Below, piece after piece: positions 1 through 64,000 of a stretch of DNA of 64,000 nt. Source of the stretch: Blastocatellia bacterium (GTDB lineage Bacteria; Acidobacteriota; Blastocatellia; UBA7656); NCBI GenBank assembly GCA_036277095.1, contig DASUNP010000067.1, forward strand, positions 67,551 through 131,550. Reading direction: 5' to 3'. Both the position numbers and the translations under genes were made by a program. The number at the start of each line of letters is the position of its first letter. Position 1 is the stretch's first letter. The notes beneath the pieces were generated by a model. It was given only the letters and a program-made list of their open reading frames with translations, was not told where the DNA came from and did not search any database.

Positions 1-963
1 GGCCTCTAAATCCGCGCGGACCATCTCCGCGACCAGCTCTTGAAACGAACACTCCGGTTGCCAGCCCAGCTCTCTTTTTGCTTTTGCATAATCCCCTATG
101 AGCAGATCGACCTCGGCGGGGCGTATGAACCGCTCGTCAACCTTGACGTATTCGCTGTAATCGAGCCCGACCTCGGCAAACGCGAGCTCGCAAAAGTCGC
201 GGACGCTGTGACTCTCCCCGGTGGCGATCACATAATCATCGGGCGCGGGCTGTTGCAGCATGAGGTGCATAGCGCGAACGTAATCTACGGCATGGCCCCA
301 GTCCCGTCTCGCCTCTAAATTACCGAGCCGGAGCTCGGTTGCCAGACCCAGCTTTATGCGCGCGACGGTGCTGGTGATTTTGCGAGTCACGAACTCGTAA
401 CCACGCCGGCTCGATTCGTGGTTGAACAGTATGCCGCTCACGCAAAACATGTCGTAGGCTTCCCTGTAATTTCTCGTCAGGTGATAACCGGCAACTTTGC
501 TGATGCCATAGGGGCTTCTGGGATGGAACTCTGTCGTCTCGGTTTGCGGAGACTCATGAACTTTCCCGAACATCTCGCTCGACCCGGCGAAGTAGAACTT
601 GCAGTTCGGTCGGAGCTCGCGCAACGCGGCCAGCATGAAATGTGTCCCGTTGATGTTCGCGTTCATGGTCGAAAACCCGTCGGCAAAACTTTCGGCCACG
701 AAGCTCTGCGCCGCCAGGTGATAGCACTCGTCAAAATCATGCCGGCTGACGACGTGAAAGATGCTGGCGTAACTCTCCAGGTTCGCCGGGTGAAGCGTCA
801 CCCGGTCGAGCAGATGGGCGATTCGCCCGAACCTCCGCTCGGGGTCTTCCATCGCTACGCGGCGCACAAGCCCGTGCACCTCGTAGCCTAAGCCGAGCAG
901 ATGCTCCGCAAGGTAGCTGCCATCTTGTCCTGTAATTCCCGTGATAAGCGCTTTCTTGCTCAT
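1..963 (-). CDS. gmd: GDP-mannose 4,6-dehydratase, partial (C-terminus runs off the window start). The ORF track omits it because it is incomplete.
   Basis: Reverse complement of 901-963 gives [22 protein letters not shown] (classic GMD N-terminus). Reverse complement of 1-72 gives ELGWQPECSFQELVAEMVRADLEA (GMD C-terminal region) in the same frame. The plus-strand ORFs 40-318 and 418-891 are antisense shadows. Confidence 0.8.
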   Translation of the reverse strand, partial: MSKKALITGITGQDGSYLAEHLLGLGYEVHGLVRRVAMEDPERRFGRIAHLLDRVTLHPANLESYASIFHVVSRHDFDECYHLAAQSFVAESFADGFSTMNANINGTHFMLAALRELRPNCKFYFAGSSEMFGKVHESPQTETTEFHPRSPYGISKVAGYHLTRNYREAYDMFCVSGILFNHESSRRGYEFVTRKITSTVARIKLGLATELRLGNLEARRDWGHAVDYVRAMHLMLQQPAPDDYVIATGESHSVRDFCELAFAEVGLDYSEYVKVDERFIRPAEVDLLIGDYAKAKRELGWQPECSFQELVAEMVRADLEA

Positions 964-980
964 GATCTTTCTCCAGGGCG

Positions 981-2213
981 CTACTGTAATATTTCGCTAT
1001 AAAGCCCGGCCATCTTTCGAGCGTATTCGGCCCAACTGAATCGCGCGGCCTGCATTAATCCCGCAGCCTTGCGCTCGCCCCACTTATCAGGGCGCTCGGC
1101 CCGCTCGCAAAGCGACCCTATGACCGCCTTGCGCCAGGCTTCGACATCGCCCACAGGGCAAAACAGGGCCGCCTCTCCGCCGACTTCCCTGAGCACGGCC
1201 AGGTCGCTTGCGATCACAGGAGCGCCGCAGGCCATAGCCTCTACGACGGGCAGACCGAATCCTTCGCCTTCCGACGGCTGCAATACGAGAGCCGCGCGCC
1301 TGTATACGGCCGCAAGGACCGCTCTATCGATGAAAGGCAGGACTTTGATAGAGCGGCTAAGGTCGAGCTTTTCAACCATCTTCTCTTGTTCAGCGGTGAA
1401 CTGGCCGCCGACACGAATCAGCCGGGCTTGCGGAAACTCTTTTACGACCAGCGCGAAAACCTCCAGCAACGTGTCTATCCGCTTTCGCTTGATGACGCTC
1501 CCGACGTGAAGAATATCGATCGCCCCGTCACCGATCGGGCCAAGCAACCGCTCGGCCCCCGCATCGCCCGGAGGGTCGGGATCAATCGAGCAAGACGGGT
1601 GGACGCCGTTCGCAACGACGGTGAGGCGGTCGGGCGGCACGACCGAATACTTGACCAGCTCGTCGCGCGTCGCCCGGCTATCGCAGGTTATCAGCGCGGC
1701 CTTGCGAAAGCCGTCGAGTATCCGCTTAGTCATCGCTTTGAACGCCCTTCCCCGGCGGTCGCGCGAAGGATCGAGCAGACAGCGGAAAGCGTCGAGGTCG
1801 TGACAGGTAATTATAGTCCGCTCGCCCGGTAGTTCGAGCGCAAGATGCGCGTAGCTGTGATCGATGATGTGAAAGATGTCGAACTGGTCCCTTTTCTCTC
1901 TCAGCAATCGCGGGTAATGCCAGAAGCGATTAATCAACCGGTCGGCGTTGAAACCGACGCGCACGCCGCCGAGCTTCGGGATGTGGCCGAACCATTGCGC
2001 CATGCGAGGCTGGACCCTCGCGACTGAAAGCTCTTTCGAATAATCGTTACGAAGATTCTTTAAGAGCATGTCTGCGACCAGGTCCATGCTGGGCCATCTC
2101 TCTTCGATCAAGTCGCAGATCACCCCCACGCGCCGGAGCGCACCATCTTTAGGCCCATCTATCACGAGGTCGCGGCCTAAATCTTTTCTGTTAGCAATGT
2201 CCGTCTCGACCAT
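981..2213 (-). CDS. GT4 family glycosyltransferase
   Basis: 410 aa; C-terminal EGFGLPVVEAMACGAPVIASD motif (GT4/GT-B E-x7-E region). Confidence 0.8.
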   Translation of the reverse strand: MVETDIANRKDLGRDLVIDGPKDGALRRVGVICDLIEERWPSMDLVADMLLKNLRNDYSKELSVARVQPRMAQWFGHIPKLGGVRVGFNADRLINRFWHYPRLLREKRDQFDIFHIIDHSYAHLALELPGERTIITCHDLDAFRCLLDPSRDRRGRAFKAMTKRILDGFRKAALITCDSRATRDELVKYSVVPPDRLTVVANGVHPSCSIDPDPPGDAGAERLLGPIGDGAIDILHVGSVIKRKRIDTLLEVFALVVKEFPQARLIRVGGQFTAEQEKMVEKLDLSRSIKVLPFIDRAVLAAVYRRAALVLQPSEGEGFGLPVVEAMACGAPVIASDLAVLREVGGEAALFCPVGDVEAWRKAVIGSLCERAERPDKWGERKAAGLMQAARFSWAEYARKMAGLYSEILQ

Positions 2214-2987
2214 CTATTTTTTGCGCGCTATAAACCACACCTGGCTCGCCATTTGTGGCGGCAGCCATGTGATGGGCGAGCTGAGTGTGGCTTCGACGTG
2301 AAACCTCTCGGAAAGAATTTCGCGCAATACTTTCCAGTTAAACCCCTTGTGATCGTGAAAAGCATGTTCGTCGTCGCCTTTGTAAATCGGGCGCGCGATG
2401 TGCTGACGCTTTCCCGGAAACAGGCTCGCGCAGTATTCCCTCAGCGTGTAAGCGCTCGTGTATTTGTAGTCGCCGAGCCCGCGCCATCCCGCGATCCTGC
2501 GCGCAGCCTGTTTGACGAGCAGCGGCATACCCGTTTCCACAGGGACGCTTATCAAAAGCTTCCCTTCGGGTTTAAGCGATCCGGCGAGAGACTCAAGCAC
2601 CGGGGCGAGTTGAACTACATGTTCGAGGACTTCCATGCAGAATACCGCATCGTAGGCTTCTCTGTGCGCCGGGGCTTGTAAATCGGCGACCGGCGCAAAG
2701 TCGAGGCCCGGCACGTCGCCGAACCGCTTGAGACAATCGTCGATTAATTCGGAATGTACTTCCGCCCCTACGGCTTCGCCCGGGGGCGCATCGCCAGCCA
2801 TTAGCATTGCCAGGAATGTCCCATCGCCGCATCCGTAATCGAGTATGCGCTGTCCGGCAAACTGCCGAGCCAGGCGCAGGCCGATTTGAAACCGGCTGTT
2901 GTGACTCCACGAAATCAGCCAGTCCTTACAGAATATTTGCTTCTTTGCGTAGTGCCCTTCTTCGAGGGCGTCGTTTACGTTGGGCAT
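2214..2987 (-). CDS. class I SAM-dependent methyltransferase
   Basis: 257 aa; RILDYGCGDGTFL glycine-rich SAM motif I; stop/start abuts the upstream GT. Confidence 0.75.
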   Translation of the reverse strand: MPNVNDALEEGHYAKKQIFCKDWLISWSHNSRFQIGLRLARQFAGQRILDYGCGDGTFLAMLMAGDAPPGEAVGAEVHSELIDDCLKRFGDVPGLDFAPVADLQAPAHREAYDAVFCMEVLEHVVQLAPVLESLAGSLKPEGKLLISVPVETGMPLLVKQAARRIAGWRGLGDYKYTSAYTLREYCASLFPGKRQHIARPIYKGDDEHAFHDHKGFNWKVLREILSERFHVEATLSSPITWLPPQMASQVWFIARKK

Positions 2988-2997
2988 GTTAATAAAG

Positions 2998-4182
2998 CTA
3001 TTGTGACATGCTCAAAAGCTCGTCAAAAAAGGCGAGGTGTTTTTTCGCGACGACGGGCCATCCGTAGGTCGAGCGGGCGCGATCAAGCCCCCTGCGCGCA
3101 AGCTCCGCGCGGCGCGAGCCGTCATCGATCAATTCTTCGATGGCGCGCGCCCATTCCCGCTCGTCCGATTCGCTGACGACGACGCCGGAATCCCCCACGA
3201 CGTATGGGATCTCGCCGCTGTCGCTCGCCACGACGGGCACGCCGCAGGCGAAAGCTTCGATCAACATCCTCCCCAACTGCTCGCGCCATCGCGGCGTTGT
3301 TTGACTGGGCGCGCACAACAGGTCCATAGCGTTGATGTAAGCCGGGACTTGATCGTGCTTAACGCCTGATACTACGCGGACCCTTTCGCCGTGTCTTGAG
3401 GCCCAGTCTCGCAGGTATCGCTCAAGCGGCCCCGCCCCGACAAAGAGCGCACGCCACGGCGCACAAACGCGATCGAGCGCGCGCGTCAGTATGTGCAATC
3501 CCTTCTCGGAAACGAAGCGACCCAGATAACCCACTACGGGCGGCCCCGCCTCGTCCCAGCCGAGCCGTGTGCGTATCTCGCTTCGGGCTTTCGTGTCGGG
3601 GTAGAAGCGAGCGAGGTCGACGCCCGGCGGGATGACGCGCCGCGCCTTGCTCAGGTAGCAGCGGCGGCTGGTCAAGGTCTGCTCTATCGTCTCCCCGAAT
3701 GCTATCCACCCCGAAGCGCGGCTCATAGAATACCGCTCGATCCAGTTGAAAGGCGGCGGGTAGCTCTTAGCGATATTTTGAAACGTCGCGTAGACCAGTA
3801 TTGCCTTAGCCGGCGACCACCGTGCGACCTGCCCTCCTGCGAATATGAAAGGCTCTTCCCAGCAATGGACGACGTCCCAGTCGTCATCGAGTATCGCGCG
3901 CAACTGCCGCCCGTAAAGCATCGCGTGTATGCGGCGGCTGAAACGCACGGGGACGACTTTGAGCCGAGAGGCTTCGCCGGGAAAAGTCTCCAGGCGAACG
4001 GGCCGAAGGTCGCCGTAAAAAAATGACGGGGCGACGGCTGTGACCTCCCAGTCGTCGCCGCCTGCTAAGGCCATCTCGTGCGCGAGCCTCCGGTTGAGCG
4101 CCACGCAGTAAGAATGCGCTATCGAAATTAGCCGCCGCTTTCTGCCCATAGGAACGTAGTGAGAATTGAGGGAATCATTCAA
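2998..4182 (-). CDS. GT4 family glycosyltransferase
   Basis: 394 aa; EAFACGVPVVASDSGEIPYVV motif. Confidence 0.8.
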   Translation of the reverse strand: MNDSLNSHYVPMGRKRRLISIAHSYCVALNRRLAHEMALAGGDDWEVTAVAPSFFYGDLRPVRLETFPGEASRLKVVPVRFSRRIHAMLYGRQLRAILDDDWDVVHCWEEPFIFAGGQVARWSPAKAILVYATFQNIAKSYPPPFNWIERYSMSRASGWIAFGETIEQTLTSRRCYLSKARRVIPPGVDLARFYPDTKARSEIRTRLGWDEAGPPVVGYLGRFVSEKGLHILTRALDRVCAPWRALFVGAGPLERYLRDWASRHGERVRVVSGVKHDQVPAYINAMDLLCAPSQTTPRWREQLGRMLIEAFACGVPVVASDSGEIPYVVGDSGVVVSESDEREWARAIEELIDDGSRRAELARRGLDRARSTYGWPVVAKKHLAFFDELLSMSQ

Positions 4183-4234
4183 AGTCGAGGTGCGCTGATA
4201 TTACTCACGGCGTTCCATGTTCACCAAATCACTG

Positions 4235-5047
4235 CTAGCAGACCTCTTTACGCCGTGCGTAAAGTAGCCCTAACTTGTCATGATCTCGCTTGCTGGGGCG
4301 TACCTGACAGACAAAGCCAGATGCCTCTAAAACGCTCTTGCATCGTGTTAGCGCGCCCGCACAAAGGTAGTCATGATATTCGAGGGCTACGCACTTAATC
4401 TTGCTTAGAGTCGAGTGCGTGGCCCCTTCTAGCAGGTCGGCTTCAGCCCCTTCGATATCGATCTTAAGCAATTCAACTGCTTGTCCAATCCGATCCACAA
4501 CTTCATTCAGATCGATCATCGGCACGGTAATCGAACCTTCTTCGTCTGAAAGAGCGGTTGTCCCATAGCCTGAAGCAATCACGCTAGGCACGTTTGTCCA
4601 CATTCTGAAATCAGAACGTACGCGCCCAACCGCTTCGTCGTATATCCTCACCCTATCTTTTTTGCCATTGACGATAATGTTATGGCGCAAGGTCTCATTA
4701 GTCTTGGGATTTGGCTCGTAAGCATGAATAAAAAGCTTGTCTGATTTCTTAGTACAATAGAGGGTAAATGCTCCGATATTAGCGCCGATATCAAGCACCA
4801 CGCCTTCTCTTGGAAAATCAAAGTGTTGGCTATAACACTCGTCCGCGAAAATTTCGAGCACCAGTGCTACCGGGCCATCAGCGATTGTATGGTGCAAATT
4901 TAGTCCGCAACGCAGTTGTAGTGTCGGCAAAGGGGCGTTTGAAAAATAAGGACGCCAAATCTCTTTCCAATTAACAAACCACTTCATCATTCTGAGTAGA
5001 ACCCAGTAGGAACGTAGTTTCTCAGTTATTTTGTTTGCAGGCATCAT
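4235..5047 (-). CDS. FkbM-family methyltransferase
   Basis: 270 aa; VLDIGANIGAFTLYC ... YEPNP motifs typical of Methyltransf_21/FkbM. Confidence 0.75.
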   Translation of the reverse strand: MMPANKITEKLRSYWVLLRMMKWFVNWKEIWRPYFSNAPLPTLQLRCGLNLHHTIADGPVALVLEIFADECYSQHFDFPREGVVLDIGANIGAFTLYCTKKSDKLFIHAYEPNPKTNETLRHNIIVNGKKDRVRIYDEAVGRVRSDFRMWTNVPSVIASGYGTTALSDEEGSITVPMIDLNEVVDRIGQAVELLKIDIEGAEADLLEGATHSTLSKIKCVALEYHDYLCAGALTRCKSVLEASGFVCQVRPSKRDHDKLGLLYARRKEVC

Positions 5048-5976
5048 AAGGTATCGCGCCTTTGATTATATTGTGGCCAGGTCTTCTTAATACTTCTCCA
5101 CTGCCTGAATGTGGCCCACCTGATGGGATGCCGCTCTCGCCATACTTCAGGTAGAGATGAAAATATCTCTCTTATAATCCAGCTCAATCCTCCCGAATCT
5201 TGAGTCTGCGACTGTCTTACCATCCGCAAGTAAGCATAAATGCGAAATGGTATGCTCAATATCATTATCGGCAGGGGCTCGTTATAGATCGCACCCAAAC
5301 AATCATTGCGTATTGCATGCCTGATATATTTCTGCTGACTGCGGCCCGAAGGGTCCGGCAGATGGCTGACAAGGGCATCCGGCAGGTACACGACCTTATG
5401 GCCCGCGTCGAGGAGCCTTATACAGAACTCTTTCTCCTCGCCGTAATAATGGAATAGACTGCGATAACCTCCCAGGGATAAGAAGACATCCTTACGCAGC
5501 AGGGTCGCAAACCCGATGAATGCGGCGACGTAGCAAGGATATTTCATAGGAGAAGGCTGCATAGACATTGGCCAGGGATTACCGTCAGCTTCGGCCTGCG
5601 CAAAAGCGACGGCAGCCACGCTCTCATCCTTTTGAATAATTTCGACTGCCTGTTTAATACCTTTCGGCTCGATAATGACGGCATCATCATCAAGGCTCAG
5701 GATAAGGTTTGCCGCAGCCGTTTTAGCTATTGTATTTCTTGCTACGATAGGGCCGTAGTTTTGATCGTGCCTTATCACTTTGATCGACGGCTTAAAGTTT
5801 TCGCCGATCTCTTTTCTTAAAGGCTCCTCGACCGGGTGATCCGAGCAGTCATCCACAATAATAATTTCATGTACAAAGTCAGATATGATGTTTATCGAAC
5901 GGACACACCTGACAAGTGAGTTAAGCCTGTTACGCGTTGTGATTCCCACAGTCAACTTAGAAAGAGCGGGTTGCAT
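5044..5976 (-). CDS. GT2 family glycosyltransferase
   Basis: 310 aa; N-terminal TVGITTRNR ... IIVDDCSDHP (GT-A DxD region); 4-bp overlap with the downstream gene. Confidence 0.75.
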   Translation of the reverse strand: MQPALSKLTVGITTRNRLNSLVRCVRSINIISDFVHEIIIVDDCSDHPVEEPLRKEIGENFKPSIKVIRHDQNYGPIVARNTIAKTAAANLILSLDDDAVIIEPKGIKQAVEIIQKDESVAAVAFAQAEADGNPWPMSMQPSPMKYPCYVAAFIGFATLLRKDVFLSLGGYRSLFHYYGEEKEFCIRLLDAGHKVVYLPDALVSHLPDPSGRSQQKYIRHAIRNDCLGAIYNEPLPIMILSIPFRIYAYLRMVRQSQTQDSGGLSWIIREIFSSLPEVWRERHPIRWATFRQWRSIKKTWPQYNQRRDTL

Positions 5977-5990
5977 AGTTCTTCAGCGCC

Positions 5991-7124
5991 TTATCCTTTA
6001 GCCCCTGTGTAAATCGCGAGAGTCCGTACGGCAGTTTTTCTCCAGGTCATATCGCGAACGATCTGAAAAGCGTTATCCGCAAGCCGCAAACACATATCCC
6101 GGTCTTCAAGCAATTGCACGATTGCATCGGCAAGGGCTCGCGCGTCGCGCGCGGCCACGACCAGCCCCGTCTGGTTGTCGCGGACGAGCGAAGCGGCGCA
6201 GCCGACGGGCGTCGCGACGACCGGCAGTCGCTGGCTCATCGCTTCGATCACCACCATGCCGAACCCTTCGTATGTTGAGCAGAAGACCAGCGCGTCATGC
6301 CGGCGGTAATGGCGCATGACTTCCTCTTCGGGAGCGCGCGGAGCTACCGTTATCAACTGCTGCAAATGGTCCGGGAACGAAGACCGTATAATGCTTTCCG
6401 AAACGCCGCCGCCCAGTATCGTCAGGTTGAATCGCGCGCCGCGCTTGAATAGCAGGTCAAAGCCCGCGACAAGGTAATCGATTCCTTTGACTCGGTCCCA
6501 CGTGCCGCAAAAAAGTATGCCGCCGCCGCGCGGCTCGTCCGGCGCGGGCGACTCGTCTAGGAAGCGACTCGATACGGCGTGCGGTACTATTTCGATGTCA
6601 CCGGGCGATTTCCATTTCCGCCTGACAGCAAATTCGCGGTCGCCCTCGTTGAGCAGCAACAGTTTGTCGGCGAGCCTCGCGGCGGCTTCGACCTGCGACA
6701 ATCGCGCCGCCGGGTACCATATCCTGCGCGTCCACGGTTTTCGCAAAAGCCCGGCCCGGTGATCGTCCAGCATCCTTTGATAATTCAGATGCTCCAGGCC
6801 GTTAGAACGGCTGATGAAGACTGTATCTTTGTACGCCCCCAGACGCCGCCGCGCCCCGAAGACGAAACCTTCTGCGCTCGCCACGTCGACCACGTCGTAA
6901 GGGCCGCGCTCGCCGAACCGCTTTGCAATCGCCCGCGCCGCCAGCAGTGGCCCGACCGCCTGGCGGACCTGGCGGTTCGCCGGGCGCGCGCCTATCTCTT
7001 TGCCGAACAGAATGTCGCACTCATGACCGAGCGCGTTATACTCTTCGCGCAGCTTATAAAGCACTTTCGCAGAACCGAGGAGCGCGTCGTCAGGGTAATC
7101 TCCGACAAGAAGAATTCGCATCAA
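5991..7124 (-). CDS. GT4 family glycosyltransferase
   Basis: 377 aa; EGFGMVVIEAMSQRLPVVATPVG motif. Confidence 0.8.
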   Translation of the reverse strand: MMRILLVGDYPDDALLGSAKVLYKLREEYNALGHECDILFGKEIGARPANRQVRQAVGPLLAARAIAKRFGERGPYDVVDVASAEGFVFGARRRLGAYKDTVFISRSNGLEHLNYQRMLDDHRAGLLRKPWTRRIWYPAARLSQVEAAARLADKLLLLNEGDREFAVRRKWKSPGDIEIVPHAVSSRFLDESPAPDEPRGGGILFCGTWDRVKGIDYLVAGFDLLFKRGARFNLTILGGGVSESIIRSSFPDHLQQLITVAPRAPEEEVMRHYRRHDALVFCSTYEGFGMVVIEAMSQRLPVVATPVGCAASLVRDNQTGLVVAARDARALADAIVQLLEDRDMCLRLADNAFQIVRDMTWRKTAVRTLAIYTGAKG

Positions 7125-7157
7125 GCGGCGTTCATACTATAAACCGGCGGTGCTCGT

Positions 7158-8000
7158 TCAATGCTCTACCGCGCTGAGAGCAAGATACCTTACTCTGGCT
7201 TTAAGGTTGCGACAGGCCTGTATAACCCTCTCCGAGCGCGACGGGCTCCACTTGAAAACCTCTCTCTGTAGCTCAACCTCTTCCTGCTCGCCAGCGTTGC
7301 GAGAACGCAATTCCGACACCTGCTCAAAGTATTTGACCCAGAGCGAAAAATAATAGGCGTCGAGAGCGGACAAAAATCGCGTGTATTGGGCGAAAGGGCT
7401 TTTCACCCATGCCTGCGTGTGATGCTCGTGGAGTATGTAGGGGTCGCGATTCAGCAAGATTGCATTTGCGTGGCATAGCAGGATGGCAGCATAAACGTTA
7501 TCCCACACGGGCTCGCCCGCAATATAAGGTCGGAAGCGCCAGTTGTTATCGATCCACCAGCGCGCCTCGACTATAAAAAAATCTATCCCCGCCAGAAGCA
7601 TTCCCAGCCTCTGGTCAGTCTCTCCGTCAAAGTCCATGCGAGAGAACAGATATGCCTGACTACGCCGGTCGATCGCGTAATCTATCGCACCATTTGAAAC
7701 GAGTATGTCCGAATTAAGGTAGCCGAAATAAGAGCAGCCGCGCTCGCGCGCCTGATTGGCGAGAACGTCGAACACTTCCGAGATTATAGGCTTCTGCGCG
7801 CCTTTCTTTCCTGTGACTTTGAGCGAATCGCTTTCAAGCTCACACAAGGTTTCAAAGCCTTCGGCCTCAATCGCGCCGGTCTTAAACTGTAGATTGACGA
7901 GGCAAACATTCTTTAGCTCGCGAAGCGATCTCAAGCAGTTCTCTTGTCTTCGCGCGGCATCGCCTTTCGGCGCATAGACGTTTACGCCTAATAGAATCAT
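7158..8000 (-). CDS. hypothetical protein in the polysaccharide cluster (possibly a GT-A-like transferase)
   Basis: 280-aa ORF in the same orientation and spacing as the cluster; no motif I can confidently assign. Confidence 0.4.
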   Translation of the reverse strand: MILLGVNVYAPKGDAARRQENCLRSLRELKNVCLVNLQFKTGAIEAEGFETLCELESDSLKVTGKKGAQKPIISEVFDVLANQARERGCSYFGYLNSDILVSNGAIDYAIDRRSQAYLFSRMDFDGETDQRLGMLLAGIDFFIVEARWWIDNNWRFRPYIAGEPVWDNVYAAILLCHANAILLNRDPYILHEHHTQAWVKSPFAQYTRFLSALDAYYFSLWVKYFEQVSELRSRNAGEQEEVELQREVFKWSPSRSERVIQACRNLKARVRYLALSAVEH

Positions 8001-8018
8001 CTTAATAGTCGCTGAAGT

Positions 8019-9230
8019 TTAAAAAGTCGACGAAAGAAGTTCCGGCTCGCAGCCCTGGCTCGCATCCTGCAATAACGTCTTAATAGAGTGGTCGAGCGAA
8101 AGCTCTCGCAGGTAAAGCTCTCGGCCCGCCCGCCCGGTTTTCTTCCTCAAGCTGCTGTCATCGAGCAATCTCAAGGCAAGCTGCACCATAGCCGCCTTAT
8201 CGTCTGCGGGCGCAAGCGGCACGGCATCGGCCCGCCCCCAGAACGATTCGGTGAGACGGCCTGAAGAGCTGATCGTAGCCGTTTCATTTAATAGCGCGGC
8301 CATCAATGATGTGCGGCGGCTGCTCGCCCCATCGGGATAGAACTGAATCGCGAGGTCGCAAACTTGCAAATAGAGCGACGTGTCGCGCTTCGAAAGAAAC
8401 CCTGCGGCCAGTAATCGGCCTTCAAGCTCGGGGCGCGCGGCTATAAAACTCTTGACGAACTCTTCTCCGTTTGCGCCGATGAATAACCCCACCACCTCGC
8501 TGCGCCTGCTGAAAAGCTCTGTGAAGATCTCTACGAGGCCCGGCCTTATGTGATCGCCGTAGGTTCCGAAATGGCCGACTATCAACCTGCTCGCGTCGCC
8601 GCGCGCGTATCTGTCGCGGACTGACCGAACCGCCTCATCATCTTCGACGCGCGGAATGGTCGAAGGAATCGGCAGCCAGATCATCTCCACGTCGCGCAGC
8701 AACGCGTATGGCCGCAGCATCTTTTCCCACGCCGGTATCGAGATATAGACGAGACGGCTGGCCGCAAGCAGCGCGGCGGCCATGACGCGGTTTACCGCCG
8801 CAAGCAGATTGCGCCTCAATCTTTGCCTGCCGAAATAAAAGAACGGCTCGTGAAACATCACGCGGATGTCGTCGCCTTTAAAGAGCCTGCGGCCAAGCAG
8901 CCAGAGGCAAAAAGGCAAGTTCAGCCCGCGCATTCCGAACGCGTTCGGGACGTACTGCACCAGCAGAGTGCGCGGCGATGGAAAGCCATCCAGAAGTCTT
9001 CCGAGCCTCCTTAAATCCGAAGCAGAGAAATCGCCCGCCACCCTGTGGACTTCAATCACGTCGCGCTTTAGCTCGTCGGTTTCATGCTCATCGCCTTTAT
9101 CTCCCGCGGACCAGACGTGAACCTTGCGGTCGCGCTTCGCAAGCCCGAAAGCAATCTGCTGGGTGTAATCGCTCACGCCGCCGCGCTCGGGCGGGTATTC
9201 GCCTGTGATGATGTGCCACGTAGTTGTCAC
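8019..9230 (-). CDS. glycosyltransferase (GT4-like)
   Basis: 403 aa; N-terminal ITGEYPPERGGVSDY motif typical of GT4 N-domains. Confidence 0.65.
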   Translation of the reverse strand: MTTTWHIITGEYPPERGGVSDYTQQIAFGLAKRDRKVHVWSAGDKGDEHETDELKRDVIEVHRVAGDFSASDLRRLGRLLDGFPSPRTLLVQYVPNAFGMRGLNLPFCLWLLGRRLFKGDDIRVMFHEPFFYFGRQRLRRNLLAAVNRVMAAALLAASRLVYISIPAWEKMLRPYALLRDVEMIWLPIPSTIPRVEDDEAVRSVRDRYARGDASRLIVGHFGTYGDHIRPGLVEIFTELFSRRSEVVGLFIGANGEEFVKSFIAARPELEGRLLAAGFLSKRDTSLYLQVCDLAIQFYPDGASSRRTSLMAALLNETATISSSGRLTESFWGRADAVPLAPADDKAAMVQLALRLLDDSSLRKKTGRAGRELYLRELSLDHSIKTLLQDASQGCEPELLSSTF

Positions 9231-9236
9231 GTAAAA

Positions 9237-10496
9237 CTATCGCTGCCCCGCCTGAAGCTCACCGGCCTGAAGCTCACTGGCCTCAAAGGTCGGCTCCTTA
9301 TTTGCGGCCCGCGCGAATACTCGTTCGAGCCTGTCAACATGTTTCTGTAGCGACATCTCAGCCGCGACCTTGCGCGCGCCGGCGCGCATAGCGTCGAGCG
9401 CGTCTTTATCAGAAAGCGCTTTAATCATTACGCGCGCCAGCGCGCCGGGCGTGGGCGGACCTGCCTCTGCGAGATAGCCGTTGTAACCGTCTCGCAGCCA
9501 TTCGCTGATGCCTCCGACATCGAATGCGATCGCAGGAATACCTGCAAAAGCGGCCTCCAGCCCGACCAGCCCGAATGGCTCGGGCCAGATGCTGGGCACT
9601 GCCAAAAGCGTCGCTTCGCTCAAAAGCTCGGAGTGTTTTTCGCCCGTAACCCAGCCCGTGAATTCCGCATTCACTCTTGATTGCGCGGCGAGCCTCTCCC
9701 ACGCATTGCGCTGCGGGCCGTCGCCCGCCATCACCAATCGAATATCTTGCCCCGTTTTTTCTACGGCCTCGGCCACCGCTCGAATCAATACGTCCCCGCC
9801 TTTGAGCGATGTCATCCTTCCCAAAAACAGGACCGTTTGCTGCTGCGCATCGGCTTTCGGCGGTCGCGCTTCACAAGGCAGGTTCGCGGGAAAGAGCGGA
9901 TTGACATGCAAGTGGTCTTCGGCCATGCCGTTGTTGACGTACTCTCGGCGCATGTGTTCGCTCGCGACGATGACGGCCGTATAGTCATTGAAAAGCTCTC
10001 TCTGGCTCACAGCCCATCTGTATTGGCCGAGCATCTTGCCGACGCTCATCTGGCCGCAACGGCGAGGGAAATAGAGGGCCATGCAAGAGAGTCCGAATTG
10101 TCTGTCGCACGGTTTCGGGCTTGGAAAAGAGAGCGTCTTTAGCCCGCTCACGCAACTGCCGAAATATCCATGCATCATCTTGATGACTGCCATCTGATTC
10201 AGCAAACGGCGCTCGATGTCGAGGCGATTCATGTTATGTGAGAAACAGAGATCGGCCTCCCACGATTTCACACCGGCCAGCGCGCGCTCTTCGCCCAGGT
10301 CGAGAATGCCGAAATAGCTTATCACTCTCTTTAGCTCGGGCGCGCGGCGGCTCTGTACAGGGTCGTGCTTTATGTGGTCGTAATGCAAGAATGCCAGTTC
10401 GTGCCCCCGCTCGATCAATTCCGGCATGACCGCATCGAGGTATGATTGGACGCCGCCCGCGTCTCCGATTCCGTCATTGGCAAACAGGATTCGCAT
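9237..10496 (-). CDS. GT4 family glycosyltransferase (start trimmed to the internal MRILFAND; the ORF track gives 10523)
   Basis: PEPFGLVGLEAAFAGIPAIAFDVGGISEW motif. The longer start would overlap the upstream FkbM gene by 25 bp. The MRILFAN... start is typical of GT4 enzymes. Confidence 0.75.
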   Translation of the reverse strand: MRILFANDGIGDAGGVQSYLDAVMPELIERGHELAFLHYDHIKHDPVQSRRAPELKRVISYFGILDLGEERALAGVKSWEADLCFSHNMNRLDIERRLLNQMAVIKMMHGYFGSCVSGLKTLSFPSPKPCDRQFGLSCMALYFPRRCGQMSVGKMLGQYRWAVSQRELFNDYTAVIVASEHMRREYVNNGMAEDHLHVNPLFPANLPCEARPPKADAQQQTVLFLGRMTSLKGGDVLIRAVAEAVEKTGQDIRLVMAGDGPQRNAWERLAAQSRVNAEFTGWVTGEKHSELLSEATLLAVPSIWPEPFGLVGLEAAFAGIPAIAFDVGGISEWLRDGYNGYLAEAGPPTPGALARVMIKALSDKDALDAMRAGARKVAAEMSLQKHVDRLERVFARAANKEPTFEASELQAGELQAGQR

Positions 10497-10498
10497 GA

Positions 10499-11359
10499 CT
10501 ACTTCCGCACTACTCGCAGGCACTCGCCCTCAATGGACCACATATCGTCGCAATCTCTGAGCGGCATGGCTTTTAGACCTTGCCGGTCAAGCTCTTCGAT
10601 CAGGTCGGCTTTAGACTGGCCGATTTCGCCCCAGGTCGTCGGGTGGATTTCGATAAAAAGAGCAAGCTCTTTGCCGCGAGCTTTGATCGTCTCGCGCGCG
10701 CCGCGCAATACGGCCAGCTCAAATCCTTCGACATCTATCTTGATTAAATCGGGCGCGATTTTTTCGCGCGCGCAGAATTCATCTACGGTGACGGTTGGCA
10801 CCGTTACGACCCGCGATTGATCGTTCCGGTCTTGTTCAACCGCGAGCCTGTTCATTCCGTGATGATCGAGCGCAAGAAAACTGGCCGTCGCCGTAGAATC
10901 AGAAACCGCCGCCTGCACGGGCGTCACACGGTCGCTCAAGGAGTTCAAGCTGATGTGTTTGGAAAGCTTCGAGAATGTATCCGCCGCAGGCTCGAAGGCA
11001 AAGACGCGGCCCGTCGGGCCAACCCACTGGCCCAACAGTAGAGAGTAGCAGCCGACGTTAGCGCCGATATCGAGCGCCGTATGACCCTGCGCGATCGCTT
11101 CTTTGAATGCTCTGTACTCGGCCACATTCCACGAGACGAAACGGCAGGCGGGCAAGACCCGAACAACTTCGCCGTCGGGCAGCGAGCATTTCAACCCCCT
11201 GCCGCCGGTTTGAATATTGAGAGCGATCTGGTAAGCAGCTTTGAGCAAGGGTCGAAAGGGCAGGTTGGCAACCGCCCTGCCGACGCTAGCGCCGAAGCTT
11301 TCAATGCGCGAAGGGCGGCGGAACTTATCGCTTTCCGCAATGGTTATACGGTCGGTCAT
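10499..11359 (-). CDS. FkbM-family methyltransferase
   Basis: 286 aa; ALDIGANVGCYSLLL ... FAFEP motifs. Confidence 0.75.
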   Translation of the reverse strand: MTDRITIAESDKFRRPSRIESFGASVGRAVANLPFRPLLKAAYQIALNIQTGGRGLKCSLPDGEVVRVLPACRFVSWNVAEYRAFKEAIAQGHTALDIGANVGCYSLLLGQWVGPTGRVFAFEPAADTFSKLSKHISLNSLSDRVTPVQAAVSDSTATASFLALDHHGMNRLAVEQDRNDQSRVVTVPTVTVDEFCAREKIAPDLIKIDVEGFELAVLRGARETIKARGKELALFIEIHPTTWGEIGQSKADLIEELDRQGLKAMPLRDCDDMWSIEGECLRVVRK

Positions 11360-11377
11360 TATGGTTTTGATGGCTGC

Positions 11378-12565
11378 TTAACTGCTACTGCCCGCAGCGA
11401 GCCGCTTTATCAACGCTGTCAGTTTTTCAGAGTAGATATCCGGTCGCCAGTCATTCTCTACTCTCTTCCTCGCTGCCGTTCCCAAACGATATCTGAGACG
11501 TGCCGAATCGATAAGCGTTTGCATTGATCTCACAAGCCCGCGCTCATCGCCCGGCTCGACTAGCAATCCCGTCACATCGTCTTCGATGATCTCAGGCACG
11601 GCATTGATGCGAGTGCCGATGGCGGGCAACCCCGCCGCCGCCGCTTCCTGATAGACCATGCCAAATGCTTCGCCGCGAGTCGGCATCACAAACAGGTCCG
11701 CTTCTCGCCAGAGGTCGGTCCACTTGTCTGTGAAAGGAGCGACCTGATTGATGACGCTTGCGCCGCGCGGCAAATCGGCCTCGTTTATGGGCCAGTCGGT
11801 TACCAGGTTAAGATCTGCGCGCGCGCCAAAATCTCCGGCCTTCCATGCGGCCAGAAGCTCAGGCCCGCCTTTGCGGTTGAAATCGCCGCCGATAAACAGG
11901 ACGCGAACGCGCGCTGAATCATCGGCTTCAAATCGCGCCTGTCTCTGCTCGATCCATCGCTTTTGAAAGCTCTCTAACCTTACGGGGTAAGGCAGGACAT
12001 GCAGCTTCTCTGCACAGTCCGGATGTTCGCGCGCCAGGTCGTCAGCCGCCCATCTGGAAGTCGCAATAATGGCCGCCGCCGCTCGGAAGACGGCCCGGTC
12101 GTGAATTATGTTAGGCCAGTAGGTCGCACGCTCCAGCCGCGAAGCGGCTTCGCGGCTCGCCAGGCGTTGAGTGCAATCGATTGAAACTATGCTCGGAACC
12201 CGCCTCATGCGTCCGAGGCTCATGTAAGCGGTCGCCTGTGTGTGGAAATGGAAAATGTCGAACCGGCCTGCGCGCTGTTCGCAGGCCCTTATGCGCCGCG
12301 CCGCGAGCAGCCCGCAGTGTAATTCGTGCCGCCACCGCGCAAGGTCGATATTGGTGCCCGAAAACCGTGTCGCCCCGAGAGCCTGGAAGCAGATCAGGCG
12401 GCGGAGCGCGCGGTCGTTTGTCGTCAGCCCTTCGCTCAGATCGATATGACAGCTATCAATCTCGCGATCGGATTGCACGCAATCTCTCAATAGTCGCGAG
12501 ACTGACCTGTGACCGAGGATGCCGGAGTTGATAAACAAAGCGCTGTGCTTATTCTGTCCGCTCAA
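11378..12565 (-). CDS. GT4 family glycosyltransferase
   Basis: 395 aa; GEAFGMVYQEAAAAGLPAIGTRINAVPEII motif. Confidence 0.8.
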   Translation of the reverse strand: MSGQNKHSALFINSGILGHRSVSRLLRDCVQSDREIDSCHIDLSEGLTTNDRALRRLICFQALGATRFSGTNIDLARWRHELHCGLLAARRIRACEQRAGRFDIFHFHTQATAYMSLGRMRRVPSIVSIDCTQRLASREAASRLERATYWPNIIHDRAVFRAAAAIIATSRWAADDLAREHPDCAEKLHVLPYPVRLESFQKRWIEQRQARFEADDSARVRVLFIGGDFNRKGGPELLAAWKAGDFGARADLNLVTDWPINEADLPRGASVINQVAPFTDKWTDLWREADLFVMPTRGEAFGMVYQEAAAAGLPAIGTRINAVPEIIEDDVTGLLVEPGDERGLVRSMQTLIDSARLRYRLGTAARKRVENDWRPDIYSEKLTALIKRLAAGSSS

Positions 12566-12603
12566 TCTCTATTTGCCTTGATCGCGAGCAGTGTTGGAGG
12601 CCG

Positions 12604-13449
12604 TCACGTGGCTATGAAGCGAAAGACCGCGTCGATAGAATCATAAACATCGCGCGCAGCCATCCGACGCCCCTCGTAGGAAAAGAATTGATAGCCGTAG
12701 CCTTGAAGGTCGTTGCAAATGATCCTCGGGTTTATCCCTCTTTGCTCAAGCAGGTCCAGGTGCAGCTCAAGACATATTACGGGCTTCTTCCGCTTTAACA
12801 TATCACGCGCGCCGAGCAGTGCTTCATGCTCGTAACCCTCTATGTCAATCTTTACTATGTCCGGGTAAATGCCGAGCCTGCTGCATTCTTCATCCAGGGT
12901 CGTCATCTGCACGTCGATCTCCTGGTCGCGATTCTCTTCGGAGCCGAAGCGTATGAACTCCGAAGAATCCAAAGAGGCGGTGACTATGTCTCTCTTATCG
13001 CCGATAGCGAACGGCTCCAGGCTGATCCTTGACTGAAACCAATTCATGCGCGCTAACTTTTCTGCCCCTCGGACCAGTGAAGGCGAAGGCTCGTAAGCGA
13101 TTGCTTTGTTCGCTTGATTACAACCGCAGAAGACGAGTGAAAAGAGCCCCTTGTGCGCGCCGACATCAAAAAGAGTCCGCGCAGTATCGGCGGCCTTGAC
13201 GAACCCGTACATCTCTTCAATCGATGCGCCGTTGCTGACAAAGTGAAACGTAAAATCGTCGAGATCGTCCTTCGTCACGTATAGTTTTATTCTGTTGTCT
13301 ATCAGGATGAATAACCCGGACTCGTCATTCGAGACGCTGAACGCGAGTTTCATCCTGCTCCGCTTGTAGCCGTAAAGCCTGCCCCTGACCCTGCTCTTTA
13401 GTCTTTCGGGCGCTAGCCTGGCGCCGGCCCTTCTTAACCATCGCTTCAT
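12604..13449 (-). CDS. FkbM-family methyltransferase
   Basis: 281 aa; LFDVGAHKGLFSLVF ... AYEPSP motifs. Confidence 0.7.
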   Translation of the reverse strand: MKRWLRRAGARLAPERLKSRVRGRLYGYKRSRMKLAFSVSNDESGLFILIDNRIKLYVTKDDLDDFTFHFVSNGASIEEMYGFVKAADTARTLFDVGAHKGLFSLVFCGCNQANKAIAYEPSPSLVRGAEKLARMNWFQSRISLEPFAIGDKRDIVTASLDSSEFIRFGSEENRDQEIDVQMTTLDEECSRLGIYPDIVKIDIEGYEHEALLGARDMLKRKKPVICLELHLDLLEQRGINPRIICNDLQGYGYQFFSYEGRRMAARDVYDSIDAVFRFIAT

Positions 13450-13472
13450 AAATTCTCGATCACGCTTGCCAC

Positions 13473-14999
13473 TTACTGCTGCTGCGGCAGCAGCCGCATC
13501 TTAATCAGCCACGGCTTAAACCTCAGAGGCAGCGGAAGCCCTACGTACAAAGGCCGCATGCCCCAGAGATAAACCGCCCCAAACAACGGCGCTATCAGGA
13601 CTGCGAACCAGAGACTATTCACCGCAAGCCAGGCCCCGATTACTCCGCACGCAAGCATCAAAGGCATGACGCGCACAAGCCACGGCATTATTGCCGCCTC
13701 CCAAACTTGCTTAAACGATAATCCCGTTCGCCGTTTAAGAATATGAGCAGCCAGCGGAACCATGAACAGTAGCGAGCCTATCAGGCTTGCCGCAGCGACT
13801 CCGTTGATGCCGAATAATAGGCCGAGCAGTGTGGCCGCCAGCAGGAAGAGGCCGCCTTGAATGAGAGTCAATAAGCCCGCCTGCATGCGACTTCCTAAGA
13901 CCGAAGCAGGGACGATCAACCCGTGCGTGAGAGAATGACCGATCACGACCGCAGCCAGCAGCGCGTTCAGCGCAAGCCCGCCGAACTTGTCGGCCCCGAC
14001 CCACAAGCTTACAAATCCCGGATTGAGTAAGAGGACGGCGCAAGCCACACCGCCCGTCGTAACGAGCAACAGCCGCAACATGCTCAGGACTACTTCTCTG
14101 ACTCTCTTCTGATCGCCTTCGCCCGAAAGTTGCGCAAGACCTACCATGCCGCTATCGGGCAACTGCCATGATAGCTGCATCAATATCTCGCCCATCTTCG
14201 CCGTGCAGGCATAAACGACGGCCATCTCCGGCCCTCTAATGGCAACGATGATCGCGCTGTTGCTCGCGGCAATCATCCGCCAGCCGAAATTACCGAGCCA
14301 TGTTCCGAACCCTTCTCTCATCAAGTAAGCGAGCTCGGAAAAAGTGGGGCGGCTCCACCCCGTCAGCAGATCGGGCGCAACGAGCCTGATCCTGATCAGA
14401 CAAAGCGCACAGCCGATCAGGGGGGGCACAACGGCGGACACTGCCAGAGCGTACAGGCCATAACCGTTGAACAGGAGCACCAGCATCAGGCAGATATTTA
14501 AAGCCCACTGGCCTACTCCCAGAAGGCCGAAAAAGACCACATCCTGTAATCCTTGCAACACAGCATAGAAAGCCCGGAACGGGAACAGAACCGCCGTGCC
14601 CGTGATTAGGAGAATTAGAGGACCGAACAGCGTCGCTTCGTTCGCACCGCTTAAATCGGCAATGCCGACAGAAAGGCCCCACATCAATACGGCCACAAGA
14701 ATATAGAGCAGCGAGGTGAGAATCGATGCGGCCAGGCCGTACCCGATCAGTTTTCTCATGCCTGCGCGGTCTTTTCCTCCATCCTTTTCGGCGACGAGCC
14801 AGGGCAGCACGTTTAGCACGCCGAGGTCTACCATCGCCGAATAGGCGAGAAGCTCTCCGCAGGCGAGCCACAATCCGTAATTCTGCGCGCCCACTTTCGA
14901 GAGGATGAGCGGCACCATCACTATGCCGGAAACAAACGCCAGCCCGAACTGAATATAGCTGAAACTGGCTGTCAGAGCCGCTTTGCGGGTTCGACTCAC
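13473..14999 (-). CDS. wzx: polysaccharide flippase (Wzx/MOP superfamily)
   Basis: 508 aa, highly hydrophobic with many predicted TM helices, typical length and position for an oligosaccharide flippase in Wzy-dependent clusters. Confidence 0.7.
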   Translation of the reverse strand: MSRTRKAALTASFSYIQFGLAFVSGIVMVPLILSKVGAQNYGLWLACGELLAYSAMVDLGVLNVLPWLVAEKDGGKDRAGMRKLIGYGLAASILTSLLYILVAVLMWGLSVGIADLSGANEATLFGPLILLITGTAVLFPFRAFYAVLQGLQDVVFFGLLGVGQWALNICLMLVLLFNGYGLYALAVSAVVPPLIGCALCLIRIRLVAPDLLTGWSRPTFSELAYLMREGFGTWLGNFGWRMIAASNSAIIVAIRGPEMAVVYACTAKMGEILMQLSWQLPDSGMVGLAQLSGEGDQKRVREVVLSMLRLLLVTTGGVACAVLLLNPGFVSLWVGADKFGGLALNALLAAVVIGHSLTHGLIVPASVLGSRMQAGLLTLIQGGLFLLAATLLGLLFGINGVAAASLIGSLLFMVPLAAHILKRRTGLSFKQVWEAAIMPWLVRVMPLMLACGVIGAWLAVNSLWFAVLIAPLFGAVYLWGMRPLYVGLPLPLRFKPWLIKMRLLPQQQ

Positions 15000-15892
15000 T
15001 TGCTCACCTGCGTCTTTTTAATAGAGCGCGCCATCTGCCGGAAAGTAAACATCCAGCTTCGCGCCGCCACGCGCCTTCGCCACACTGCGCGGCGGCGCGC
15101 ATGTTCTCTCGTTATTTCGCCGCCCCAGCGCTCGTGAAAAAGCCGCCCGTTTACCAGGGCTATTCGCTGCTGCGAGGATGGCTCTTTTCTTGACAGCGTA
15201 GAGCTACCCAGGTGCTTGAAGGCCCCTAGCCGCTCGTAGCCGTGGGTCGCCACCCTCCATCCGGCCTGCCTAATGCGAAAGCAGAGGTCGGCCTCGTCCC
15301 ACTCATGCGGGCAGAAGGCTTCGTCAAGATAGCCTACACGGTCTAGGCACTCGCGCCTGACTATCCAGGGGCGAACGACTATGTCGACCTCTTGAAGTCG
15401 CATCCAGTTCAGCGGCGCCTTACCGATCGTGCTCTCAAGCCGCCGCCAGTCGAGCAGGTCTACCCATTCGACTATAGGCTCGTCGAGCGGGTAACAGTTC
15501 AACCCACGGCTCAGGCTTAACAAGCCTATCTCGGGGTATGCGGCAAAGGTCGCAATCAATTCGTCTACGAACCAATCGCACTGCAAAAACATGTCGTCCT
15601 GCCAGACCAGTAGCAGCGGCGCCTTCGCTTCGGCAAAGCCTCGGTTATTGCACCTGAGCTCGTTGACATCGTCTTCGTGAAACCAGCGCATCTGTCTGCG
15701 TCCCCAGTCAGTATCGGCAAGCGACGCCAGATAATCCCGAGTATGATCGCGGCAGCCGTCTTCGATAACCAGTATCTCGATCTGCCCTGCTCGCCCGAAC
15801 CTCTGCCAGCTTTCCAGGCAGCGCTTGAGCACATTTAGATTGTTGTGTGTCGGGATGATGACAGATAGCTGAGGAATCAATGAATCGTTCAT
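14996..15892 (-). CDS. GT2 family glycosyltransferase
   Basis: 298 aa; LSVIIPTHNN ... EDGCRD region (GT-A); 4-bp overlap with wzx. Confidence 0.75.
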   Translation of the reverse strand: MNDSLIPQLSVIIPTHNNLNVLKRCLESWQRFGRAGQIEILVIEDGCRDHTRDYLASLADTDWGRRQMRWFHEDDVNELRCNNRGFAEAKAPLLLVWQDDMFLQCDWFVDELIATFAAYPEIGLLSLSRGLNCYPLDEPIVEWVDLLDWRRLESTIGKAPLNWMRLQEVDIVVRPWIVRRECLDRVGYLDEAFCPHEWDEADLCFRIRQAGWRVATHGYERLGAFKHLGSSTLSRKEPSSQQRIALVNGRLFHERWGGEITREHARRRAVWRRRVAARSWMFTFRQMARSIKKTQVSK

Positions 15893-15904
15893 CTGACTTC
15901 GCGT

Positions 15905-16903
15905 TTATGAAATCCTTTGAGCGTAAGCCTGCAAGTTCAAAGCCAGCGGCGTGTGGACGCCTCCCGGAATCAAGCGAGCTGCGTGATATACGCTCAACCG
16001 CAGATTATTCGATAATGCCGAACGAGAGAATAACGAGGCGCGGGTTGCACTCAGTTCGGGCGCGCCCACTGTGATCTCGATGTTCGAGAAGCCCGCGCGC
16101 TCAAGGGCCAGCTTGAGCGCGCGAGGGGAGAAATGATTTATGTGAACGAGATTATCCGCGACCGATACCCTGTAATTCTTTCTGAGTTTTGAGCGCGTTA
16201 TCTCTTTTAACAACTGGTTGGGGCCGCTGGGAACTTTGACGGCTATCGAGCCGCCCACCTCCAACAACCCCTTGAGAGTTGTGAGCACTGCGACAGGATC
16301 GGGAATATGCTCAAGCACGTCGAGCATGGTTACGGCTCGATAGCTGCGCCCAGCCGAAACCAGCGCGTGAGCATTGACCCTGTGAACCGGAAGCCCCGTT
16401 TTGTCTGCGGCAAAAGCAGAGGTGCGCGGGTTCAGCTCAATCCCCTCTGCTGCCCATCCGGCCTTGCTCGCCAGATAAATCAATCGCCCGACGTGCGCAC
16501 CTACATCGAGAAGACTGTAATGATTGCTGCTGAGATGATTATCGCGGTTGACACGACGCGAGAGCGCGGACAGCACGCGGCTGAAGATCAGGTCTTTACA
16601 TTCTGACTCGAACTCCTGTTCTATCCATTCCTGCGACCATCGCTGATCGTACATGCGATCAAAATATCGCGGGAGGGTCGGCGTCACGTCCGGTTGAGCG
16701 AACCCACACTCACGGCATCGATTGAGCCAGAACCGCTCGCCTGTATACTCTGCAAGCTCAGGGTCCTGCTCGGAGTAAACTTCAAACTCAAAGAGCCCCT
16801 GATGAACGGGCACGAGCCGATTGCCGCCGCAAATCCAACAATGGGTGAGCGGCTTGAATTTTGAATCTTTCGATCCGCGCTCTCGAACCGGTGCTAAAGA
16901 CAT
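15905..16903 (-). CDS. class I SAM-dependent methyltransferase with an N-terminal Cys4 zinc-ribbon
   Basis: 332 aa; CWICGGN ... CRECG zinc-ribbon; LLDVGAHVGRL SAM motif. Confidence 0.7.
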   Translation of the reverse strand: MSLAPVRERGSKDSKFKPLTHCWICGGNRLVPVHQGLFEFEVYSEQDPELAEYTGERFWLNRCRECGFAQPDVTPTLPRYFDRMYDQRWSQEWIEQEFESECKDLIFSRVLSALSRRVNRDNHLSSNHYSLLDVGAHVGRLIYLASKAGWAAEGIELNPRTSAFAADKTGLPVHRVNAHALVSAGRSYRAVTMLDVLEHIPDPVAVLTTLKGLLEVGGSIAVKVPSGPNQLLKEITRSKLRKNYRVSVADNLVHINHFSPRALKLALERAGFSNIEITVGAPELSATRASLFSRSALSNNLRLSVYHAARLIPGGVHTPLALNLQAYAQRIS

Positions 16904-16915
16904 AATGGATAATCG

Positions 16916-18055
16916 CTAGTTGCGCGCTTCGATCAACTGAATCATCTGCGCAGCCATGCCCTCCCAGGTGTGGCTGCGCAGGCTATTTGACAGGGGCGCG
17001 ACTTCTTCTTTGATCGTGTTGATGTTCCGTCGCCAGTTCCACAATCGTTCGCGGACCTCGTCGGGCTTGTTCGGGTCTTGAATCAATAGCTGCCGCAATC
17101 GGCCATCGTAATGTTCGGCCACGCCTGAAGCTGCGCTTACAATGGCCGGCACGTTGCGGCACAGGGCTTCGCGAACGACAAGGCCATAAGCCTCGTAACG
17201 CGCCGGGTGCGCGAGCGCATCACAGGCGGCAAGTACTTCGTGCACGTCCTGGCGAAAGCCGAGAAATTTTATCCGCCCCGTCAAATTCCTTTCCCCCGCC
17301 TGCCGTTTCCAATCGTTAAGCTCTGCGCCCGCGCCAATCACTACCAGATCGCAATCCCAATCCTTGTCCGCGCACAGCGTCTGCCACGCTTTAAACAGCG
17401 TGTCGAACCCTTTGCGGCGGTCGCCGAGCGCGCCCACGAAAGCGATCAGGGGCCGTTCGTCCCGCAGGCCGAGACTTCGGCGCGCCTCGCTTCTTTGCTC
17501 CGGCGTGATGGGCGAAAACCGTTTCGGATCGGACCCGTAATAGACGACGTTGACACGATCTTCAGCCACCCCGAGGTGTTCGATTATGTCTCGCCGAGTT
17601 CGATGGCTGTTGCACAACACTAAACGAGCGCCGGCCAGCGTTGCGCGTTCGCTGGTAAGGGCCTTGCGATGAGCGATGTCCGTCTTGAGCCTGTAGATCG
17701 CACGCCCAGACGCCTGTGGCGTGTAAGCGGCGTGAACGTAATGTATCCAGTTGATATCACTCCATGAGCAGTTGCCGCCGTTGACCACTACGCGGCCGCT
17801 GCGCGCCGTTATCTTTGAAGCCCATGCGCGGCCCACGCGGTCGAGCAAAGGGCTGCCGAGCAGGTATGAGTCCAGGGGCTTTGAAACAGAGTGGACGCGT
17901 ACGTTGGGATAAGCGCAGAGTCCTGTATCTACGCGGTGCGCGACCAGGTGCAACTCCACGCCACGCTCAGCCAGGTAGCTGGCAAGCGCCAGGTTTGCCA
18001 TGTCCATCCCGCCCGTGCGAACGAAATCGCCTGTAACGATAACGTAAGGTGCCAT
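16916..18055 (-). CDS. GT4 family glycosyltransferase
   Basis: 379 aa; N-terminal GGMDMANLALASYLAERG and C-terminal EAYGLVVREALCRNVPAIVSA. Confidence 0.8.
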   Translation of the reverse strand: MAPYVIVTGDFVRTGGMDMANLALASYLAERGVELHLVAHRVDTGLCAYPNVRVHSVSKPLDSYLLGSPLLDRVGRAWASKITARSGRVVVNGGNCSWSDINWIHYVHAAYTPQASGRAIYRLKTDIAHRKALTSERATLAGARLVLCNSHRTRRDIIEHLGVAEDRVNVVYYGSDPKRFSPITPEQRSEARRSLGLRDERPLIAFVGALGDRRKGFDTLFKAWQTLCADKDWDCDLVVIGAGAELNDWKRQAGERNLTGRIKFLGFRQDVHEVLAACDALAHPARYEAYGLVVREALCRNVPAIVSAASGVAEHYDGRLRQLLIQDPNKPDEVRERLWNWRRNINTIKEEVAPLSNSLRSHTWEGMAAQMIQLIEARN

Positions 18056-19449
18056 CAGCGATTAGATTTGGGGCTGTTGCGAGCCGCAGCGAATATAGCC
18101 GCGTTGAGCAACCAGAATTCCAGACCCGCCTGCCCTATAAAGAGGGGGTAGCTGAATGTGAGCGCGATCGCGCTGACGTTGTAAGCCAACAGCAGCGCCC
18201 CCCAGAGATAAAGATTACCGAACAGATGTGGCGGCTTTTGCACGACCCTCCAGGCTGCGTAGAGAGCCATTAATAGCGCTATCATATAAGCAATCATCAA
18301 AGGCACGCCGCCATCCAGAAGCCAGCCCGTCCATTGGATCTCTGCGTAAAGCGCTTTCTTAGTTGGGTCGCCCTTCTGGCCGAAATAAGAACTCATCATC
18401 CCCCAGCGCCCGAGCCCGGCCCCGAGCGGATAAACGGGCAGCAATTCTCTAAGCGTATACTCAAGAAATATCCCGCGGCTTCTGTAATAGACTTCCGTAG
18501 GGCGCGCATCGACGAGCGAAGAGAGCCTGGTCGTGACGCTCGTTCCGGCCAGTGATACGGCGAGGTAGAAACTTCCCAGCACTGCAATGACCAGAATCAT
18601 GAGGAGCATGCTGAATTTAGCCACGTTGCGCTTCCATATCAGTATGGCTGTTAATGCCACTATGCAGATGGCGGCCATAATAAGAACGGACCGCAACTGA
18701 GACAGGTATATGCTTCCAAGCCCTATGATGATGCTTACGATAGAAGCGACTTTTACCCACGCTTTGCGCTCGATCAGAAAGAACCCCAGCCCGAAAAGCA
18801 CGGCGTAGTACCCGCCTGTCGCAGCTCCGCCGGGGATGTCTGTCAACCCCATAGGTCTCAGCACACGCTGCCCGCTGGCGGTCGTGATCGACAGGTCCGC
18901 AATAAAGCCTTCATCCATCGCCGCATAAATGGCCGAAAGATTCGGCTGAAACCTGCCCGGCGCATAGACCTGTAAGATCCCTACGGCCGCGCTCAGCGTA
19001 TAAAAGACCCACAGTATCAAGATCACGCGGCGCAGCCCGTTCACATCGACCTTAAGACGAGATACCCAGAACAAAGGGGCAAGAATCGCCAGGTACATGA
19101 CGCATTGAGCGACCCCGGCTGCGAGATTAGTATTCGGGTGAAATAATGATAAAAAGACAATGCCCAGTATCCACTTTGCGGCTGTGCTTGCCGGGTGTCT
19201 CTCTCCGCGACCGCGCAGGGCGAAGAGGAAAGCAATGCTCAGTCCGAAGCTCGCTATACGAAGCATGAGGCGGAAGGAGCCGAAGCTGCTTGAAAGCAAC
19301 GCGAGCTGGCAGCATATCTGGAATAAGACGAATACCTGTATCCAGAAGGTCGAAGACCGGTCGCGCAGCCGCCTTAAAGCGCTCGGTTTTGTGGTGATGG
19401 GTCGCGCGCCTGTTGTTAAGCTGGTAAAGCCTGGTCTGATAGAAGCCAT
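18055..19449 (-). CDS. wzy: O-antigen ligase/polymerase-like membrane protein (Wzy-like)
   Basis: 464 aa, polytopic membrane protein with a large periplasmic loop, located in a Wzx/Wzc cluster. The start may be an internal Met, because the ORF overlaps the upstream gene by 34 bp. Confidence 0.6.
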   Translation of the reverse strand: MASIRPGFTSLTTGARPITTKPSALRRLRDRSSTFWIQVFVLFQICCQLALLSSSFGSFRLMLRIASFGLSIAFLFALRGRGERHPASTAAKWILGIVFLSLFHPNTNLAAGVAQCVMYLAILAPLFWVSRLKVDVNGLRRVILILWVFYTLSAAVGILQVYAPGRFQPNLSAIYAAMDEGFIADLSITTASGQRVLRPMGLTDIPGGAATGGYYAVLFGLGFFLIERKAWVKVASIVSIIIGLGSIYLSQLRSVLIMAAICIVALTAILIWKRNVAKFSMLLMILVIAVLGSFYLAVSLAGTSVTTRLSSLVDARPTEVYYRSRGIFLEYTLRELLPVYPLGAGLGRWGMMSSYFGQKGDPTKKALYAEIQWTGWLLDGGVPLMIAYMIALLMALYAAWRVVQKPPHLFGNLYLWGALLLAYNVSAIALTFSYPLFIGQAGLEFWLLNAAIFAAARNSPKSNR

Positions 19450-20348
19450 AAGCTGTGCGGCCAGTCATCAATGTTTGAAGCCGCGCCCAAAGGACTCAAG
19501 AACCGTCTCAGATCGAGCGAGCGAGCGTAAGACGCATGGCGTATCGCTTCGGGCGAATGATCTATCCACCACCCGCGATACCCGTGCGACAAAAGTAGAT
19601 CGAGCACATCCTTTGTGCTGTGTCCGTGCTCGGCAAGTATCGAGGGGTGCATCTCAAGCAATATCGAGCGGTAGCGCTGCCCGGCCAGCCCCTCCTGCAT
19701 TCCGCGCAGCGCCATTCTTTCAGCGCCTTCAATATCCATCTTTAAAACATCGACCCGCTCGACCGTTTGCTCGTCCAGCACTTCGTCAAGCTGTCGCGCC
19801 TCAACCGGAAAGAGCGGCGAGTTATCGACAGCCCCTCGGACGACTTTGGACAATCCCCAGTTGTCGCGCTCTTCATCGTAACCGCTTAAATTGACAGTCC
19901 CATTTTTGTCCATCGCAGCCAGTTGCAGGGCCGTGACGTGCGAAAGATTGTTTCTGACAAGATTGCTCTCAAGCAGACGAAATATTCTCGGGTCGGGTTC
20001 AAGACTGATTACGCGCCCGCTGTCGCCGACCAGATGCGCGGCCAGTAATGTGAAGTAGCCCCAGTTCGCCCCTACGTCGACAAACGTCATGCCCGGTTGC
20101 AGCAATCTCTGAAGCAACGCCGATTGCTGCGGCTCGTATCTGCCCATAAAGCAGACTTCGCGCGAAATGGAATCGCGCAGATTGCATTCGAAGAGAAACC
20201 GCCCGCTCTCTTCCGGCAATTTCATCAGGAAGGGGGGCGAAGGCCGCCGGCATAGCCAGTTCATAGCTCGATAGCGGGCCGCCGGGAGCCGCCTGATTAT
20301 CGATGACGTGATATGCACCCACGCGGGCGGCGTGCTAGGGGTTTCCAC
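19416..20348 (-). CDS. FkbM-family methyltransferase
   Basis: 310 aa; FVDVGANWGYFTLLAA ... SLEPDP motifs. Confidence 0.75.
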   Translation of the reverse strand: METPSTPPAWVHITSSIIRRLPAARYRAMNWLCRRPSPPFLMKLPEESGRFLFECNLRDSISREVCFMGRYEPQQSALLQRLLQPGMTFVDVGANWGYFTLLAAHLVGDSGRVISLEPDPRIFRLLESNLVRNNLSHVTALQLAAMDKNGTVNLSGYDEERDNWGLSKVVRGAVDNSPLFPVEARQLDEVLDEQTVERVDVLKMDIEGAERMALRGMQEGLAGQRYRSILLEMHPSILAEHGHSTKDVLDLLLSHGYRGWWIDHSPEAIRHASYARSLDLRRFLSPLGAASNIDDWPHSLWLLSDQALPA

Positions 20349-21027
20349 TCGCTTTCCTCCCGATCAAAATAAGGTTATCCGACAACGCGCGGGGAAAGAT
20401 GTTCGAGACGAATCGCGGAAAGTGCCAGGGCGACAGAATGATTCGCCCCTTGCGGCTGTAATCGATCTCTATGTCGCCGAGCTTGCACTCGCTCGCTATC
20501 CGCTTCAAATCCACTTCGATCAGCGCGGTGATGTGCGCGGGATAGCTCGCGTCTTGAAAAGCAGAGAACCTATGTTTGAAGACGAGGGTTATCAAACTGA
20601 GCAAACTGAGTTGATTAGGAGTTGTCACTAAAACCCAGCCGCCGGGCTTCGCAATTCTTAAGATGCTGCGCATGAATGCTCGCGGGTTTTCCAGATGCTC
20701 AATCGTCTCGACCGCGACGACCGCATCTGCGCAACCCGCCGGCAAGCTTAGATCTTCCTTATCGAGGTCCGCCAGAATAAGCTCTGCGCCCTCGGGAAAG
20801 TCATCATGCCGGATTGCGTCAACTCCTATGTAGCGGTCGAATCGATCGCGCACGAAAGGCCAGAGGTTGCCGGTTCCGCAACCAACGTCGACGAGCAACT
20901 CTCCGCGCGCGCAGCGATCTTTAAGGATTCCGGCGACCCTGCCGTAGATGGCTTCGTCGCTTGCGCCGAGACTCTGGCGCGCGCGCGCTTCAAGCTCTTG
21001 CCGATCCATAGAAGCGACAACATTCAT
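20335..21027 (-). CDS. class I SAM-dependent methyltransferase (start trimmed to the internal MNVVAS; the ORF track gives 21150)
   Basis: LLVDVGCGTGNL motif. The long form would overlap the upstream GT by 110 bp. Confidence 0.7.
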   Translation of the reverse strand: MNVVASMDRQELEARARQSLGASDEAIYGRVAGILKDRCARGELLVDVGCGTGNLWPFVRDRFDRYIGVDAIRHDDFPEGAELILADLDKEDLSLPAGCADAVVAVETIEHLENPRAFMRSILRIAKPGGWVLVTTPNQLSLLSLITLVFKHRFSAFQDASYPAHITALIEVDLKRIASECKLGDIEIDYSRKGRIILSPWHFPRFVSNIFPRALSDNLILIGRKASGNP

Positions 21028-21040
21028 GCGCCAGCCTCGT

Positions 21041-22186
21041 TCATGCGGCAGCCTCGCGCCCCGCAATATCAGCGAAGAGGTCATAAAGACATCGCAACTG
21101 CGTGAGGGGATCGCAAAGCTCGCGGGCGCGCTTCGGGCCCGCCTCCCCAAGCTCGACTCGAAGCGAGCGTTCTTCTATGAGCCGTCGCAAAGATTCGCTC
21201 AACGCCTCGGGGTCGTCGGGCGGGACGAGGATGCCTGAATCGTCGTCTATTATCTCTCTTGCGCCGCCCATCGAAGTCGTAACAACAGAGAGGCCGTTGG
21301 CGAGCGCTTCTATAAAGGCTATCCCGAATGGCTCAGGGCCCGTGTTGGGCTGGCAATAAATATCTGCCGCAGCCATAAGCCTTGCCACGTCCTTGCGCTG
21401 ACCGAGAAAGCGGACGCGGTCGGCAATGCCTGTTTGAGCAGCAAGCTTTTTCAACTCTTCAAGGTATCGAATCTCGTGCGGCCGCTGACCGCCGCCCGCC
21501 TGCCAGCAGACCCAACCAGGAATATCTTTTAACAGGCTGAGGGCTCGCAAATGTAACGCCTGCCCTTTCCACTCTTCCAAGCGGCTCGCCTGTAAAATAA
21601 CTGTCGCATCCGGCGGCGTATTCAGATCAAGCCTGAGCGCGCGCTTTTCGCCTTCCGATAAACTCGCCGCAGGCGCGGCCACAGGGCAGTGCAAAAGAGT
21701 TGATCGCACATGCGGGTACAACCGAGGCAGCGTAGCCGCTGTGTACAGGCTGTTAGCTATAACCACGTCAGGCGGCGTCTTGCTTGCCCATCGCTCCAAC
21801 CAGTGACGCCCGTCGACTGCATCGTGAAGCCAGAAGACGAGCGGCAGACGCGCCGCCCTGATAACAGGGCCGAAGATCGCCTGAGACCAGCACGAATGAC
21901 AGACGGCCAGATCGAAGCGGTCGCCATCAATCAATCGCTTTAATCTGCGTCGCGCCTGCCAAATGCTTGCGGGACGACTGACGCGAGCATTGCCAATCAT
22001 GTGAACCGATGCGCCCGAAGCCTTCAGCTCATCACTCAATCTCCCCTCGAAGCAGAGCGCGAAGTGTGGCTCCATCGCGGGGCAGAGGGCGCGACAGCTT
22101 GCCAGCGTCGCCAACATGCTCTCTACGCCGCCGTAAAGGTTTCCGCTGTAAACGTGAAGGACGCGCATAGATTCCCGCCAGCTCAA
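21041..22186 (-). CDS. GT4 family glycosyltransferase
   Basis: 381 aa; PEPFGIAFIEALANGLSVVTTSMGGAREII motif. Confidence 0.8.
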   Translation of the reverse strand: MSWRESMRVLHVYSGNLYGGVESMLATLASCRALCPAMEPHFALCFEGRLSDELKASGASVHMIGNARVSRPASIWQARRRLKRLIDGDRFDLAVCHSCWSQAIFGPVIRAARLPLVFWLHDAVDGRHWLERWASKTPPDVVIANSLYTAATLPRLYPHVRSTLLHCPVAAPAASLSEGEKRALRLDLNTPPDATVILQASRLEEWKGQALHLRALSLLKDIPGWVCWQAGGGQRPHEIRYLEELKKLAAQTGIADRVRFLGQRKDVARLMAAADIYCQPNTGPEPFGIAFIEALANGLSVVTTSMGGAREIIDDDSGILVPPDDPEALSESLRRLIEERSLRVELGEAGPKRARELCDPLTQLRCLYDLFADIAGREAAA

Positions 22187-23409
22187 TTGTTTAAAGAAGC
22201 CGCTTCGCAGTAGATGGGGATGAGGTCGGTTGCCAGCCTCGCGCGGTTGAAATGCTGCTCGGTCCAGGTCCTCCCCGCTCGCGCGAGGCTCTTTCTCAGA
22301 TCGATGTCTTCAGCCAGTTGCTTTATCCGGTCGGCCAACTCTTCCGCATCGCCGGGATGATGTCCCAGCGCATTCGTTCCCTCATCTATTATCTCTGCGG
22401 CCCCTCCGGCCCGGCTGACAATAACCGCTCGACCACAGGCCATGGCCTCGACGATGACCAGGCCGAATGGCTCGGGCTCCGTGCTGGTGTGAACAACGAT
22501 ATCGAGGGAGCGTATGGCGGAGGCCGTATCGTCGACGAAGCCTGTAAACCCCACCTTGTGCGATACACCCATTTGAGAAGACATTTTGCGAAGCTCTTCG
22601 AGGCTGTATTGACTCCCGGCAGTCTTGTATAACGCCGCGCCTATAACATAGCCGCGAAACTGCACAGAGGGTGGGAGCAGCGATAAAGCCTTAAAGAAGA
22701 CCGCGTGCCCTTTCCATCTCCCGAAGGTTGCTAACAGCCCCACTCTCAGCGTGCCGGGCGGAGCTTGCGGAAGGCTCGCGAGCATGTCCAGATTCGACTT
22801 TGACCCTGTCGGCGAGAACCGATCAAGATCGACAGCATTGTAAACGGGATGCACCTTCATGCCGCCATTGCATACCGCCCGCAGATCATCGGCCACGCTA
22901 TTGGAATTCGCTATGGCAGCCGAGCATCGAGATCGATACCTGCGCAGCAATCGGGTCATCACCGGGCGAGCGCTCACATAATCGTGAATGTGCCAGACAA
23001 GCGAGGCTTCGCGCGGACGCGACCACGCGCCCAGGATATGCATCTTGAATCCGTTTGTGTGCAAGACATCAGGATCAAGCTTGCGCAATTCACGTCGCAG
23101 CCGCGTTACATATTTAACGACCGAAAGACCGGCGGGCGCGCTTTTAACAAGCATGCTGAAAGCACCCGATTGATTTTGCCCAGGGCTGCCGGCTCCTGCA
23201 TCACCCAGGCGGGACAATGGCTGTGGGAACGGTAAAACCGTCGCCGCTATATTCAGCGACTTCACTTTTGAAAGAAGCGGTCCGTCTTCGCCGACCACAA
23301 GGCTCAGCTTCCAGTCCGGCCTGGCTGCGCTCAGGCTCGCCAGAATATCGATGAGGCTTTTCTCGGCCCCACCCAGTTGCCCCGACGGGCTAAGGTAGAC
23401 GATCTTCAT
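22183..23409 (-). CDS. GT4 family glycosyltransferase (start trimmed to [17 protein letters not shown]; the ORF track extends to 23787)
   Basis: [31 protein letters not shown] motif. The first 126 aa of the track ORF are Arg-rich nonsense that overlaps fcl. The ATG at 23409 overlaps the fcl stop as ATGA. Confidence 0.8.
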
Positions 23410-24359
23410 GGACGCTCGGAAGAGATAAGGGCTTGATAATACTCTATTGTTTGCCTGATGCCTTCTTCCAGGCTGATGCGCGCGCGAAAGCCAAACTCTT
23501 TTTCTGCGCGCGACGTATCCAAGCACCGGCGCGGTTGTCCATCGGGCTTGGCGTGATCCCACACCACTTCGCCCTCGTACTTTGTCAGCCGCACGATCAT
23601 CGATACAAGCTCTCTTATCGAAATCTCCTGACCCGTGCCCAGGTTGATCGGGTCGGGCTTGTCGTATCGCTCTGCGGCCATCAGAATTCCTTCGGCGCAG
23701 TCTTCGGCATGGAGAAACTCCCTGGTCTGAGCGCCGGTCCCCCAAACAACGATCTGCTGCTCGCCTTGCCTTTTGGCATCGATACATTTTTTGATCAGCG
23801 CCGCGACGACGTGTGAAGTCTGAGGGTTAAAATTGTCTCGCGGCCCATACAGATTTACAGGCAACAGGTATATCGAGTTAAACCCGTATTGCTCGCGGTA
23901 GGCGCGCGCCTGGACCAGGAGCATTTTTTTTGCCAGCCCGTAAGGCGCGTTCGTCTCTTCGGGGTAGCCGTTCCACAGGTCGTCTTCACTAAACGGGATG
24001 GGTGCGTACTTAGGGTAGGCGCAAATGGTCCCGAGAGCGACGAACTTTTCAACCTTTCGCTCCTTTGCCTCGTCCATCAACTGAACGCCCATCATCAAAT
24101 TGTCATAAAAGAATTTTCCGGGGTTTTGAAGGTTCGCCCCGATGCCGCCGACTGTCGCTGCCAGGTGTATGACAACATCCGGGCGCGCGTCGTCATACAT
24201 GCGGCAGATGCTTGCGCGGTCGCGCAAGTCGTAGTCCTGCGACCTCGCAACGAAGGGGTTTGAGCCGCCCATCTGCTTTAGCTTGTCGACCACGTATGAG
24301 CCGAGAAACCCGGCCCCTCCCGTGACGCAAACTCTCTTCGTGACCAGATAGTCAAACAT
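23406..24359 (-). CDS. fcl: GDP-L-fucose synthase (GDP-4-keto-6-deoxy-D-mannose 3,5-epimerase/4-reductase)
   Basis: 317 aa; [13 protein letters not shown] Rossmann motif and SDR-type YxxxK; sits next to gmd. Confidence 0.85.
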
Positions 24360-24430
24360 GGCAAGCGATACTCTGATGTCGGATTGGCGCGCTTGTTGAA
24401 CCCGTGGAAAGCGCGGGCAGGCTGAAACCG

Positions 24431-25477
24431 TTACCTGTCTGCCGACCCCCGAAAAGCCACCGTGTGGCCCGCCTCTTTGAGCGTGCGCTCTTGCCGGGCA
24501 AGCTCCAGATCGTGCTCGACCATCATCCTTACCAATTCATTGAATGAGACCTTCGGTTGCCAGCCCAGCTCTTGAAAAGCTCTGGAAGGGTCTCCCAGCA
24601 GATGGTCCACCTCGGTCGGGCGGAGGTAGCGCGGGTCGGGCAGGACATGATCCTGCCAATCGAGTTCCAGACACGCCGCAGCTTTGTCTAAAAATTCTCT
24701 CACGCTATGAGACTCTCCGGTGGCTACTACGTAATCGCCCGGCTCCGCCTGCTGAAGCATCAGCCATACGGCGTACATATAGTCTGCGGCGTAGCCCCAA
24801 TCCCTCCTGGCATCCAGGTTGCCGAGGTAGAGCTTCGTTTGCAGTCCCATCTTGATGCGTGCCAGGGCTCTGGTGATCTTTCGCGTAACAAAGGTCTCAC
24901 CCCGACGAGGCGATTCGTGATTGAAGAGAATCCCGTTGACTATATATATCCCGTAAGCCTCGCGGTAATTGACGGCCCACCAGTGGGCAGCGACCTTGCT
25001 GACGGCGTAGGGGCTTCGCGGGGAGAAAGTCGACCTCTCATTTTGCGGCGGGGGCGTGCTTCCGAACATCTCTGAAGAGCCGGCCTGGTAAAAGCGCACG
25101 TGCTTGGAGGAAATAGTTGCATAATTTCGAACCGCCTCAAGTAAACGCAGTGTGCCTGTGGCGACGACATCAGCGGTGTACTCTGGCTGATCGAACGAGA
25201 CTCTGACATGAGACTGGGCTCCGAGATTATATATCTCGTCGGGCTGTGTCTGTTCCAGGACATGCCTTATCCCCGTGCCATCCGTGAGGTCGCCGTAGTG
25301 AAGAAAGAGACGGGCCTGGCGGTCATGAGGGTCGGAATAAATATGATCGATTCGATCCGTGTTAAAGACGGAGGCCCGCCGAATGATCCCGTGGACCTCG
25401 TAGCCTTTATTAAGAAGCAATTCGGTCAGGTATGAACCATCCTGTCCGGTTATTCCTGTTATCAGAGCTTTTTTCAT
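24431..25477 (-). CDS. gmd: GDP-mannose 4,6-dehydratase
   Basis: 348 aa; [23 protein letters not shown]-terminus; second gmd copy in the window. Confidence 0.9.
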
Positions 25478-25525
25478 GAATCTGCTTTCCGGGTAATCTG
25501 AGCGGTCTGTGATTGGTGAGGCTCC

Positions 25526-27940
25526 TTACCCATCTATGACCTCGTCGGTCGCCTGCTGGTAGTAGCGCTGATAATAATAATCGTCGTAGCCGTCTCGCTT
25601 GAGGTCGAGGTTGTTCAGCACGACGCCGAATACCTTTGCGCCGACGGTCGAGAGCTCCTGTCGCGCACGCCGCACGACGGTGCGAGTGCTTTTGCCGCCG
25701 TGGACTACGAGTATCACTCCATCGACGAGCGTAGAAAGAATGACCGGGTCGGTCACGCTGATAAGGGGTGGCGAATCTATCAGTATGTGATCGTACCGCT
25801 CGGCCAGCTCGCCGAGCAGGTTCTTCATCCTGTCAGAGCTGAGAAGCTCGGCAGGGTTGGGCGGGATGGGGCCGCACGGCAGCAGCGACAGGTTGGGTAT
25901 CTGTAGCTTGTGTATGAGCCCGTCGACGTCAATTTCGCGAGACAGGTAAGTCGACAGCCCCTGCGTATGCGTTATGCCGAACGCTTTGTGTGTCGCGGGC
26001 TTTCTCAGGTCGCAGTCGATAATGAGCACGGATGACCCGAGCTGCGCCAGCGAGATAGCAGTGTTGACGGTGGTCGTCGTTTTGCCTTCGCCCGGCTGCC
26101 CGCTCGTCACAAGTATGGTCTTCGGCGGATTGCCCGCTGCCGACAAAAGCATGGACGTGCGGACTACACGGTACGCCTCTGCGGCAGTCGAGCGGTTGTC
26201 TAAGGCCATCAAACTCGTCGAATGGTGCTGGGCATTTTCAGAGACGCGGTCCGACCCGTTGGCGCCCTTCAGCCTCTTATTCAGCTTTTGGGCTGAAAAC
26301 CTTCCGGTCGCGCCCCTTGCGATAGCGGGTATGACGCCGAGCGCGGGCAGTTGAGCGTAGCGCCCCACGTCCTCGACCGATTTGATGGTGTTGTCGAGGT
26401 AATCGAGGAACAACGCCAGGCCGATGCCTGCCGCGAGGCTCAACAAGAATCCGAAGAGTATTGTCCGAAAGCGCCCCGGCCCCACCGGCGCTTTCGGCAC
26501 CTTTGCGGGCTGTATCAACTTCAGGTTGTTATGCTGCTGCGCGACCTCTACCTTCGCCTGGCTGGTCTTTTGCAGAAAGTCCGTGTAAAGCCCTTTCGCC
26601 GTGTCGACCTCCTGCTTGAGTATGTTGTATTGAATGGCGTCCTGGTTCTGCTTTACGGCGTCGCCTTTAGCCTGACCGAGCGCGGTCTTGAGCGACTGCT
26701 CGTCACGAGAGGCCAGTTCGTACTCGCCCTTGAGTTTATCTTCGAGCGCGCGGCGCGCCGCCTCCATCTGAGCGCGCGTGGTTGCCATCTCCTGCTTCAC
26801 TTCGATGACGGCCGGGTAGTCCGGGCCGTATTTGAGGCTCAGCTTATCGAATTGCGCTTGCATCTCGTCGAGCTTGTTGCGCAGAGTGGTGATCTTCGGG
26901 TCAGCGAAGGCCGCAGGGAGTTGGGCGACGCGGCCCTGGCGCACCTCTTCGTATAGCGACTGCTTCATGATGCGGTCGGTTTCGGCGCGCGTCGCTTGAT
27001 CGTGCAGCCGCGAGAGCTTGTCTGTAGTCAGCGTCTCTTTGCCGTCCGTGGTAAAGATATTGTGCTCGCGCGTGTAGTCGGCAAGCTTCTGTTCGGCCTG
27101 CTCGACCCTCGTCTTCAGCTCTCGCGTAGTCCGGTCGAGCCAGTCAGAAGCGTTTGTGAACTTCGCCGTCTTTGTTTGAAAGCTGCTTTCGATGAATGTC
27201 TGAGCTATCCCGTTTACGACAGAGGCGGCGATGACAGGGTCCGTGTGGGTGTAGGAGACCCTGAGCACACGTGTATCTTTTATATGCTCCACCTCAAGCC
27301 CGCCGGCTATCAGGCCCACGTAGGGGGCCAGGCGCTCGCTCTCTTCGGGCGAGCGCTGCCTTCCCGTCGTGGCCCAGGCAGCCGGGGTATTGATAGTGGA
27401 GTGCGTCTGTTCATCGGGAGGCTGCGCGCTCACGCGATTGCCAATAGACTTTACCGCCTCCCATACGGACTTCTTCCCTCCGTCTACGAATTTCGGATTC
27501 TGATCCAGATTAAGGCTGGCCACCACATCTTCAAGCAGCGGCTCGCTTGTCAGCGTAATCATCTTTGTCTTTATGCTCATCTCGGGATAATAGAGGTCCG
27601 TCTCATCGCCTTGAAGGACCATCTCGCCCGTCCCGGACTTGATCATCGTGGCGTTCTCTTTGCCCAGCTCTATAAGAGCCGAGGCCGCGAAGGCGGGCTT
27701 CGAGCGATAGGCTTCGATCGTTACTATCGTGGTAACGACGAAAGCTATAGTGATGATAAGCCATTTGCGTTTATGGACAGTGCGCCAGATGTCTCGCAGG
27801 TGCAGACCCTCTTGTTCGCCGTAGCCGTAGCCGTATCCCATAGCTTCCGGATAACCCGGCATCCTCGGATAACCTGCGCGCGTAAGAGGCGCGTCGTCTA
27901 CTGGTGCAATCCGCTCAAGCTCGGCCTTCTCGTCCGCCAT
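25526..27940 (-). CDS. wzc: polysaccharide co-polymerase with a C-terminal BY tyrosine autokinase (Wzc/EpsB-like)
   Basis: 804 aa; N-terminal Wzz-type TM region; Walker A GEGKTTTTVNTAISLA; C-terminal Tyr cluster DGYDDYYYQRYYQQ. Confidence 0.85.
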   Translation of the reverse strand: MADEKAELERIAPVDDAPLTRAGYPRMPGYPEAMGYGYGYGEQEGLHLRDIWRTVHKRKWLIITIAFVVTTIVTIEAYRSKPAFAASALIELGKENATMIKSGTGEMVLQGDETDLYYPEMSIKTKMITLTSEPLLEDVVASLNLDQNPKFVDGGKKSVWEAVKSIGNRVSAQPPDEQTHSTINTPAAWATTGRQRSPEESERLAPYVGLIAGGLEVEHIKDTRVLRVSYTHTDPVIAASVVNGIAQTFIESSFQTKTAKFTNASDWLDRTTRELKTRVEQAEQKLADYTREHNIFTTDGKETLTTDKLSRLHDQATRAETDRIMKQSLYEEVRQGRVAQLPAAFADPKITTLRNKLDEMQAQFDKLSLKYGPDYPAVIEVKQEMATTRAQMEAARRALEDKLKGEYELASRDEQSLKTALGQAKGDAVKQNQDAIQYNILKQEVDTAKGLYTDFLQKTSQAKVEVAQQHNNLKLIQPAKVPKAPVGPGRFRTILFGFLLSLAAGIGLALFLDYLDNTIKSVEDVGRYAQLPALGVIPAIARGATGRFSAQKLNKRLKGANGSDRVSENAQHHSTSLMALDNRSTAAEAYRVVRTSMLLSAAGNPPKTILVTSGQPGEGKTTTTVNTAISLAQLGSSVLIIDCDLRKPATHKAFGITHTQGLSTYLSREIDVDGLIHKLQIPNLSLLPCGPIPPNPAELLSSDRMKNLLGELAERYDHILIDSPPLISVTDPVILSTLVDGVILVVHGGKSTRTVVRRARQELSTVGAKVFGVVLNNLDLKRDGYDDYYYQRYYQQATDEVIDG

Positions 27941-28657
27941 TGCTAATCCTCCTGGACATCACACGATCAACGCAAAAGCTGTTGTAGCAGCTACGGGCTG
28001 GCGCATAAACCATAAATCGCCCTTTGATAATTGCGTAATAAACGTATCGCCAATAATAACCCTAACTTCGCTTCTTTATAAATAGATTAAAGCCCCGGAC
28101 AGACTGCGCCCCCGGAGGGTTAAGCCCCGAAGGGAAGCCATAGACCATGGCGAATTACGAAAGTCAAAACCTGCTCCGAGTAAAGCTTCGTGTAAGTGGC
28201 GCGAGAAGCTTCAGCATCGGCGCGTTATCGATTTGGGGGCCCAAAGCCGCGCAAGCATCGGCGATGCGGTTAAAGGGGGAACCTGGTAAGCGCCCTCCTG
28301 CGAACCTGCAAGAGTGAGATTTGAGAGGCGTCTGGCGATCGAGACCTGAGCTTAAAGCACCATCCCCGCATATTCGTTATTCAAGCTTCGGTCTGAACCC
28401 GCGCCCGCAGAAGCGCTACAAGGCCGTCGGAAATATACTAACCGCAAACTTTGCTGTCAATATAATGTGCTGACTCGGGCAGACCTACAAACCGGCTTAA
28501 AGTAGATATACTTACAACCATCGACAATACAACGGCTACGAACATGGGGCGCTAAGATAAAGGATTGCGGCAAAAGTTTTTATTGGTATAATCCGCCAGT
28601 GCGATCAGATTGTTGACACTTCAAAGGATCGCCGGCTATTGAGAGCCGCCAGCGAAA

Positions 28658-28990
28658 GTGGTTTCGCGCATCTACGCAATCCGGGAGGGCATTAAGCAAA
28701 ACGAAATGGTCATCCCTTTTTCCACGCGGATATCTATTCCGCCGGACGTGCTTGTGTCCGCGTTAGCAGGCGAGTCTGTCTTACTGAACCTGAAGAGTGA
28801 GAAGTACTTTGGCCTGGACGAAATGGGGACGCGCATGTGGGGCGCGCTTACTTCGTCCAGATCGATTCAAGAGGCGTATGAGATTCTGCTGGCGGAATAC
28901 GATGTAGAGGCCGAGCGATTGCGCCGCGACCTGAGCGATTTAATAGAGAAGCTCGCCGAGCAGGGACTAATAGATGTTCACCATGAATAA
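28658..28990 (+). CDS. lasso peptide biosynthesis B1 protein (PqqD-family RRE)
   Basis: 110 aa; PqqD-like SVLLNLKSEKYFGLDEMGTRMWGAL ... ; first gene of a B1-B2-C series. GTG start in the track; the ATG at MVIPFST is an alternative. Confidence 0.8.
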   Translation: MVSRIYAIREGIKQNEMVIPFSTRISIPPDVLVSALAGESVLLNLKSEKYFGLDEMGTRMWGALTSSRSIQEAYEILLAEYDVEAERLRRDLSDLIEKLAEQGLIDVHHE

Positions 28991-29447
28991 ATGGCGCAAA
29001 TTCATCGGACTGTCGGCACGAGAGCGATGGCTGTTGTCGCAATCGCTCGTGCTGTTGCCGTTTGCTGCGGCGGCCTTGTCTGTGATGGGGCTCAGGAGAT
29101 ATCAGAGACTGATGGATAGATTCTCGCGCGCCATTAAGCCGGATGTCGCCGGGGACGAGCGAGAGCTTCGCGACCGAGTTCGTAAGACGGCCCGCCTGGT
29201 AGAGGCGGCGAGAAGGTACGGGCCTTACCGTGCGAAGTGCTTGCCCGAATCGCTAACCCTGTGGTGGCTTTTGCGCCGGCAAGGGATCGAAAGCCAGGTC
29301 AAATTCGGCGCGCGCAAAAATGATCGCCGGATGGAAGCACATGCCTGGGTGGAGTTCGAAGGAGTTCCGCTCAACGACACCACAGATGTCATGGAGCGTT
29401 TCAAGCCTTTCGAGCCCGCCGTCCTGCCCGAGGAGTTGAAGACATAA
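28974..29447 (+). CDS. lasso peptide biosynthesis B2 protein (transglutaminase-like leader peptidase)
   Basis: 157 aa; Cys (AKCLPESLTLWWLL), His (EAHAWVEF) and Asp (LND) of the catalytic triad; 17-bp overlap with B1. Confidence 0.85.
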   Translation: MFTMNKWRKFIGLSARERWLLSQSLVLLPFAAAALSVMGLRRYQRLMDRFSRAIKPDVAGDERELRDRVRKTARLVEAARRYGPYRAKCLPESLTLWWLLRRQGIESQVKFGARKNDRRMEAHAWVEFEGVPLNDTTDVMERFKPFEPAVLPEELKT

Positions 29448-31306
29448 TGAGCGGCATTATCGGCATCGTCAATCTGGATGGCAGACCGGTCAGCCGGGAA
29501 TTGTTACGCCGGATGACAGACTTCATGGCCTATCGCGGCCCGGACGCGCAACAGATTTGGAGCGCGGGGCACATCGGATTCGGCCACGCGATGCTGCGCA
29601 CGACCAGAGAGTCAATCAATGAGCGCCAGCCTCTGAGCCTGGATAGAGAAGTTTGGATTACTGCGGACGCGCGAATCGATGGCCGGAACGAGCTGATCGG
29701 CAAATTAGAGTCTAAAGTCGCAGCCGACCTCGCAGGTGTTACGGATGTCGAGCTAATTCTTCACGCCTACAACGCCTGGGGCGAAGGATGTCTGGAACAT
29801 CTGATAGGCGATTTCGCCTTTGCGATATGGGATGGGCGGAAGCGGCGATTGTTTTGCGCTCGCGACCATTTCGGGGTGAAGCCTTTTTACTATGCGCACG
29901 TAGATAATAGTTTGATATTCAGCAACACGCTCAATTGCGTGCGATTGCACCCTGCGGTTTCGGATGAATTAAACGAGCGAGCCATCGGCGATTTCCTGCT
30001 CTTTGGTCTTAATCAAGAATTCAATACAACGACATTTGCTGACATCAAGCGTCTGCCCCCTGCCCACTACTTGCTATTGTTGGCTGGACGAAAGCAGGCA
30101 CGTCGTTACTGGACCTTACCTACGGAGGAACAAATCCGGTACAGGCGCGATGACGAATATGTTGAGCATTTCAAATATCTATTGCGAGAAGCGGTTGGTG
30201 ATAGGCTTCGCGCTAAGAAGATCGCCGTTAGTATGAGCGGTGGGCTCGATTCCACATCAGTGGCGGCAATTGCTAAAGAAGTATCATCTGAGAAACTCGA
30301 TCTGCAAGCCTTCACTATGATTTATGACAGGTTGATACCTGATCAAGAGCGGTACTATTCAGGATTAGCAGCGGAAGGGCTTGGCATCCCGATTCACTAC
30401 CTTGTATTGGACGACTATAAGTTGTATGAGCGATGGGGTTGTCCAGAACATCGTTTTCCTGAGCCGATGCATTTCCCACTGTCAGCATTCGTTTCAGATC
30501 ATCTAATGCGAATCTCATCGCACAGCCGAATAGTTCTGAGTGGCGATGGCGGTGACCCGGCACTATATTTTTCGCAGGCGTATTTTGCTCAACAGCTAAA
30601 GAGGTTTCGATTTTGGCCTGTAGCTTCGTTTATAGCGCGATACGTGCGAACCTATCGGCGGTTTCCAAAACTCGGTTTCCGCACAACGCTGAAGCGCTGG
30701 GCAGGGACTTACTTGGAGTGGAAACATCCTTATCCAATTTGGGTCGAACAGGTTTTTGCGGACCGCTACAACCTGCAAGCGAGGCTGGAATGGGTGAGCA
30801 AAGTATCAGGACCGATTCATCCGACTCGCCCGGAAGCCTATAATTTCCTCACTATGATTGATTGGCCGAACACTTTTGAGTGCGCAGACCCGGGGGCGAC
30901 ATCTATTCCGGTCGAATATCGTTATCCATTTTTTGATCTCCGTTTAGTAAGCTACTTATTGGCAATCCCTCCCTTACCCTGGTGTGCGCACAAGGAAATA
31001 GTTCGCAGGGCGATAAAAGGGTGGTTGCCGGACCCGGTGCGGCTCCGGGCAAAAACGGCCCTGGCCGGAGATCCTTACACTGAACTTATAAAGCAACCCG
31101 ATTCAGACTGTATAGATCGGTTCTCTCCGATGGCCGAATTAACCAGATATATCGATGTAAATGCCATCCCACAGATTGCTCAAGAAAAGGATCCATATAA
31201 GTTATGGTTGAATACTCGTCCAGTTAGTTTAAACTACTGGCTTCGGGATTATAGATCAGTGGGAATTGCCGCAAACAAGGAGAGTTGCTATGAAATCGCA
31301 AGATAA
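29447..31306 (+). CDS. lasso peptide isopeptide-bond-forming cyclase (asparagine-synthetase-like, C protein)
   Basis: 619 aa; AsnB-like N-domain (MSGIIGIV...) and PP-loop SMSGGLDSTSVAAIA; TAATG overlap with B2. Confidence 0.85.
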   Translation: MSGIIGIVNLDGRPVSRELLRRMTDFMAYRGPDAQQIWSAGHIGFGHAMLRTTRESINERQPLSLDREVWITADARIDGRNELIGKLESKVAADLAGVTDVELILHAYNAWGEGCLEHLIGDFAFAIWDGRKRRLFCARDHFGVKPFYYAHVDNSLIFSNTLNCVRLHPAVSDELNERAIGDFLLFGLNQEFNTTTFADIKRLPPAHYLLLLAGRKQARRYWTLPTEEQIRYRRDDEYVEHFKYLLREAVGDRLRAKKIAVSMSGGLDSTSVAAIAKEVSSEKLDLQAFTMIYDRLIPDQERYYSGLAAEGLGIPIHYLVLDDYKLYERWGCPEHRFPEPMHFPLSAFVSDHLMRISSHSRIVLSGDGGDPALYFSQAYFAQQLKRFRFWPVASFIARYVRTYRRFPKLGFRTTLKRWAGTYLEWKHPYPIWVEQVFADRYNLQARLEWVSKVSGPIHPTRPEAYNFLTMIDWPNTFECADPGATSIPVEYRYPFFDLRLVSYLLAIPPLPWCAHKEIVRRAIKGWLPDPVRLRAKTALAGDPYTELIKQPDSDCIDRFSPMAELTRYIDVNAIPQIAQEKDPYKLWLNTRPVSLNYWLRDYRSVGIAANKESCYEIAR

Positions 31307-31421
31307 AACAACTGCGAAGAAAGATTATAATACCCCCAAGCTGTTCATCTATGGAAATATTTCTCAGCTCACACAGAATATAACCGACATGGGGATGAAT
31401 GATAACCCGACTATGAAGACT
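31290..31421 (+). CDS. lasso peptide precursor (A peptide), 43 aa. It is absent from the ORF track (under 60 aa).
   Basis: MKSQDKTTAKKDYNTPKLFIYGNISQLTQNITDMGMNDNPTMKT. The leader fits the lasso consensus Y-x2-P-x-L-x3-G-x5-T-x exactly (Y13..T28-Q29). An AAGGAG RBS lies 8 nt upstream. The gene overlaps the C gene's 3' end by 17 bp. Predicted core NITDMGMNDNPTMKT, with Asp9 as ring acceptor. Confidence 0.7.
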
Positions 31422-31483
31422 TAGCAGTTCGTTGCTCATCACAGATAGCATCTGAAGCTGCTCAATGTCTATTCGTTAAGATC

Positions 31484-32509
31484 ATGTATTTGGCCTATTC
31501 CCTTTACGGCTTGTGCCTGCAAACTAATCTACCTCTTCCTGGCTTAATTCCCCGACCCTCTGCCTCGAAAATAGATGCTCATGTGTGGCTACAATTTATA
31601 CCAGATGCTTTGCTTGGTAAGAGTGAGACACAGGCAAAGCTTGTGTATGCCAGCCAAAATCAGGATGAACTTGGAGAGCCTGTGCTGAAAGCCTGGGAGC
31701 TAATGGACGGGAGCTTTTTCCGGCTGCGTTACAGCGATGGGACGGAGTTCGTTATCGACCGCGAAGGTGCTCAGATATGGTGCACTTGGCCGGATAATTT
31801 AACGATTGAGGACACAACCGTTTATCTTCTTGGTCCAATATTCGGATTTGTACTACGTCTTCGCGGAACGCTCTGCTTGCATGCAAGCGCTATCGCCGTA
31901 GGAGAATATGCAATCGCAATTGTAGGTCCCGCCGGGACTGGAAAATCTACAACCGCCGCAGCGCTTGCGAAGTCAGGATTTCCAGTATTGACAGATGATG
32001 TATTAGCGCTTACCGATATGGATGGCATATTTATGGCTCAACCCGCCTATCCGCACCTGCGCTTATGGCCGGCATCAGTGAATATCTTATATGGTAAACC
32101 GGACGCCCTGCCGAGATTGGTGCCGGGGGATTCATTATGGGATAAACGCTACCTGAATCTCACCGAGAATGATTATATGTTTCAACGCCATCCGCTCCCT
32201 CTCGCGTCAATATACCTGTTAAGCGAACGCACTGAAGATTCAGCAGCTCCATTTATCGAATCAATGTCTGCAAGCGCCGGCTTGATGACTCTTGTTACGA
32301 ATACTTACGCGAACCATCTTCTGAATACTTCGAGGCGCGCCCAAGAATTTGGCTTACTGAGCCGCATCGCATCCAGCCTGCCGGTGCGACGAGTAATACC
32401 TCATGCCAGCCCGTTCTTTCTGTCAAAACTCTGTGAAGTGATCATCAATGATTTTCATCAACAGGTTGAATCGAATAGAATGAGCACGGCGGAAGAAGCG
32501 CAACTCTGA
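31484..32509 (+). CDS. HPr-kinase/phosphorylase-like kinase (lasso precursor kinase homologue)
   Basis: 341 aa; P-loop GPAGTGKSTTAAALA followed by the LTDD motif typical of the HprK C-domain; this family is known in phosphorylated lasso clusters (paeninodin type). Confidence 0.7.
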   Translation: MYLAYSLYGLCLQTNLPLPGLIPRPSASKIDAHVWLQFIPDALLGKSETQAKLVYASQNQDELGEPVLKAWELMDGSFFRLRYSDGTEFVIDREGAQIWCTWPDNLTIEDTTVYLLGPIFGFVLRLRGTLCLHASAIAVGEYAIAIVGPAGTGKSTTAAALAKSGFPVLTDDVLALTDMDGIFMAQPAYPHLRLWPASVNILYGKPDALPRLVPGDSLWDKRYLNLTENDYMFQRHPLPLASIYLLSERTEDSAAPFIESMSASAGLMTLVTNTYANHLLNTSRRAQEFGLLSRIASSLPVRRVIPHASPFFLSKLCEVIINDFHQQVESNRMSTAEEAQL

Positions 32510-32569
32510 ATAAGTAGTGCCTGAAATACGGCGCTGTGATTCTTCAGCAGAGGAAAGCTTTTTGTTGTA

Positions 32570-33193
32570 GTGAGACCAAAGATGCCGGACTCTGATTTTT
32601 TCACTCGCTTCGGATTCTTTGCGGTCAAAGGTTTTCTTGACACGCGATTATGCGCAAGATTTCGATCCGAGATGCTTTCAACTGCACTCTCCCCCACAAC
32701 GGTCGTAGACGCCTACACATCTCAAGACATGCTGAAAGAGAAGGTCCGCAAAAGTTTGCATGCGGAAGTCTCTCAATCATCCACATTGCTTGTAAAAGAG
32801 CGTTTGATGGCTCTAAGGGGAAAGCTGGAGAATCATTTTGAGTTGTCGTTCGACAGTTGCGAGAAGCCACAGTTCCTGGTTTACAAAGAAGGAGGCTACT
32901 TTCAACCACACAGGGATGGGGAAGACGAAGCCGGCAAGCCTGAATATATTAAGAGCCGCCAGATATCTATAGTTGTATTCTTGAACCGAGAGTCTGACAG
33001 GCCCGCGCCCAATGCATACTGCGGCGGGGCGCTGACGTTCTACGGGTTGATAGATGATCCTAAGTGGAAAAGGTATGGCTTTCAATTGAAGGGCGAAACG
33101 GGGATGCTGGTTGCCTTCAGGGCGGGGGTCCTTCATGAAGTCACGACCGTTACACACGGAACACGTTGCTCGATTGTTAGCTGGTTCTTCTGA
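32570..33193 (+). CDS. 2OG-Fe(II) oxygenase superfamily protein
   Basis: 207 aa; HxD (FQPHRDGED) ... distal His (VLHEVTTVTHG) facial triad; P4H/PhyH-like. Confidence 0.65.
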   Translation: MRPKMPDSDFFTRFGFFAVKGFLDTRLCARFRSEMLSTALSPTTVVDAYTSQDMLKEKVRKSLHAEVSQSSTLLVKERLMALRGKLENHFELSFDSCEKPQFLVYKEGGYFQPHRDGEDEAGKPEYIKSRQISIVVFLNRESDRPAPNAYCGGALTFYGLIDDPKWKRYGFQLKGETGMLVAFRAGVLHEVTTVTHGTRCSIVSWFF

Positions 33194-33223
33194 TTTCAAC
33201 CTATAGTAAACTGAGAAGTCATA

Positions 33224-34393
33224 ATGTATAGCATCACCAGCTATGGCAAGATGATTGCCGACCATGTACGCACAGAGGCTTATGCGCATGCTTTGCGTCG
33301 GGCGATAAAGCCCGACTCGGTCGTCCTCGATATCGGAACGGGGATAGGCATCTTTGCGATGCTGGCCTGTCAATTCGGCGCGCGACGAGTCTATGCCATT
33401 GAGCCGGATGATGCCGTCCAGGTTGCGCGAACGATCGCCGCAGATAACGGCTTTGCCAACCGCATTGAGTTTATTCAAGAACTCTCTTCTCGTATCACAT
33501 TATCTGAGCGAGTCGATCTGATCGTCTCTGACTTGCGGGGCGTGCTGCCTTTGTTTCGTCATCACATTCCGTCAATCATCGATGCTCGAAAGCGCTTCCT
33601 TGCTCCAGACGGCATACTGATACCACAGCAAGACACTTTATGGGCGGCAGTGTCGGAAGCCCCGGATCTGTATGAACGCTATTCGACGCTCTGGAGCGAT
33701 AATGCTTATGGGCTTGACCTCGGCGCAGCCCGGCGATTAGCGGTTAACACCTGGCAGAAAGGCCGAGTCGCCTCCGATCAGCTTTTAACGCCTCCTCAAC
33801 AATGGGCTACGCTCGATTATTATTCTATAGAGAGCGCCAACATCAGCGCTGAAATGATCTTTACCGCGATGCGCGCGGGGACTGCTCACGGCTTGAGCCT
33901 GTGGTTCGACGGCCTGCTCGCTGAAGGAGTGAGTTTTTCGAACGCTCCCGGCCAGCCCGAATTAATCTATGGCAGCGCCTTCTTCCCATTCTCTTCTCCC
34001 GTAACGCTGGCCGTCGGCGATAGAGTCTCCGTTAAGCTTTCGGCAGACCTCGTAGTCGATGATTACGTCTGGCGGTGGAATACTCAGGTGGCGGGTCAGG
34101 GCGATGAGATCAAAGCCGATTTCAAACAGTCTACTTTCTTCGGCGCGCCGCTGTCTCCGAATCAACTGCGCAAACGAGAGAGCAGCTATGTCCCTGCGCT
34201 TGATAAAGAGGGGCAGATCGACCGGCTCATCCTTTCTCTCATGAACGGGCAGAATTCTCTAAGCGATATTGCTCACACAGTTGCAACTGATTTCCCGGAC
34301 CGCTTCAAAAGCTGGCAGGATGCGCTGAACCGCGCAGGCGAGCTCTCTGTTAAATACAGCAACCGGTCCGGCCTCTCTCATGCTTCGCAATGA
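33224..34393 (+). CDS. PRMT-fold (protein arginine N-methyltransferase-like) class I methyltransferase
   Basis: 389 aa. MIADHVRTEAYAHAL and VLDIGTGIGIFAMLACQFGARRVYAIE align with PRMT motif I/post-I. The double-E loop is replaced (SDLRGV instead of SEWMGY). Confidence 0.65.
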   Translation: MYSITSYGKMIADHVRTEAYAHALRRAIKPDSVVLDIGTGIGIFAMLACQFGARRVYAIEPDDAVQVARTIAADNGFANRIEFIQELSSRITLSERVDLIVSDLRGVLPLFRHHIPSIIDARKRFLAPDGILIPQQDTLWAAVSEAPDLYERYSTLWSDNAYGLDLGAARRLAVNTWQKGRVASDQLLTPPQQWATLDYYSIESANISAEMIFTAMRAGTAHGLSLWFDGLLAEGVSFSNAPGQPELIYGSAFFPFSSPVTLAVGDRVSVKLSADLVVDDYVWRWNTQVAGQGDEIKADFKQSTFFGAPLSPNQLRKRESSYVPALDKEGQIDRLILSLMNGQNSLSDIAHTVATDFPDRFKSWQDALNRAGELSVKYSNRSGLSHASQ

Positions 34394-35589
34394 AACCGTC
34401 AAGTCGCGCAGTCTCCGGCATGATCTCTGAACACGAGTTGCTCGTATGCTGCGCCCGGACATATCTGGATTCTAAGAGCGCCGCGCGCGTTGCCGCGCTC
34501 GTTCAACAGCGAATAGACTGGGATTACCTGGTCCGAGCGGCTACACATCACAGCCTGCTTCCGCTCCTGCACTCACATCTGAGCGCAATCTGCCCCGATG
34601 ACATTCCCGGCGCCGCCTCCAACCGGCTCAAAGAGCATTCTCAGAATAACAGCAGAAACAGTCTTCTCCTCACAGGCGAGCTGATTAAGCTTCAACGGCT
34701 TTTTCAGTCTCAAGATATTCCGATGGTCCCGTTTAAGGGGCCGATCCTGGCCGCCTGTTTCTATGGCGATGTAGGGCTCAGGCAGTTTAGCGACCTCGAC
34801 CTGTTGGTCCGCAAACAGGACGTGTTCAAAGCCAGGGATATTCTCATCTCTGCTCAATACCTTCCGCGCTACCGGTTGGGCGCGACGCAACGGGCGGCGA
34901 TGGTCGAGCAAAAGTGCGAGGAGCCCTTTGACCGGGACGATAACGCTGCGACGGTCGATCTACACTGGGCAGTTATACCAACGCGATTCTCTTTCGCGCC
35001 CGATATCGCCTCGATATGGCAGGGGCTTGAGCGAGTCTCGCTCAGCGGCTGCGAGTTTCTGACGGTCGCGCCCGAAGATCTGATTATGCTGATCTGCATA
35101 CATGGCGCAAAGCATGCCTGGGAGCGATTGGGCTGGATATGCGACCTGGCGGAGTTGATTCGCGCCCGCAGAAGTTTGGATTGGAACTCAGTCATCGAGA
35201 CGGGAAGACGAAGCGGCGGCCAAAGAATTCTTTCTCTCGGTCTTTTCCTGGCGAGCGATCTGCTGGATGCGCCGCTCCCGCCGGGAGTTTTCGAAAGCGT
35301 GCAATCTGATAGACAGGTCCGGTCGCTTGCGGCGAAAGTTTATTCGAATCTCTCGCGCAGGATTGATAGACAGATAAGTGTCTTTGAAAGGGACCTGTTT
35401 TACCTCCAATCCATGAATCGCGTAAAGGATCGCGCGCATTTACTGTCGGACCATATAAAGCCGACGCCTCTCGAATGGCAGATGGTGCCGCTGCCCCCGT
35501 ATCTCTCCTTCTTTTATTATCCGCTGCGCCCTATCAGGATAATCGAGAAACACTGGCAGAGTTTAACTAAACGCATGTTATCGAAATGA
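34390..35589 (+). CDS. nucleotidyltransferase-family protein (PF14907-like 'uncharacterised NTP transferase')
   Basis: 399 aa; FSDLDLLV motif; ATGA overlap with the methyltransferase; this family co-occurs with kinases in lasso clusters. Confidence 0.6.
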   Translation: MKPSSRAVSGMISEHELLVCCARTYLDSKSAARVAALVQQRIDWDYLVRAATHHSLLPLLHSHLSAICPDDIPGAASNRLKEHSQNNSRNSLLLTGELIKLQRLFQSQDIPMVPFKGPILAACFYGDVGLRQFSDLDLLVRKQDVFKARDILISAQYLPRYRLGATQRAAMVEQKCEEPFDRDDNAATVDLHWAVIPTRFSFAPDIASIWQGLERVSLSGCEFLTVAPEDLIMLICIHGAKHAWERLGWICDLAELIRARRSLDWNSVIETGRRSGGQRILSLGLFLASDLLDAPLPPGVFESVQSDRQVRSLAAKVYSNLSRRIDRQISVFERDLFYLQSMNRVKDRAHLLSDHIKPTPLEWQMVPLPPYLSFFYYPLRPIRIIEKHWQSLTKRMLSK

Positions 35590-35668
35590 GACTGGTCAAA
35601 CCTACTCGTTGAATGTACATTGGTGATCCGAAAGCACGCGCCATGCGCCCTTAAATTAATTCGCAGAC

Positions 35669-37495
35669 ATGACGACTACCACGGCATCAATTAACAGAAT
35701 TTTTATCGCCACTTTGCTCGGCGAAATGTCGTGGAGAGTGGTCCTGGTCCTTACGCTCATGCTCTCGCTCGGCCTTATCGAAGGCATCGGGCTGATACTT
35801 CTAATCCCTCTGCTTGGGCTCACGGGCATAGATGTTCAACAAGGCGCGGTCGGCGCAATCGATAGCTTCGTCGCGTCAGCTTTCAATGTCGCGGGCCTGC
35901 GCCCGACTCTCATGTCTGTGCTGGCCGTTTATGTCGCAATCACAATTGCTCACTCGCTCTTACAACGCTGGCAAACGGTGAGCAGCGCTTCGCTTGAAAA
36001 CGAATTTGTAGATCGTCTCAGGCAGCGGCTCTATAAATCGATCACGAATGCGAACTGGCTATTTTTCTCCAGGTCGAAAGCTTCCCATTTCACTCACGCG
36101 CTCACTTCGGAGCTTGACCGTGTAGATATCGCAACCTATAGCCTGCTTGCCATAGTCGTCAACTGCGTCGTCGCCTCAGTCTACATAATCCTGGCTTTGC
36201 GTTTGTCCGTGCCGATGACGGTGCTGGTCTTCGCTTGCGGAGCGGCGCTCCTGCTCCTGCTTAAAGGCAAGATGCGAAAGGCGCGTTTGAGCGGGGAAGC
36301 TCTCTCTGATGCGACAGGGGAGATGCACTCTTCTTCGCTGGAGCACTTCGGCGGCATAAAAGTGGTGAAAGCCTATAACGCCGAACGGCGCAATATAAAG
36401 ATCTTTTCGGAGTTGACCCGTCGCGTCACGCGCATCTACGACGCCTACACGCGCGACCATGCGAATATGAAACTCTGGTTCGACGTGGGCGCTGTGCTTG
36501 TCCTGGCGGTGATTCTTTACGTCTCCATAGGGGTGGCTTCTATGCCCGCGGCGGGCGTGCTCGTCTTGATATTCCTGTTCGCGCGCATCATGCCAAAGCT
36601 CTCAACCATACAGCAGAACTATCAGCGTTACGTTCACGCGCTGCCTGCGTTCGCTGCCGTGATGGATGTAGAATCGCGCTGCCTGGCGGCATCCGACCCG
36701 GCGCCTACAGATACAGAGCCTGTGCAGTTCCGGCAGTCCGTGAGGCTCGACCGCGTAGATTTCGAATATGAGCCTGGCGGGTTTCGATTACAGGCGCTTG
36801 ACCTGACAATCGCATTCGGCGATATGACGGCTATAGTCGGCCAATCGGGCGCGGGCAAAAGCACTATAGCAGACCTTCTCCTGGGCCTGGTCGCACCCGG
36901 GCGAGGCCGTGTCTTGATCGATGACGCCGTTTTAGAAGCAAAGCTCATTAAAGGCTGGCGCGACCAGATCGGCTACGTTGCGCAGGACACTTTCTTATTT
37001 CACGACACGGTCAGGGCCAACCTGCTATGGGCGCGGCCCGAGGCAACCGAGCAAGAGTTGTGGGATGCGTTGAGGCTCGCGGCGGCAGATGAGTTCGTTA
37101 AGGATTTGCCTCAAAGACTTGAAACAGTCCTGGGCGATCGCGGCGTGAGGCTTTCGGGCGGCGAGAGACAACGAATAGCATTGGCGCGCGCGCTGCTGCG
37201 CAAGCCGCAGCTCTTGATACTTGACGAGGCCACGAGCGCGCTCGATTCAGAAAATGAAAAGCGCATACTCTCTGCCATAGAAGAGTTGCACGGCCGTCTC
37301 ACTATACTCGTCATTGCCCACAGGCTCTCTACAATCAGAACAGCGGATCACATTTATCTTATCGAACGGGGCAGATTGATCGAACACGGAGATTGGTCTT
37401 CGCTCATCACCAGGGAAGGCGGCAGGTTTCAAGCCTTCTTTAAGGCGCAGAACCTTGAAGTTGTCCCTGACACACAGAAGGTTTCTTATGATTGA
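35669..37495 (+). CDS. ABC transporter, fused permease/ATPase (lasso exporter D)
   Basis: 608 aa; 6 TM N-domain; Walker A GQSGAGKST; signature LSGGERQRIALARALL; Walker B LILDEATSALD. Confidence 0.85.
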   Translation: MTTTTASINRIFIATLLGEMSWRVVLVLTLMLSLGLIEGIGLILLIPLLGLTGIDVQQGAVGAIDSFVASAFNVAGLRPTLMSVLAVYVAITIAHSLLQRWQTVSSASLENEFVDRLRQRLYKSITNANWLFFSRSKASHFTHALTSELDRVDIATYSLLAIVVNCVVASVYIILALRLSVPMTVLVFACGAALLLLLKGKMRKARLSGEALSDATGEMHSSSLEHFGGIKVVKAYNAERRNIKIFSELTRRVTRIYDAYTRDHANMKLWFDVGAVLVLAVILYVSIGVASMPAAGVLVLIFLFARIMPKLSTIQQNYQRYVHALPAFAAVMDVESRCLAASDPAPTDTEPVQFRQSVRLDRVDFEYEPGGFRLQALDLTIAFGDMTAIVGQSGAGKSTIADLLLGLVAPGRGRVLIDDAVLEAKLIKGWRDQIGYVAQDTFLFHDTVRANLLWARPEATEQELWDALRLAAADEFVKDLPQRLETVLGDRGVRLSGGERQRIALARALLRKPQLLILDEATSALDSENEKRILSAIEELHGRLTILVIAHRLSTIRTADHIYLIERGRLIEHGDWSSLITREGGRFQAFFKAQNLEVVPDTQKVSYD

Positions 37496-37742
37496 CACGT
37501 GTAGCACTCGAAGATAGAATAGCGCCGCGTCTTTAAAGGCGCCGGTCGTCACGTTGATCTCATGACAGTGACTTCATCGCATGGCCGAATCATAAAACAA
37601 CTCCTCTCATCACTCCATCCCCAGTAACGAAATCAAATACCAGCACGACGATGCCGGTCTGTCATCAGACGGATTCGACGGCCCGTCCACCATCAGCCGC
37701 AGCCTGTACAGACCCCAGAACGAAATTGCAGGAAGGAATTCC

Positions 37743-38225
37743 ATGAGAAGAGAACCGTTCATGACGTTACCCCTGGCGAGAAGAGACGGGTTGTTAGTTC
37801 GGGAGATGAATGAAGAGATGCTGGTCTATGACCTGCAACGACATAAAGCGCACTGCTTGAACCGCCCCGCCGCTCTGGTATGGGGCCACTGCGACGGAAA
37901 GGCTAGCGTGGCTGAAGTGGCGCGGCTCGTCGGAGAGAAGATAGGAACACCGCTTGACGAAGAGACGATCCGCCATGCCTTAACTCAACTCGATCGGGCG
38001 GCGCTGTTAGAGAGGCGGATAACGCAAGCCGGTAACACTAGAAGATTATCCCGCAGACAGGCAGTGCGCAGATTGAGTGCGGCTGCGGTGGCCGCCGTGC
38101 CGATTGTGACAACCATCGTTGCGCCGCAGGCGGCAGAAGCCGCGACCTGTACACGCGCCGGGGAGACGTGCACAGGGCTGCCCTGCTGCGGCAGCGCTAC
38201 GAGGTGCTTTGTCGGCAGGTGCTAA
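37743..38225 (+). CDS. PqqD-like (RRE) domain protein with a hydrophobic/Tat-like segment and a C-terminal 6-Cys tail
   Basis: 160 aa. LVYDLQRHKAHCLNRPAALVWGHCDGKASVAEVARLV matches the PqqD fold. Then SRRQAVRRLSAAAVAAVPIVTTIVAPQAAEAA, followed by TCTRAGETCTGLPCCGSATRCFVGRC (C-x6-C-x4-CC-x5-C-x4-C). Confidence 0.5.
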   Translation: MRREPFMTLPLARRDGLLVREMNEEMLVYDLQRHKAHCLNRPAALVWGHCDGKASVAEVARLVGEKIGTPLDEETIRHALTQLDRAALLERRITQAGNTRRLSRRQAVRRLSAAAVAAVPIVTTIVAPQAAEAATCTRAGETCTGLPCCGSATRCFVGRC

Positions 38226-38234
38226 CTCTATTCA

Positions 38235-39323
38235 ATGAATAACAGCCTTGCACAGTCTCGGGGAAGTCAGATCGCCGCCGTGCTCGCAGGCTCATGGCGC
38301 GACCATCCCCCGCCCTTGAAAATATCGGGCGGCCAATTGGCCGAGATAACTTCGGCATTGCTCGCGACGGGGACCGCGCCCCTTTGTTGGAGGCGTCTTC
38401 TTCATTCTAAAACGGAAGCGCGCGCAGCCTTAGAGTTAAAAGCGGCTTACTACTTTCACACGATTCGGGCCGCCTACCACGAATATGAGGTCGAGCAGGT
38501 CTTCCGGCTGCTGCGTGCAGCGGGCTTAGAGCCCGTGCTGATGAAAGGGTGGGCCGTCGCACGACTTTATCCCGAATCGGGGCTCAGGCCATACGGAGAT
38601 GTAGACCTTTTCATCAGGCCCCGCGAGCGCCGCAAGGCTGCGGCTGTTTTAGCGAGCAATGAAGGCGTGAAACTTAACGTAGACATCGAGCATGAAGAGT
38701 TTGCCTGTGTGAGCGACCGGGCGGCGGATGATTTATGCGCTCGCTCAAAGCTTGTGACGCTGGGCGAAACGCATGTTCGCATTCTCGGCGACGAAGACCA
38801 CCTGCGTATGCTCTGTCTGCACACGCTCAGACATCACGCATGGCGACCGCTGTGGCTCTGCGACATAGGCGTTGTGGTCGAATCTTTGCCGGAAGGTTTC
38901 GATTGGGAGATCTGTCTTGGCGCAAACAAGAGGGAAGCCAACTGGGTCGCCTGCCTGGTCGAGCTGGCGAGCCAGGTTCTCGGCGTCCAACCGCGCGGTG
39001 ATTTTGTGTCGCGCGCCTCGTCGAAGCTGCCGCGCTGGGTCGGGCCCGCGCTTCTAAGAGACTGGGGCAGGTGGCACGGCCCGGGACCTGCGGAGTTGGC
39101 AGCCACGGCGTTCGTGAAGAATGTCAAAAGCCCCTCTCGAATGATTGGCGAGATCATCTCCAGGTGGGATCGCCCGATCAAGGCTACGGTCGAGATGCGA
39201 GGTCCGTTCAATCAATTTCTAAGACTTCCCTTTCAGATCTCTTACGCTCTTTCGCAGACTCCGAGGATCGCCCGACAGGTCGCGCGCGGTTTCTGCAAAG
39301 GGCGAACAGCGGAGGAGCAATGA
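38235..39323 (+). CDS. nucleotidyltransferase-family protein (second PF14907-like paralogue)
   Basis: 362 aa; YGDVDLFIRP motif; 9 bp after the RRE-Cys ORF; its stop overlaps the next gene as ATGA. Confidence 0.55.
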   Translation: MNNSLAQSRGSQIAAVLAGSWRDHPPPLKISGGQLAEITSALLATGTAPLCWRRLLHSKTEARAALELKAAYYFHTIRAAYHEYEVEQVFRLLRAAGLEPVLMKGWAVARLYPESGLRPYGDVDLFIRPRERRKAAAVLASNEGVKLNVDIEHEEFACVSDRAADDLCARSKLVTLGETHVRILGDEDHLRMLCLHTLRHHAWRPLWLCDIGVVVESLPEGFDWEICLGANKREANWVACLVELASQVLGVQPRGDFVSRASSKLPRWVGPALLRDWGRWHGPGPAELAATAFVKNVKSPSRMIGEIISRWDRPIKATVEMRGPFNQFLRLPFQISYALSQTPRIARQVARGFCKGRTAEEQ

Positions 39324-42300
39324 ACAATATTATTTCGCGTTCTATTCGACTCTCACTGGTTGCGGCCTTCTTTATGCTGTCTGCGTCTTCGCCCGCCAAG
39401 GCCCAGATCAGTCTTCCAACTGCATCGCCTTACACACAGAGTTTTGACAGCCTCTCGACATCTGCCACGGCCACGCTGCCTGCGGATTGGAGGGTTGATA
39501 AGATAGACGGGCTCGTCAGGACGGTCGGAAGCTTCACGACGGCAGGTACGGTGACCGAGCAGATCGCCGGTAACGGCATGGCTGTCAATGCAGCTAACGG
39601 CATTTACAACTATGGCGCAGGCGTGGCGAATACAGCGACTGACAGGGCAGCAGGCTGGATCTCATCCGGCACTGCTACGAGAAGCGGAAATCTGTACGCC
39701 CGGTTTATCAACAGCACTGGCGCGAGCGTTTCAAGCCTGAGCATCTCTTACGACATTGAAAAGTACCGTAATGGATCTAACACGGCGGGTTTCAGAATCG
39801 AGATGTTTTATTCATTTGACGGGGCGACCTGGACTGCGGCCCCGGCTAACTTTCTAACAAGCTTTCCAGCCGACGCAAACAACAACGGATTTGCAAGCGC
39901 CCCCGGAGTGATTGTTTCACTCACCAACCAGGTTCTCCAGGTCACAATACCAAACGGCAGCGACTTTTACCTGGCCTGGAACTACTGCGTCACCTCCGGG
40001 ACGACAACGACGAATGCGCAGGCGCTGGGCATCGATAACTTTTCCGTCATAGTCAACACCGTCACAGCGGTCGAGCTTCTTTCATTTACTGCTTCTCAAT
40101 CGGGCGATGGAGTATTGCTCGAATGGGCGACCGGGCATGAAGTCGATAATCTCGGCTTTAACATTTATCGAGAGGACGGGGGCAAGCGCGCTCGCATCAC
40201 CCCTCGGATCGTTGCGGGGTCGGCCTTGCTCGCCGGGTCCGGCAATGCTTTGACGGCCGGGCGGCAGTACAGATGGTTTGACCCCGCCCCCGGCATCGAA
40301 GGCAATATCGATTACTGGCTCGAAGACATAGACCTTAACGGCAAGGTTACGCTGCACGGCCCGATCACGCCCGCGCCCGGCGGTAAGCTATCTCTCAGGT
40401 CCGACTCGCTTCCGCTTTCGAGCGTACAGACTGATACGAGAGCGTGGCAGCGACAGGTAGTTGTTTCGAATGTCGGTAAGAATTCTCATCCGCATTCGGC
40501 TCAAGAATCTTTGAACAGTCTCCAGACCCAGTGGGAAATTGCGGCGGGCCCTGCCGTGAAGATCACGATCAAGAAAGACGGGTGGTACCGCGTGACCCAG
40601 CCCGCCCTCGTAGCCGCCGGCCTGGACCCGTCGCGCGACCCGCGCCTGCTAAGGCTGTTCGCGGACGCCGAGGAAGTGCCGATCATCGTCAGAGGCGGGC
40701 AGAAGGGGAGGCTTGAGCCGACAGACGTAATAGAATTCTACGGCGCGACGCTCGACACGCCCTCCACAGACAGGCGCGTCTACTGGCTCACGTCCGGCAA
40801 TCAGCCGGGCCGCAGAATAACCATTCTGGCGGGAGAAGCCGTCAAACCGACGGGTGGGGGCAGCTTCCCCTACACAGTCGAGAGAAAGGAGCGCAGCGTC
40901 TACTTTGCGGCGTTGATAAACGGGGAGGCGGAGAACTTCTTCGGCCCAGTAGTCACAGCCGATCCGGTCGCTCAGGAATTCCGGATCGAGAACCTCGACA
41001 AGGGATCGACCGACAAAGCCAGGCTCGAAGTGGCCTTGCAAGGCGTAACCGATGTCACAAATGTTGCGCCCGACCACAGCGTGAAAGTGAAGCTCAACGG
41101 GGTAGAGATAGGCTCTGTCGCCTTCGACGGGCAGGCGCGCAAGATTACCGAGATAATCTTCTCTAATCAATTGCTGCTCGAAGGATCAAACGACATCACG
41201 CTTGTCGCCGAAGGCGGCGAGATGGACGTGAGTCTGATAGATCACATCAGGCTCACCTACGCGCACAGATTCCGCGCGGACGGGGACGCGCTCGAACTGA
41301 GCGCCATCGGCGGAGAGCCGATAACCGTAACGGGCTTCAGCCAGCCCGCAATCCGGGTATTCGACATCACTGACCCGAACGACGTGCAAGAGATGACTCC
41401 AATAGTCGAAGCGCAAGGATCTGAATTCGCCATCACCTTCAGGGCGAATGCTTCGGGCGAGAGGCGGCTCCTCGCCCTGGTCGACCATCTTGCGCAAGCG
41501 CCTTTCACAGTCACGGCCAACCGGCCTTCGACTTTGAACCGCGCGGGCAACGGGGCGAATTTTATCATCATCACGCACGGCCTATTCGCCGCCGCGATGG
41601 AGCCGCTAAAGCGATTGCGGCAGGGCCAGGGCTTGAGCGCGACTATCGTCGACGTGGAAGATGTCTATGACGAGTTCAGCCACGGGGCGCACTCTCCGCA
41701 GGCAGTAAAAGATTTCCTGGCGCGGGCCGCGACCGTTTGGAAGAAGCGGCCCGGCTGGGTGATGTTTGCCGGGGACGCCAGCTTCGACCCGAGAGACTAT
41801 CTCAATCTGGGTGAAAGCGACTTCGTGCCGACGAAGCTCATAGACACGTCCGGGCTTGAGACGGCTTCGGACGACTGGTTGGCAGACTTCGACTCTGACG
41901 GATTGCCCGAGATGGCTGTGGGCCGCCTGCCCGTGCGCACTGTCGGCGAGGCCGGAGCGGTAATAGAAAAGATCATGGGCTACGCTCAGGCGGGCAGGGC
42001 CGAAGGCGCGTTGATGGTTGCCGACCGCAACGACGGGTATGATTTCGAGGCCGCAAGCCTGAGCGTGAAAGCGCGACTTCCTGCCGACGTAATCGCGCAG
42101 GAGGTCTTTCGGGGGAGGGTAGACGACGCGACGGCCAGGCAGCAGATCATTGACGCGGCCAGGCGAGGTCCTAAGATTGTCAACTACCTCGGGCACGGGT
42201 CGGCTGGGACATGGAGAGGGGACCTGTTGACATCGTCGGATGCCGCCGCTCTTCAGAATTCAGAGGGGCCATCGTTATTCGTGATGATGACGTGCCTGAA

Positions 42301-42565
42301 CGGATTCTTCCACGACCCTTACGGAGACAGCCTCGCCGAATCGCTGATGAAGTGCGAGCGTGGTGGAGCCGTGGCGGCATGGGCTTCGTCGTCGCTGACA
42401 ACACCGGGCGGGCAGTCGGCAATGAATCAGCGGTTTTATCAGCTCTTGTTCGCGGGCAACCTGACGCTGGGCGAGGCGGCAATGAGGGCAAAGCTCGCCG
42501 CGAGTGACACGGACATTCGCCGGACCTGGATACTGTTCGGCGACCCGACATTAAAGATCAAATAA
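39320..42565 (+). CDS. secreted C25-family (gingipain-like, clan CD) cysteine peptidase, large multidomain (start trimmed to the signal peptide Met; the track starts at 39071)
   Basis: Signal peptide MNNIISRSIRLSLVAAFFMLSASSPAKAQ; catalytic His (NYLGHGS) and Cys (MMTCLNGFF); C-terminal ILFGDPTLKIK. Confidence 0.75.
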   Translation: MNNIISRSIRLSLVAAFFMLSASSPAKAQISLPTASPYTQSFDSLSTSATATLPADWRVDKIDGLVRTVGSFTTAGTVTEQIAGNGMAVNAANGIYNYGAGVANTATDRAAGWISSGTATRSGNLYARFINSTGASVSSLSISYDIEKYRNGSNTAGFRIEMFYSFDGATWTAAPANFLTSFPADANNNGFASAPGVIVSLTNQVLQVTIPNGSDFYLAWNYCVTSGTTTTNAQALGIDNFSVIVNTVTAVELLSFTASQSGDGVLLEWATGHEVDNLGFNIYREDGGKRARITPRIVAGSALLAGSGNALTAGRQYRWFDPAPGIEGNIDYWLEDIDLNGKVTLHGPITPAPGGKLSLRSDSLPLSSVQTDTRAWQRQVVVSNVGKNSHPHSAQESLNSLQTQWEIAAGPAVKITIKKDGWYRVTQPALVAAGLDPSRDPRLLRLFADAEEVPIIVRGGQKGRLEPTDVIEFYGATLDTPSTDRRVYWLTSGNQPGRRITILAGEAVKPTGGGSFPYTVERKERSVYFAALINGEAENFFGPVVTADPVAQEFRIENLDKGSTDKARLEVALQGVTDVTNVAPDHSVKVKLNGVEIGSVAFDGQARKITEIIFSNQLLLEGSNDITLVAEGGEMDVSLIDHIRLTYAHRFRADGDALELSAIGGEPITVTGFSQPAIRVFDITDPNDVQEMTPIVEAQGSEFAITFRANASGERRLLALVDHLAQAPFTVTANRPSTLNRAGNGANFIIITHGLFAAAMEPLKRLRQGQGLSATIVDVEDVYDEFSHGAHSPQAVKDFLARAATVWKKRPGWVMFAGDASFDPRDYLNLGESDFVPTKLIDTSGLETASDDWLADFDSDGLPEMAVGRLPVRTVGEAGAVIEKIMGYAQAGRAEGALMVADRNDGYDFEAASLSVKARLPADVIAQEVFRGRVDDATARQQIIDAARRGPKIVNYLGHGSAGTWRGDLLTSSDAAALQNSEGPSLFVMMTCLNGFFHDPYGDSLAESLMKCERGGAVAAWASSSLTTPGGQSAMNQRFYQLLFAGNLTLGEAAMRAKLAASDTDIRRTWILFGDPTLKIK

Positions 42566-42580
42566 TTCCTGTCGCCATTC

Positions 42581-42625
42581 GCTTGTGCGGCTCCGGTGCA
42601 TTTGCGAGTTAGGCGCGATTTCGCA
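42581..42625 (+). repeat. intergenic repeat copy R1 (consensus CGCTCCGGTGCATGTGCTTGTTAGG ... TTYGCA)
   Basis: Aligns with copies at 45171-45227, 45951-45995 and 47071-47115, all in the same orientation. Confidence 0.55.
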
Positions 42626-42877
42626 GGCCCGAACTGAGTCCTTCTCGTAAGAATGTTCTTACTGGCTTTGAATGCTCTGTCTACTTAATTACGTCATGTG
42701 TTATGTAAGAGTTTACCTGCTGCTTCTTGGCAAGGATAGAATTTTATTGCCGATGAATTATCAGAGTGCGATGAGCTTTAACAACGCAGCAGGCCGTCCG
42801 CGAGTATAGCTTATTCACGCCCTGAACACCTTCTGGCTACATGCTGGCCAATGTTACCGCCTAAAAGGAGAATTTCT

Positions 42878-44566
42878 ATGCCAACTAAAAAAGGAACTAC
42901 TAAAAAAGGAGCTTCTAAGAAAGGGGGCTCAAAAAAAGCTCCCTCTGCAAAGAAAGCCAAGACTGAAAAAAAGACCTATAGTGTATCTGGTGAGCACCTT
43001 GTGTCGAGCAAAGTAAAGACTGGTTACATTTCTGGAGAAACGTTTGGATTGAAAGAAGTAGCTTATTCAGCGGTTGATGGTCAGGCCATCTTTGAAGGCG
43101 ATATTGTTCTTGGCAGTGTCGCGGAAATGGACGCTATCAAGAAACAGGTTGAAAACCCTCAACCGGGCGCGGAGGCTGCGGCCATCGTTGTCGGCAGCCA
43201 ATTCCGCTGGCCCGACGGCGTAATGATCTTCCGCATCGATCCCAGTCTCCCAAATCAGCAAAGAGTCACTGATGCAATTCAGCATTGGCAGACAAACAGT
43301 AACGTCAGATTCAGGCAGCGAACTACTGAAACAAACTTTGTGACTTTCACACCGGGCGGAGGATGCAGCTCTCAGGTCGGCATGCGGGGCGGAGAGCAAT
43401 TTATTACACTCGGGGCAGGCTGCACGACCGGTAACACGATTCACGAAATTGGTCACGCTGCAGGGCTTTGGCACGAGCAAAGCCGTGAAGATAGGGACAG
43501 CTTCGTCACTATCAACTTTGCTAACATTCAGCCGGGGCTGGAACACAACTTTAATCAGCACATAACGGATGGCGATGACATTGGGCCTTATGATTACGGC
43601 TCAATTATGCACTATCCCCGCAATGCGTTCGCCATCAATCCAAATGTGGATACCATCACTCCAAAGCCCAATCCCAACGTGGCTATAGGTCAGCGCACAG
43701 GCTTGAGCGCTGGTGATCTTCGAGCAATAAACTCGATCTATCAAAGAAAGGCCATCCTTGGAGAAACCAGCAGTAACGGACCTGCGCTGACAACGAGGAA
43801 CAATCAGCTTCTTCTCAGTTGGACAGGAGTTGGAAATTTGCGCCTCAACTTTATGAGTTCAACTGATGGCCTCAATTACTCTAACAAGGTGACTCTGGGT
43901 GAAGTCTCTCCGGCAGCCCCTGCCCTTGCGGTTTTCCAAAACAGGTTCATAGTTGCCTGGATAGGCGTTGGCAACAACCGGCTTAACATCTTGCAGTCGA
44001 ACAACGGGCTGAGTTGGGGCAATAAAGTAACGCTCGGCGACACGTCACAGTCGTCTCCGGCGCTTGCCGTATTAGGCAACCAGCTTTTCATCGCCTGGCG
44101 TGGCGTCGGCAATAACCGGCTAAACGTAATGCGAAGCTCAAACGGTGTAAACTGGACGGGGAAGGTTACTCTCGGCGATACAACGACATCCGGCCCTGCG
44201 CTGGCAACGCTGGGGAGTCGACTACTGTTAGGATGGCGTGGCGTCGGCAATAACCAGCTAAATGTCATACAAAGCCCTAACGGTACGAACTTCACTGGCA
44301 AGGTTACGCTTGGCGAAACAACTATCTCCAAACCTGGCCTACATGCAAGCGGCGGACGCGCTTTACTCACCTGGCAAGGAGTCGGCAATCGGTTTCTCAA
44401 CGTGCTTGCCAGTAACAACGGGACAGCGTGGACGAGCAAGCAAACCTCATCACAGACTTGTATAGATGGACCGGTGATTTCAAACCTTGGCAACCGTCTC
44501 GTCTGGGGGTGGACTGGAACCGACAACGCTCACCGTCTCAACTCTATGCTTTTCAATGTTGTTTGA
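42878..44566 (+). CDS. astacin (M12A) zinc metalloprotease with a Lys-rich N-terminal tail and C-terminal tandem repeats (start set at the Met after a strong AGGAG RBS; the track gives 42851)
   Basis: HEIGHAAGLWHEQSREDRD zinc site, then the SIMHY Met-turn. N-terminus PTKKGTTKKGASKKGGSKKAPSAKKAKTEKK. Six ~44-aa repeats (W-x-G-V-G-N-x-x-L-N ... G-x-x-W ... K-V-T-L-G) from about 43770. Confidence 0.8.
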   Translation: MPTKKGTTKKGASKKGGSKKAPSAKKAKTEKKTYSVSGEHLVSSKVKTGYISGETFGLKEVAYSAVDGQAIFEGDIVLGSVAEMDAIKKQVENPQPGAEAAAIVVGSQFRWPDGVMIFRIDPSLPNQQRVTDAIQHWQTNSNVRFRQRTTETNFVTFTPGGGCSSQVGMRGGEQFITLGAGCTTGNTIHEIGHAAGLWHEQSREDRDSFVTINFANIQPGLEHNFNQHITDGDDIGPYDYGSIMHYPRNAFAINPNVDTITPKPNPNVAIGQRTGLSAGDLRAINSIYQRKAILGETSSNGPALTTRNNQLLLSWTGVGNLRLNFMSSTDGLNYSNKVTLGEVSPAAPALAVFQNRFIVAWIGVGNNRLNILQSNNGLSWGNKVTLGDTSQSSPALAVLGNQLFIAWRGVGNNRLNVMRSSNGVNWTGKVTLGDTTTSGPALATLGSRLLLGWRGVGNNQLNVIQSPNGTNFTGKVTLGETTISKPGLHASGGRALLTWQGVGNRFLNVLASNNGTAWTSKQTSSQTCIDGPVISNLGNRLVWGWTGTDNAHRLNSMLFNVV

Positions 44567-44605
44567 TCTCTCAACTGTAAGTAATGCGTGTATCTTTGAT
44601 CAGAT

Positions 44606-44661
44606 TGACCTTGCGCGACCTGGCTACCGGAATTTTGGGTTTGTCTTAGATCGCGCAAGGT
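44606..44661 (+). terminator. 12-bp perfect inverted repeat (gaccttgcgcga / tcgcgcaaggtc) with a ~32-nt loop, 40 bp downstream of the astacin stop
   Basis: Seen directly; weak T-tract, so either a terminator or a protein-binding site. Confidence 0.3.
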
Positions 44662-44758
44662 CATCTTTCATAGCAAAAGCATTAATAGAGATCTTGCAGC
44701 GAATAGGATTTCTGATTGACAATGATTTATGGTAAGACTAGTAAAGCGAGGTTGAGGT

Positions 44759-45115
44759 ATGGATAAACCTCTAGTAAGCGGGGAAATCCTATTCGCTGAG
44801 CAGCCGCACCTACCGTCTGACGTGAAAGCATATGTGCGACTTTCGGATGTCGGCATGGCAGATGCGCCGTCTCGCCTGGTTGCAGAAGAAGTGCTAACAG
44901 ACATAGCGCAAAAAGCAAACTCAGGAAAACCTATTCCGTTCGTTTTATACGGCGCGCTTCAAGATCAGCGTGGAAGCTACGCGATAAGCGTGCTTGTGGA
45001 CGTGGACGGTAATGGCAAAATAAGTAGTGGCGACTTTATCAATATGCAAAGTTATCCTGTTCTTACTTTTGGATATCCTAGTCACGTAGCTGTTCAAGTA
45101 AAAAAGGTGAACTGA
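44759..45115 (+). CDS. hypothetical protein (YbaY-like?)
   Basis: 118-aa ORF after the astacin gene; no strong motif. Confidence 0.4.
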   Translation: MDKPLVSGEILFAEQPHLPSDVKAYVRLSDVGMADAPSRLVAEEVLTDIAQKANSGKPIPFVLYGALQDQRGSYAISVLVDVDGNGKISSGDFINMQSYPVLTFGYPSHVAVQVKKVN

Positions 45116-45170
45116 GCTATCAATTTCGTTCCCGCGATTGAATCGATTATGTCAAGTTTAGCGACGGGCG

Positions 45171-45227
45171 CACTCCACCGGTCGCATAGCTGGGAAACTG
45201 AATGCGCTTGTTAGGCGCTGCGCTTTT
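45171..45227 (+). repeat. intergenic repeat copy R4 (longer variant; overlaps the stop of the 45211-45873 gene)
   Basis: ctccaccggtcgcat ... tgcgcttgttaggcgc aligns with R1-R3. Confidence 0.45.
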
Positions 45228-45873
45228 TATCAACTAACGGTTGGCCGCCGGGGTAACAAATATCTGAAATCTTCCACAACCCTAAGCACTTATCTGCGTA
45301 AATGCCGTCTCCTATAGTGCAATTCTCGTTTATTAGGCTGACCGGCTCAGGAAAGTTAAATGGGGGCTGTTGCAGATTATAGGGCTGCCAATCTCCGGTG
45401 TGGATATCCTCGTTTTTTTCCCTTTCACTAAAGGTGGTCGTTAAGAGGTACGTCGAGCCGCTCCTCTTAATATTTTCGAGCGCGGAGCTTATATCTCTGA
45501 AGGAAAAGTGTACCAGGCAGTCCCTGCAAAGTATTAAATCCACCTTGGGGATTTCATCTTCAGTGATGTCTAACACTATAAATTTACGGCCTGGTTCCTC
45601 GTACCTCCTTCGATTCTCTTCGATCAATTCCCTGACGATGTCAGCCCCGATATATTCGTCAACGTCGAGCTCGACCCGATTCATCCAATAAAAATCTCCA
45701 CAAGGGGCATCCAACAGCTTTTTCACTCCCAAGCTTCTAAAGAGGACGGATAAGTGTTCCCTGATCGTTGTCGTTTGCTTCAGGTTTGAGCCGTTGCCTG
45801 ATCTGGATTCGTCAGTACCCCACAAACCCTTTACGTACACTTCAGTGAAGAACTCGCTGTTTTTAGAATTCAT
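45211..45873 (-). CDS. class I SAM-dependent methyltransferase (lower-GC gene)
   Basis: 220 aa; LLDAPCGDFYWM methyltransferase motif I-like; AT-richer codon usage than the neighbours. Confidence 0.6.
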   Translation of the reverse strand: MNSKNSEFFTEVYVKGLWGTDESRSGNGSNLKQTTTIREHLSVLFRSLGVKKLLDAPCGDFYWMNRVELDVDEYIGADIVRELIEENRRRYEEPGRKFIVLDITEDEIPKVDLILCRDCLVHFSFRDISSALENIKRSGSTYLLTTTFSEREKNEDIHTGDWQPYNLQQPPFNFPEPVSLINENCTIGDGIYADKCLGLWKISDICYPGGQPLVDKKRSA

Positions 45874-45950
45874 TCTTTGACCCCAAAAGCCTAACGCATC
45901 GCATCAGCGGGGCCGCGAGCAGCATTGATGGATTGATACGAGACTCGCTT

Positions 45951-45995
45951 ACCGCGCTCCGCTGTATGCGCTTGTTAGACCCCATTCGCAGCATA
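45951..45995 (+). repeat. intergenic repeat copy R3
   Basis: cgcgctccgctgtatgcgcttgttagac ... ttcgca. Confidence 0.5.
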
Positions 45996-46011
45996 GGGCT
46001 CTTATCAAGTC

Positions 46012-46998
46012 TTAGTTCTGAATAGACTCATAACCCTCTCGGGAATGGATTCTGTACTCTTCTTGCCCTGGCTTATTAACGAGCTTGACTGTTACTTTCC
46101 GATTAGAACCTTTGCTTGATTTGACTGTTGGATTATAACCAATCACGTACTGCGTGCGAAGGTAGGACGTTATATCATTTGCTGCATTCAGTAAGTCGCT
46201 GGCTGATTGCGGAAGAAAGATGTGCCCACCTGTCTCTTTAGCCAGTCTAGTCAAATATATTGCTGCCCGTTCTCGCTTGCCCTTATCCATAAGTTTCCCT
46301 TTCTTGTCAGGGTAGTTGCTAAGTCCAATGACAAACACTTGAACGCCTTCTTTCCTCAAGCGTTTGAAGAGATCTTTTTCGTTATAATAGCTCCCGCCGT
46401 CTTCACCATCGCTCATTAGAATAAGTGCGTATCTGCGGTCTGAATCAGGGTGCGACTTCTTGTAATCTGCAAACGGATCAAGGGCAAGATATATCGCGTC
46501 ATTCAATGCTGTTTGGCCCCCTGCCCAACGAGCAGCTTGATCAAGCTCAGTGAATAGGGCTTCCTTATTGGATGTAAAAGTGGGCAGCAAAGCCTCAGCC
46601 TGATCTCTAAAAGCGATCAAGAATGTTTCGTCGCCAGGTTTATTACCATTAACAATTATTTTGGCAGCCGTCATTATTTCGCTGATGCGGTCTTTTAGAG
46701 AACCTGAGATGTCTATGGCTAAGACATAGTTGATAGGCAATTCGTTCTTTGAGAAGAAAGCTATTGTTTGTGGAACACCTTCCTCGGCGACCTGGAAATC
46801 GTCTTGGCTTAGGATGCTGACTGGACGATTCTGAACATCTGTTACGAGTACATGCAGTATTACACTTGGTTTTGAGGAGGGAGCCTGCACTGACTGAGAT
46901 AATGTTTGTGCGAGAGCGGAATCAGGGAGAGGAAGATAAACAAAGCTCGAAACGATAAGTAATAAAAGGCGATAAACTAACATATGTCCTCCTATCAA
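46012..46998 (-). CDS. secreted VWA (von Willebrand factor A) domain protein
   Basis: 328 aa; signal peptide; MIDAS motif LAIDISGSL; lower GC. Confidence 0.75.
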   Translation of the reverse strand: MIGGHMLVYRLLLLIVSSFVYLPLPDSALAQTLSQSVQAPSSKPSVILHVLVTDVQNRPVSILSQDDFQVAEEGVPQTIAFFSKNELPINYVLAIDISGSLKDRISEIMTAAKIIVNGNKPGDETFLIAFRDQAEALLPTFTSNKEALFTELDQAARWAGGQTALNDAIYLALDPFADYKKSHPDSDRRYALILMSDGEDGGSYYNEKDLFKRLRKEGVQVFVIGLSNYPDKKGKLMDKGKRERAAIYLTRLAKETGGHIFLPQSASDLLNAANDITSYLRTQYVIGYNPTVKSSKGSNRKVTVKLVNKPGQEEYRIHSREGYESIQN

Positions 46999-47070
46999 GT
47001 ATCTCCAGTGACCACTGCTGGGGTCTAACGGCCCACATCACCGGGCGGCGATGATGTGACTGATGGGTTC

Positions 47071-47115
47071 ATACGAAATCCGCTATCGCCGCTCCGGTGC
47101 ATGTGCTTGTTAGGT
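47071..47115 (+). repeat. intergenic repeat copy R2
   Basis: ccgctccggtgcatgtgcttgttaggtggcg ... tttgca. Confidence 0.55.
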
Positions 47116-47925
47116 GGCGTCAATTTGCATTAGACCTTTGGTTTCTAAGTAAGTTATCATCCTATTTATAACATCTATACATAACCAAAATAAATCTTGC
47201 ACTTCTTGAATGTCATATATCTTTTCAGGGTGCTGTGTAGGGTTTCGGAATGAACGCCTGATGTTGTCTAGGTTGTCGAGTAATTCTATCGGAGGCGGAA
47301 CACGTCTCTTTTTAAGTGAGACTACGATCGGTCCCCACAACAATGTAGACATCCGGTTCTTTTTGACTAATGCACAGTAAAACATCCGCAGTACGGCCTC
47401 GGTACCACGTAAGATGTGAAAAGCCGCTGCCGTCGGTCTTTCAAAGGCAATGCACTTCCCACATTCTGCAAAATCATATTTAGCAGATTCAGGTAAAGAG
47501 GCATAGATACCAGGTGCCATCAGCGTATCTATAGAGTAAAGAAGTTTATTAACATCAACCCTTTTATCAGTTGCAATAAATGCGATATTACCTTGTGCCT
47601 CAGCTTCTAATGTGGGACGAATAGTCGATACAATTTTAGCTAAACGCTCTGCCTCTTCCTTATTCAGATTATACTTTTCATCTGCCTTCGAGACTAATTC
47701 GTCATAAAACTTTTGTAATTCTTCTGATGCCCGCAATGTAACAGTTAGATTGAGAAACTTTAGATACTGGAAGAACCATTTAATATGATTTTCGACTTTC
47801 CTTTCGCCAAGAAAAGTCCATCCTGGTTTGACTCCCATCAAATGTCTAAGGATCAATCCAAAATTGATGTACTCACTGATTTTTACTGTGCGCATACTTA
47901 CCTCATAATAATAGCCACCTAACAT
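47110..47925 (-). CDS. hypothetical protein (lower GC)
   Basis: 271-aa ORF (possibly starting at the internal MRTVKISEY); no recognisable catalytic motif. Confidence 0.45.
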   Translation of the reverse strand: MLGGYYYEVSMRTVKISEYINFGLILRHLMGVKPGWTFLGERKVENHIKWFFQYLKFLNLTVTLRASEELQKFYDELVSKADEKYNLNKEEAERLAKIVSTIRPTLEAEAQGNIAFIATDKRVDVNKLLYSIDTLMAPGIYASLPESAKYDFAECGKCIAFERPTAAAFHILRGTEAVLRMFYCALVKKNRMSTLLWGPIVVSLKKRRVPPPIELLDNLDNIRRSFRNPTQHPEKIYDIQEVQDLFWLCIDVINRMITYLETKGLMQIDAT

Positions 47926-47962
47926 GGATTAAACAGACAATCGTAAATCGATGGAAGCGATC

Positions 47963-49702
47963 TCAATCAAGCTCGAACTCGCGCTGCCAATCCGTGTCGC
48001 CCTCCATAGGCTTCATCTCTCGCTTATCGAGTATGAACTGGTCCATTACCAGAAAATCCATGTTTGTTCGCATGAAACATCGGAACGCATCTTCGGGTGT
48101 GCAGACTATAGGCTCGCCCCGCACGTTGAATGACGTATTGATTATCACCGGCACTCCGGTCAGCTTGTAGAACTCCGCGATCAGGTCATAAAAAATCGGG
48201 TTCGTTTCGCGCGACACGGTTTGAATCCGCGCCGAGCCGTCTACGTGAGTTACTGACGGTATGACTCGCTTGTCTTCCCTGACCTGGCCAACGAGCAACA
48301 TGTATGGGCTCGGGCGGTCCAGGTCGAAGTATTCCGAGCAATGGTCCTCAAGCACGCCCGGGGCGAACGGCCGGAAGCTTTCGCGGAATTTTATCTTCAG
48401 GTTTACGCGGTCGCGGTTTTCCGCACGTCTCGCGTCGGCCAGTATGCTGCGGTTGCCGAGCGCGCGCGGGCCGAACTCCATGCGGCCCTGAAACCAGCCC
48501 ACCACGTTCTGGTCCGCGATCAGGCGGGCAACTTTGCAAAGCAGCTCCTCGCGTTCGAGCTTCTGATACCGAGCGCCGATCTCATCGAGATAAGATTCAA
48601 TCTCGTCGGAAGTGAAAGATGGCCCCAGGTAGACGTGGCTCAACGCAGAGTCGCGCGCGTTGCCGAGCAACGTGTGATAGATATATTTTGCGACCCCGAT
48701 TGCCCCCCCGGCGTCCCCCGCCGCAGGCTGAATAAAGATATTCTTGAAAGGCCCATCCCTCAAAATCCTCCCGTTAGCCACACAGTTCAACGCGACGCCG
48801 CCGGCCATGCATAAATCCGTAAAGCCCGTCTCAGAGTGCAGCGAGAAGGCGAGCCTTAGCATTACCTCCTCGGTTACTTTTTGAATGCTCGCGGCTATAT
48901 CCTTGTGGCGCTGGTCGAGGGGAGATTCGGGCTGGCGCGGCGGCCCCTCGAATAGCTCCTCAAATTGCCCGTTGGTCATCCGTAGCCCATAGGCGTACGC
49001 GAAATAGTCCATGTTGAGCCGGAAGCCGCCATCGGCGTGTACATCTATCAACTCGCTCATTATCCGGTCGTAGTACTTAGGCTCGCCGTAAGGCGCGAGC
49101 CCCATGACTTTGTATTCGGCGCTGTTGACTTTGAAGCCCAGGTAATAGGTGAAGGCGCTATAGAGCAGCCCGAGCGAGTGGGGGTAGTTGATCTGCTTGA
49201 GCATGCGAATAGCATTTCCGGAACCCGAGGCGAGGCTGGCCGTGGCCCACTCGCCAACGCCATCGACTGTGAGGATCGCGGCCTCCTCGAAGGGCGAGAC
49301 GAGAAACGCGCTCGCGGCATGAGACTGGTGGTGCTCCGCAAAAAGTATCTCCCCTTTGTAGCCCAGCTCACGCGCGATCAGGTCTTTCGTCCACAGCTTC
49401 TCGCGCAGCCAGACCGGGACCGCTTTCATGAAGGCGAAGTAAGAGCGCGGGAAGTTCGCAAGGTAAGACGTGATTATGCGCTCGAACTTCAACAATGGCT
49501 TGTCGTAGAACCCTACGCGGTCGAGGTCGACTGCAGTTATGCGCCCCTCTTCGAGGCAGTAGCGTATGGCGTTATGAGGGAAGCCGGCGTCATGCTTTTT
49601 ACGCGTGAATCGTTCCTCGGAGGCGGCGGCGACTATCTCGCCGTCCCGCACAAGGCAGGCCGCCGAGTCATGATAAAAACATGATATGCCAAGTATGTTC
49701 AT
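47963..49702 (-). CDS. carbamoyltransferase (NodU/CmcH family)
   Basis: 579 aa; MNILGISCFYHDSAACLVRDGEIVAAASEERFTRKKHD N-terminus is characteristic of NodU/CmcH O-carbamoyltransferases. Confidence 0.85.
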   Translation of the reverse strand: MNILGISCFYHDSAACLVRDGEIVAAASEERFTRKKHDAGFPHNAIRYCLEEGRITAVDLDRVGFYDKPLLKFERIITSYLANFPRSYFAFMKAVPVWLREKLWTKDLIARELGYKGEILFAEHHQSHAASAFLVSPFEEAAILTVDGVGEWATASLASGSGNAIRMLKQINYPHSLGLLYSAFTYYLGFKVNSAEYKVMGLAPYGEPKYYDRIMSELIDVHADGGFRLNMDYFAYAYGLRMTNGQFEELFEGPPRQPESPLDQRHKDIAASIQKVTEEVMLRLAFSLHSETGFTDLCMAGGVALNCVANGRILRDGPFKNIFIQPAAGDAGGAIGVAKYIYHTLLGNARDSALSHVYLGPSFTSDEIESYLDEIGARYQKLEREELLCKVARLIADQNVVGWFQGRMEFGPRALGNRSILADARRAENRDRVNLKIKFRESFRPFAPGVLEDHCSEYFDLDRPSPYMLLVGQVREDKRVIPSVTHVDGSARIQTVSRETNPIFYDLIAEFYKLTGVPVIINTSFNVRGEPIVCTPEDAFRCFMRTNMDFLVMDQFILDKREMKPMEGDTDWQREFELD

Positions 49703-49713
49703 AACGGATGCGG

Positions 49714-49956
49714 CTAGAACTGTCGCCGCGCGCGTTCAGTTTCGTCGCCCGGCGGCTGACCGTCAATCCAGTAGCTCAAGTCGCCTCCCCTGCGCCGGGC
49801 GAGCATATCTTTGTCGAATAGCCTGATGAGAACCCAGGCGGGCCCGGCTACAACGAAGTAAAATACCGTGAGTATGATGCGAGTTTGAAAGCGGCCGATG
49901 ACGCCCGCAACCCTCTTCCATCCCGCCCAGACGCGTTTGAAGAATCTAATAAGCAA
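49714..49956 (-). CDS. small membrane protein often paired with carbamoyltransferases (SxtJ-like)
   Basis: 80 aa, one or two TM helices, 11 bp downstream of the carbamoyltransferase. Confidence 0.5.
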   Translation of the reverse strand: MLIRFFKRVWAGWKRVAGVIGRFQTRIILTVFYFVVAGPAWVLIRLFDKDMLARRRGGDLSYWIDGQPPGDETERARRQF

Positions 49957-50044
49957 GCAACTTCCTTATTACAGGGATTGACTCTCGATAATGATCTTCT
50001 ATCATAGATAACGGCAGCAAGCCCATTTTGAAAACAGAGATAAA

Positions 50045-50464
50045 ATGATGCCCGTGATGACAGCCGAAGAGTTGGAGAAGTTCTTATACTCTCATTTTCC
50101 CGAGAGGAAGGCCCGGCCCTTCCGCGTCGAGAAAGTAGAAGACCGCACTGCCTCTGTGCGGCTGGTTTATCACGACAGCCAGCTCCGCCCGGGCGGCACC
50201 ATCTCCGGGCCTGCGCTTATGACGCTGGCCGACACGGCGATGTTTATGGTGCTGCTTGCAGAGATAGGCCCCGTGGAGCTTGCCGTCACTACGAACTTGA
50301 ATATCAACTTTCTGCGCAAGCCCCGCCGGGCCGATGTTATTGCCGAAGCGCGGCTGTTGAAGTTAGGCAAGCGGCTGGCAGTAGGGGATGTCTTAATGTA
50401 TTCCGAGGGCGAGCCGGAGCCCGTCGCTCACGCCACCGTGACTTACTCGGTCCCGCCGAGATAG
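50045..50464 (+). CDS. PaaI-family hotdog-fold thioesterase
   Basis: 139 aa; hotdog-fold-like sequence with GPALMTLADTA. Confidence 0.65.
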   Translation: MMPVMTAEELEKFLYSHFPERKARPFRVEKVEDRTASVRLVYHDSQLRPGGTISGPALMTLADTAMFMVLLAEIGPVELAVTTNLNINFLRKPRRADVIAEARLLKLGKRLAVGDVLMYSEGEPEPVAHATVTYSVPPR

Positions 50465-50486
50465 TTTATCAATCGCTGAGGCCCAT

Positions 50487-50666
50487 ATAGAAGATGTCTA
50501 CGATGAGTTCTGCTTCGTAGAGAAGACCCCACAATCCGTAAGAGATTTTCTGTTGCACGCAAAATCTAACTGGAAGAAGAAGCCGCGCTTCGTGCTTCTT
50601 GCCGCCGACCGAGACATTCGCCGGACCTGTATACTGTTCGGCGACCCGGCGTTAAAGCTTAAGTAA
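50487..50666 (+). pseudogene. remnant of a C25 peptidase gene (internally deleted 3' fragment)
   Basis: Translates to IEDVYDEFCFVEKTPQSVRDFLLHAKSNWKKKPRFVLLAADRDIRRTCILFGDPALKLK*. This is homologous to VDVEDVYDEFSHGAHSPQAVKDFL...WKKRPGWVMFAGDA and to the last 20 aa (DTDIRRTWILFGDPTLKIK*) of the 39320-42565 protein. The final ~60 nt are near-identical at the DNA level. Confidence 0.75.
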
Positions 50667-50680
50667 TTCAAGCAGAGTTT

Positions 50681-53600
50681 TTAATCGGCGGTCGCTTCTG
50701 CAAGCTCTTGCGGGCCTACGCTAAAATAAGCAGCGTCGGGGTGATGAAATACCAGCGCCGAGACCGAAGCTTCCGGCTCCATCATGAAGCCTTCCGTAAG
50801 CTCTATTCCAATCTCTTCGGGCCGCAGCAGGCGGAACAACCCCGCCTGTGATTCCAAATCCGGGCAAGCCGGATAGCCGAATGAATACCGCTTGCCGCGA
50901 TAACGCGCTTGAAAGATGGCTTGCCGCGACAGCCCTTCGGGGTCCGCAAATCCCCACATCGCGCGCAATCGCGCGTGCAGCCATTCGGCCGCCGCCTCTG
51001 CCGTTTCGAGCGCCAACGCCTGTAGCGCGTAAGACCTCAGATACTCGCCCTGCTGCTTTGCGGCTTCGGCAAGCTCGCGTATCCCTTCGCCCGCGGTCGT
51101 GGTAAACAGGGCTATGTGATCGCGGCCAGGATCAGGCGGCAAGACGAGATCGCTTAACGCCACGCCGTCGTCTTTCCGCTGGCGAGGGAAGACGAATGTC
51201 TCGGCTGGCTCTGTCGCGCCGCGCCCCGCGAAAACGTGCAGGCGGTTGCCTTCGGATTCGGCTTCGAAGAATTGCCAGACGACGCGGACGCTCATGGCCC
51301 CACGGCGACACTCTTCTTTCACACGCTCGATCTTCTCTTCGAGATCGCGCGCGCGGCGGTCGCCTGCCGCGATCAAATCGTTAAACCGCCCGCGCAACCC
51401 GAGGTGGCGGCCATAAAGCATCTGCGGGTTGATGTAGCTCCAGACTTCATCCAGATCCCTGACCTGTTCGACGTGACGCGAAAGGTCCGTCACAGGCGGT
51501 ATCGGAACGTCGAGAGAGATCTTTGTGCTGCGGCGGTCGGTTTCGGCCGCTACGACTTGCACTGTTTGCGCCGTCGCCCCCAGGTCTTTATCGAGCAATT
51601 CGGCTTCGAGCCGCGCGCGCTGGTCTGGGTCCATCAAGCGATTCAGAATATCGAGCCCGTGCATTGCGTCGTTCGCATAGACGACGGTGTTGCTGTAGGC
51701 GGGCGCGATCTTTGTGCGCGTGAAACGATCGGACAACGCCGCCCCGCCTACGAGCAGCGGGAGCCCTACGCCTGCGTCTTTCAAATCGCTTGCGGTTATG
51801 ACCATCTGCTGGGCCGATTTGACGAGCAGGCCGGAAAGCCCTATCGCGTCGGGGCTGTGCTCTCGCACGGCCTGTATCAAGACTTCGGGCGGGACCTTGA
51901 TGCCGAGGTTTATCACCTCGTAGCCGTTGTTCGACATAATGATGTCGACGAGGTTTTTGCCTATGTCGTGTACGTCGCCTTTAACGGTCGCAAGTATTAT
52001 TCGCCCGCGAAGGCTCGTGGCGCTCTTCTCCATGAACTGTTCAAGGTGAGAGACGGCCGTCTTCATCGCTTCGGCTGATTGTAGGACTTCGGCGACGATC
52101 AACTCGTTGTTGTTGAAGAGGCGACCGACTTCTCCCATCCCCGTCATCAGCGGCCCGTTGATGATGTCGAGCGGCGCGGCTTCTTTCAGCTTCAAGTCGA
52201 GGTCCGCGATCAAGCCTTCTTTTGTGCCCTCGATGATGTAGGCGGCCAGCCGCTCGTCGAGCGGAAGATCGGCTGTCGTCTTTTTGACGCGCGAAGTCGC
52301 GGCGCGAAAGTGAGCCGCGAACCGGGCTATCGGATCATCCCCGCGATTCCACAACAGGTCTTCGGCAAGCCGCCGCTCTTCGTCCGGTATCGAAGCGTAG
52401 CGTTCGAGCTTTTCTGAATTGACTATCGCAAGGTCGAGCCCGGCTTTTGTGCAATGATAAAGAAAGACGGAGTTCAACACCTCGCGGCCCGCGTCGGGCA
52501 GGCCGAACGACACGTTGCTTATGCCGAGAACGGTTTTGACATGAGGTATCTCTTGCTTGATGAGCCGCACGCCCTCAATGGTCTCGACCGCGCTCCCGAT
52601 ATAATTCTGATCCCCGGTTGCGCAGGGGAAGACCAGCGGGTCAAAGATAATGTCTTCCGCGCGTATGCCGTAGTCTTCGGTGAGCAATTTGCAAGAGCGG
52701 CGGGCTATCTCAAGCTTTCGCTCGCGCGTTATGGCCTGCGCCTGCTCTTTGTCTTCGTCGATGCAGCCGACGATCAGGGCCGCGCCGTATTTGCGCGCGA
52801 GCGGGGTGACGAGCTCGAACTTTTCAAGCCCGTCTTCGAGGTTGATAGAGTTGATGATCGATTTGCCCTGACAGTAGGTGAGCGACCGCTCGATCGCAAC
52901 AGAGTCTGTGGTGTCTATCATGATCGGCACTTTTACGAGCCGTATCATGCGGTCGTAAAAACGGTCTATGTCATACAGTTCGTCGCGGTCGGCGTTCTGG
53001 AGATTGACGTCGCAAATCTGCGCGCCACCTTTGACTTGCTGGCGCGCTATCTCGGCGGCCTCTTCGTATTTCTCTTCGGTGATGAGTCGCTTGAACTTGC
53101 GCGAGCCTACTTCGTTGGTCCGCTCGCCCACGATCAACGGGCGCTGGTCGTCGGATGCTTCGACAAAGTCTATGCCTGAGAAGAGGGTCCGGTGATGCTT
53201 CCGGTAAACGCGCGGGCGCTTGCCCTCGACCATCTGGGCGAGTTGGCGTATGTGCGCTGCGGTAGTCCCGCAACAGCCGCCAACAAGATTTATCCAGCCG
53301 TGATCTACGAACCGCTCAAGCGTTGAGGCCAGGCTTTCGGGAGTTTCAAGATAGATGCCGTCTTCGTTCGGCAGCCCCGCGTTCGGTATGCAAGAGACGC
53401 GCGTTTCGGCCTGCGCGGCTATCGATCGGATGTGATCGGTCATGAACTCAGGCCCCGTAGCGCAGTTCAGACCAACCGAAAGCAGGTCGGCGTGCATCAG
53501 CGAAGTGACGAAAGCTTCCGCGGTCTGGCCCGCCAGCATCGTGCCCGTCGCTTCGATCGTGCCGGAAACCATTATCGGCACTCTCACTCCCAGTTCATCA

Positions 53601-54157
53601 AACACGCGCCATATTCCGATGAGCGCCGCCTTCACGTTGCGCGTGTCCTGCTGCGTCTCGACTATCAGAAGGTCTGCGCCGCCCGCGACGAGCCCGGCAG
53701 CCTGATCGTGGAAAGCGTCTACGAGTTGCTCGAACGTGACGCCGCCCGTCACCGATATAGCTTTTGTAGTAGGCCCCATCGAGCCTGCGACGAATCGCGG
53801 GCGGGCTGGTGAAGATAATTCTTTGGCGGCTTGCCGGGCCAGCCGCGCCGCAATTTCATTCTGTTCGCGCGCGCGGTCTTCGAGGCCGTATTCGGCCAGC
53901 ACTATCCCGGTGCTGCCGAACGTATTTGTCTCGATGATGTCTGCGCCCGCGTTGAGGTAGCCGCGATGTATATCGAGCACGACGTCGGGCCGCGTAAAGA
54001 CCAGGTTCTCGTTGCAGCCTTCCAGATGCGGGCCGCCAAAATCCTCCGCCTGCAGATTGCGCTCTTGAATCGCGGTGCCCGTCGCGCCGTCGAGCACGAG
54101 AATGCGCTCGGCCAGCAACTCTTTCAGCATCTGTGTGCGATGTTGTCTGTCTTCCAT
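50681..54157 (-). CDS. metH: cobalamin-dependent methionine synthase
   Basis: 1158 aa; Hcy-binding (ILVLDGATGTAIQ), pterin-binding, B12-binding and AdoMet-reactivation regions. Confidence 0.9.
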   Translation of the reverse strand: MEDRQHRTQMLKELLAERILVLDGATGTAIQERNLQAEDFGGPHLEGCNENLVFTRPDVVLDIHRGYLNAGADIIETNTFGSTGIVLAEYGLEDRAREQNEIAARLARQAAKELSSPARPRFVAGSMGPTTKAISVTGGVTFEQLVDAFHDQAAGLVAGGADLLIVETQQDTRNVKAALIGIWRVFDELGVRVPIMVSGTIEATGTMLAGQTAEAFVTSLMHADLLSVGLNCATGPEFMTDHIRSIAAQAETRVSCIPNAGLPNEDGIYLETPESLASTLERFVDHGWINLVGGCCGTTAAHIRQLAQMVEGKRPRVYRKHHRTLFSGIDFVEASDDQRPLIVGERTNEVGSRKFKRLITEEKYEEAAEIARQQVKGGAQICDVNLQNADRDELYDIDRFYDRMIRLVKVPIMIDTTDSVAIERSLTYCQGKSIINSINLEDGLEKFELVTPLARKYGAALIVGCIDEDKEQAQAITRERKLEIARRSCKLLTEDYGIRAEDIIFDPLVFPCATGDQNYIGSAVETIEGVRLIKQEIPHVKTVLGISNVSFGLPDAGREVLNSVFLYHCTKAGLDLAIVNSEKLERYASIPDEERRLAEDLLWNRGDDPIARFAAHFRAATSRVKKTTADLPLDERLAAYIIEGTKEGLIADLDLKLKEAAPLDIINGPLMTGMGEVGRLFNNNELIVAEVLQSAEAMKTAVSHLEQFMEKSATSLRGRIILATVKGDVHDIGKNLVDIIMSNNGYEVINLGIKVPPEVLIQAVREHSPDAIGLSGLLVKSAQQMVITASDLKDAGVGLPLLVGGAALSDRFTRTKIAPAYSNTVVYANDAMHGLDILNRLMDPDQRARLEAELLDKDLGATAQTVQVVAAETDRRSTKISLDVPIPPVTDLSRHVEQVRDLDEVWSYINPQMLYGRHLGLRGRFNDLIAAGDRRARDLEEKIERVKEECRRGAMSVRVVWQFFEAESEGNRLHVFAGRGATEPAETFVFPRQRKDDGVALSDLVLPPDPGRDHIALFTTTAGEGIRELAEAAKQQGEYLRSYALQALALETAEAAAEWLHARLRAMWGFADPEGLSRQAIFQARYRGKRYSFGYPACPDLESQAGLFRLLRPEEIGIELTEGFMMEPEASVSALVFHHPDAAYFSVGPQELAEATAD

Positions 54158-54226
54158 ATAAAAGCCGTGAACCGTTACAAGATGTGAGTTGAGATCTCAA
54201 ATCTCAAATTTCAAATCGCCCTCTTG

Positions 54227-54775
54227 TCACGGTTCGCGCTCCTTACCTAACATCTGGCGAATCTCACCGCGGCGGTCGCGCGCAACGGTCGCCATCGTCA
54301 GGTAGATGGTCGAGAACGCGTTCTGGTTGAGCGGCTGCGCCGTGCTTATCATGTACTTGTAGCCGATGTCTTCCTCGTTATCGACGAAGAAGCTGCCTAT
54401 AGTTATCGCGTCGTTGGCGCCGAGCAAGAACTTATAAACATCTTCGCGGTTAGAGGCTTTCTTAAGGCTGCCAAAGTTGTAGACATAAAAGCCGAGCAGC
54501 CCCTTGCGGCGGTCATTCACGATGACTATGGTGGTCTTTCCGCCGCCCCTGGGGTCGGTGTAATTAGAGACGACCATGTCGGCAGTGCTCTTGCTTTGAT
54601 CCACGGTTGCGCCCACATGCTGCAAGTACCGCTTGACCGAATCGATCAGGGTGAGCCTGGGGGCGGGGCGGGCCGCGCGCGGGGCCTGGGTCGGCGGCGC
54701 CGGGTCCTGGGCCAGAGCCCCGGCGAAGGCGAGCGCCACCACAAGCGGAGCTGTTGAAATCATGCTTTTTTTCAT
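54227..54775 (-). CDS. YbjN-domain secreted protein
   Basis: 182 aa, signal peptide, paralogue of the next gene. Confidence 0.5.
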   Translation of the reverse strand: MKKSMISTAPLVVALAFAGALAQDPAPPTQAPRAARPAPRLTLIDSVKRYLQHVGATVDQSKSTADMVVSNYTDPRGGGKTTIVIVNDRRKGLLGFYVYNFGSLKKASNREDVYKFLLGANDAITIGSFFVDNEEDIGYKYMISTAQPLNQNAFSTIYLTMATVARDRRGEIRQMLGKEREP

Positions 54776-54817
54776 AACTTCATCCGAATTGAAACGGGTT
54801 CGATCTCACAGGGCCGA

Positions 54818-55339
54818 TCAATTCTTCGTTTCGCTCTTGCGCATGTGCCCTTCGAGTATCGGCGTGTATTCATCGCTGATGCGCAGCAACTCCATGACCG
54901 CGACGCGGAACGACTCGAACCCGACGCCGTTCTCGGTCGTGAAAGTGAAGCGCGCGCCTATGTCCCCCTGGTTATCGACAAAGAAGGTGGCGAACGCGCG
55001 GTGGTTGGCATCGAGCAATCGCTGGAGCGTCTTTTCGCGGTCCGCAGCGCGCGACATGTTGAAGTAGCCTATGGGCTGCTTGCTGTAGGCCATGAGCACT
55101 AGCGTATGGTCCTCGCCGCGCACTTCGATGTATAGGTCCACGCGGTCCGCGTGGTCGTTGTCGGAGCGCGTCACTACCAGGGCGTTGCTGCTTTTCGGAT
55201 GCGGGACGTACTTCATCCCCATCTTGTCGAGATAGCCGCGAAGCACCCCGACGGTAGTTCCTCGCTGGTCGTTGCCGATGGGCGCAAGCGCCAACAGCGC
55301 GCCCGCCAGGATCGGCATAGCAATTCTTTTCCTCATCAA
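54818..55339 (-). CDS. YbjN-domain secreted protein (tandem paralogue)
   Basis: 173 aa, signal peptide; similar to 54227-54775 (FFVDNxxDIG ... ). Confidence 0.5.
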   Translation of the reverse strand: MMRKRIAMPILAGALLALAPIGNDQRGTTVGVLRGYLDKMGMKYVPHPKSSNALVVTRSDNDHADRVDLYIEVRGEDHTLVLMAYSKQPIGYFNMSRAADREKTLQRLLDANHRAFATFFVDNQGDIGARFTFTTENGVGFESFRVAVMELLRISDEYTPILEGHMRKSETKN

Positions 55340-55451
55340 TCAACTAACTCCAATCCGTTTAGATTACATTCAAAGAACGTTTGGTTCGTCGCTCAAACTT
55401 TTTAAGCTAACACTGCTGCACTCGGTATTTCAAGCATAGAGAAAAGAGTAT

Positions 55452-55545
55452 CTCACCGCAGAGACGCAGAGAACACAGAGTTCACGCAGAGCAGAATTAT
55501 CTTCTCTCTGCGCCCGCTCTGTGTTCTCTGCGTCTCTGCGGTGAG
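55452..55545 (-). terminator. 29-bp perfect inverted repeat hairpin (ctcaccgcagagacgcagagaacacagag ... ctctgtgttctctgcgtctctgcggtgag), 16 bp downstream of the metF-fusion stop
   Basis: Seen directly; T-rich flanks on both sides; probable intrinsic (bidirectional) terminator. Confidence 0.65.
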
Positions 55546-55560
55546 GTTTGCCTTTCCATC

Positions 55561-57390
55561 TCATAAAACACTGAAAACGTCGAGCGCGTATTGCACCTTG
55601 CCGAATGGCGCGGAGACTTGAACGCCCTGCACAACGTCCATAACGTCGAGCAGGGTTTCGCGCGCGATCGCGAGGCCTTCTTCGCGCGCGGCGTCTTTAT
55701 CCGTGATGCCGTGCATGCGCTCAAGCACCGAGTCGGGCACGACCACGCCGGGCACTTCGTTAGCCAAAAACTCCGCATTGCGGTAGCTCACAAGCGGCCA
55801 GATGCCCGCGATCACAGGGATGCAGCAATGCTCTATGCGCTTTAGAAAACTTCTTAGCTGCTTTACGTCGAAAGTCGGTTGCGTGATGGCGAACTCTGCC
55901 CCGGCTTCCACCTTCCACTCGAACCGCCGCAGCTCATAATCTAAATCTACGGCGCAAGGATTGACTCCGACGCCCATGTAAAAAGATGTCGGGCCGCCGA
56001 TGGGGTTCCCGCCAATGTCGAGCCCGTGGTTGAGCCGGTTGACCATGTTGACGAGCCCTATCGAGTCTATGTCAAAGACGGCAGTCGCTTCGGGGTACGG
56101 CCCCATCTTGGGCGGGTCGCCTGTGATGATCAGCAAATTGCGCAACCCCATAGCGGCCGCGCCCAACAGATCGCTCGTCATCCCTAACAGGTTTCGGTCG
56201 CGGCAGCAGTAATGCACGACCGCCTCTATCCCTACTTGCTGCTCGATCAACGTAGAGACGGCCAGCACACCCATTCGCGATTGCGCGCGCGGGCCGTCGG
56301 GGACATTGACCGCGTCGACGCCCGATTCTTTAAGCAGCCTTACGCCTTCGAGCATCTTTGACGGGTCGCACCCTTTGGGCGGGACTATCTCGACGGAAGT
56401 GACGAACTCGCCCGCCGAAATCTTTCGAGCGAACCTACTCTTCTCTTCGCGCGGAGTGACGGCGATATTTGCGGGCGTCTCTTCGGGCACAAAGACGCGC
56501 ACGCTTGAGCGGCCCGGCGAGAGCGCCGCCACGGCGTTTGCGATCTGCTTTATGTGATCGGGCGTCGTCCCGCAACAGCCGCCCACGAACTTTGCGCCGG
56601 ATTGTATGAGGCGTTTGGCGTACTTCGCCATGTATTCGGGCGAAGCCATGTAAAACATCCGCCCATCGACTTGTCGCGGCAGCCCGTTGTTGGGCTGCGT
56701 CGAGAGCTTGCGCCGCGTGACCTGATGCATCTTCTCGATCGCTTCGAGCATGGCGTGCGGCCCCACGGAGCAGTTGAGCCCGATCACGTCCGCGCCCCAC
56801 TCGTCTAACCTCTTTGTGAAAATCTCGGGCGAAGTGCCGTAGCTCGTCGAGCCGTCATTTTGTATGGTCATCTGCGCTACAATCGGCAGGTCGCAGACGG
56901 AGCGGACGGCCAGGATTGCCTGATGAATCTCCGCCACGTCGGAAAATGTTTCGAGGATGAACAGATCCACGCCGCCTTCAAGCAACGCCTCGGCCTGCTC
57001 GCGAAATATGGCCTGGGCCTCTTCGCTCGACGTAGGCCCGTAAGGCTCTATGCGAATGCCGAGCGGCCCGATGGCTCCCGCGACGAACGCGCGCCCGCAC
57101 GCGGCTTCATTTGCGAGCCGTGCGCCCGCGTTGTTGATCTGATAAATCCTGTCTTCCAGCCCGTAGCCGGTCAGCTTCGCGCGGTTAGCGCCGTAGGTGT
57201 TCGTCTCGACAATGTCCGCGCCCGCCTTAACATAATCGCGGTGGACGTTCAAAACCAGATCGGAGCTTGTCAAATTCAGCTCGTCGTAACATCGATTGAT
57301 GTAGACGCCGCGCGAATAGAGCATCGTGCCCATCGCGCCGTCGAAGACGTAGACTCGATCATCCGTGACAGCGTCTCGAAAATCTTTCAT
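55561..57390 (-). CDS. metF: bifunctional homocysteine S-methyltransferase / 5,10-methylenetetrahydrofolate reductase
   Basis: 609 aa; N-terminal Hcy-binding domain (VFDGAMGTMLY ... GGCCGT), C-terminal MTHFR domain. Confidence 0.85.
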   Translation of the reverse strand: MKDFRDAVTDDRVYVFDGAMGTMLYSRGVYINRCYDELNLTSSDLVLNVHRDYVKAGADIVETNTYGANRAKLTGYGLEDRIYQINNAGARLANEAACGRAFVAGAIGPLGIRIEPYGPTSSEEAQAIFREQAEALLEGGVDLFILETFSDVAEIHQAILAVRSVCDLPIVAQMTIQNDGSTSYGTSPEIFTKRLDEWGADVIGLNCSVGPHAMLEAIEKMHQVTRRKLSTQPNNGLPRQVDGRMFYMASPEYMAKYAKRLIQSGAKFVGGCCGTTPDHIKQIANAVAALSPGRSSVRVFVPEETPANIAVTPREEKSRFARKISAGEFVTSVEIVPPKGCDPSKMLEGVRLLKESGVDAVNVPDGPRAQSRMGVLAVSTLIEQQVGIEAVVHYCCRDRNLLGMTSDLLGAAAMGLRNLLIITGDPPKMGPYPEATAVFDIDSIGLVNMVNRLNHGLDIGGNPIGGPTSFYMGVGVNPCAVDLDYELRRFEWKVEAGAEFAITQPTFDVKQLRSFLKRIEHCCIPVIAGIWPLVSYRNAEFLANEVPGVVVPDSVLERMHGITDKDAAREEGLAIARETLLDVMDVVQGVQVSAPFGKVQYALDVFSVL

Positions 57391-57423
57391 TCCTAAGTCC
57401 CACTCAAAAAACGTCTCGCTATA

Positions 57424-57513
57424 AAAAGCAAAAGCCCCGCGCTAAACTGCGCGGGGGCCGATTCCGGGCTGTTTAGCAGTTTTTTACGTGGAGCAATTAC
57501 CATAAATCGCCAC
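57424..57513 (-). promoter_or_regulatory. conserved leader element copy A (candidate SAM-responsive riboswitch/attenuator) ending in an intrinsic terminator directly upstream of the metF-fusion start
   Basis: RNA sense: GUGGCGAUUUAUGGUAAUUGCUCCACGUAAAAAACUGCUAAAC...GCCCCCGCGCAGUUUAGCGCGGGGCUUUUGCUUUUU, then 43 nt, then AUG. Two more copies lie upstream of the thrC-like gene. Confidence 0.6.
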
Positions 57514-57574
57514 ATTAAATTTTCAACGCTGCAAGGATACACCCTGGCAACGCTCAAGTCAATCATGACGGTCG

Positions 57575-58954
57575 TTAATCGAACACCGCAGGGTCGGCTT
57601 CCTTGAAGAACCGATCGTGCAGCGCGCGGACCACATTCTCAACCTCGCTTTCGTCTATGACGAAGGTAAGGTTTATCTCGCTCGCGCCCTGGCTGATCAT
57701 GTTGACGTTGGTCGTTTCGATCGCGCGAAACAGTTGCGCGGCGACGGCCGGCTTGAATTTCAGGTTGTCGCCGATGACGCAGACGATCGCTTTGCCCGTC
57801 TCTACGGAAACCTGCGCGATGGCTTCGAGGTCACGCTTGATCACTGCAAGGCGGTCCGTGCTGTCGAGCGTCATCGAGACCGAAACTTCGGACGTGGTGA
57901 CCACGTCGACGGAAGTCTGGTGCTGGTCGAAGACCTCGAATATCTTGCGCAAGAATCCGTACGCCATCAGCATCCTCGTCGATGTGACGTTGACTATAGT
58001 CACGCCGCGCTTGAAGGCGATCGATTTTATGAGGTTGCTCGAAGGGCGCGGCTCGCGGATGATCAACGTTCCCTCACAGGACGGATTGCGCGTGTTGTAG
58101 ATGTGCACGGGTATTCCCCGCTCGACGGCGGGCATCACAGTGCTCGGGTGCAGCACCTTCGCGCCGAAGTATGAAAGCTCCGCCGCCTCCGCGAAAGAGA
58201 GCACGCGGATGCGCCTCGCCCGCGAGACGACGCGCGGGTCCGCCGTCATAAGGCCGTCAACGTCCGTCCAAATTTCTATCGCTTCCGCGCTGAGAGATGC
58301 GCCTATTATCGCGGCGGAATAATCCGACCCGCCGCGCCCGATCGTCGTGGTCACGCCTTCCGCAGTCGAGCCGATGAAGCCTTGCGCTACAGGCACAACC
58401 TGCCGCCCTATCAAGGGCAGCAGCGCCGCGCGCGCGCGCGTTTCGGTCTCTCGCATGTTGGGCGCGGCCACAGTGAAGTGATCGTCCGTGACGATGAAGC
58501 GGCGCGAGTCGACAAGCTCTGCCCGCGCGCCGCGCGAATGGAGCGCGGCGGTCACAATCAGCGAGGAGAGTCGCTCGCCGAACGAGACGATCGCGTCCTG
58601 GCTGCGCGGGGAAAGCTCGCCGAGCGTAGCGACCGAGCGGGCCAGGCTTTCAAGCTCGGCGAAATTATCTTCGATGGCGCGCCTCACCTCATCAATCAAA
58701 TGATGATCGGACGGGAGCAGGTCGCGCGACGTGGCGAGGTGTCGTTCGCGCAACTCGTCAATAATGGCCCCGGCTTCATCGAAACGCCTATCCTTTGCCG
58801 ACTCGGCCAGCCGCAGCAGCGCATCTGTGACGCGCGCCATCGCCGACACGATCACCACGGGCGAGCTAGCCATGCGGCTGCGGACGATCTCGACTGCTTG
58901 ATTTATCGCGGCTGCGTCCCCAACCGACGTGCCGCCGAATTTCATCACGATCAT
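57575..58954 (-). CDS. lysC: aspartate kinase
   Basis: 459 aa; MIVMKFGGTSVGDAAAI N-terminus; C-terminal ACT domains. Confidence 0.9.
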   Translation of the reverse strand: MIVMKFGGTSVGDAAAINQAVEIVRSRMASSPVVIVSAMARVTDALLRLAESAKDRRFDEAGAIIDELRERHLATSRDLLPSDHHLIDEVRRAIEDNFAELESLARSVATLGELSPRSQDAIVSFGERLSSLIVTAALHSRGARAELVDSRRFIVTDDHFTVAAPNMRETETRARAALLPLIGRQVVPVAQGFIGSTAEGVTTTIGRGGSDYSAAIIGASLSAEAIEIWTDVDGLMTADPRVVSRARRIRVLSFAEAAELSYFGAKVLHPSTVMPAVERGIPVHIYNTRNPSCEGTLIIREPRPSSNLIKSIAFKRGVTIVNVTSTRMLMAYGFLRKIFEVFDQHQTSVDVVTTSEVSVSMTLDSTDRLAVIKRDLEAIAQVSVETGKAIVCVIGDNLKFKPAVAAQLFRAIETTNVNMISQGASEINLTFVIDESEVENVVRALHDRFFKEADPAVFD

Positions 58955-58966
58955 AAGTAATCCACT

Positions 58967-59734
58967 TCATCCGCACATCACGGAGCCGCCGTTGACGTTT
59001 ATGACTTCGCCCGTGATGTGCCGCGCCAGGTCCGACGCGAGAAAGAGGATCGGGCCTGCGACATCATCCGCGCAAGCCACGCGGCCAAGCGGAATGCCGC
59101 GATTGATCTTCTCAAGCTCCGGCGGGTCGCGCAAAGGTTCGGCAGACATGTCAGTATCGACCCAGCCCGGCGCAACGGAGTTAACCGTTATACCATAAGA
59201 ACCGAGCTCAGCGGCCAGGGATTTAGTAAAAGAGATTATGCCGCCCTTCGAAGCAGCGTAATGCGAATGAAAAGCCTCGCCGCGCTGGCCCGCAGTCGAC
59301 GACAGCGTGACGATACGGCCCGACCGCTGATGCTTCATTATCTTTGCCGCAAAGTGGCAGCAGAGAAAAACGCCTTTCAGGTTCACGTCAATCGTCTCTT
59401 GCCAGCTCTGCTCGTCGAGACGGTCGACCGCCGCGCCGGTCCACACGCCAGCGTTTGCGATTACGATGTCTAAGCGGTCGAACTCCGCCAGCGCCTGCTC
59501 GAACATCGTGCGGACATCGTCTGCGCGCGAGATATCTGCCCGCACAGCGATGGCGCGCGCTCGAAACGAGCGCGCGCTGGCCGTGACGCGGGCGGCTTCG
59601 GCCTCGTGGTTGAAATAGTTTACTACCAGCGAGGCCCCGGCTTCGGCAAGCCTTAGAGCCGTCGCCGCGCCGATGCCGCGCGAAGCGCCTGTGACGAGCG
59701 CAACTTTACCATTCAGATCTATCATGTTCCCCTC
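58967..59734 (-). CDS. SDR-family oxidoreductase (FabG-like); start trimmed to MIDLNGK after a GGGAGG RBS (the track gives 59782)
   Basis: KVALVTGASRGIGAATALRLA Rossmann motif; YxxxK. Confidence 0.75.
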   Translation of the reverse strand, partial: EGNMIDLNGKVALVTGASRGIGAATALRLAEAGASLVVNYFNHEAEAARVTASARSFRARAIAVRADISRADDVRTMFEQALAEFDRLDIVIANAGVWTGAAVDRLDEQSWQETIDVNLKGVFLCCHFAAKIMKHQRSGRIVTLSSTAGQRGEAFHSHYAASKGGIISFTKSLAAELGSYGITVNSVAPGWVDTDMSAEPLRDPPELEKINRGIPLGRVACADDVAGPILFLASDLARHITGEVINVNGGSVMCG

Positions 59735-59783
59735 CCATAAACTAAGCTGTCGCGTGGAAGTGGCTCCGGGAGCCATTTTCACG

Positions 59784-60059
59784 TCATCCGCCTGCGATTG
59801 CCGGGACTATAGATACTTCCGCGCCATCCGTCACCTGCGTCGACAGGTTATCGAGAAAGCGCACGTCTTCGCCGTCGACATAGATGTTGATGAAGCGGCG
59901 CAACCCGCCGCCCTCTTCGCACAATCGTGAGCGAAAGCCCGGGAAACGTTTGTCGAGCCGGTCGATCAATTCATCTACAGAAGAGGCTTCGACCTCTACT
60001 GTATCAACGTCTCCAGTGAGCCGGCGAAATGGTGTTGGTATGCTTACAGTAAGTGACAT
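59784..60059 (-). CDS. MoaD/ThiS-family sulfur-carrier protein
   Basis: 91 aa ending in ...VPAIAGG (C-terminal Gly-Gly); immediately downstream of the ThrC-like gene. Confidence 0.75.
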
Positions 60060-60086
60060 AATCTTTCCTCCCTCGTGTGAGTCTTC

Positions 60087-61325
60087 TTAAGCCGTAGCCG
60101 CAAAGCCCGTTAACGCTTTCTCGAACTGTGCGACTCGCGGCTCGATGACTATGGGCTGCTCGCTTTTGGCGGCCTCCTGCGTCTTGAGGCCATTGCCCGT
60201 GATCGCGATGACCGTCAGATCATCGGGGCTAATGCGGCCCTGCTCGATCAGCTTTTTGGTCACGGCGACGGTGACGCCGCCGGCAGTTTCGGTAAAGACA
60301 CCTTCCGTCTCTGCCAGCAGCCGTATGCCGTCGACGATCTCGGTATCCGTTGCATCTTCGGCCCAGCCTCCGGTTTCGGCGATAACGCGAGCCGCTTGAT
60401 AACCGTCGGCAGGGTTGCCGATGGCGAGCGACCGAGCGATGGTCGCGGGCTTGACTGGCCGAATTTCTGTCGAGTTCCGTTTCACGGCTTCAACTATGGG
60501 ATTGCACCCGGCGGCTTGTGCTCCGAAGATTCGCGTCGAGGCTTCGCCTTCCAGCAACGAGAGGCGCTCGAACTCCTTCAAGCCCTTGTAAACCTTTGTG
60601 ATGAGCGAGCCGCCGGCCATCGGCGCAATGACGGCTGTGGGAGCGCGCCAGCCGAGACTTTCTGCTATCTCATAACCGACGGTCTTCGACCCTTCGCCAT
60701 AAAAAGGTCTGAGATTAACATTCACAAATCCCCACGGGTGACGGTCGGCTATCTCGACGCACAGCCGGTTCACGTCGTCGTAGTTGCCGCGCAAGGCGAT
60801 CACCCGCGCGCCATAAATAGCGGTCGCGGTGATCTTGGCCGGTTCGAGGTCTTCGGGAATCAGTATGTAGGCGGGCAATCCTGCGGCTGCTGCGTTAGCG
60901 GCGACAGAGTTCGCGAGGTTTCCAGTCGATGCGCAGCCGACGGCTCGGAGACGGAACTCAAGCGCCTTGTTGATGGCGACCGCCGCGACGCGGTCTTTGA
61001 ACGACAGCGTCGGCGAGTTGACGCTGTCGTTTTTTATATAGAGGTTTGAAACGCCGAGCCTTGAAGCCAATCGGTCCGCGCGAATGAGCGGTGTCGCGCC
61101 GCTGGTTCGACCGACGACAGGCTCGCGGTCGAGCGGCAACAGCTCGCGGTATCGCCATAAACTCTTTTCACGTGATTCGATCTTGCGGCGCGAAAGCGAG
61201 CGCCGAATCGCGTCGTAATCGTAATCGACCTCAAGCGGGGCGAAGCAGTCTTCGCACCCGGCCACGAGCCGCTTTTCGTAAGCGCGGCCACACTCTGTGC
61301 AACGAAGTCCTTTCACAAAACTCAT
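60087..61325 (-). CDS. threonine-synthase-like PLP enzyme (MetM-like; sulfur-carrier-dependent homocysteine synthase candidate)
   Basis: 412 aa; N-terminal Cys4 zinc-ribbon (CTECG...CEDC), PLP lysine region SFKDR; paired with a MoaD-like gene and preceded by tandem met-type leaders. Confidence 0.65.
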   Translation of the reverse strand: MSFVKGLRCTECGRAYEKRLVAGCEDCFAPLEVDYDYDAIRRSLSRRKIESREKSLWRYRELLPLDREPVVGRTSGATPLIRADRLASRLGVSNLYIKNDSVNSPTLSFKDRVAAVAINKALEFRLRAVGCASTGNLANSVAANAAAAGLPAYILIPEDLEPAKITATAIYGARVIALRGNYDDVNRLCVEIADRHPWGFVNVNLRPFYGEGSKTVGYEIAESLGWRAPTAVIAPMAGGSLITKVYKGLKEFERLSLLEGEASTRIFGAQAAGCNPIVEAVKRNSTEIRPVKPATIARSLAIGNPADGYQAARVIAETGGWAEDATDTEIVDGIRLLAETEGVFTETAGGVTVAVTKKLIEQGRISPDDLTVIAITGNGLKTQEAAKSEQPIVIEPRVAQFEKALTGFAATA

Positions 61326-61343
61326 AGCTTTACCTCCTTAAAA

Positions 61344-61436
61344 ACGAAAAGCCCCGCGCCAAACTAGCGCGGGGCCTGATGCCTTCGGGGCCGTTTAGCA
61401 GTTTTTTACGTGGAGCAAGTCGCCTTAAATCGCCAC
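61344..61436 (-). promoter_or_regulatory. conserved leader element copy B (proximal) with terminator + AAGGAGG RBS before the thrC-like start
   Basis: RNA sense: ...UUGCUCCACGUAAAAAACUGCUAAACGG...GCCCCGCGCUAGUUUGGCGCGGGGCUUUUCGUUUUUAAGGAGGUAAAGCUAUG. Confidence 0.6.
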
Positions 61437-61463
61437 GCGCGTCGAATTGTTAAAGACCAAATG

Positions 61464-61555
61464 AAAACGCCCCGCGCTAAACCAGCGCAGGGCGTCAAAA
61501 CTCCTCAGCGGTTTAGCACATGTTTTACGTGGAGCAATTTGCTTTAAATCACCAC
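61464..61555 (-). promoter_or_regulatory. conserved leader element copy C (distal, tandem to copy B)
   Basis: RNA sense: GUGGUGAUUUAAAGCAAAUUGCUCCACGUAAAACAUGUGCUAAACCGC...GCCCUGCGCUGGUUUAGCGCGGGGCGUUUUC. Confidence 0.55.
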
Positions 61556-61860
61556 GATCAGTTTCAGAAACCGCAGAGTACACCCGCGCGGCCCGTGAAG
61601 TCAAGGAGATTCATCAGAACTTTTATTCCGCGTAGATCGTTTGCCACAGCACTTGACGCAGAGCGCGGCGAGTGCTATATCTCAATTTGCTTAAGGTTCT
61701 GTTAAAGGCTTATGACCCGAATGACGAACTCAATCTGTTGCATCTGTTGTTGCGCGCCAGCGGCGCGCCGGGCAAAGCCTTTAGTGGAGATTTATATCCG
61801 TAGAACCTGAATCTGATTTTTAGATAAGAGTTTTCATTAAACCCACTATCGGCGACGCCG

Positions 61861-62721
61861 GTGGTGGGTTTTTCGTTTTTGGTCGCTCTTTTATCGGCTA
61901 TGAGATTGATGGCGAGAAAACTTGGGAAGGTCTACCTGATAGGCGCGGGGCCGGGCGACCCGCTTCTTCTCACGCTCAAGGCGGCCAAGGCCATAGCGAC
62001 GAGCGACGTGATCGTTTACGACTACCTTGTAAACCCCGAAATCCTGGCCCACGCGCGGCGAGGAGCAGAATTGATCTACGTCGGCAAACGCGCGGGCGAG
62101 CAATCTATCTCACAATCGGAGATCAACCGCATTCTGATCGAGCGCGCAAATCGAGGCGAGATGGTCGCGCGCGTGAAGGGCGGCGACCCGTTCATCTTCG
62201 GTCGCGGCGGCGAAGAAGCCGAAGCCCTCGCAGAGGCAAACATCAAATGGGAAGTCATACCGGGCGTGTCGTCAGGCGTGGCCGCCGCTGCATACGCAGG
62301 GATTCCGCTGACGCATCGCGGCTACGCTTCGAGCGTCGCTTTCATCACGGGCCACGAAAGCAGCAAAGCCGGGGGCGGGCTCGACTGGTCCGCGCTCGCG
62401 CACTCTGCCGATACGCTCGTGGTCTTTATGTGCGCGGAGACGATAACCACCATCGCCGGACACCTCATCCGGGCGGGGCGCGCGCCTTCGACCCCTGTCG
62501 CGATCATTCGATGGGGCACCTACGAATCATGCCAGGAAGTTTACTCAACCTCGCTCGATGCGCTCGCGCGCACGGACGAGCAGACAGGCGAAGAGGCGCG
62601 GATCAAGATTGAGCCGCCCGCCATCGCAATCATCGGCAGCGTTGTCTCTCTCAAAGAAAAGCTCCACTGGTTTGGCCGGCCCGCAATCGATATAGAGCAG
62701 GGCGAACCTGTCGGAGTGTAG
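61861..62721 (+). CDS. cobA: uroporphyrinogen-III C-methyltransferase (siroheme branch)
   Basis: LGKVYLIGAGPGDPLLLTLKA and VKGGDPFIFGRGGEE SUMT motifs. The true start is probably an internal Met (MRLMARK...). Confidence 0.85.
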   Translation: MVGFSFLVALLSAMRLMARKLGKVYLIGAGPGDPLLLTLKAAKAIATSDVIVYDYLVNPEILAHARRGAELIYVGKRAGEQSISQSEINRILIERANRGEMVARVKGGDPFIFGRGGEEAEALAEANIKWEVIPGVSSGVAAAAYAGIPLTHRGYASSVAFITGHESSKAGGGLDWSALAHSADTLVVFMCAETITTIAGHLIRAGRAPSTPVAIIRWGTYESCQEVYSTSLDALARTDEQTGEEARIKIEPPAIAIIGSVVSLKEKLHWFGRPAIDIEQGEPVGV

Positions 62722-62733
62722 TCGGAGAAGAAG

Positions 62734-63489
62734 ATGGATTTCAGTCAAACGCTCGCTTTTTCGGTCGAGGACGCTGACAGGCTCGAAGCGGTCGCCACGC
62801 TGCTTGAAAAGTGCGCGCCTCAGGAGATTCTTAGATGGGCCTTCAACCAGTTCGGCACCGGAGTCGCAATCGCGACGGGGTTCGGCGCCGAAGGCGTGGC
62901 GATGATCGACATGGCAGTGAAGATCAACCCGCGCCCTAATATCTTTTTCATCGATACGGGTTTTCTCTTCCCCGAAACATACGCGCTGCGTCGCCAGATA
63001 GAAGACCGTTACGGAATAGAGATTCGCGCCCTTCGGTCCGAGCTTAGCCCCGAGTCACAAGAGATGGAATTCGGCCCGCGCCTCTGGTCGCGCGACCCGG
63101 ACCTCTGCTGCCGCATCAGAAAACTCGAACCTTTGAAAGAGACTCTTAACGGCTTGACCGCGTGGATGACCGCAATCCGGCGCGATCAGACGCAGGCGCG
63201 CGCGCGGGCGCGCGTGATCGAGTGGGACTACCTCTGGCAACTGGTGAAGATCAACCCGATTGCCACGTGGACCAAACGTGATGTGTGGGACTACATCGTA
63301 AAAAACCATGTTCCTTATAACCCGCTGCACGACGATGGCTACCCGAGCCTCGGCTGCACACACTGCACGCGGCGCACGATCGAAGGCGAGCCTGAGCGCG
63401 CGGGCCGCTGGTCGGGTCACCAAAAGACAGAGTGCGGGCTCCATGCCTTGCCTCAGACGACGATCGCCTCAAGCAGCTTTGAAGTTTGA
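62734..63489 (+). CDS. cysH: assimilatory adenylyl-sulfate (APS/PAPS) reductase
   Basis: 251 aa; PP-loop-like region, CC...CxxC iron-sulfur cysteines (LCCRIRK, GCTHCT) and ECGLH motif, indicating an APS-reductase type. Confidence 0.85.
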   Translation: MDFSQTLAFSVEDADRLEAVATLLEKCAPQEILRWAFNQFGTGVAIATGFGAEGVAMIDMAVKINPRPNIFFIDTGFLFPETYALRRQIEDRYGIEIRALRSELSPESQEMEFGPRLWSRDPDLCCRIRKLEPLKETLNGLTAWMTAIRRDQTQARARARVIEWDYLWQLVKINPIATWTKRDVWDYIVKNHVPYNPLHDDGYPSLGCTHCTRRTIEGEPERAGRWSGHQKTECGLHALPQTTIASSSFEV

Positions 63490-63519
63490 TACAGAAATTT
63501 TTGAGCGGAGGGGAGACGG

Positions 63520-64000
63520 ATGAAAACGGATGACACGGGTTTTGGAACATCTGCTAAAGGCTTGGTTATATGGCTTACGGGACTTTCGGGCGCAGGCAAA
63601 ACTACGCTCGCCCGCGCGATCAGGCAAGAGCTTTTACAGACGGGCCGGACGGTCGAGCTTCTCGACGGCGACGAAGTGCGCGAGAACCTCAGCCACGGAC
63701 TCGGCTTTAGCAAGGAAGACCGCGACCGCAACATAGGCCGTATCGGATTCGTCGCGCGGCTGCTGGCGCGCAATGGTGTAACGGTGCTCGTCTCAGCCAT
63801 CTCGCCTTACCGGCAGTCGCGCGATGATGCTCGCCGGTTGATAGAGGGCGACGGCGTCCGCTTCCTTGAGGTCTACGTCCGTTGCCCGCTTCAAGTGCTC
63901 ATCTCTCGTGACGTGAAGGGGCTGTACAAAAAAGCTCTCGCGGGCGAGGTGCGCCACTTCACAGGGATCAGCGATCCTTACGAAGCGCCGCTCGCGCCCG
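63520..64000 (+). CDS. cysC: adenylyl-sulfate kinase, partial (runs off the window end)
   Basis: [34 protein letters not shown] ... P-loop; GGAGGGGAG RBS upstream; not in the ORF track because it is truncated. Confidence 0.85.

Follow-up and report, generated by a model that had tools for sequence, protein, structure and literature searches.

The window, by which we mean the whole stretch of DNA analysed (64 kb), was found to contain a gene for a threonine synthase (ThrC)-like enzyme and, on the same strand, a gene for a small sulfur-carrier protein that begins 27 nt downstream of it. Both belong to an operon on the minus strand from which sulfate-assimilation genes are divergently oriented. 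The genes of the region are as follows:

60087-61325, minus strand: ThrC-like ORF of 412 aa, a MetM-like PLP enzyme of the ThrC family and proposed thiocarboxylate-dependent homocysteine synthase
59784-60059, minus strand: MetO-like sulfur-carrier ORF of 91 aa, with ThiS/MoaD fold and C-terminal Gly-Gly
58967-59782, minus strand: FabG-like SDR, inside the operon (adh_short_C2, 227 bits)
57575-58954, minus strand: monofunctional aspartate kinase of LysC type (NF006570, 530.6 bits; cutoff 455)
55561-57390, minus strand: bifunctional homocysteine S-methyltransferase/methylenetetrahydrofolate reductase (MTHFR) of YitJ type (NF006396, 767 bits; cutoff 453)
50681-54157, minus strand: MetH, cobalamin-dependent methionine synthase (TIGR02082, 1175 bits; cutoff 1011)
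61861-64000, plus strand: sulfate-assimilation genes, divergent from the operon, recognized by profile matches and consisting of the next three
61861-62721, plus strand: cobA
62734-63489, plus strand: cysH
63520-64000, plus strand: cysC, cut by the end of the window

The first-pass annotation had described a ThrC homologue with an N-terminal Cys4 ribbon, a 91-aa protein ending in Gly-Gly, and aspartate kinase, cobA, cysH, cysC and metH as flanking genes. All of these were recovered: the ribbon reads CTEC...CEDC (residues 9–12 and 24–27), the small protein ends in ...AIAGG and matches Pfam ThiS, and every flanking gene was identified by profile matches. The SDR gene between the carrier gene and the aspartate kinase gene was absent from that annotation; its true start may be an ATG near 59725. 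The divergent cobA-cysH-cysC layout recurs in two of the related loci described below (L001 and L003).

The earlier statement that the window contains no E1-like activator or JAMM protease for the carrier also held. HMMs made from genes of the related loci gave no match for E1, JAMM or cysteine desulfurase when all six frames of the 64 kb were searched, and a Pfam scan of window ORFs of at least 180 aa was likewise empty for E1 and JAMM. Homoserine kinase, hom, asd and a second, canonical thrC were not found within the 64-kb window either. The E1, the protease, a homoserine kinase and a separate thrC are presumably encoded elsewhere in the genome.

Leaders upstream of the operon

Two tandem copies of a leader had been noticed before the gene pair at the first pass. 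Both were located, together with a third copy before the methyltransferase/MTHFR gene:

61501-61562, minus strand: distal SAM-II-like aptamer, first of the tandem (RF00521, 22.3 bits; purpose-built covariance model, 75.3 bits)
61466-61496, minus strand: terminator-like hairpin of the distal leader (stem of 14 pairs, 9 of them GC, then a T-run), which forms in the minimum-free-energy fold
61383-61443, minus strand: proximal SAM-II-like aptamer (RF00521, 27.5 bits, E = 1.6e-4 in a local search; purpose-built model, 76.2 bits)
61349-61377, minus strand: terminator-like hairpin of the proximal leader (stem of 13 pairs, then a T-run)
57562-57534, minus strand: promoter-like site of the third leader
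57461-57520, minus strand: third SAM-II-like aptamer, before the methyltransferase/MTHFR gene (RF00521, 22.8 bits; purpose-built model, 72.6 bits)
57435-57456, minus strand: terminator-like hairpin of the third leader (GC-rich hairpin and T-run)

After the proximal hairpin, an AAGGAGG ribosome-binding site directly precedes the ATG of the ThrC-like gene. Rfam searched at the gathering threshold gave no match anywhere in the window, and the leaders surfaced only in an E-value search; the gathering score of RF00521 is 36 bits, compared to 22–28 bits for the three leaders of the window and 32.7 bits for the best leader of a relative. The leaders fall below this threshold because their P1 loop is 3–4 nt shorter. 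Their core (GAUUU, CUUGC and GCUAAA) aligns with the Rfam SAM-II consensus, and they showed a P1 hairpin plus an H-type pseudoknot joining the loop to the 3′ tail. For P1 and the 3-bp pseudoknot, 99% of cells were paired among 14 copies and 97% among 23 copies, compared to at most 46% in a control in which the partners were slid, and three pairs covaried by changing on both sides. Judged from sequence and architecture, the leaders are best described as SAM-II-like riboswitches, for which SAM binding and repression are predicted. The purpose-built covariance model revealed no further copies, either in the window (including before metH and cobA) or in the other 77 loci, and this leader type is thus lineage-restricted within the sample, being seen only in the Blastocatellia-type lineage.

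As a candidate antiterminator, pairing was considered between the 3′ tail GCUAAAC and its complement GUUUAGC, which many terminators carry at their apex. This candidate was rejected, as L004 and L005 do not preserve the pairing and it would be a poor competitor of the terminator. As no antiterminator was identified, the predicted direction of the switch is taken from the functions of the genes. Tandem SAM-II riboswitches have been reported previously as 44 doublets, an arrangement called "pseudo-cooperative" (PMC9481103). The window resembles these doublets in having two consecutive aptamers, with one putative intrinsic terminator apiece, before a methionine gene, but differs from them in that its copies score under the RF00521 gathering threshold.

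The ThrC-like enzyme and its carrier

The first-pass annotation favored MetM/MetO-like homocysteine synthesis over threonine synthesis. Clade separation, synteny and the putative SAM riboswitches support this preference, and the pair most probably represents a MetM/MetO-type homocysteine synthase system (O-phosphohomoserine to homocysteine) in an acidobacterium of the class Blastocatellia.

The ThrC-like protein was shown to be a fold-type II PLP enzyme of the ThrC family (Pfam PALP, 227 bits). It passes the NCBI equivalog cutoff for threonine synthase (TIGR00260 thrC, 268 bits; cutoff 167) and falls short of that of its closest equivalog (PRK08197, 282 bits; cutoff 303). Besides, it matched the model for cysteate synthase weakly (TIGR03844, 66.7 bits; cutoff 325) and the CysK/CysM models negligibly (39 bits; cutoff 387). 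Every named homologue returned for the protein was labeled threonine synthase. The thrC score favors the alternative that it is a genuine or bifunctional threonine synthase, i.e. a ribbon-bearing variant of ThrC, with a MoaD-like neighbor that serves Moco, thiamin or the like. The same alternative gains from deeper relatives that bear the ribbon and have no ThiS neighbor (L083, L084, and L165; 37–47% identity), and from a homologue in Microcystis, 51.6% identical to MetM, for which weak threonine synthase activity on O-phosphohomoserine and threonine deaminase activity were reported in vitro, and no increase of methionine in vivo (PMC12172450).

Compared to canonical ThrC, the window protein has the same fold, the same Schiff-base lysine motif (S108-F109-K110-D111-R112), the STGN loop and many other core residues, and probably also the same substrate. 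It differs in carrying an additional N-terminal Cys4 ribbon of about 55 aa, and the two groups differ at 36 positions that are conserved within each of them. Examples are STGN-LAN compared to STGN-TSA, and an arginine moved from position 209 to 206, in an NxNxRP loop. The ribbon itself was rejected as a hallmark of MetM, since it is also present in deeper relatives (33–47% identity), of which those examined had no carrier neighbor. Comparison with four solved bacterial ThrCs (2ZSJ, 1UIM, 6CGQ, and 2D1F) gave 163–202 bits for the window protein and 430–508 bits for a canonical ThrC from one of the related loci (L018). This similarity, far below that of true ThrCs, argues against a threonine synthase. 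With canonical ThrCs as the root of an NJ tree, the window protein was nested within a separate, carrier-linked clade outside the canonical group. Tight clustering with canonical ThrC, which according to the first-pass annotation would, in an organism with no other thrC, point to a simple threonine synthase, was not seen, as both the tree and the scores against solved structures place the protein apart.

The carrier was found to combine a ThiS/MoaD beta-grasp domain (Pfam ThiS, PF02597, 57.8 bits; cutoff 22.5) with the C-terminal Gly-Gly. Its best solved relatives are a ThiS/MoaD-family chain (4N6E_B, 73 bits) and CysO of M. tuberculosis (3DWG_C, 65 bits), to the latter of which it aligns over its full length. 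By these comparisons it appears closest to CysO-type thiocarboxylate carriers rather than to MoaD, which also speaks against a threonine synthase accompanied by an unrelated MoaD-like gene. Because the carrier terminates exactly at Gly-Gly, C-terminal trimming would not be needed.

Conservation of the gene pair across phyla

Synteny was compared in 82 loci with relatives at least 54% identical to the window protein, from Acidobacteriota, Planctomycetota, Cyanobacteria, Nitrospirota, Desulfobacterota, Verrucomicrobiota, and others; L002 (DATFGQ01) was 90% identical. In 71 of the 82 loci, the next gene downstream on that strand was MoaD-like, in five such a gene was located farther downstream, and six loci had no carrier gene nearby. 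The pair was found in all six phyla named above and in one Actinomycetota MAG (L027); a Micromonospora homologue had no carrier gene adjacent to it. A Microcystis locus (L068) fell into the same clade, with a protein 55% identical to that of the window.

Near the pair, genes for a rhodanese-ThiF E1 (16 loci), a JAMM protease (9 loci), a cysteine desulfurase (7 loci), and an aspartate kinase (6 loci) were found repeatedly, neighbors that are consistent with a sulfur-carrier pathway supplied from aspartate. ThrB was found near the pair in L063 and a "proposed homoserine kinase" (HomK) in L018, where it is a likely source of O-phosphohomoserine; in L021, a gene homologous to this HomK (N-terminal similarity only) occupies the same position. 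Five loci hold, besides the MetM-like protein, a separate canonical ThrC (356–366 aa, without ribbon). Above-threshold SAM-I riboswitches were detected upstream of homologues from Micromonospora (69 bits), a planctomycete (82 bits), and another acidobacterium (69 bits). Methionine- or SAM-dependent regulation is thus indicated by SAM-II-like leaders in the window and its closest relatives and by SAM-I riboswitches before homologues in three phyla.

The MoaD neighbor could, according to the first-pass annotation, be coincidental if the protein were ThrC. Across phyla, the clade was instead found to be linked with the carrier, with genes for carrier activation, and with SAM riboswitches. The conserved position of the carrier gene, the co-occurrence of canonical ThrC, and predicted control by SAM riboswitches rather than by threonine signals all argue against a threonine synthase, which we regard as improbable.

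Related loci also bear on a second alternative, in which a different phospho-amino acid would react with the thiocarboxylate of the carrier or with some other sulfur nucleophile, giving cysteine from O-phosphoserine (CysM/CysO-like) or cysteate (in the manner of a ThrC-derived cysteate synthase). A CysM-like gene lies beside the same E1/JAMM set in L009, and a PALP-domain (CysM/CysK-like) gene lies with JAMM in L004, which, like the similarity of the carrier to CysO, the weak cysteate synthase match and the adjoining sulfate-assimilation genes, would fit such a reaction. Both genes are, however, additional to the MetM-like enzyme, which argues for two distinct reactions. With the negligible match to CysK/CysM, the aspartate kinase in the operon, relatives accompanied by ThrB/HomK and canonical ThrC (which make or use O-phosphohomoserine), and downstream genes that serve homocysteine methylation, this alternative is very improbable. 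Only a very slight chance is given to synthesis of homocysteine from O-phosphohomoserine and free sulfide (plant-type direct sulfhydrylation) with a dispensable or regulatory/protective carrier, for which the window without E1 or JAMM gene, the loci and the Micromonospora homologue without nearby carrier, and the adjoining sulfite-to-sulfide assimilation genes could be cited, but against which stand the strong conservation of the carrier directly downstream, the recurrence of E1, JAMM and cysteine desulfurase in the neighborhoods, and the need of the published MetM system for a thiocarboxylated carrier, as presented for GapMind 2026 (doi 10.1101/2024.10.14.618325).

The best PDB matches of the SDR are FabG proteins. 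All its orthologues found at at least 57% identity (10 loci) sit inside the same operon with putative riboswitch control; relatives found elsewhere (at most 61% identity) lie outside such an operon. The nearest of these occur in varied, unrelated contexts rather than in fab operons and gave no functional clue. In one locus, the SDR gene precedes the MetM-like gene instead of following the MetO-like gene, which shows that the association survives rearrangement. The SDR is a conserved member of the operon in the Blastocatellia lineage. That it is a dedicated, previously unrecognized enzyme of this methionine branch, most plausibly a non-orthologous, SAM-repressed homoserine dehydrogenase, is a tentative idea that we consider rather unlikely; in that role, the SDR and the LysC-type aspartate kinase encoded next to it would be analogous to E. 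coli MetL, split over two proteins.

Predicted pathway and relation to known systems

For the MetM/MetO-type system, the following route is proposed. An E1-like protein (MoeZ/ThiF-rhodanese), encoded beyond the window, would adenylate the C-terminal Gly-Gly of the carrier and convert it to a thiocarboxylate. The ThrC-like enzyme would bind O-phospho-L-homoserine on Lys110 and eliminate phosphate, giving a vinylglycine-type intermediate of the kind also formed by ThrC, which would then accept the carrier thiocarboxylate at C-gamma instead of adding water. Homocysteine may be freed directly, or by a JAMM protease encoded elsewhere that would hydrolyze a carrier-homocysteine adduct, and would be methylated by MetH, with methyl-THF that the neighboring bifunctional protein would provide through its MTHFR domain. 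The carbon skeleton would be provided through the aspartate kinase of the same operon, and reduced sulfur through the divergent cobA-cysH-cysC genes. When SAM is plentiful, the two SAM-II-like riboswitches in series, each with a terminator, would shut the operon, and the third would govern the methyltransferase/MTHFR gene.

In M. tuberculosis, CysM, CysO, Mec and MoeZ make cysteine from O-phosphoserine through a protein thiocarboxylate. The window system is similar in that its carrier is nearest to CysO-type carriers among solved structures, in its presumed combination of a phospho-amino acid, a PLP enzyme and a carrier-COSH, and in that the same E1 and JAMM partners are found in loci related to the window. 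It differs in that its enzyme belongs to the ThrC family and not to CysK/CysM, and in that a gamma-replacement on a homoserine ester is expected, compared to a beta-replacement on a serine ester. Homocysteine synthesis dependent on a protein thiocarboxylate also occurs in Wolinella succinogenes (HcyS/HcyF/HcyD/MetY). That system has in common with the one proposed here a carrier thiocarboxylate as sulfur donor for homocysteine, but uses O-acetylhomoserine and a MetY-type enzyme of fold-type I, whereas the window encodes a fold-type II ThrC homologue whose likely substrate is O-phosphohomoserine.

The closest likeness is to MetM/MetO of Streptomyces albulus (GenBank BHXC01000007), for which conversion of O-phosphohomoserine to homocysteine and a SAM riboswitch upstream of metM were described (Hasebe et al., 2024, Appl Environ Microbiol 90:e01247-24; cited in PMC12172450). 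GapMind 2026 already includes MetM/MetO with MoeZ and Mec, and it is stated there that annotations frequently mistake MetM for threonine synthase (doi 10.1101/2024.10.14.618325). Both systems consist of a ThrC-homologous PLP enzyme beside a small Gly-Gly carrier, and they share the placement in methionine biosynthesis, the upstream SAM riboswitch (predicted in the window) and the usual misannotation. The window comes from a different phylum (Acidobacteriota, Blastocatellia), its carrier ends exactly at Gly-Gly, and its operon additionally contains the SDR and aspartate kinase genes; its putative riboswitches are tandem and SAM-II-like, whereas SAM-I is found with the Micromonospora homologue, the only one from actinobacteria that was examined. 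When the actinobacterial homologue P0127 was used as the query in order to reach S. albulus MetM, the search returned Micromonosporaceae only. Estimated via actinobacterial (52%) and Microcystis relatives, the identity between the window protein and S. albulus MetM would be roughly 50%. The predicted control of this enzyme by two SAM riboswitch classes in different lineages is evidence from regulation that independently supports the function assigned to it in Streptomyces.

The MetM/MetO pathway is already known, and the window is a well-supported further example of it rather than a novel type of system. The pair of enzyme and carrier occurs widely across phyla, repeatedly together with enzymes that make or use O-phosphohomoserine. 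For the window protein, this reading corrects a likely "threonine synthase" annotation, and adds an uncultured, soil-type Blastocatellia acidobacterium to the organisms that would make homocysteine by an O-phosphohomoserine and protein-thiocarboxylate route rather than from acyl-homoserine and sulfide or cysteine, which is relevant to metabolic reconstruction and auxotrophy prediction in soil Acidobacteriota.

Organization of the methionine region

A compact methionine region was found on the minus strand, extending from ~61.6 kb to 50.7 kb of the window, with the following features:

Features of the methionine region
61501-61562 and 61383-61443, minus: two tandem leaders at the head of the region, upstream of the enzyme gene
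60087-61325, minus: ThrC-family PLP enzyme, 412 aa (MetM-like)
59784-60059, minus: ThiS/MoaD-family protein, 91 aa, Gly-Gly end, 27 nt past the enzyme gene (the carrier, MetO-like)
58967-59782, minus: FabG-like SDR
57575-58954, minus: LysC-type aspartate kinase
57461-57520, minus: third leader, between the aspartate kinase and methyltransferase/MTHFR genes
55561-57390, minus: bifunctional homocysteine S-methyltransferase/MTHFR
55441-55556: inverted repeat (51-nt arms, 82% complementary, 14-nt spacer), directly past the methyltransferase/MTHFR stop codon
54818-55339 and 54227-54775, minus: two small paralogues whose hydrophobic N-termini resemble signal sequences, located between the MTHFR fusion gene and metH
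50681-54157, minus: metH
plus strand: cobA, cysH and a truncated cysC, diverging from the leaders

The enzyme carries two CxxC motifs (residues 9-12 and 24-27; the ribbon), and its best database matches were Blastocatellia MAG proteins, every one labelled 'threonine synthase'. ORF and family searches showed all elements described in the first-pass annotation (enzyme, carrier, leaders and flanking genes) to be correct. Its statement that the window holds neither an E1-like carrier activator nor a JAMM protease also held, as a six-frame search with HMMs built from genes of related loci detected no E1, JAMM or cysteine desulfurase gene; nor did six-frame HMM searches of the whole window detect a second ThrC-like or MoaD-like gene. 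Pfam scans across the window, which took in ORFs of at least 180 aa, showed none of the acyl-homoserine route genes among these.

The SDR gene is an operon member absent from the first-pass annotation. One of the two small paralogues showed a weak YbjN match, and the 182-aa member of the pair, upstream of metH, was found at the same position in L002, a related locus. Rfam matches to plant miRNA precursors on both strands at 55441-55556 were rejected as spurious, being produced by the inverted repeat.

Elsewhere, Pfam showed a polysaccharide cluster rich in glycosyltransferases and methyltransferases at 1-28 kb (981-27940, minus), with about ten GT4/GT2 glycosyltransferases, unusually many methyltransferases (four FkbM-type and three class I), GDP-mannose dehydratase-like genes and a tyrosine-kinase-type chain-length regulator. 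A further cluster at 29-45 kb (29447-44566, plus) contained genes for an asparagine-synthase-like protein, a 2OG-Fe(II) oxygenase, a PRMT-like methyltransferase, two PF14907 nucleotidyltransferases, an ABC transporter (exporter) and peptidases, including a 1164-aa peptidase C25 protein and an astacin; its first genes appear to resemble a lasso-peptide/RiPP-type gene set.

Relationship to threonine synthase and gene neighbourhood across phyla

Compared to four bacterial ThrC structures, the window enzyme scored 163-202 bits and matched only from residue ~56 onward, whereas a separate ThrC co-resident with a relative of the enzyme scored 430-508 bits against the same structures. When genomes were scanned with an alignment built from diverse relatives, 80 loci from many phyla were identified (54-90% identity), and in five of them (three Nitrospirota and two Nostoc) a ribbon-bearing relative was found together with a separate 356-366-aa ThrC without the ribbon. 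In a neighbour-joining tree rooted on the canonical ThrCs from loci holding both types, part of the phylogenetic comparison that the first-pass annotation had proposed, the window enzyme fell outside the canonical ThrCs and deep within the ribbon-bearing group, nearest to other Acidobacteriota and Gemmataceae sequences. Both groups share a catalytic core, including the SFKDR lysine motif and the STGN loop, but at 36 positions each group conserves a different residue. The ribbon was dropped as a stand-alone diagnostic, since relatives of 33-47% identity also bear it. No carrier neighbour was found beside the three ribbon-bearing relatives inspected from that group, while one was still present beside a relative of 49-51% identity.

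A MoaD-like gene on the same strand was located directly downstream of the enzyme gene in 71 of 82 loci and farther downstream in five, and was absent from six. The 76 carriers ended exactly at Gly-Gly (46), in Gly-Gly plus a short extension (21) or in longer extensions or fusions (9). The window carrier is closest to CysO-type thiocarboxylate carriers (4N6E_B, 73 bits; M. tuberculosis CysO, 65 bits) and much less like MoaD (22-34 bits). In several Desulfobacterota and others (L009, L010, L012 and L048 among them) the carrier ORFs were 171-177 aa, with ~80 extra residues after the MoaD-like domain, which recalls the Thermus 168-aa 'MoaD related protein' 1V8C; such fused carriers would require processing to expose Gly-Gly.

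ORF clustering, with identities checked by NCBIfam and Pfam, showed recurrent neighbours to be rhodanese-ThiF E1 (16 loci), JAMM (9), cysteine desulfurase (7), sulfite-reductase-like genes (6) and aspartate kinases (6), and thrB and aspartate kinase were found near the enzyme gene in a Terriglobia locus. These contexts put the window enzyme, by prediction, at the O-phosphohomoserine branch point, next to a sulfur-carrier activation system. The MetM-like, carrier and canonical thrC genes lie in one apparent operon in each of three Nitrospirota loci (L014, L018 and L021), so that two putative O-phosphohomoserine consumers are encoded side by side. The order in L018 was enzyme, carrier, a 78-aa ORF without a family match, canonical thrC, 'proposed homoserine kinase' (TIGR02535, 567 bits) and aspartate kinase. 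L021 showed the same order, its HomK-type kinase being recognised by N-terminal similarity only, and L014 was too short to reveal the two kinases. At L009 9288-12846, genes for a rhodanese-MoeB/MoeZ E1, a JAMM protease and a CysM-like cysteine synthase come after the MetM-like pair. In L004 (1-1487) three genes close to the pair are encoded on the opposite strand: a PALP-domain (CysM/CysK-like) gene, a JAMM gene and a second ThiS-like gene. From these two contexts, cysteine and homocysteine synthesis may share a single carrier-activation system.

SAM-II-like leaders and the operon they precede

The leaders gave no Rfam match at the curated threshold; in an E-value search all three were sub-threshold SAM-II matches (27.5, 22.3 and 22.8 bits against 36). 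The GAUUU, CUUGC and GCUAAA core of SAM-II was aligned in them, the P1 loop was 3-4 nt below consensus length, and downstream of each aptamer lay a strong GC hairpin and a T-run. The same elements precede the orthologous operon in L001-L005 and metagenome contigs L085-L090, loci that hold 20 copies beyond those of the window; they are in tandem in nine of ten loci with the upstream region available, and were found nowhere else in 1.2 Mb of related loci; scores including those of the window were 22-33 bits (RF00521 gathering threshold, 36). The P1 stem and the 3-bp pseudoknot (loop GGC, 3′ tail GCC) were paired in 99% of cells for 14 copies and 97% for 23, with two-sided changes at three pairs (e.g., GGC/GCC to AGC/GCU and CAAC/GUUG), compared to at most 46% in slid-partner controls. 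The leaders therefore have SAM-II architecture, in a short-loop variant that Rfam-based annotation would miss. [quoted passage not shown]

In Micromonospora (69 bits), a planctomycete (82 bits) and another acidobacterium (69 bits), the gene for the homologous enzyme is immediately preceded by an above-threshold SAM-I element. The presence of two unrelated classes of SAM-sensing RNA on one enzyme clade is strong regulatory evidence that its role would be in methionine rather than threonine synthesis. As no conserved antiterminator was identified in the leaders, the direction of switching is inferred from gene functions: SAM on either leader would favour termination, and two checkpoints in series would sharpen the response.

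Family and structure matches identified the SDR as FabG-like. Every orthologue found at 57% identity or above lay in the riboswitch-controlled operon (window; L002 9541-10356; L003 9545-10303; L005 7125-7895; L085-L090), between riboswitches and enzyme gene in L005 and after the carrier gene elsewhere, whereas 74 metagenomic relatives of at most 61% identity showed no link to the enzyme. The SAM-riboswitch operon of this Blastocatellia-type lineage includes the SDR gene as a conserved component. The SDR may be a methionine-branch reductase; the one missing operon step for which it is plausible, reduction of aspartate semialdehyde to homoserine, is a speculative and rather improbable assignment.

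Relation to the MetM/MetO pathway

The arrangement matches the Streptomyces albulus MetM/MetO pathway reported in 2024, in which, as summarized in GapMind 2026, a ThrC homologue and a thiocarboxylated carrier convert O-phosphohomoserine to homocysteine with the helpers MoeZ and Mec. A SAM riboswitch lies upstream of S. albulus metM, and a Microcystis homologue, 51.6% identical to MetM, adjoins a metO-like gene (PMC12172450). A Microcystis locus fell in the clade of the window enzyme (55% identity), which links the latter indirectly to S. albulus MetM. The Microcystis protein showed weak threonine synthase and deaminase activities and did not raise methionine (PMC12172450), so a bifunctional window enzyme can be considered, with low probability. 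The MetM/MetO-like reading proposed in the first-pass annotation is supported by clade separation from ThrC, carrier synteny and SAM-riboswitch control. Under the MetM/MetO-like reading, an E1 encoded elsewhere would form the carrier thiocarboxylate, the PLP enzyme would eliminate phosphate from O-phosphohomoserine, the thiocarboxylate would add at C-gamma, and the homocysteine released would be methylated by MetH. No proteolytic maturation of the window carrier would be needed, because it ends exactly at Gly-Gly.

The comparison supports the window pair as a further example of this recently described pathway, not of a new kind, and it would hardly surprise a specialist familiar with the 2024 study; GapMind 2026 already includes MetM/MetO and points out that many MetM proteins carry a mistaken threonine synthase annotation. 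The analysis would correct the threonine synthase annotation, extend the pathway to Blastocatellia and supply cross-phylum gene-context and regulatory evidence for MetM/MetO-type enzymes.
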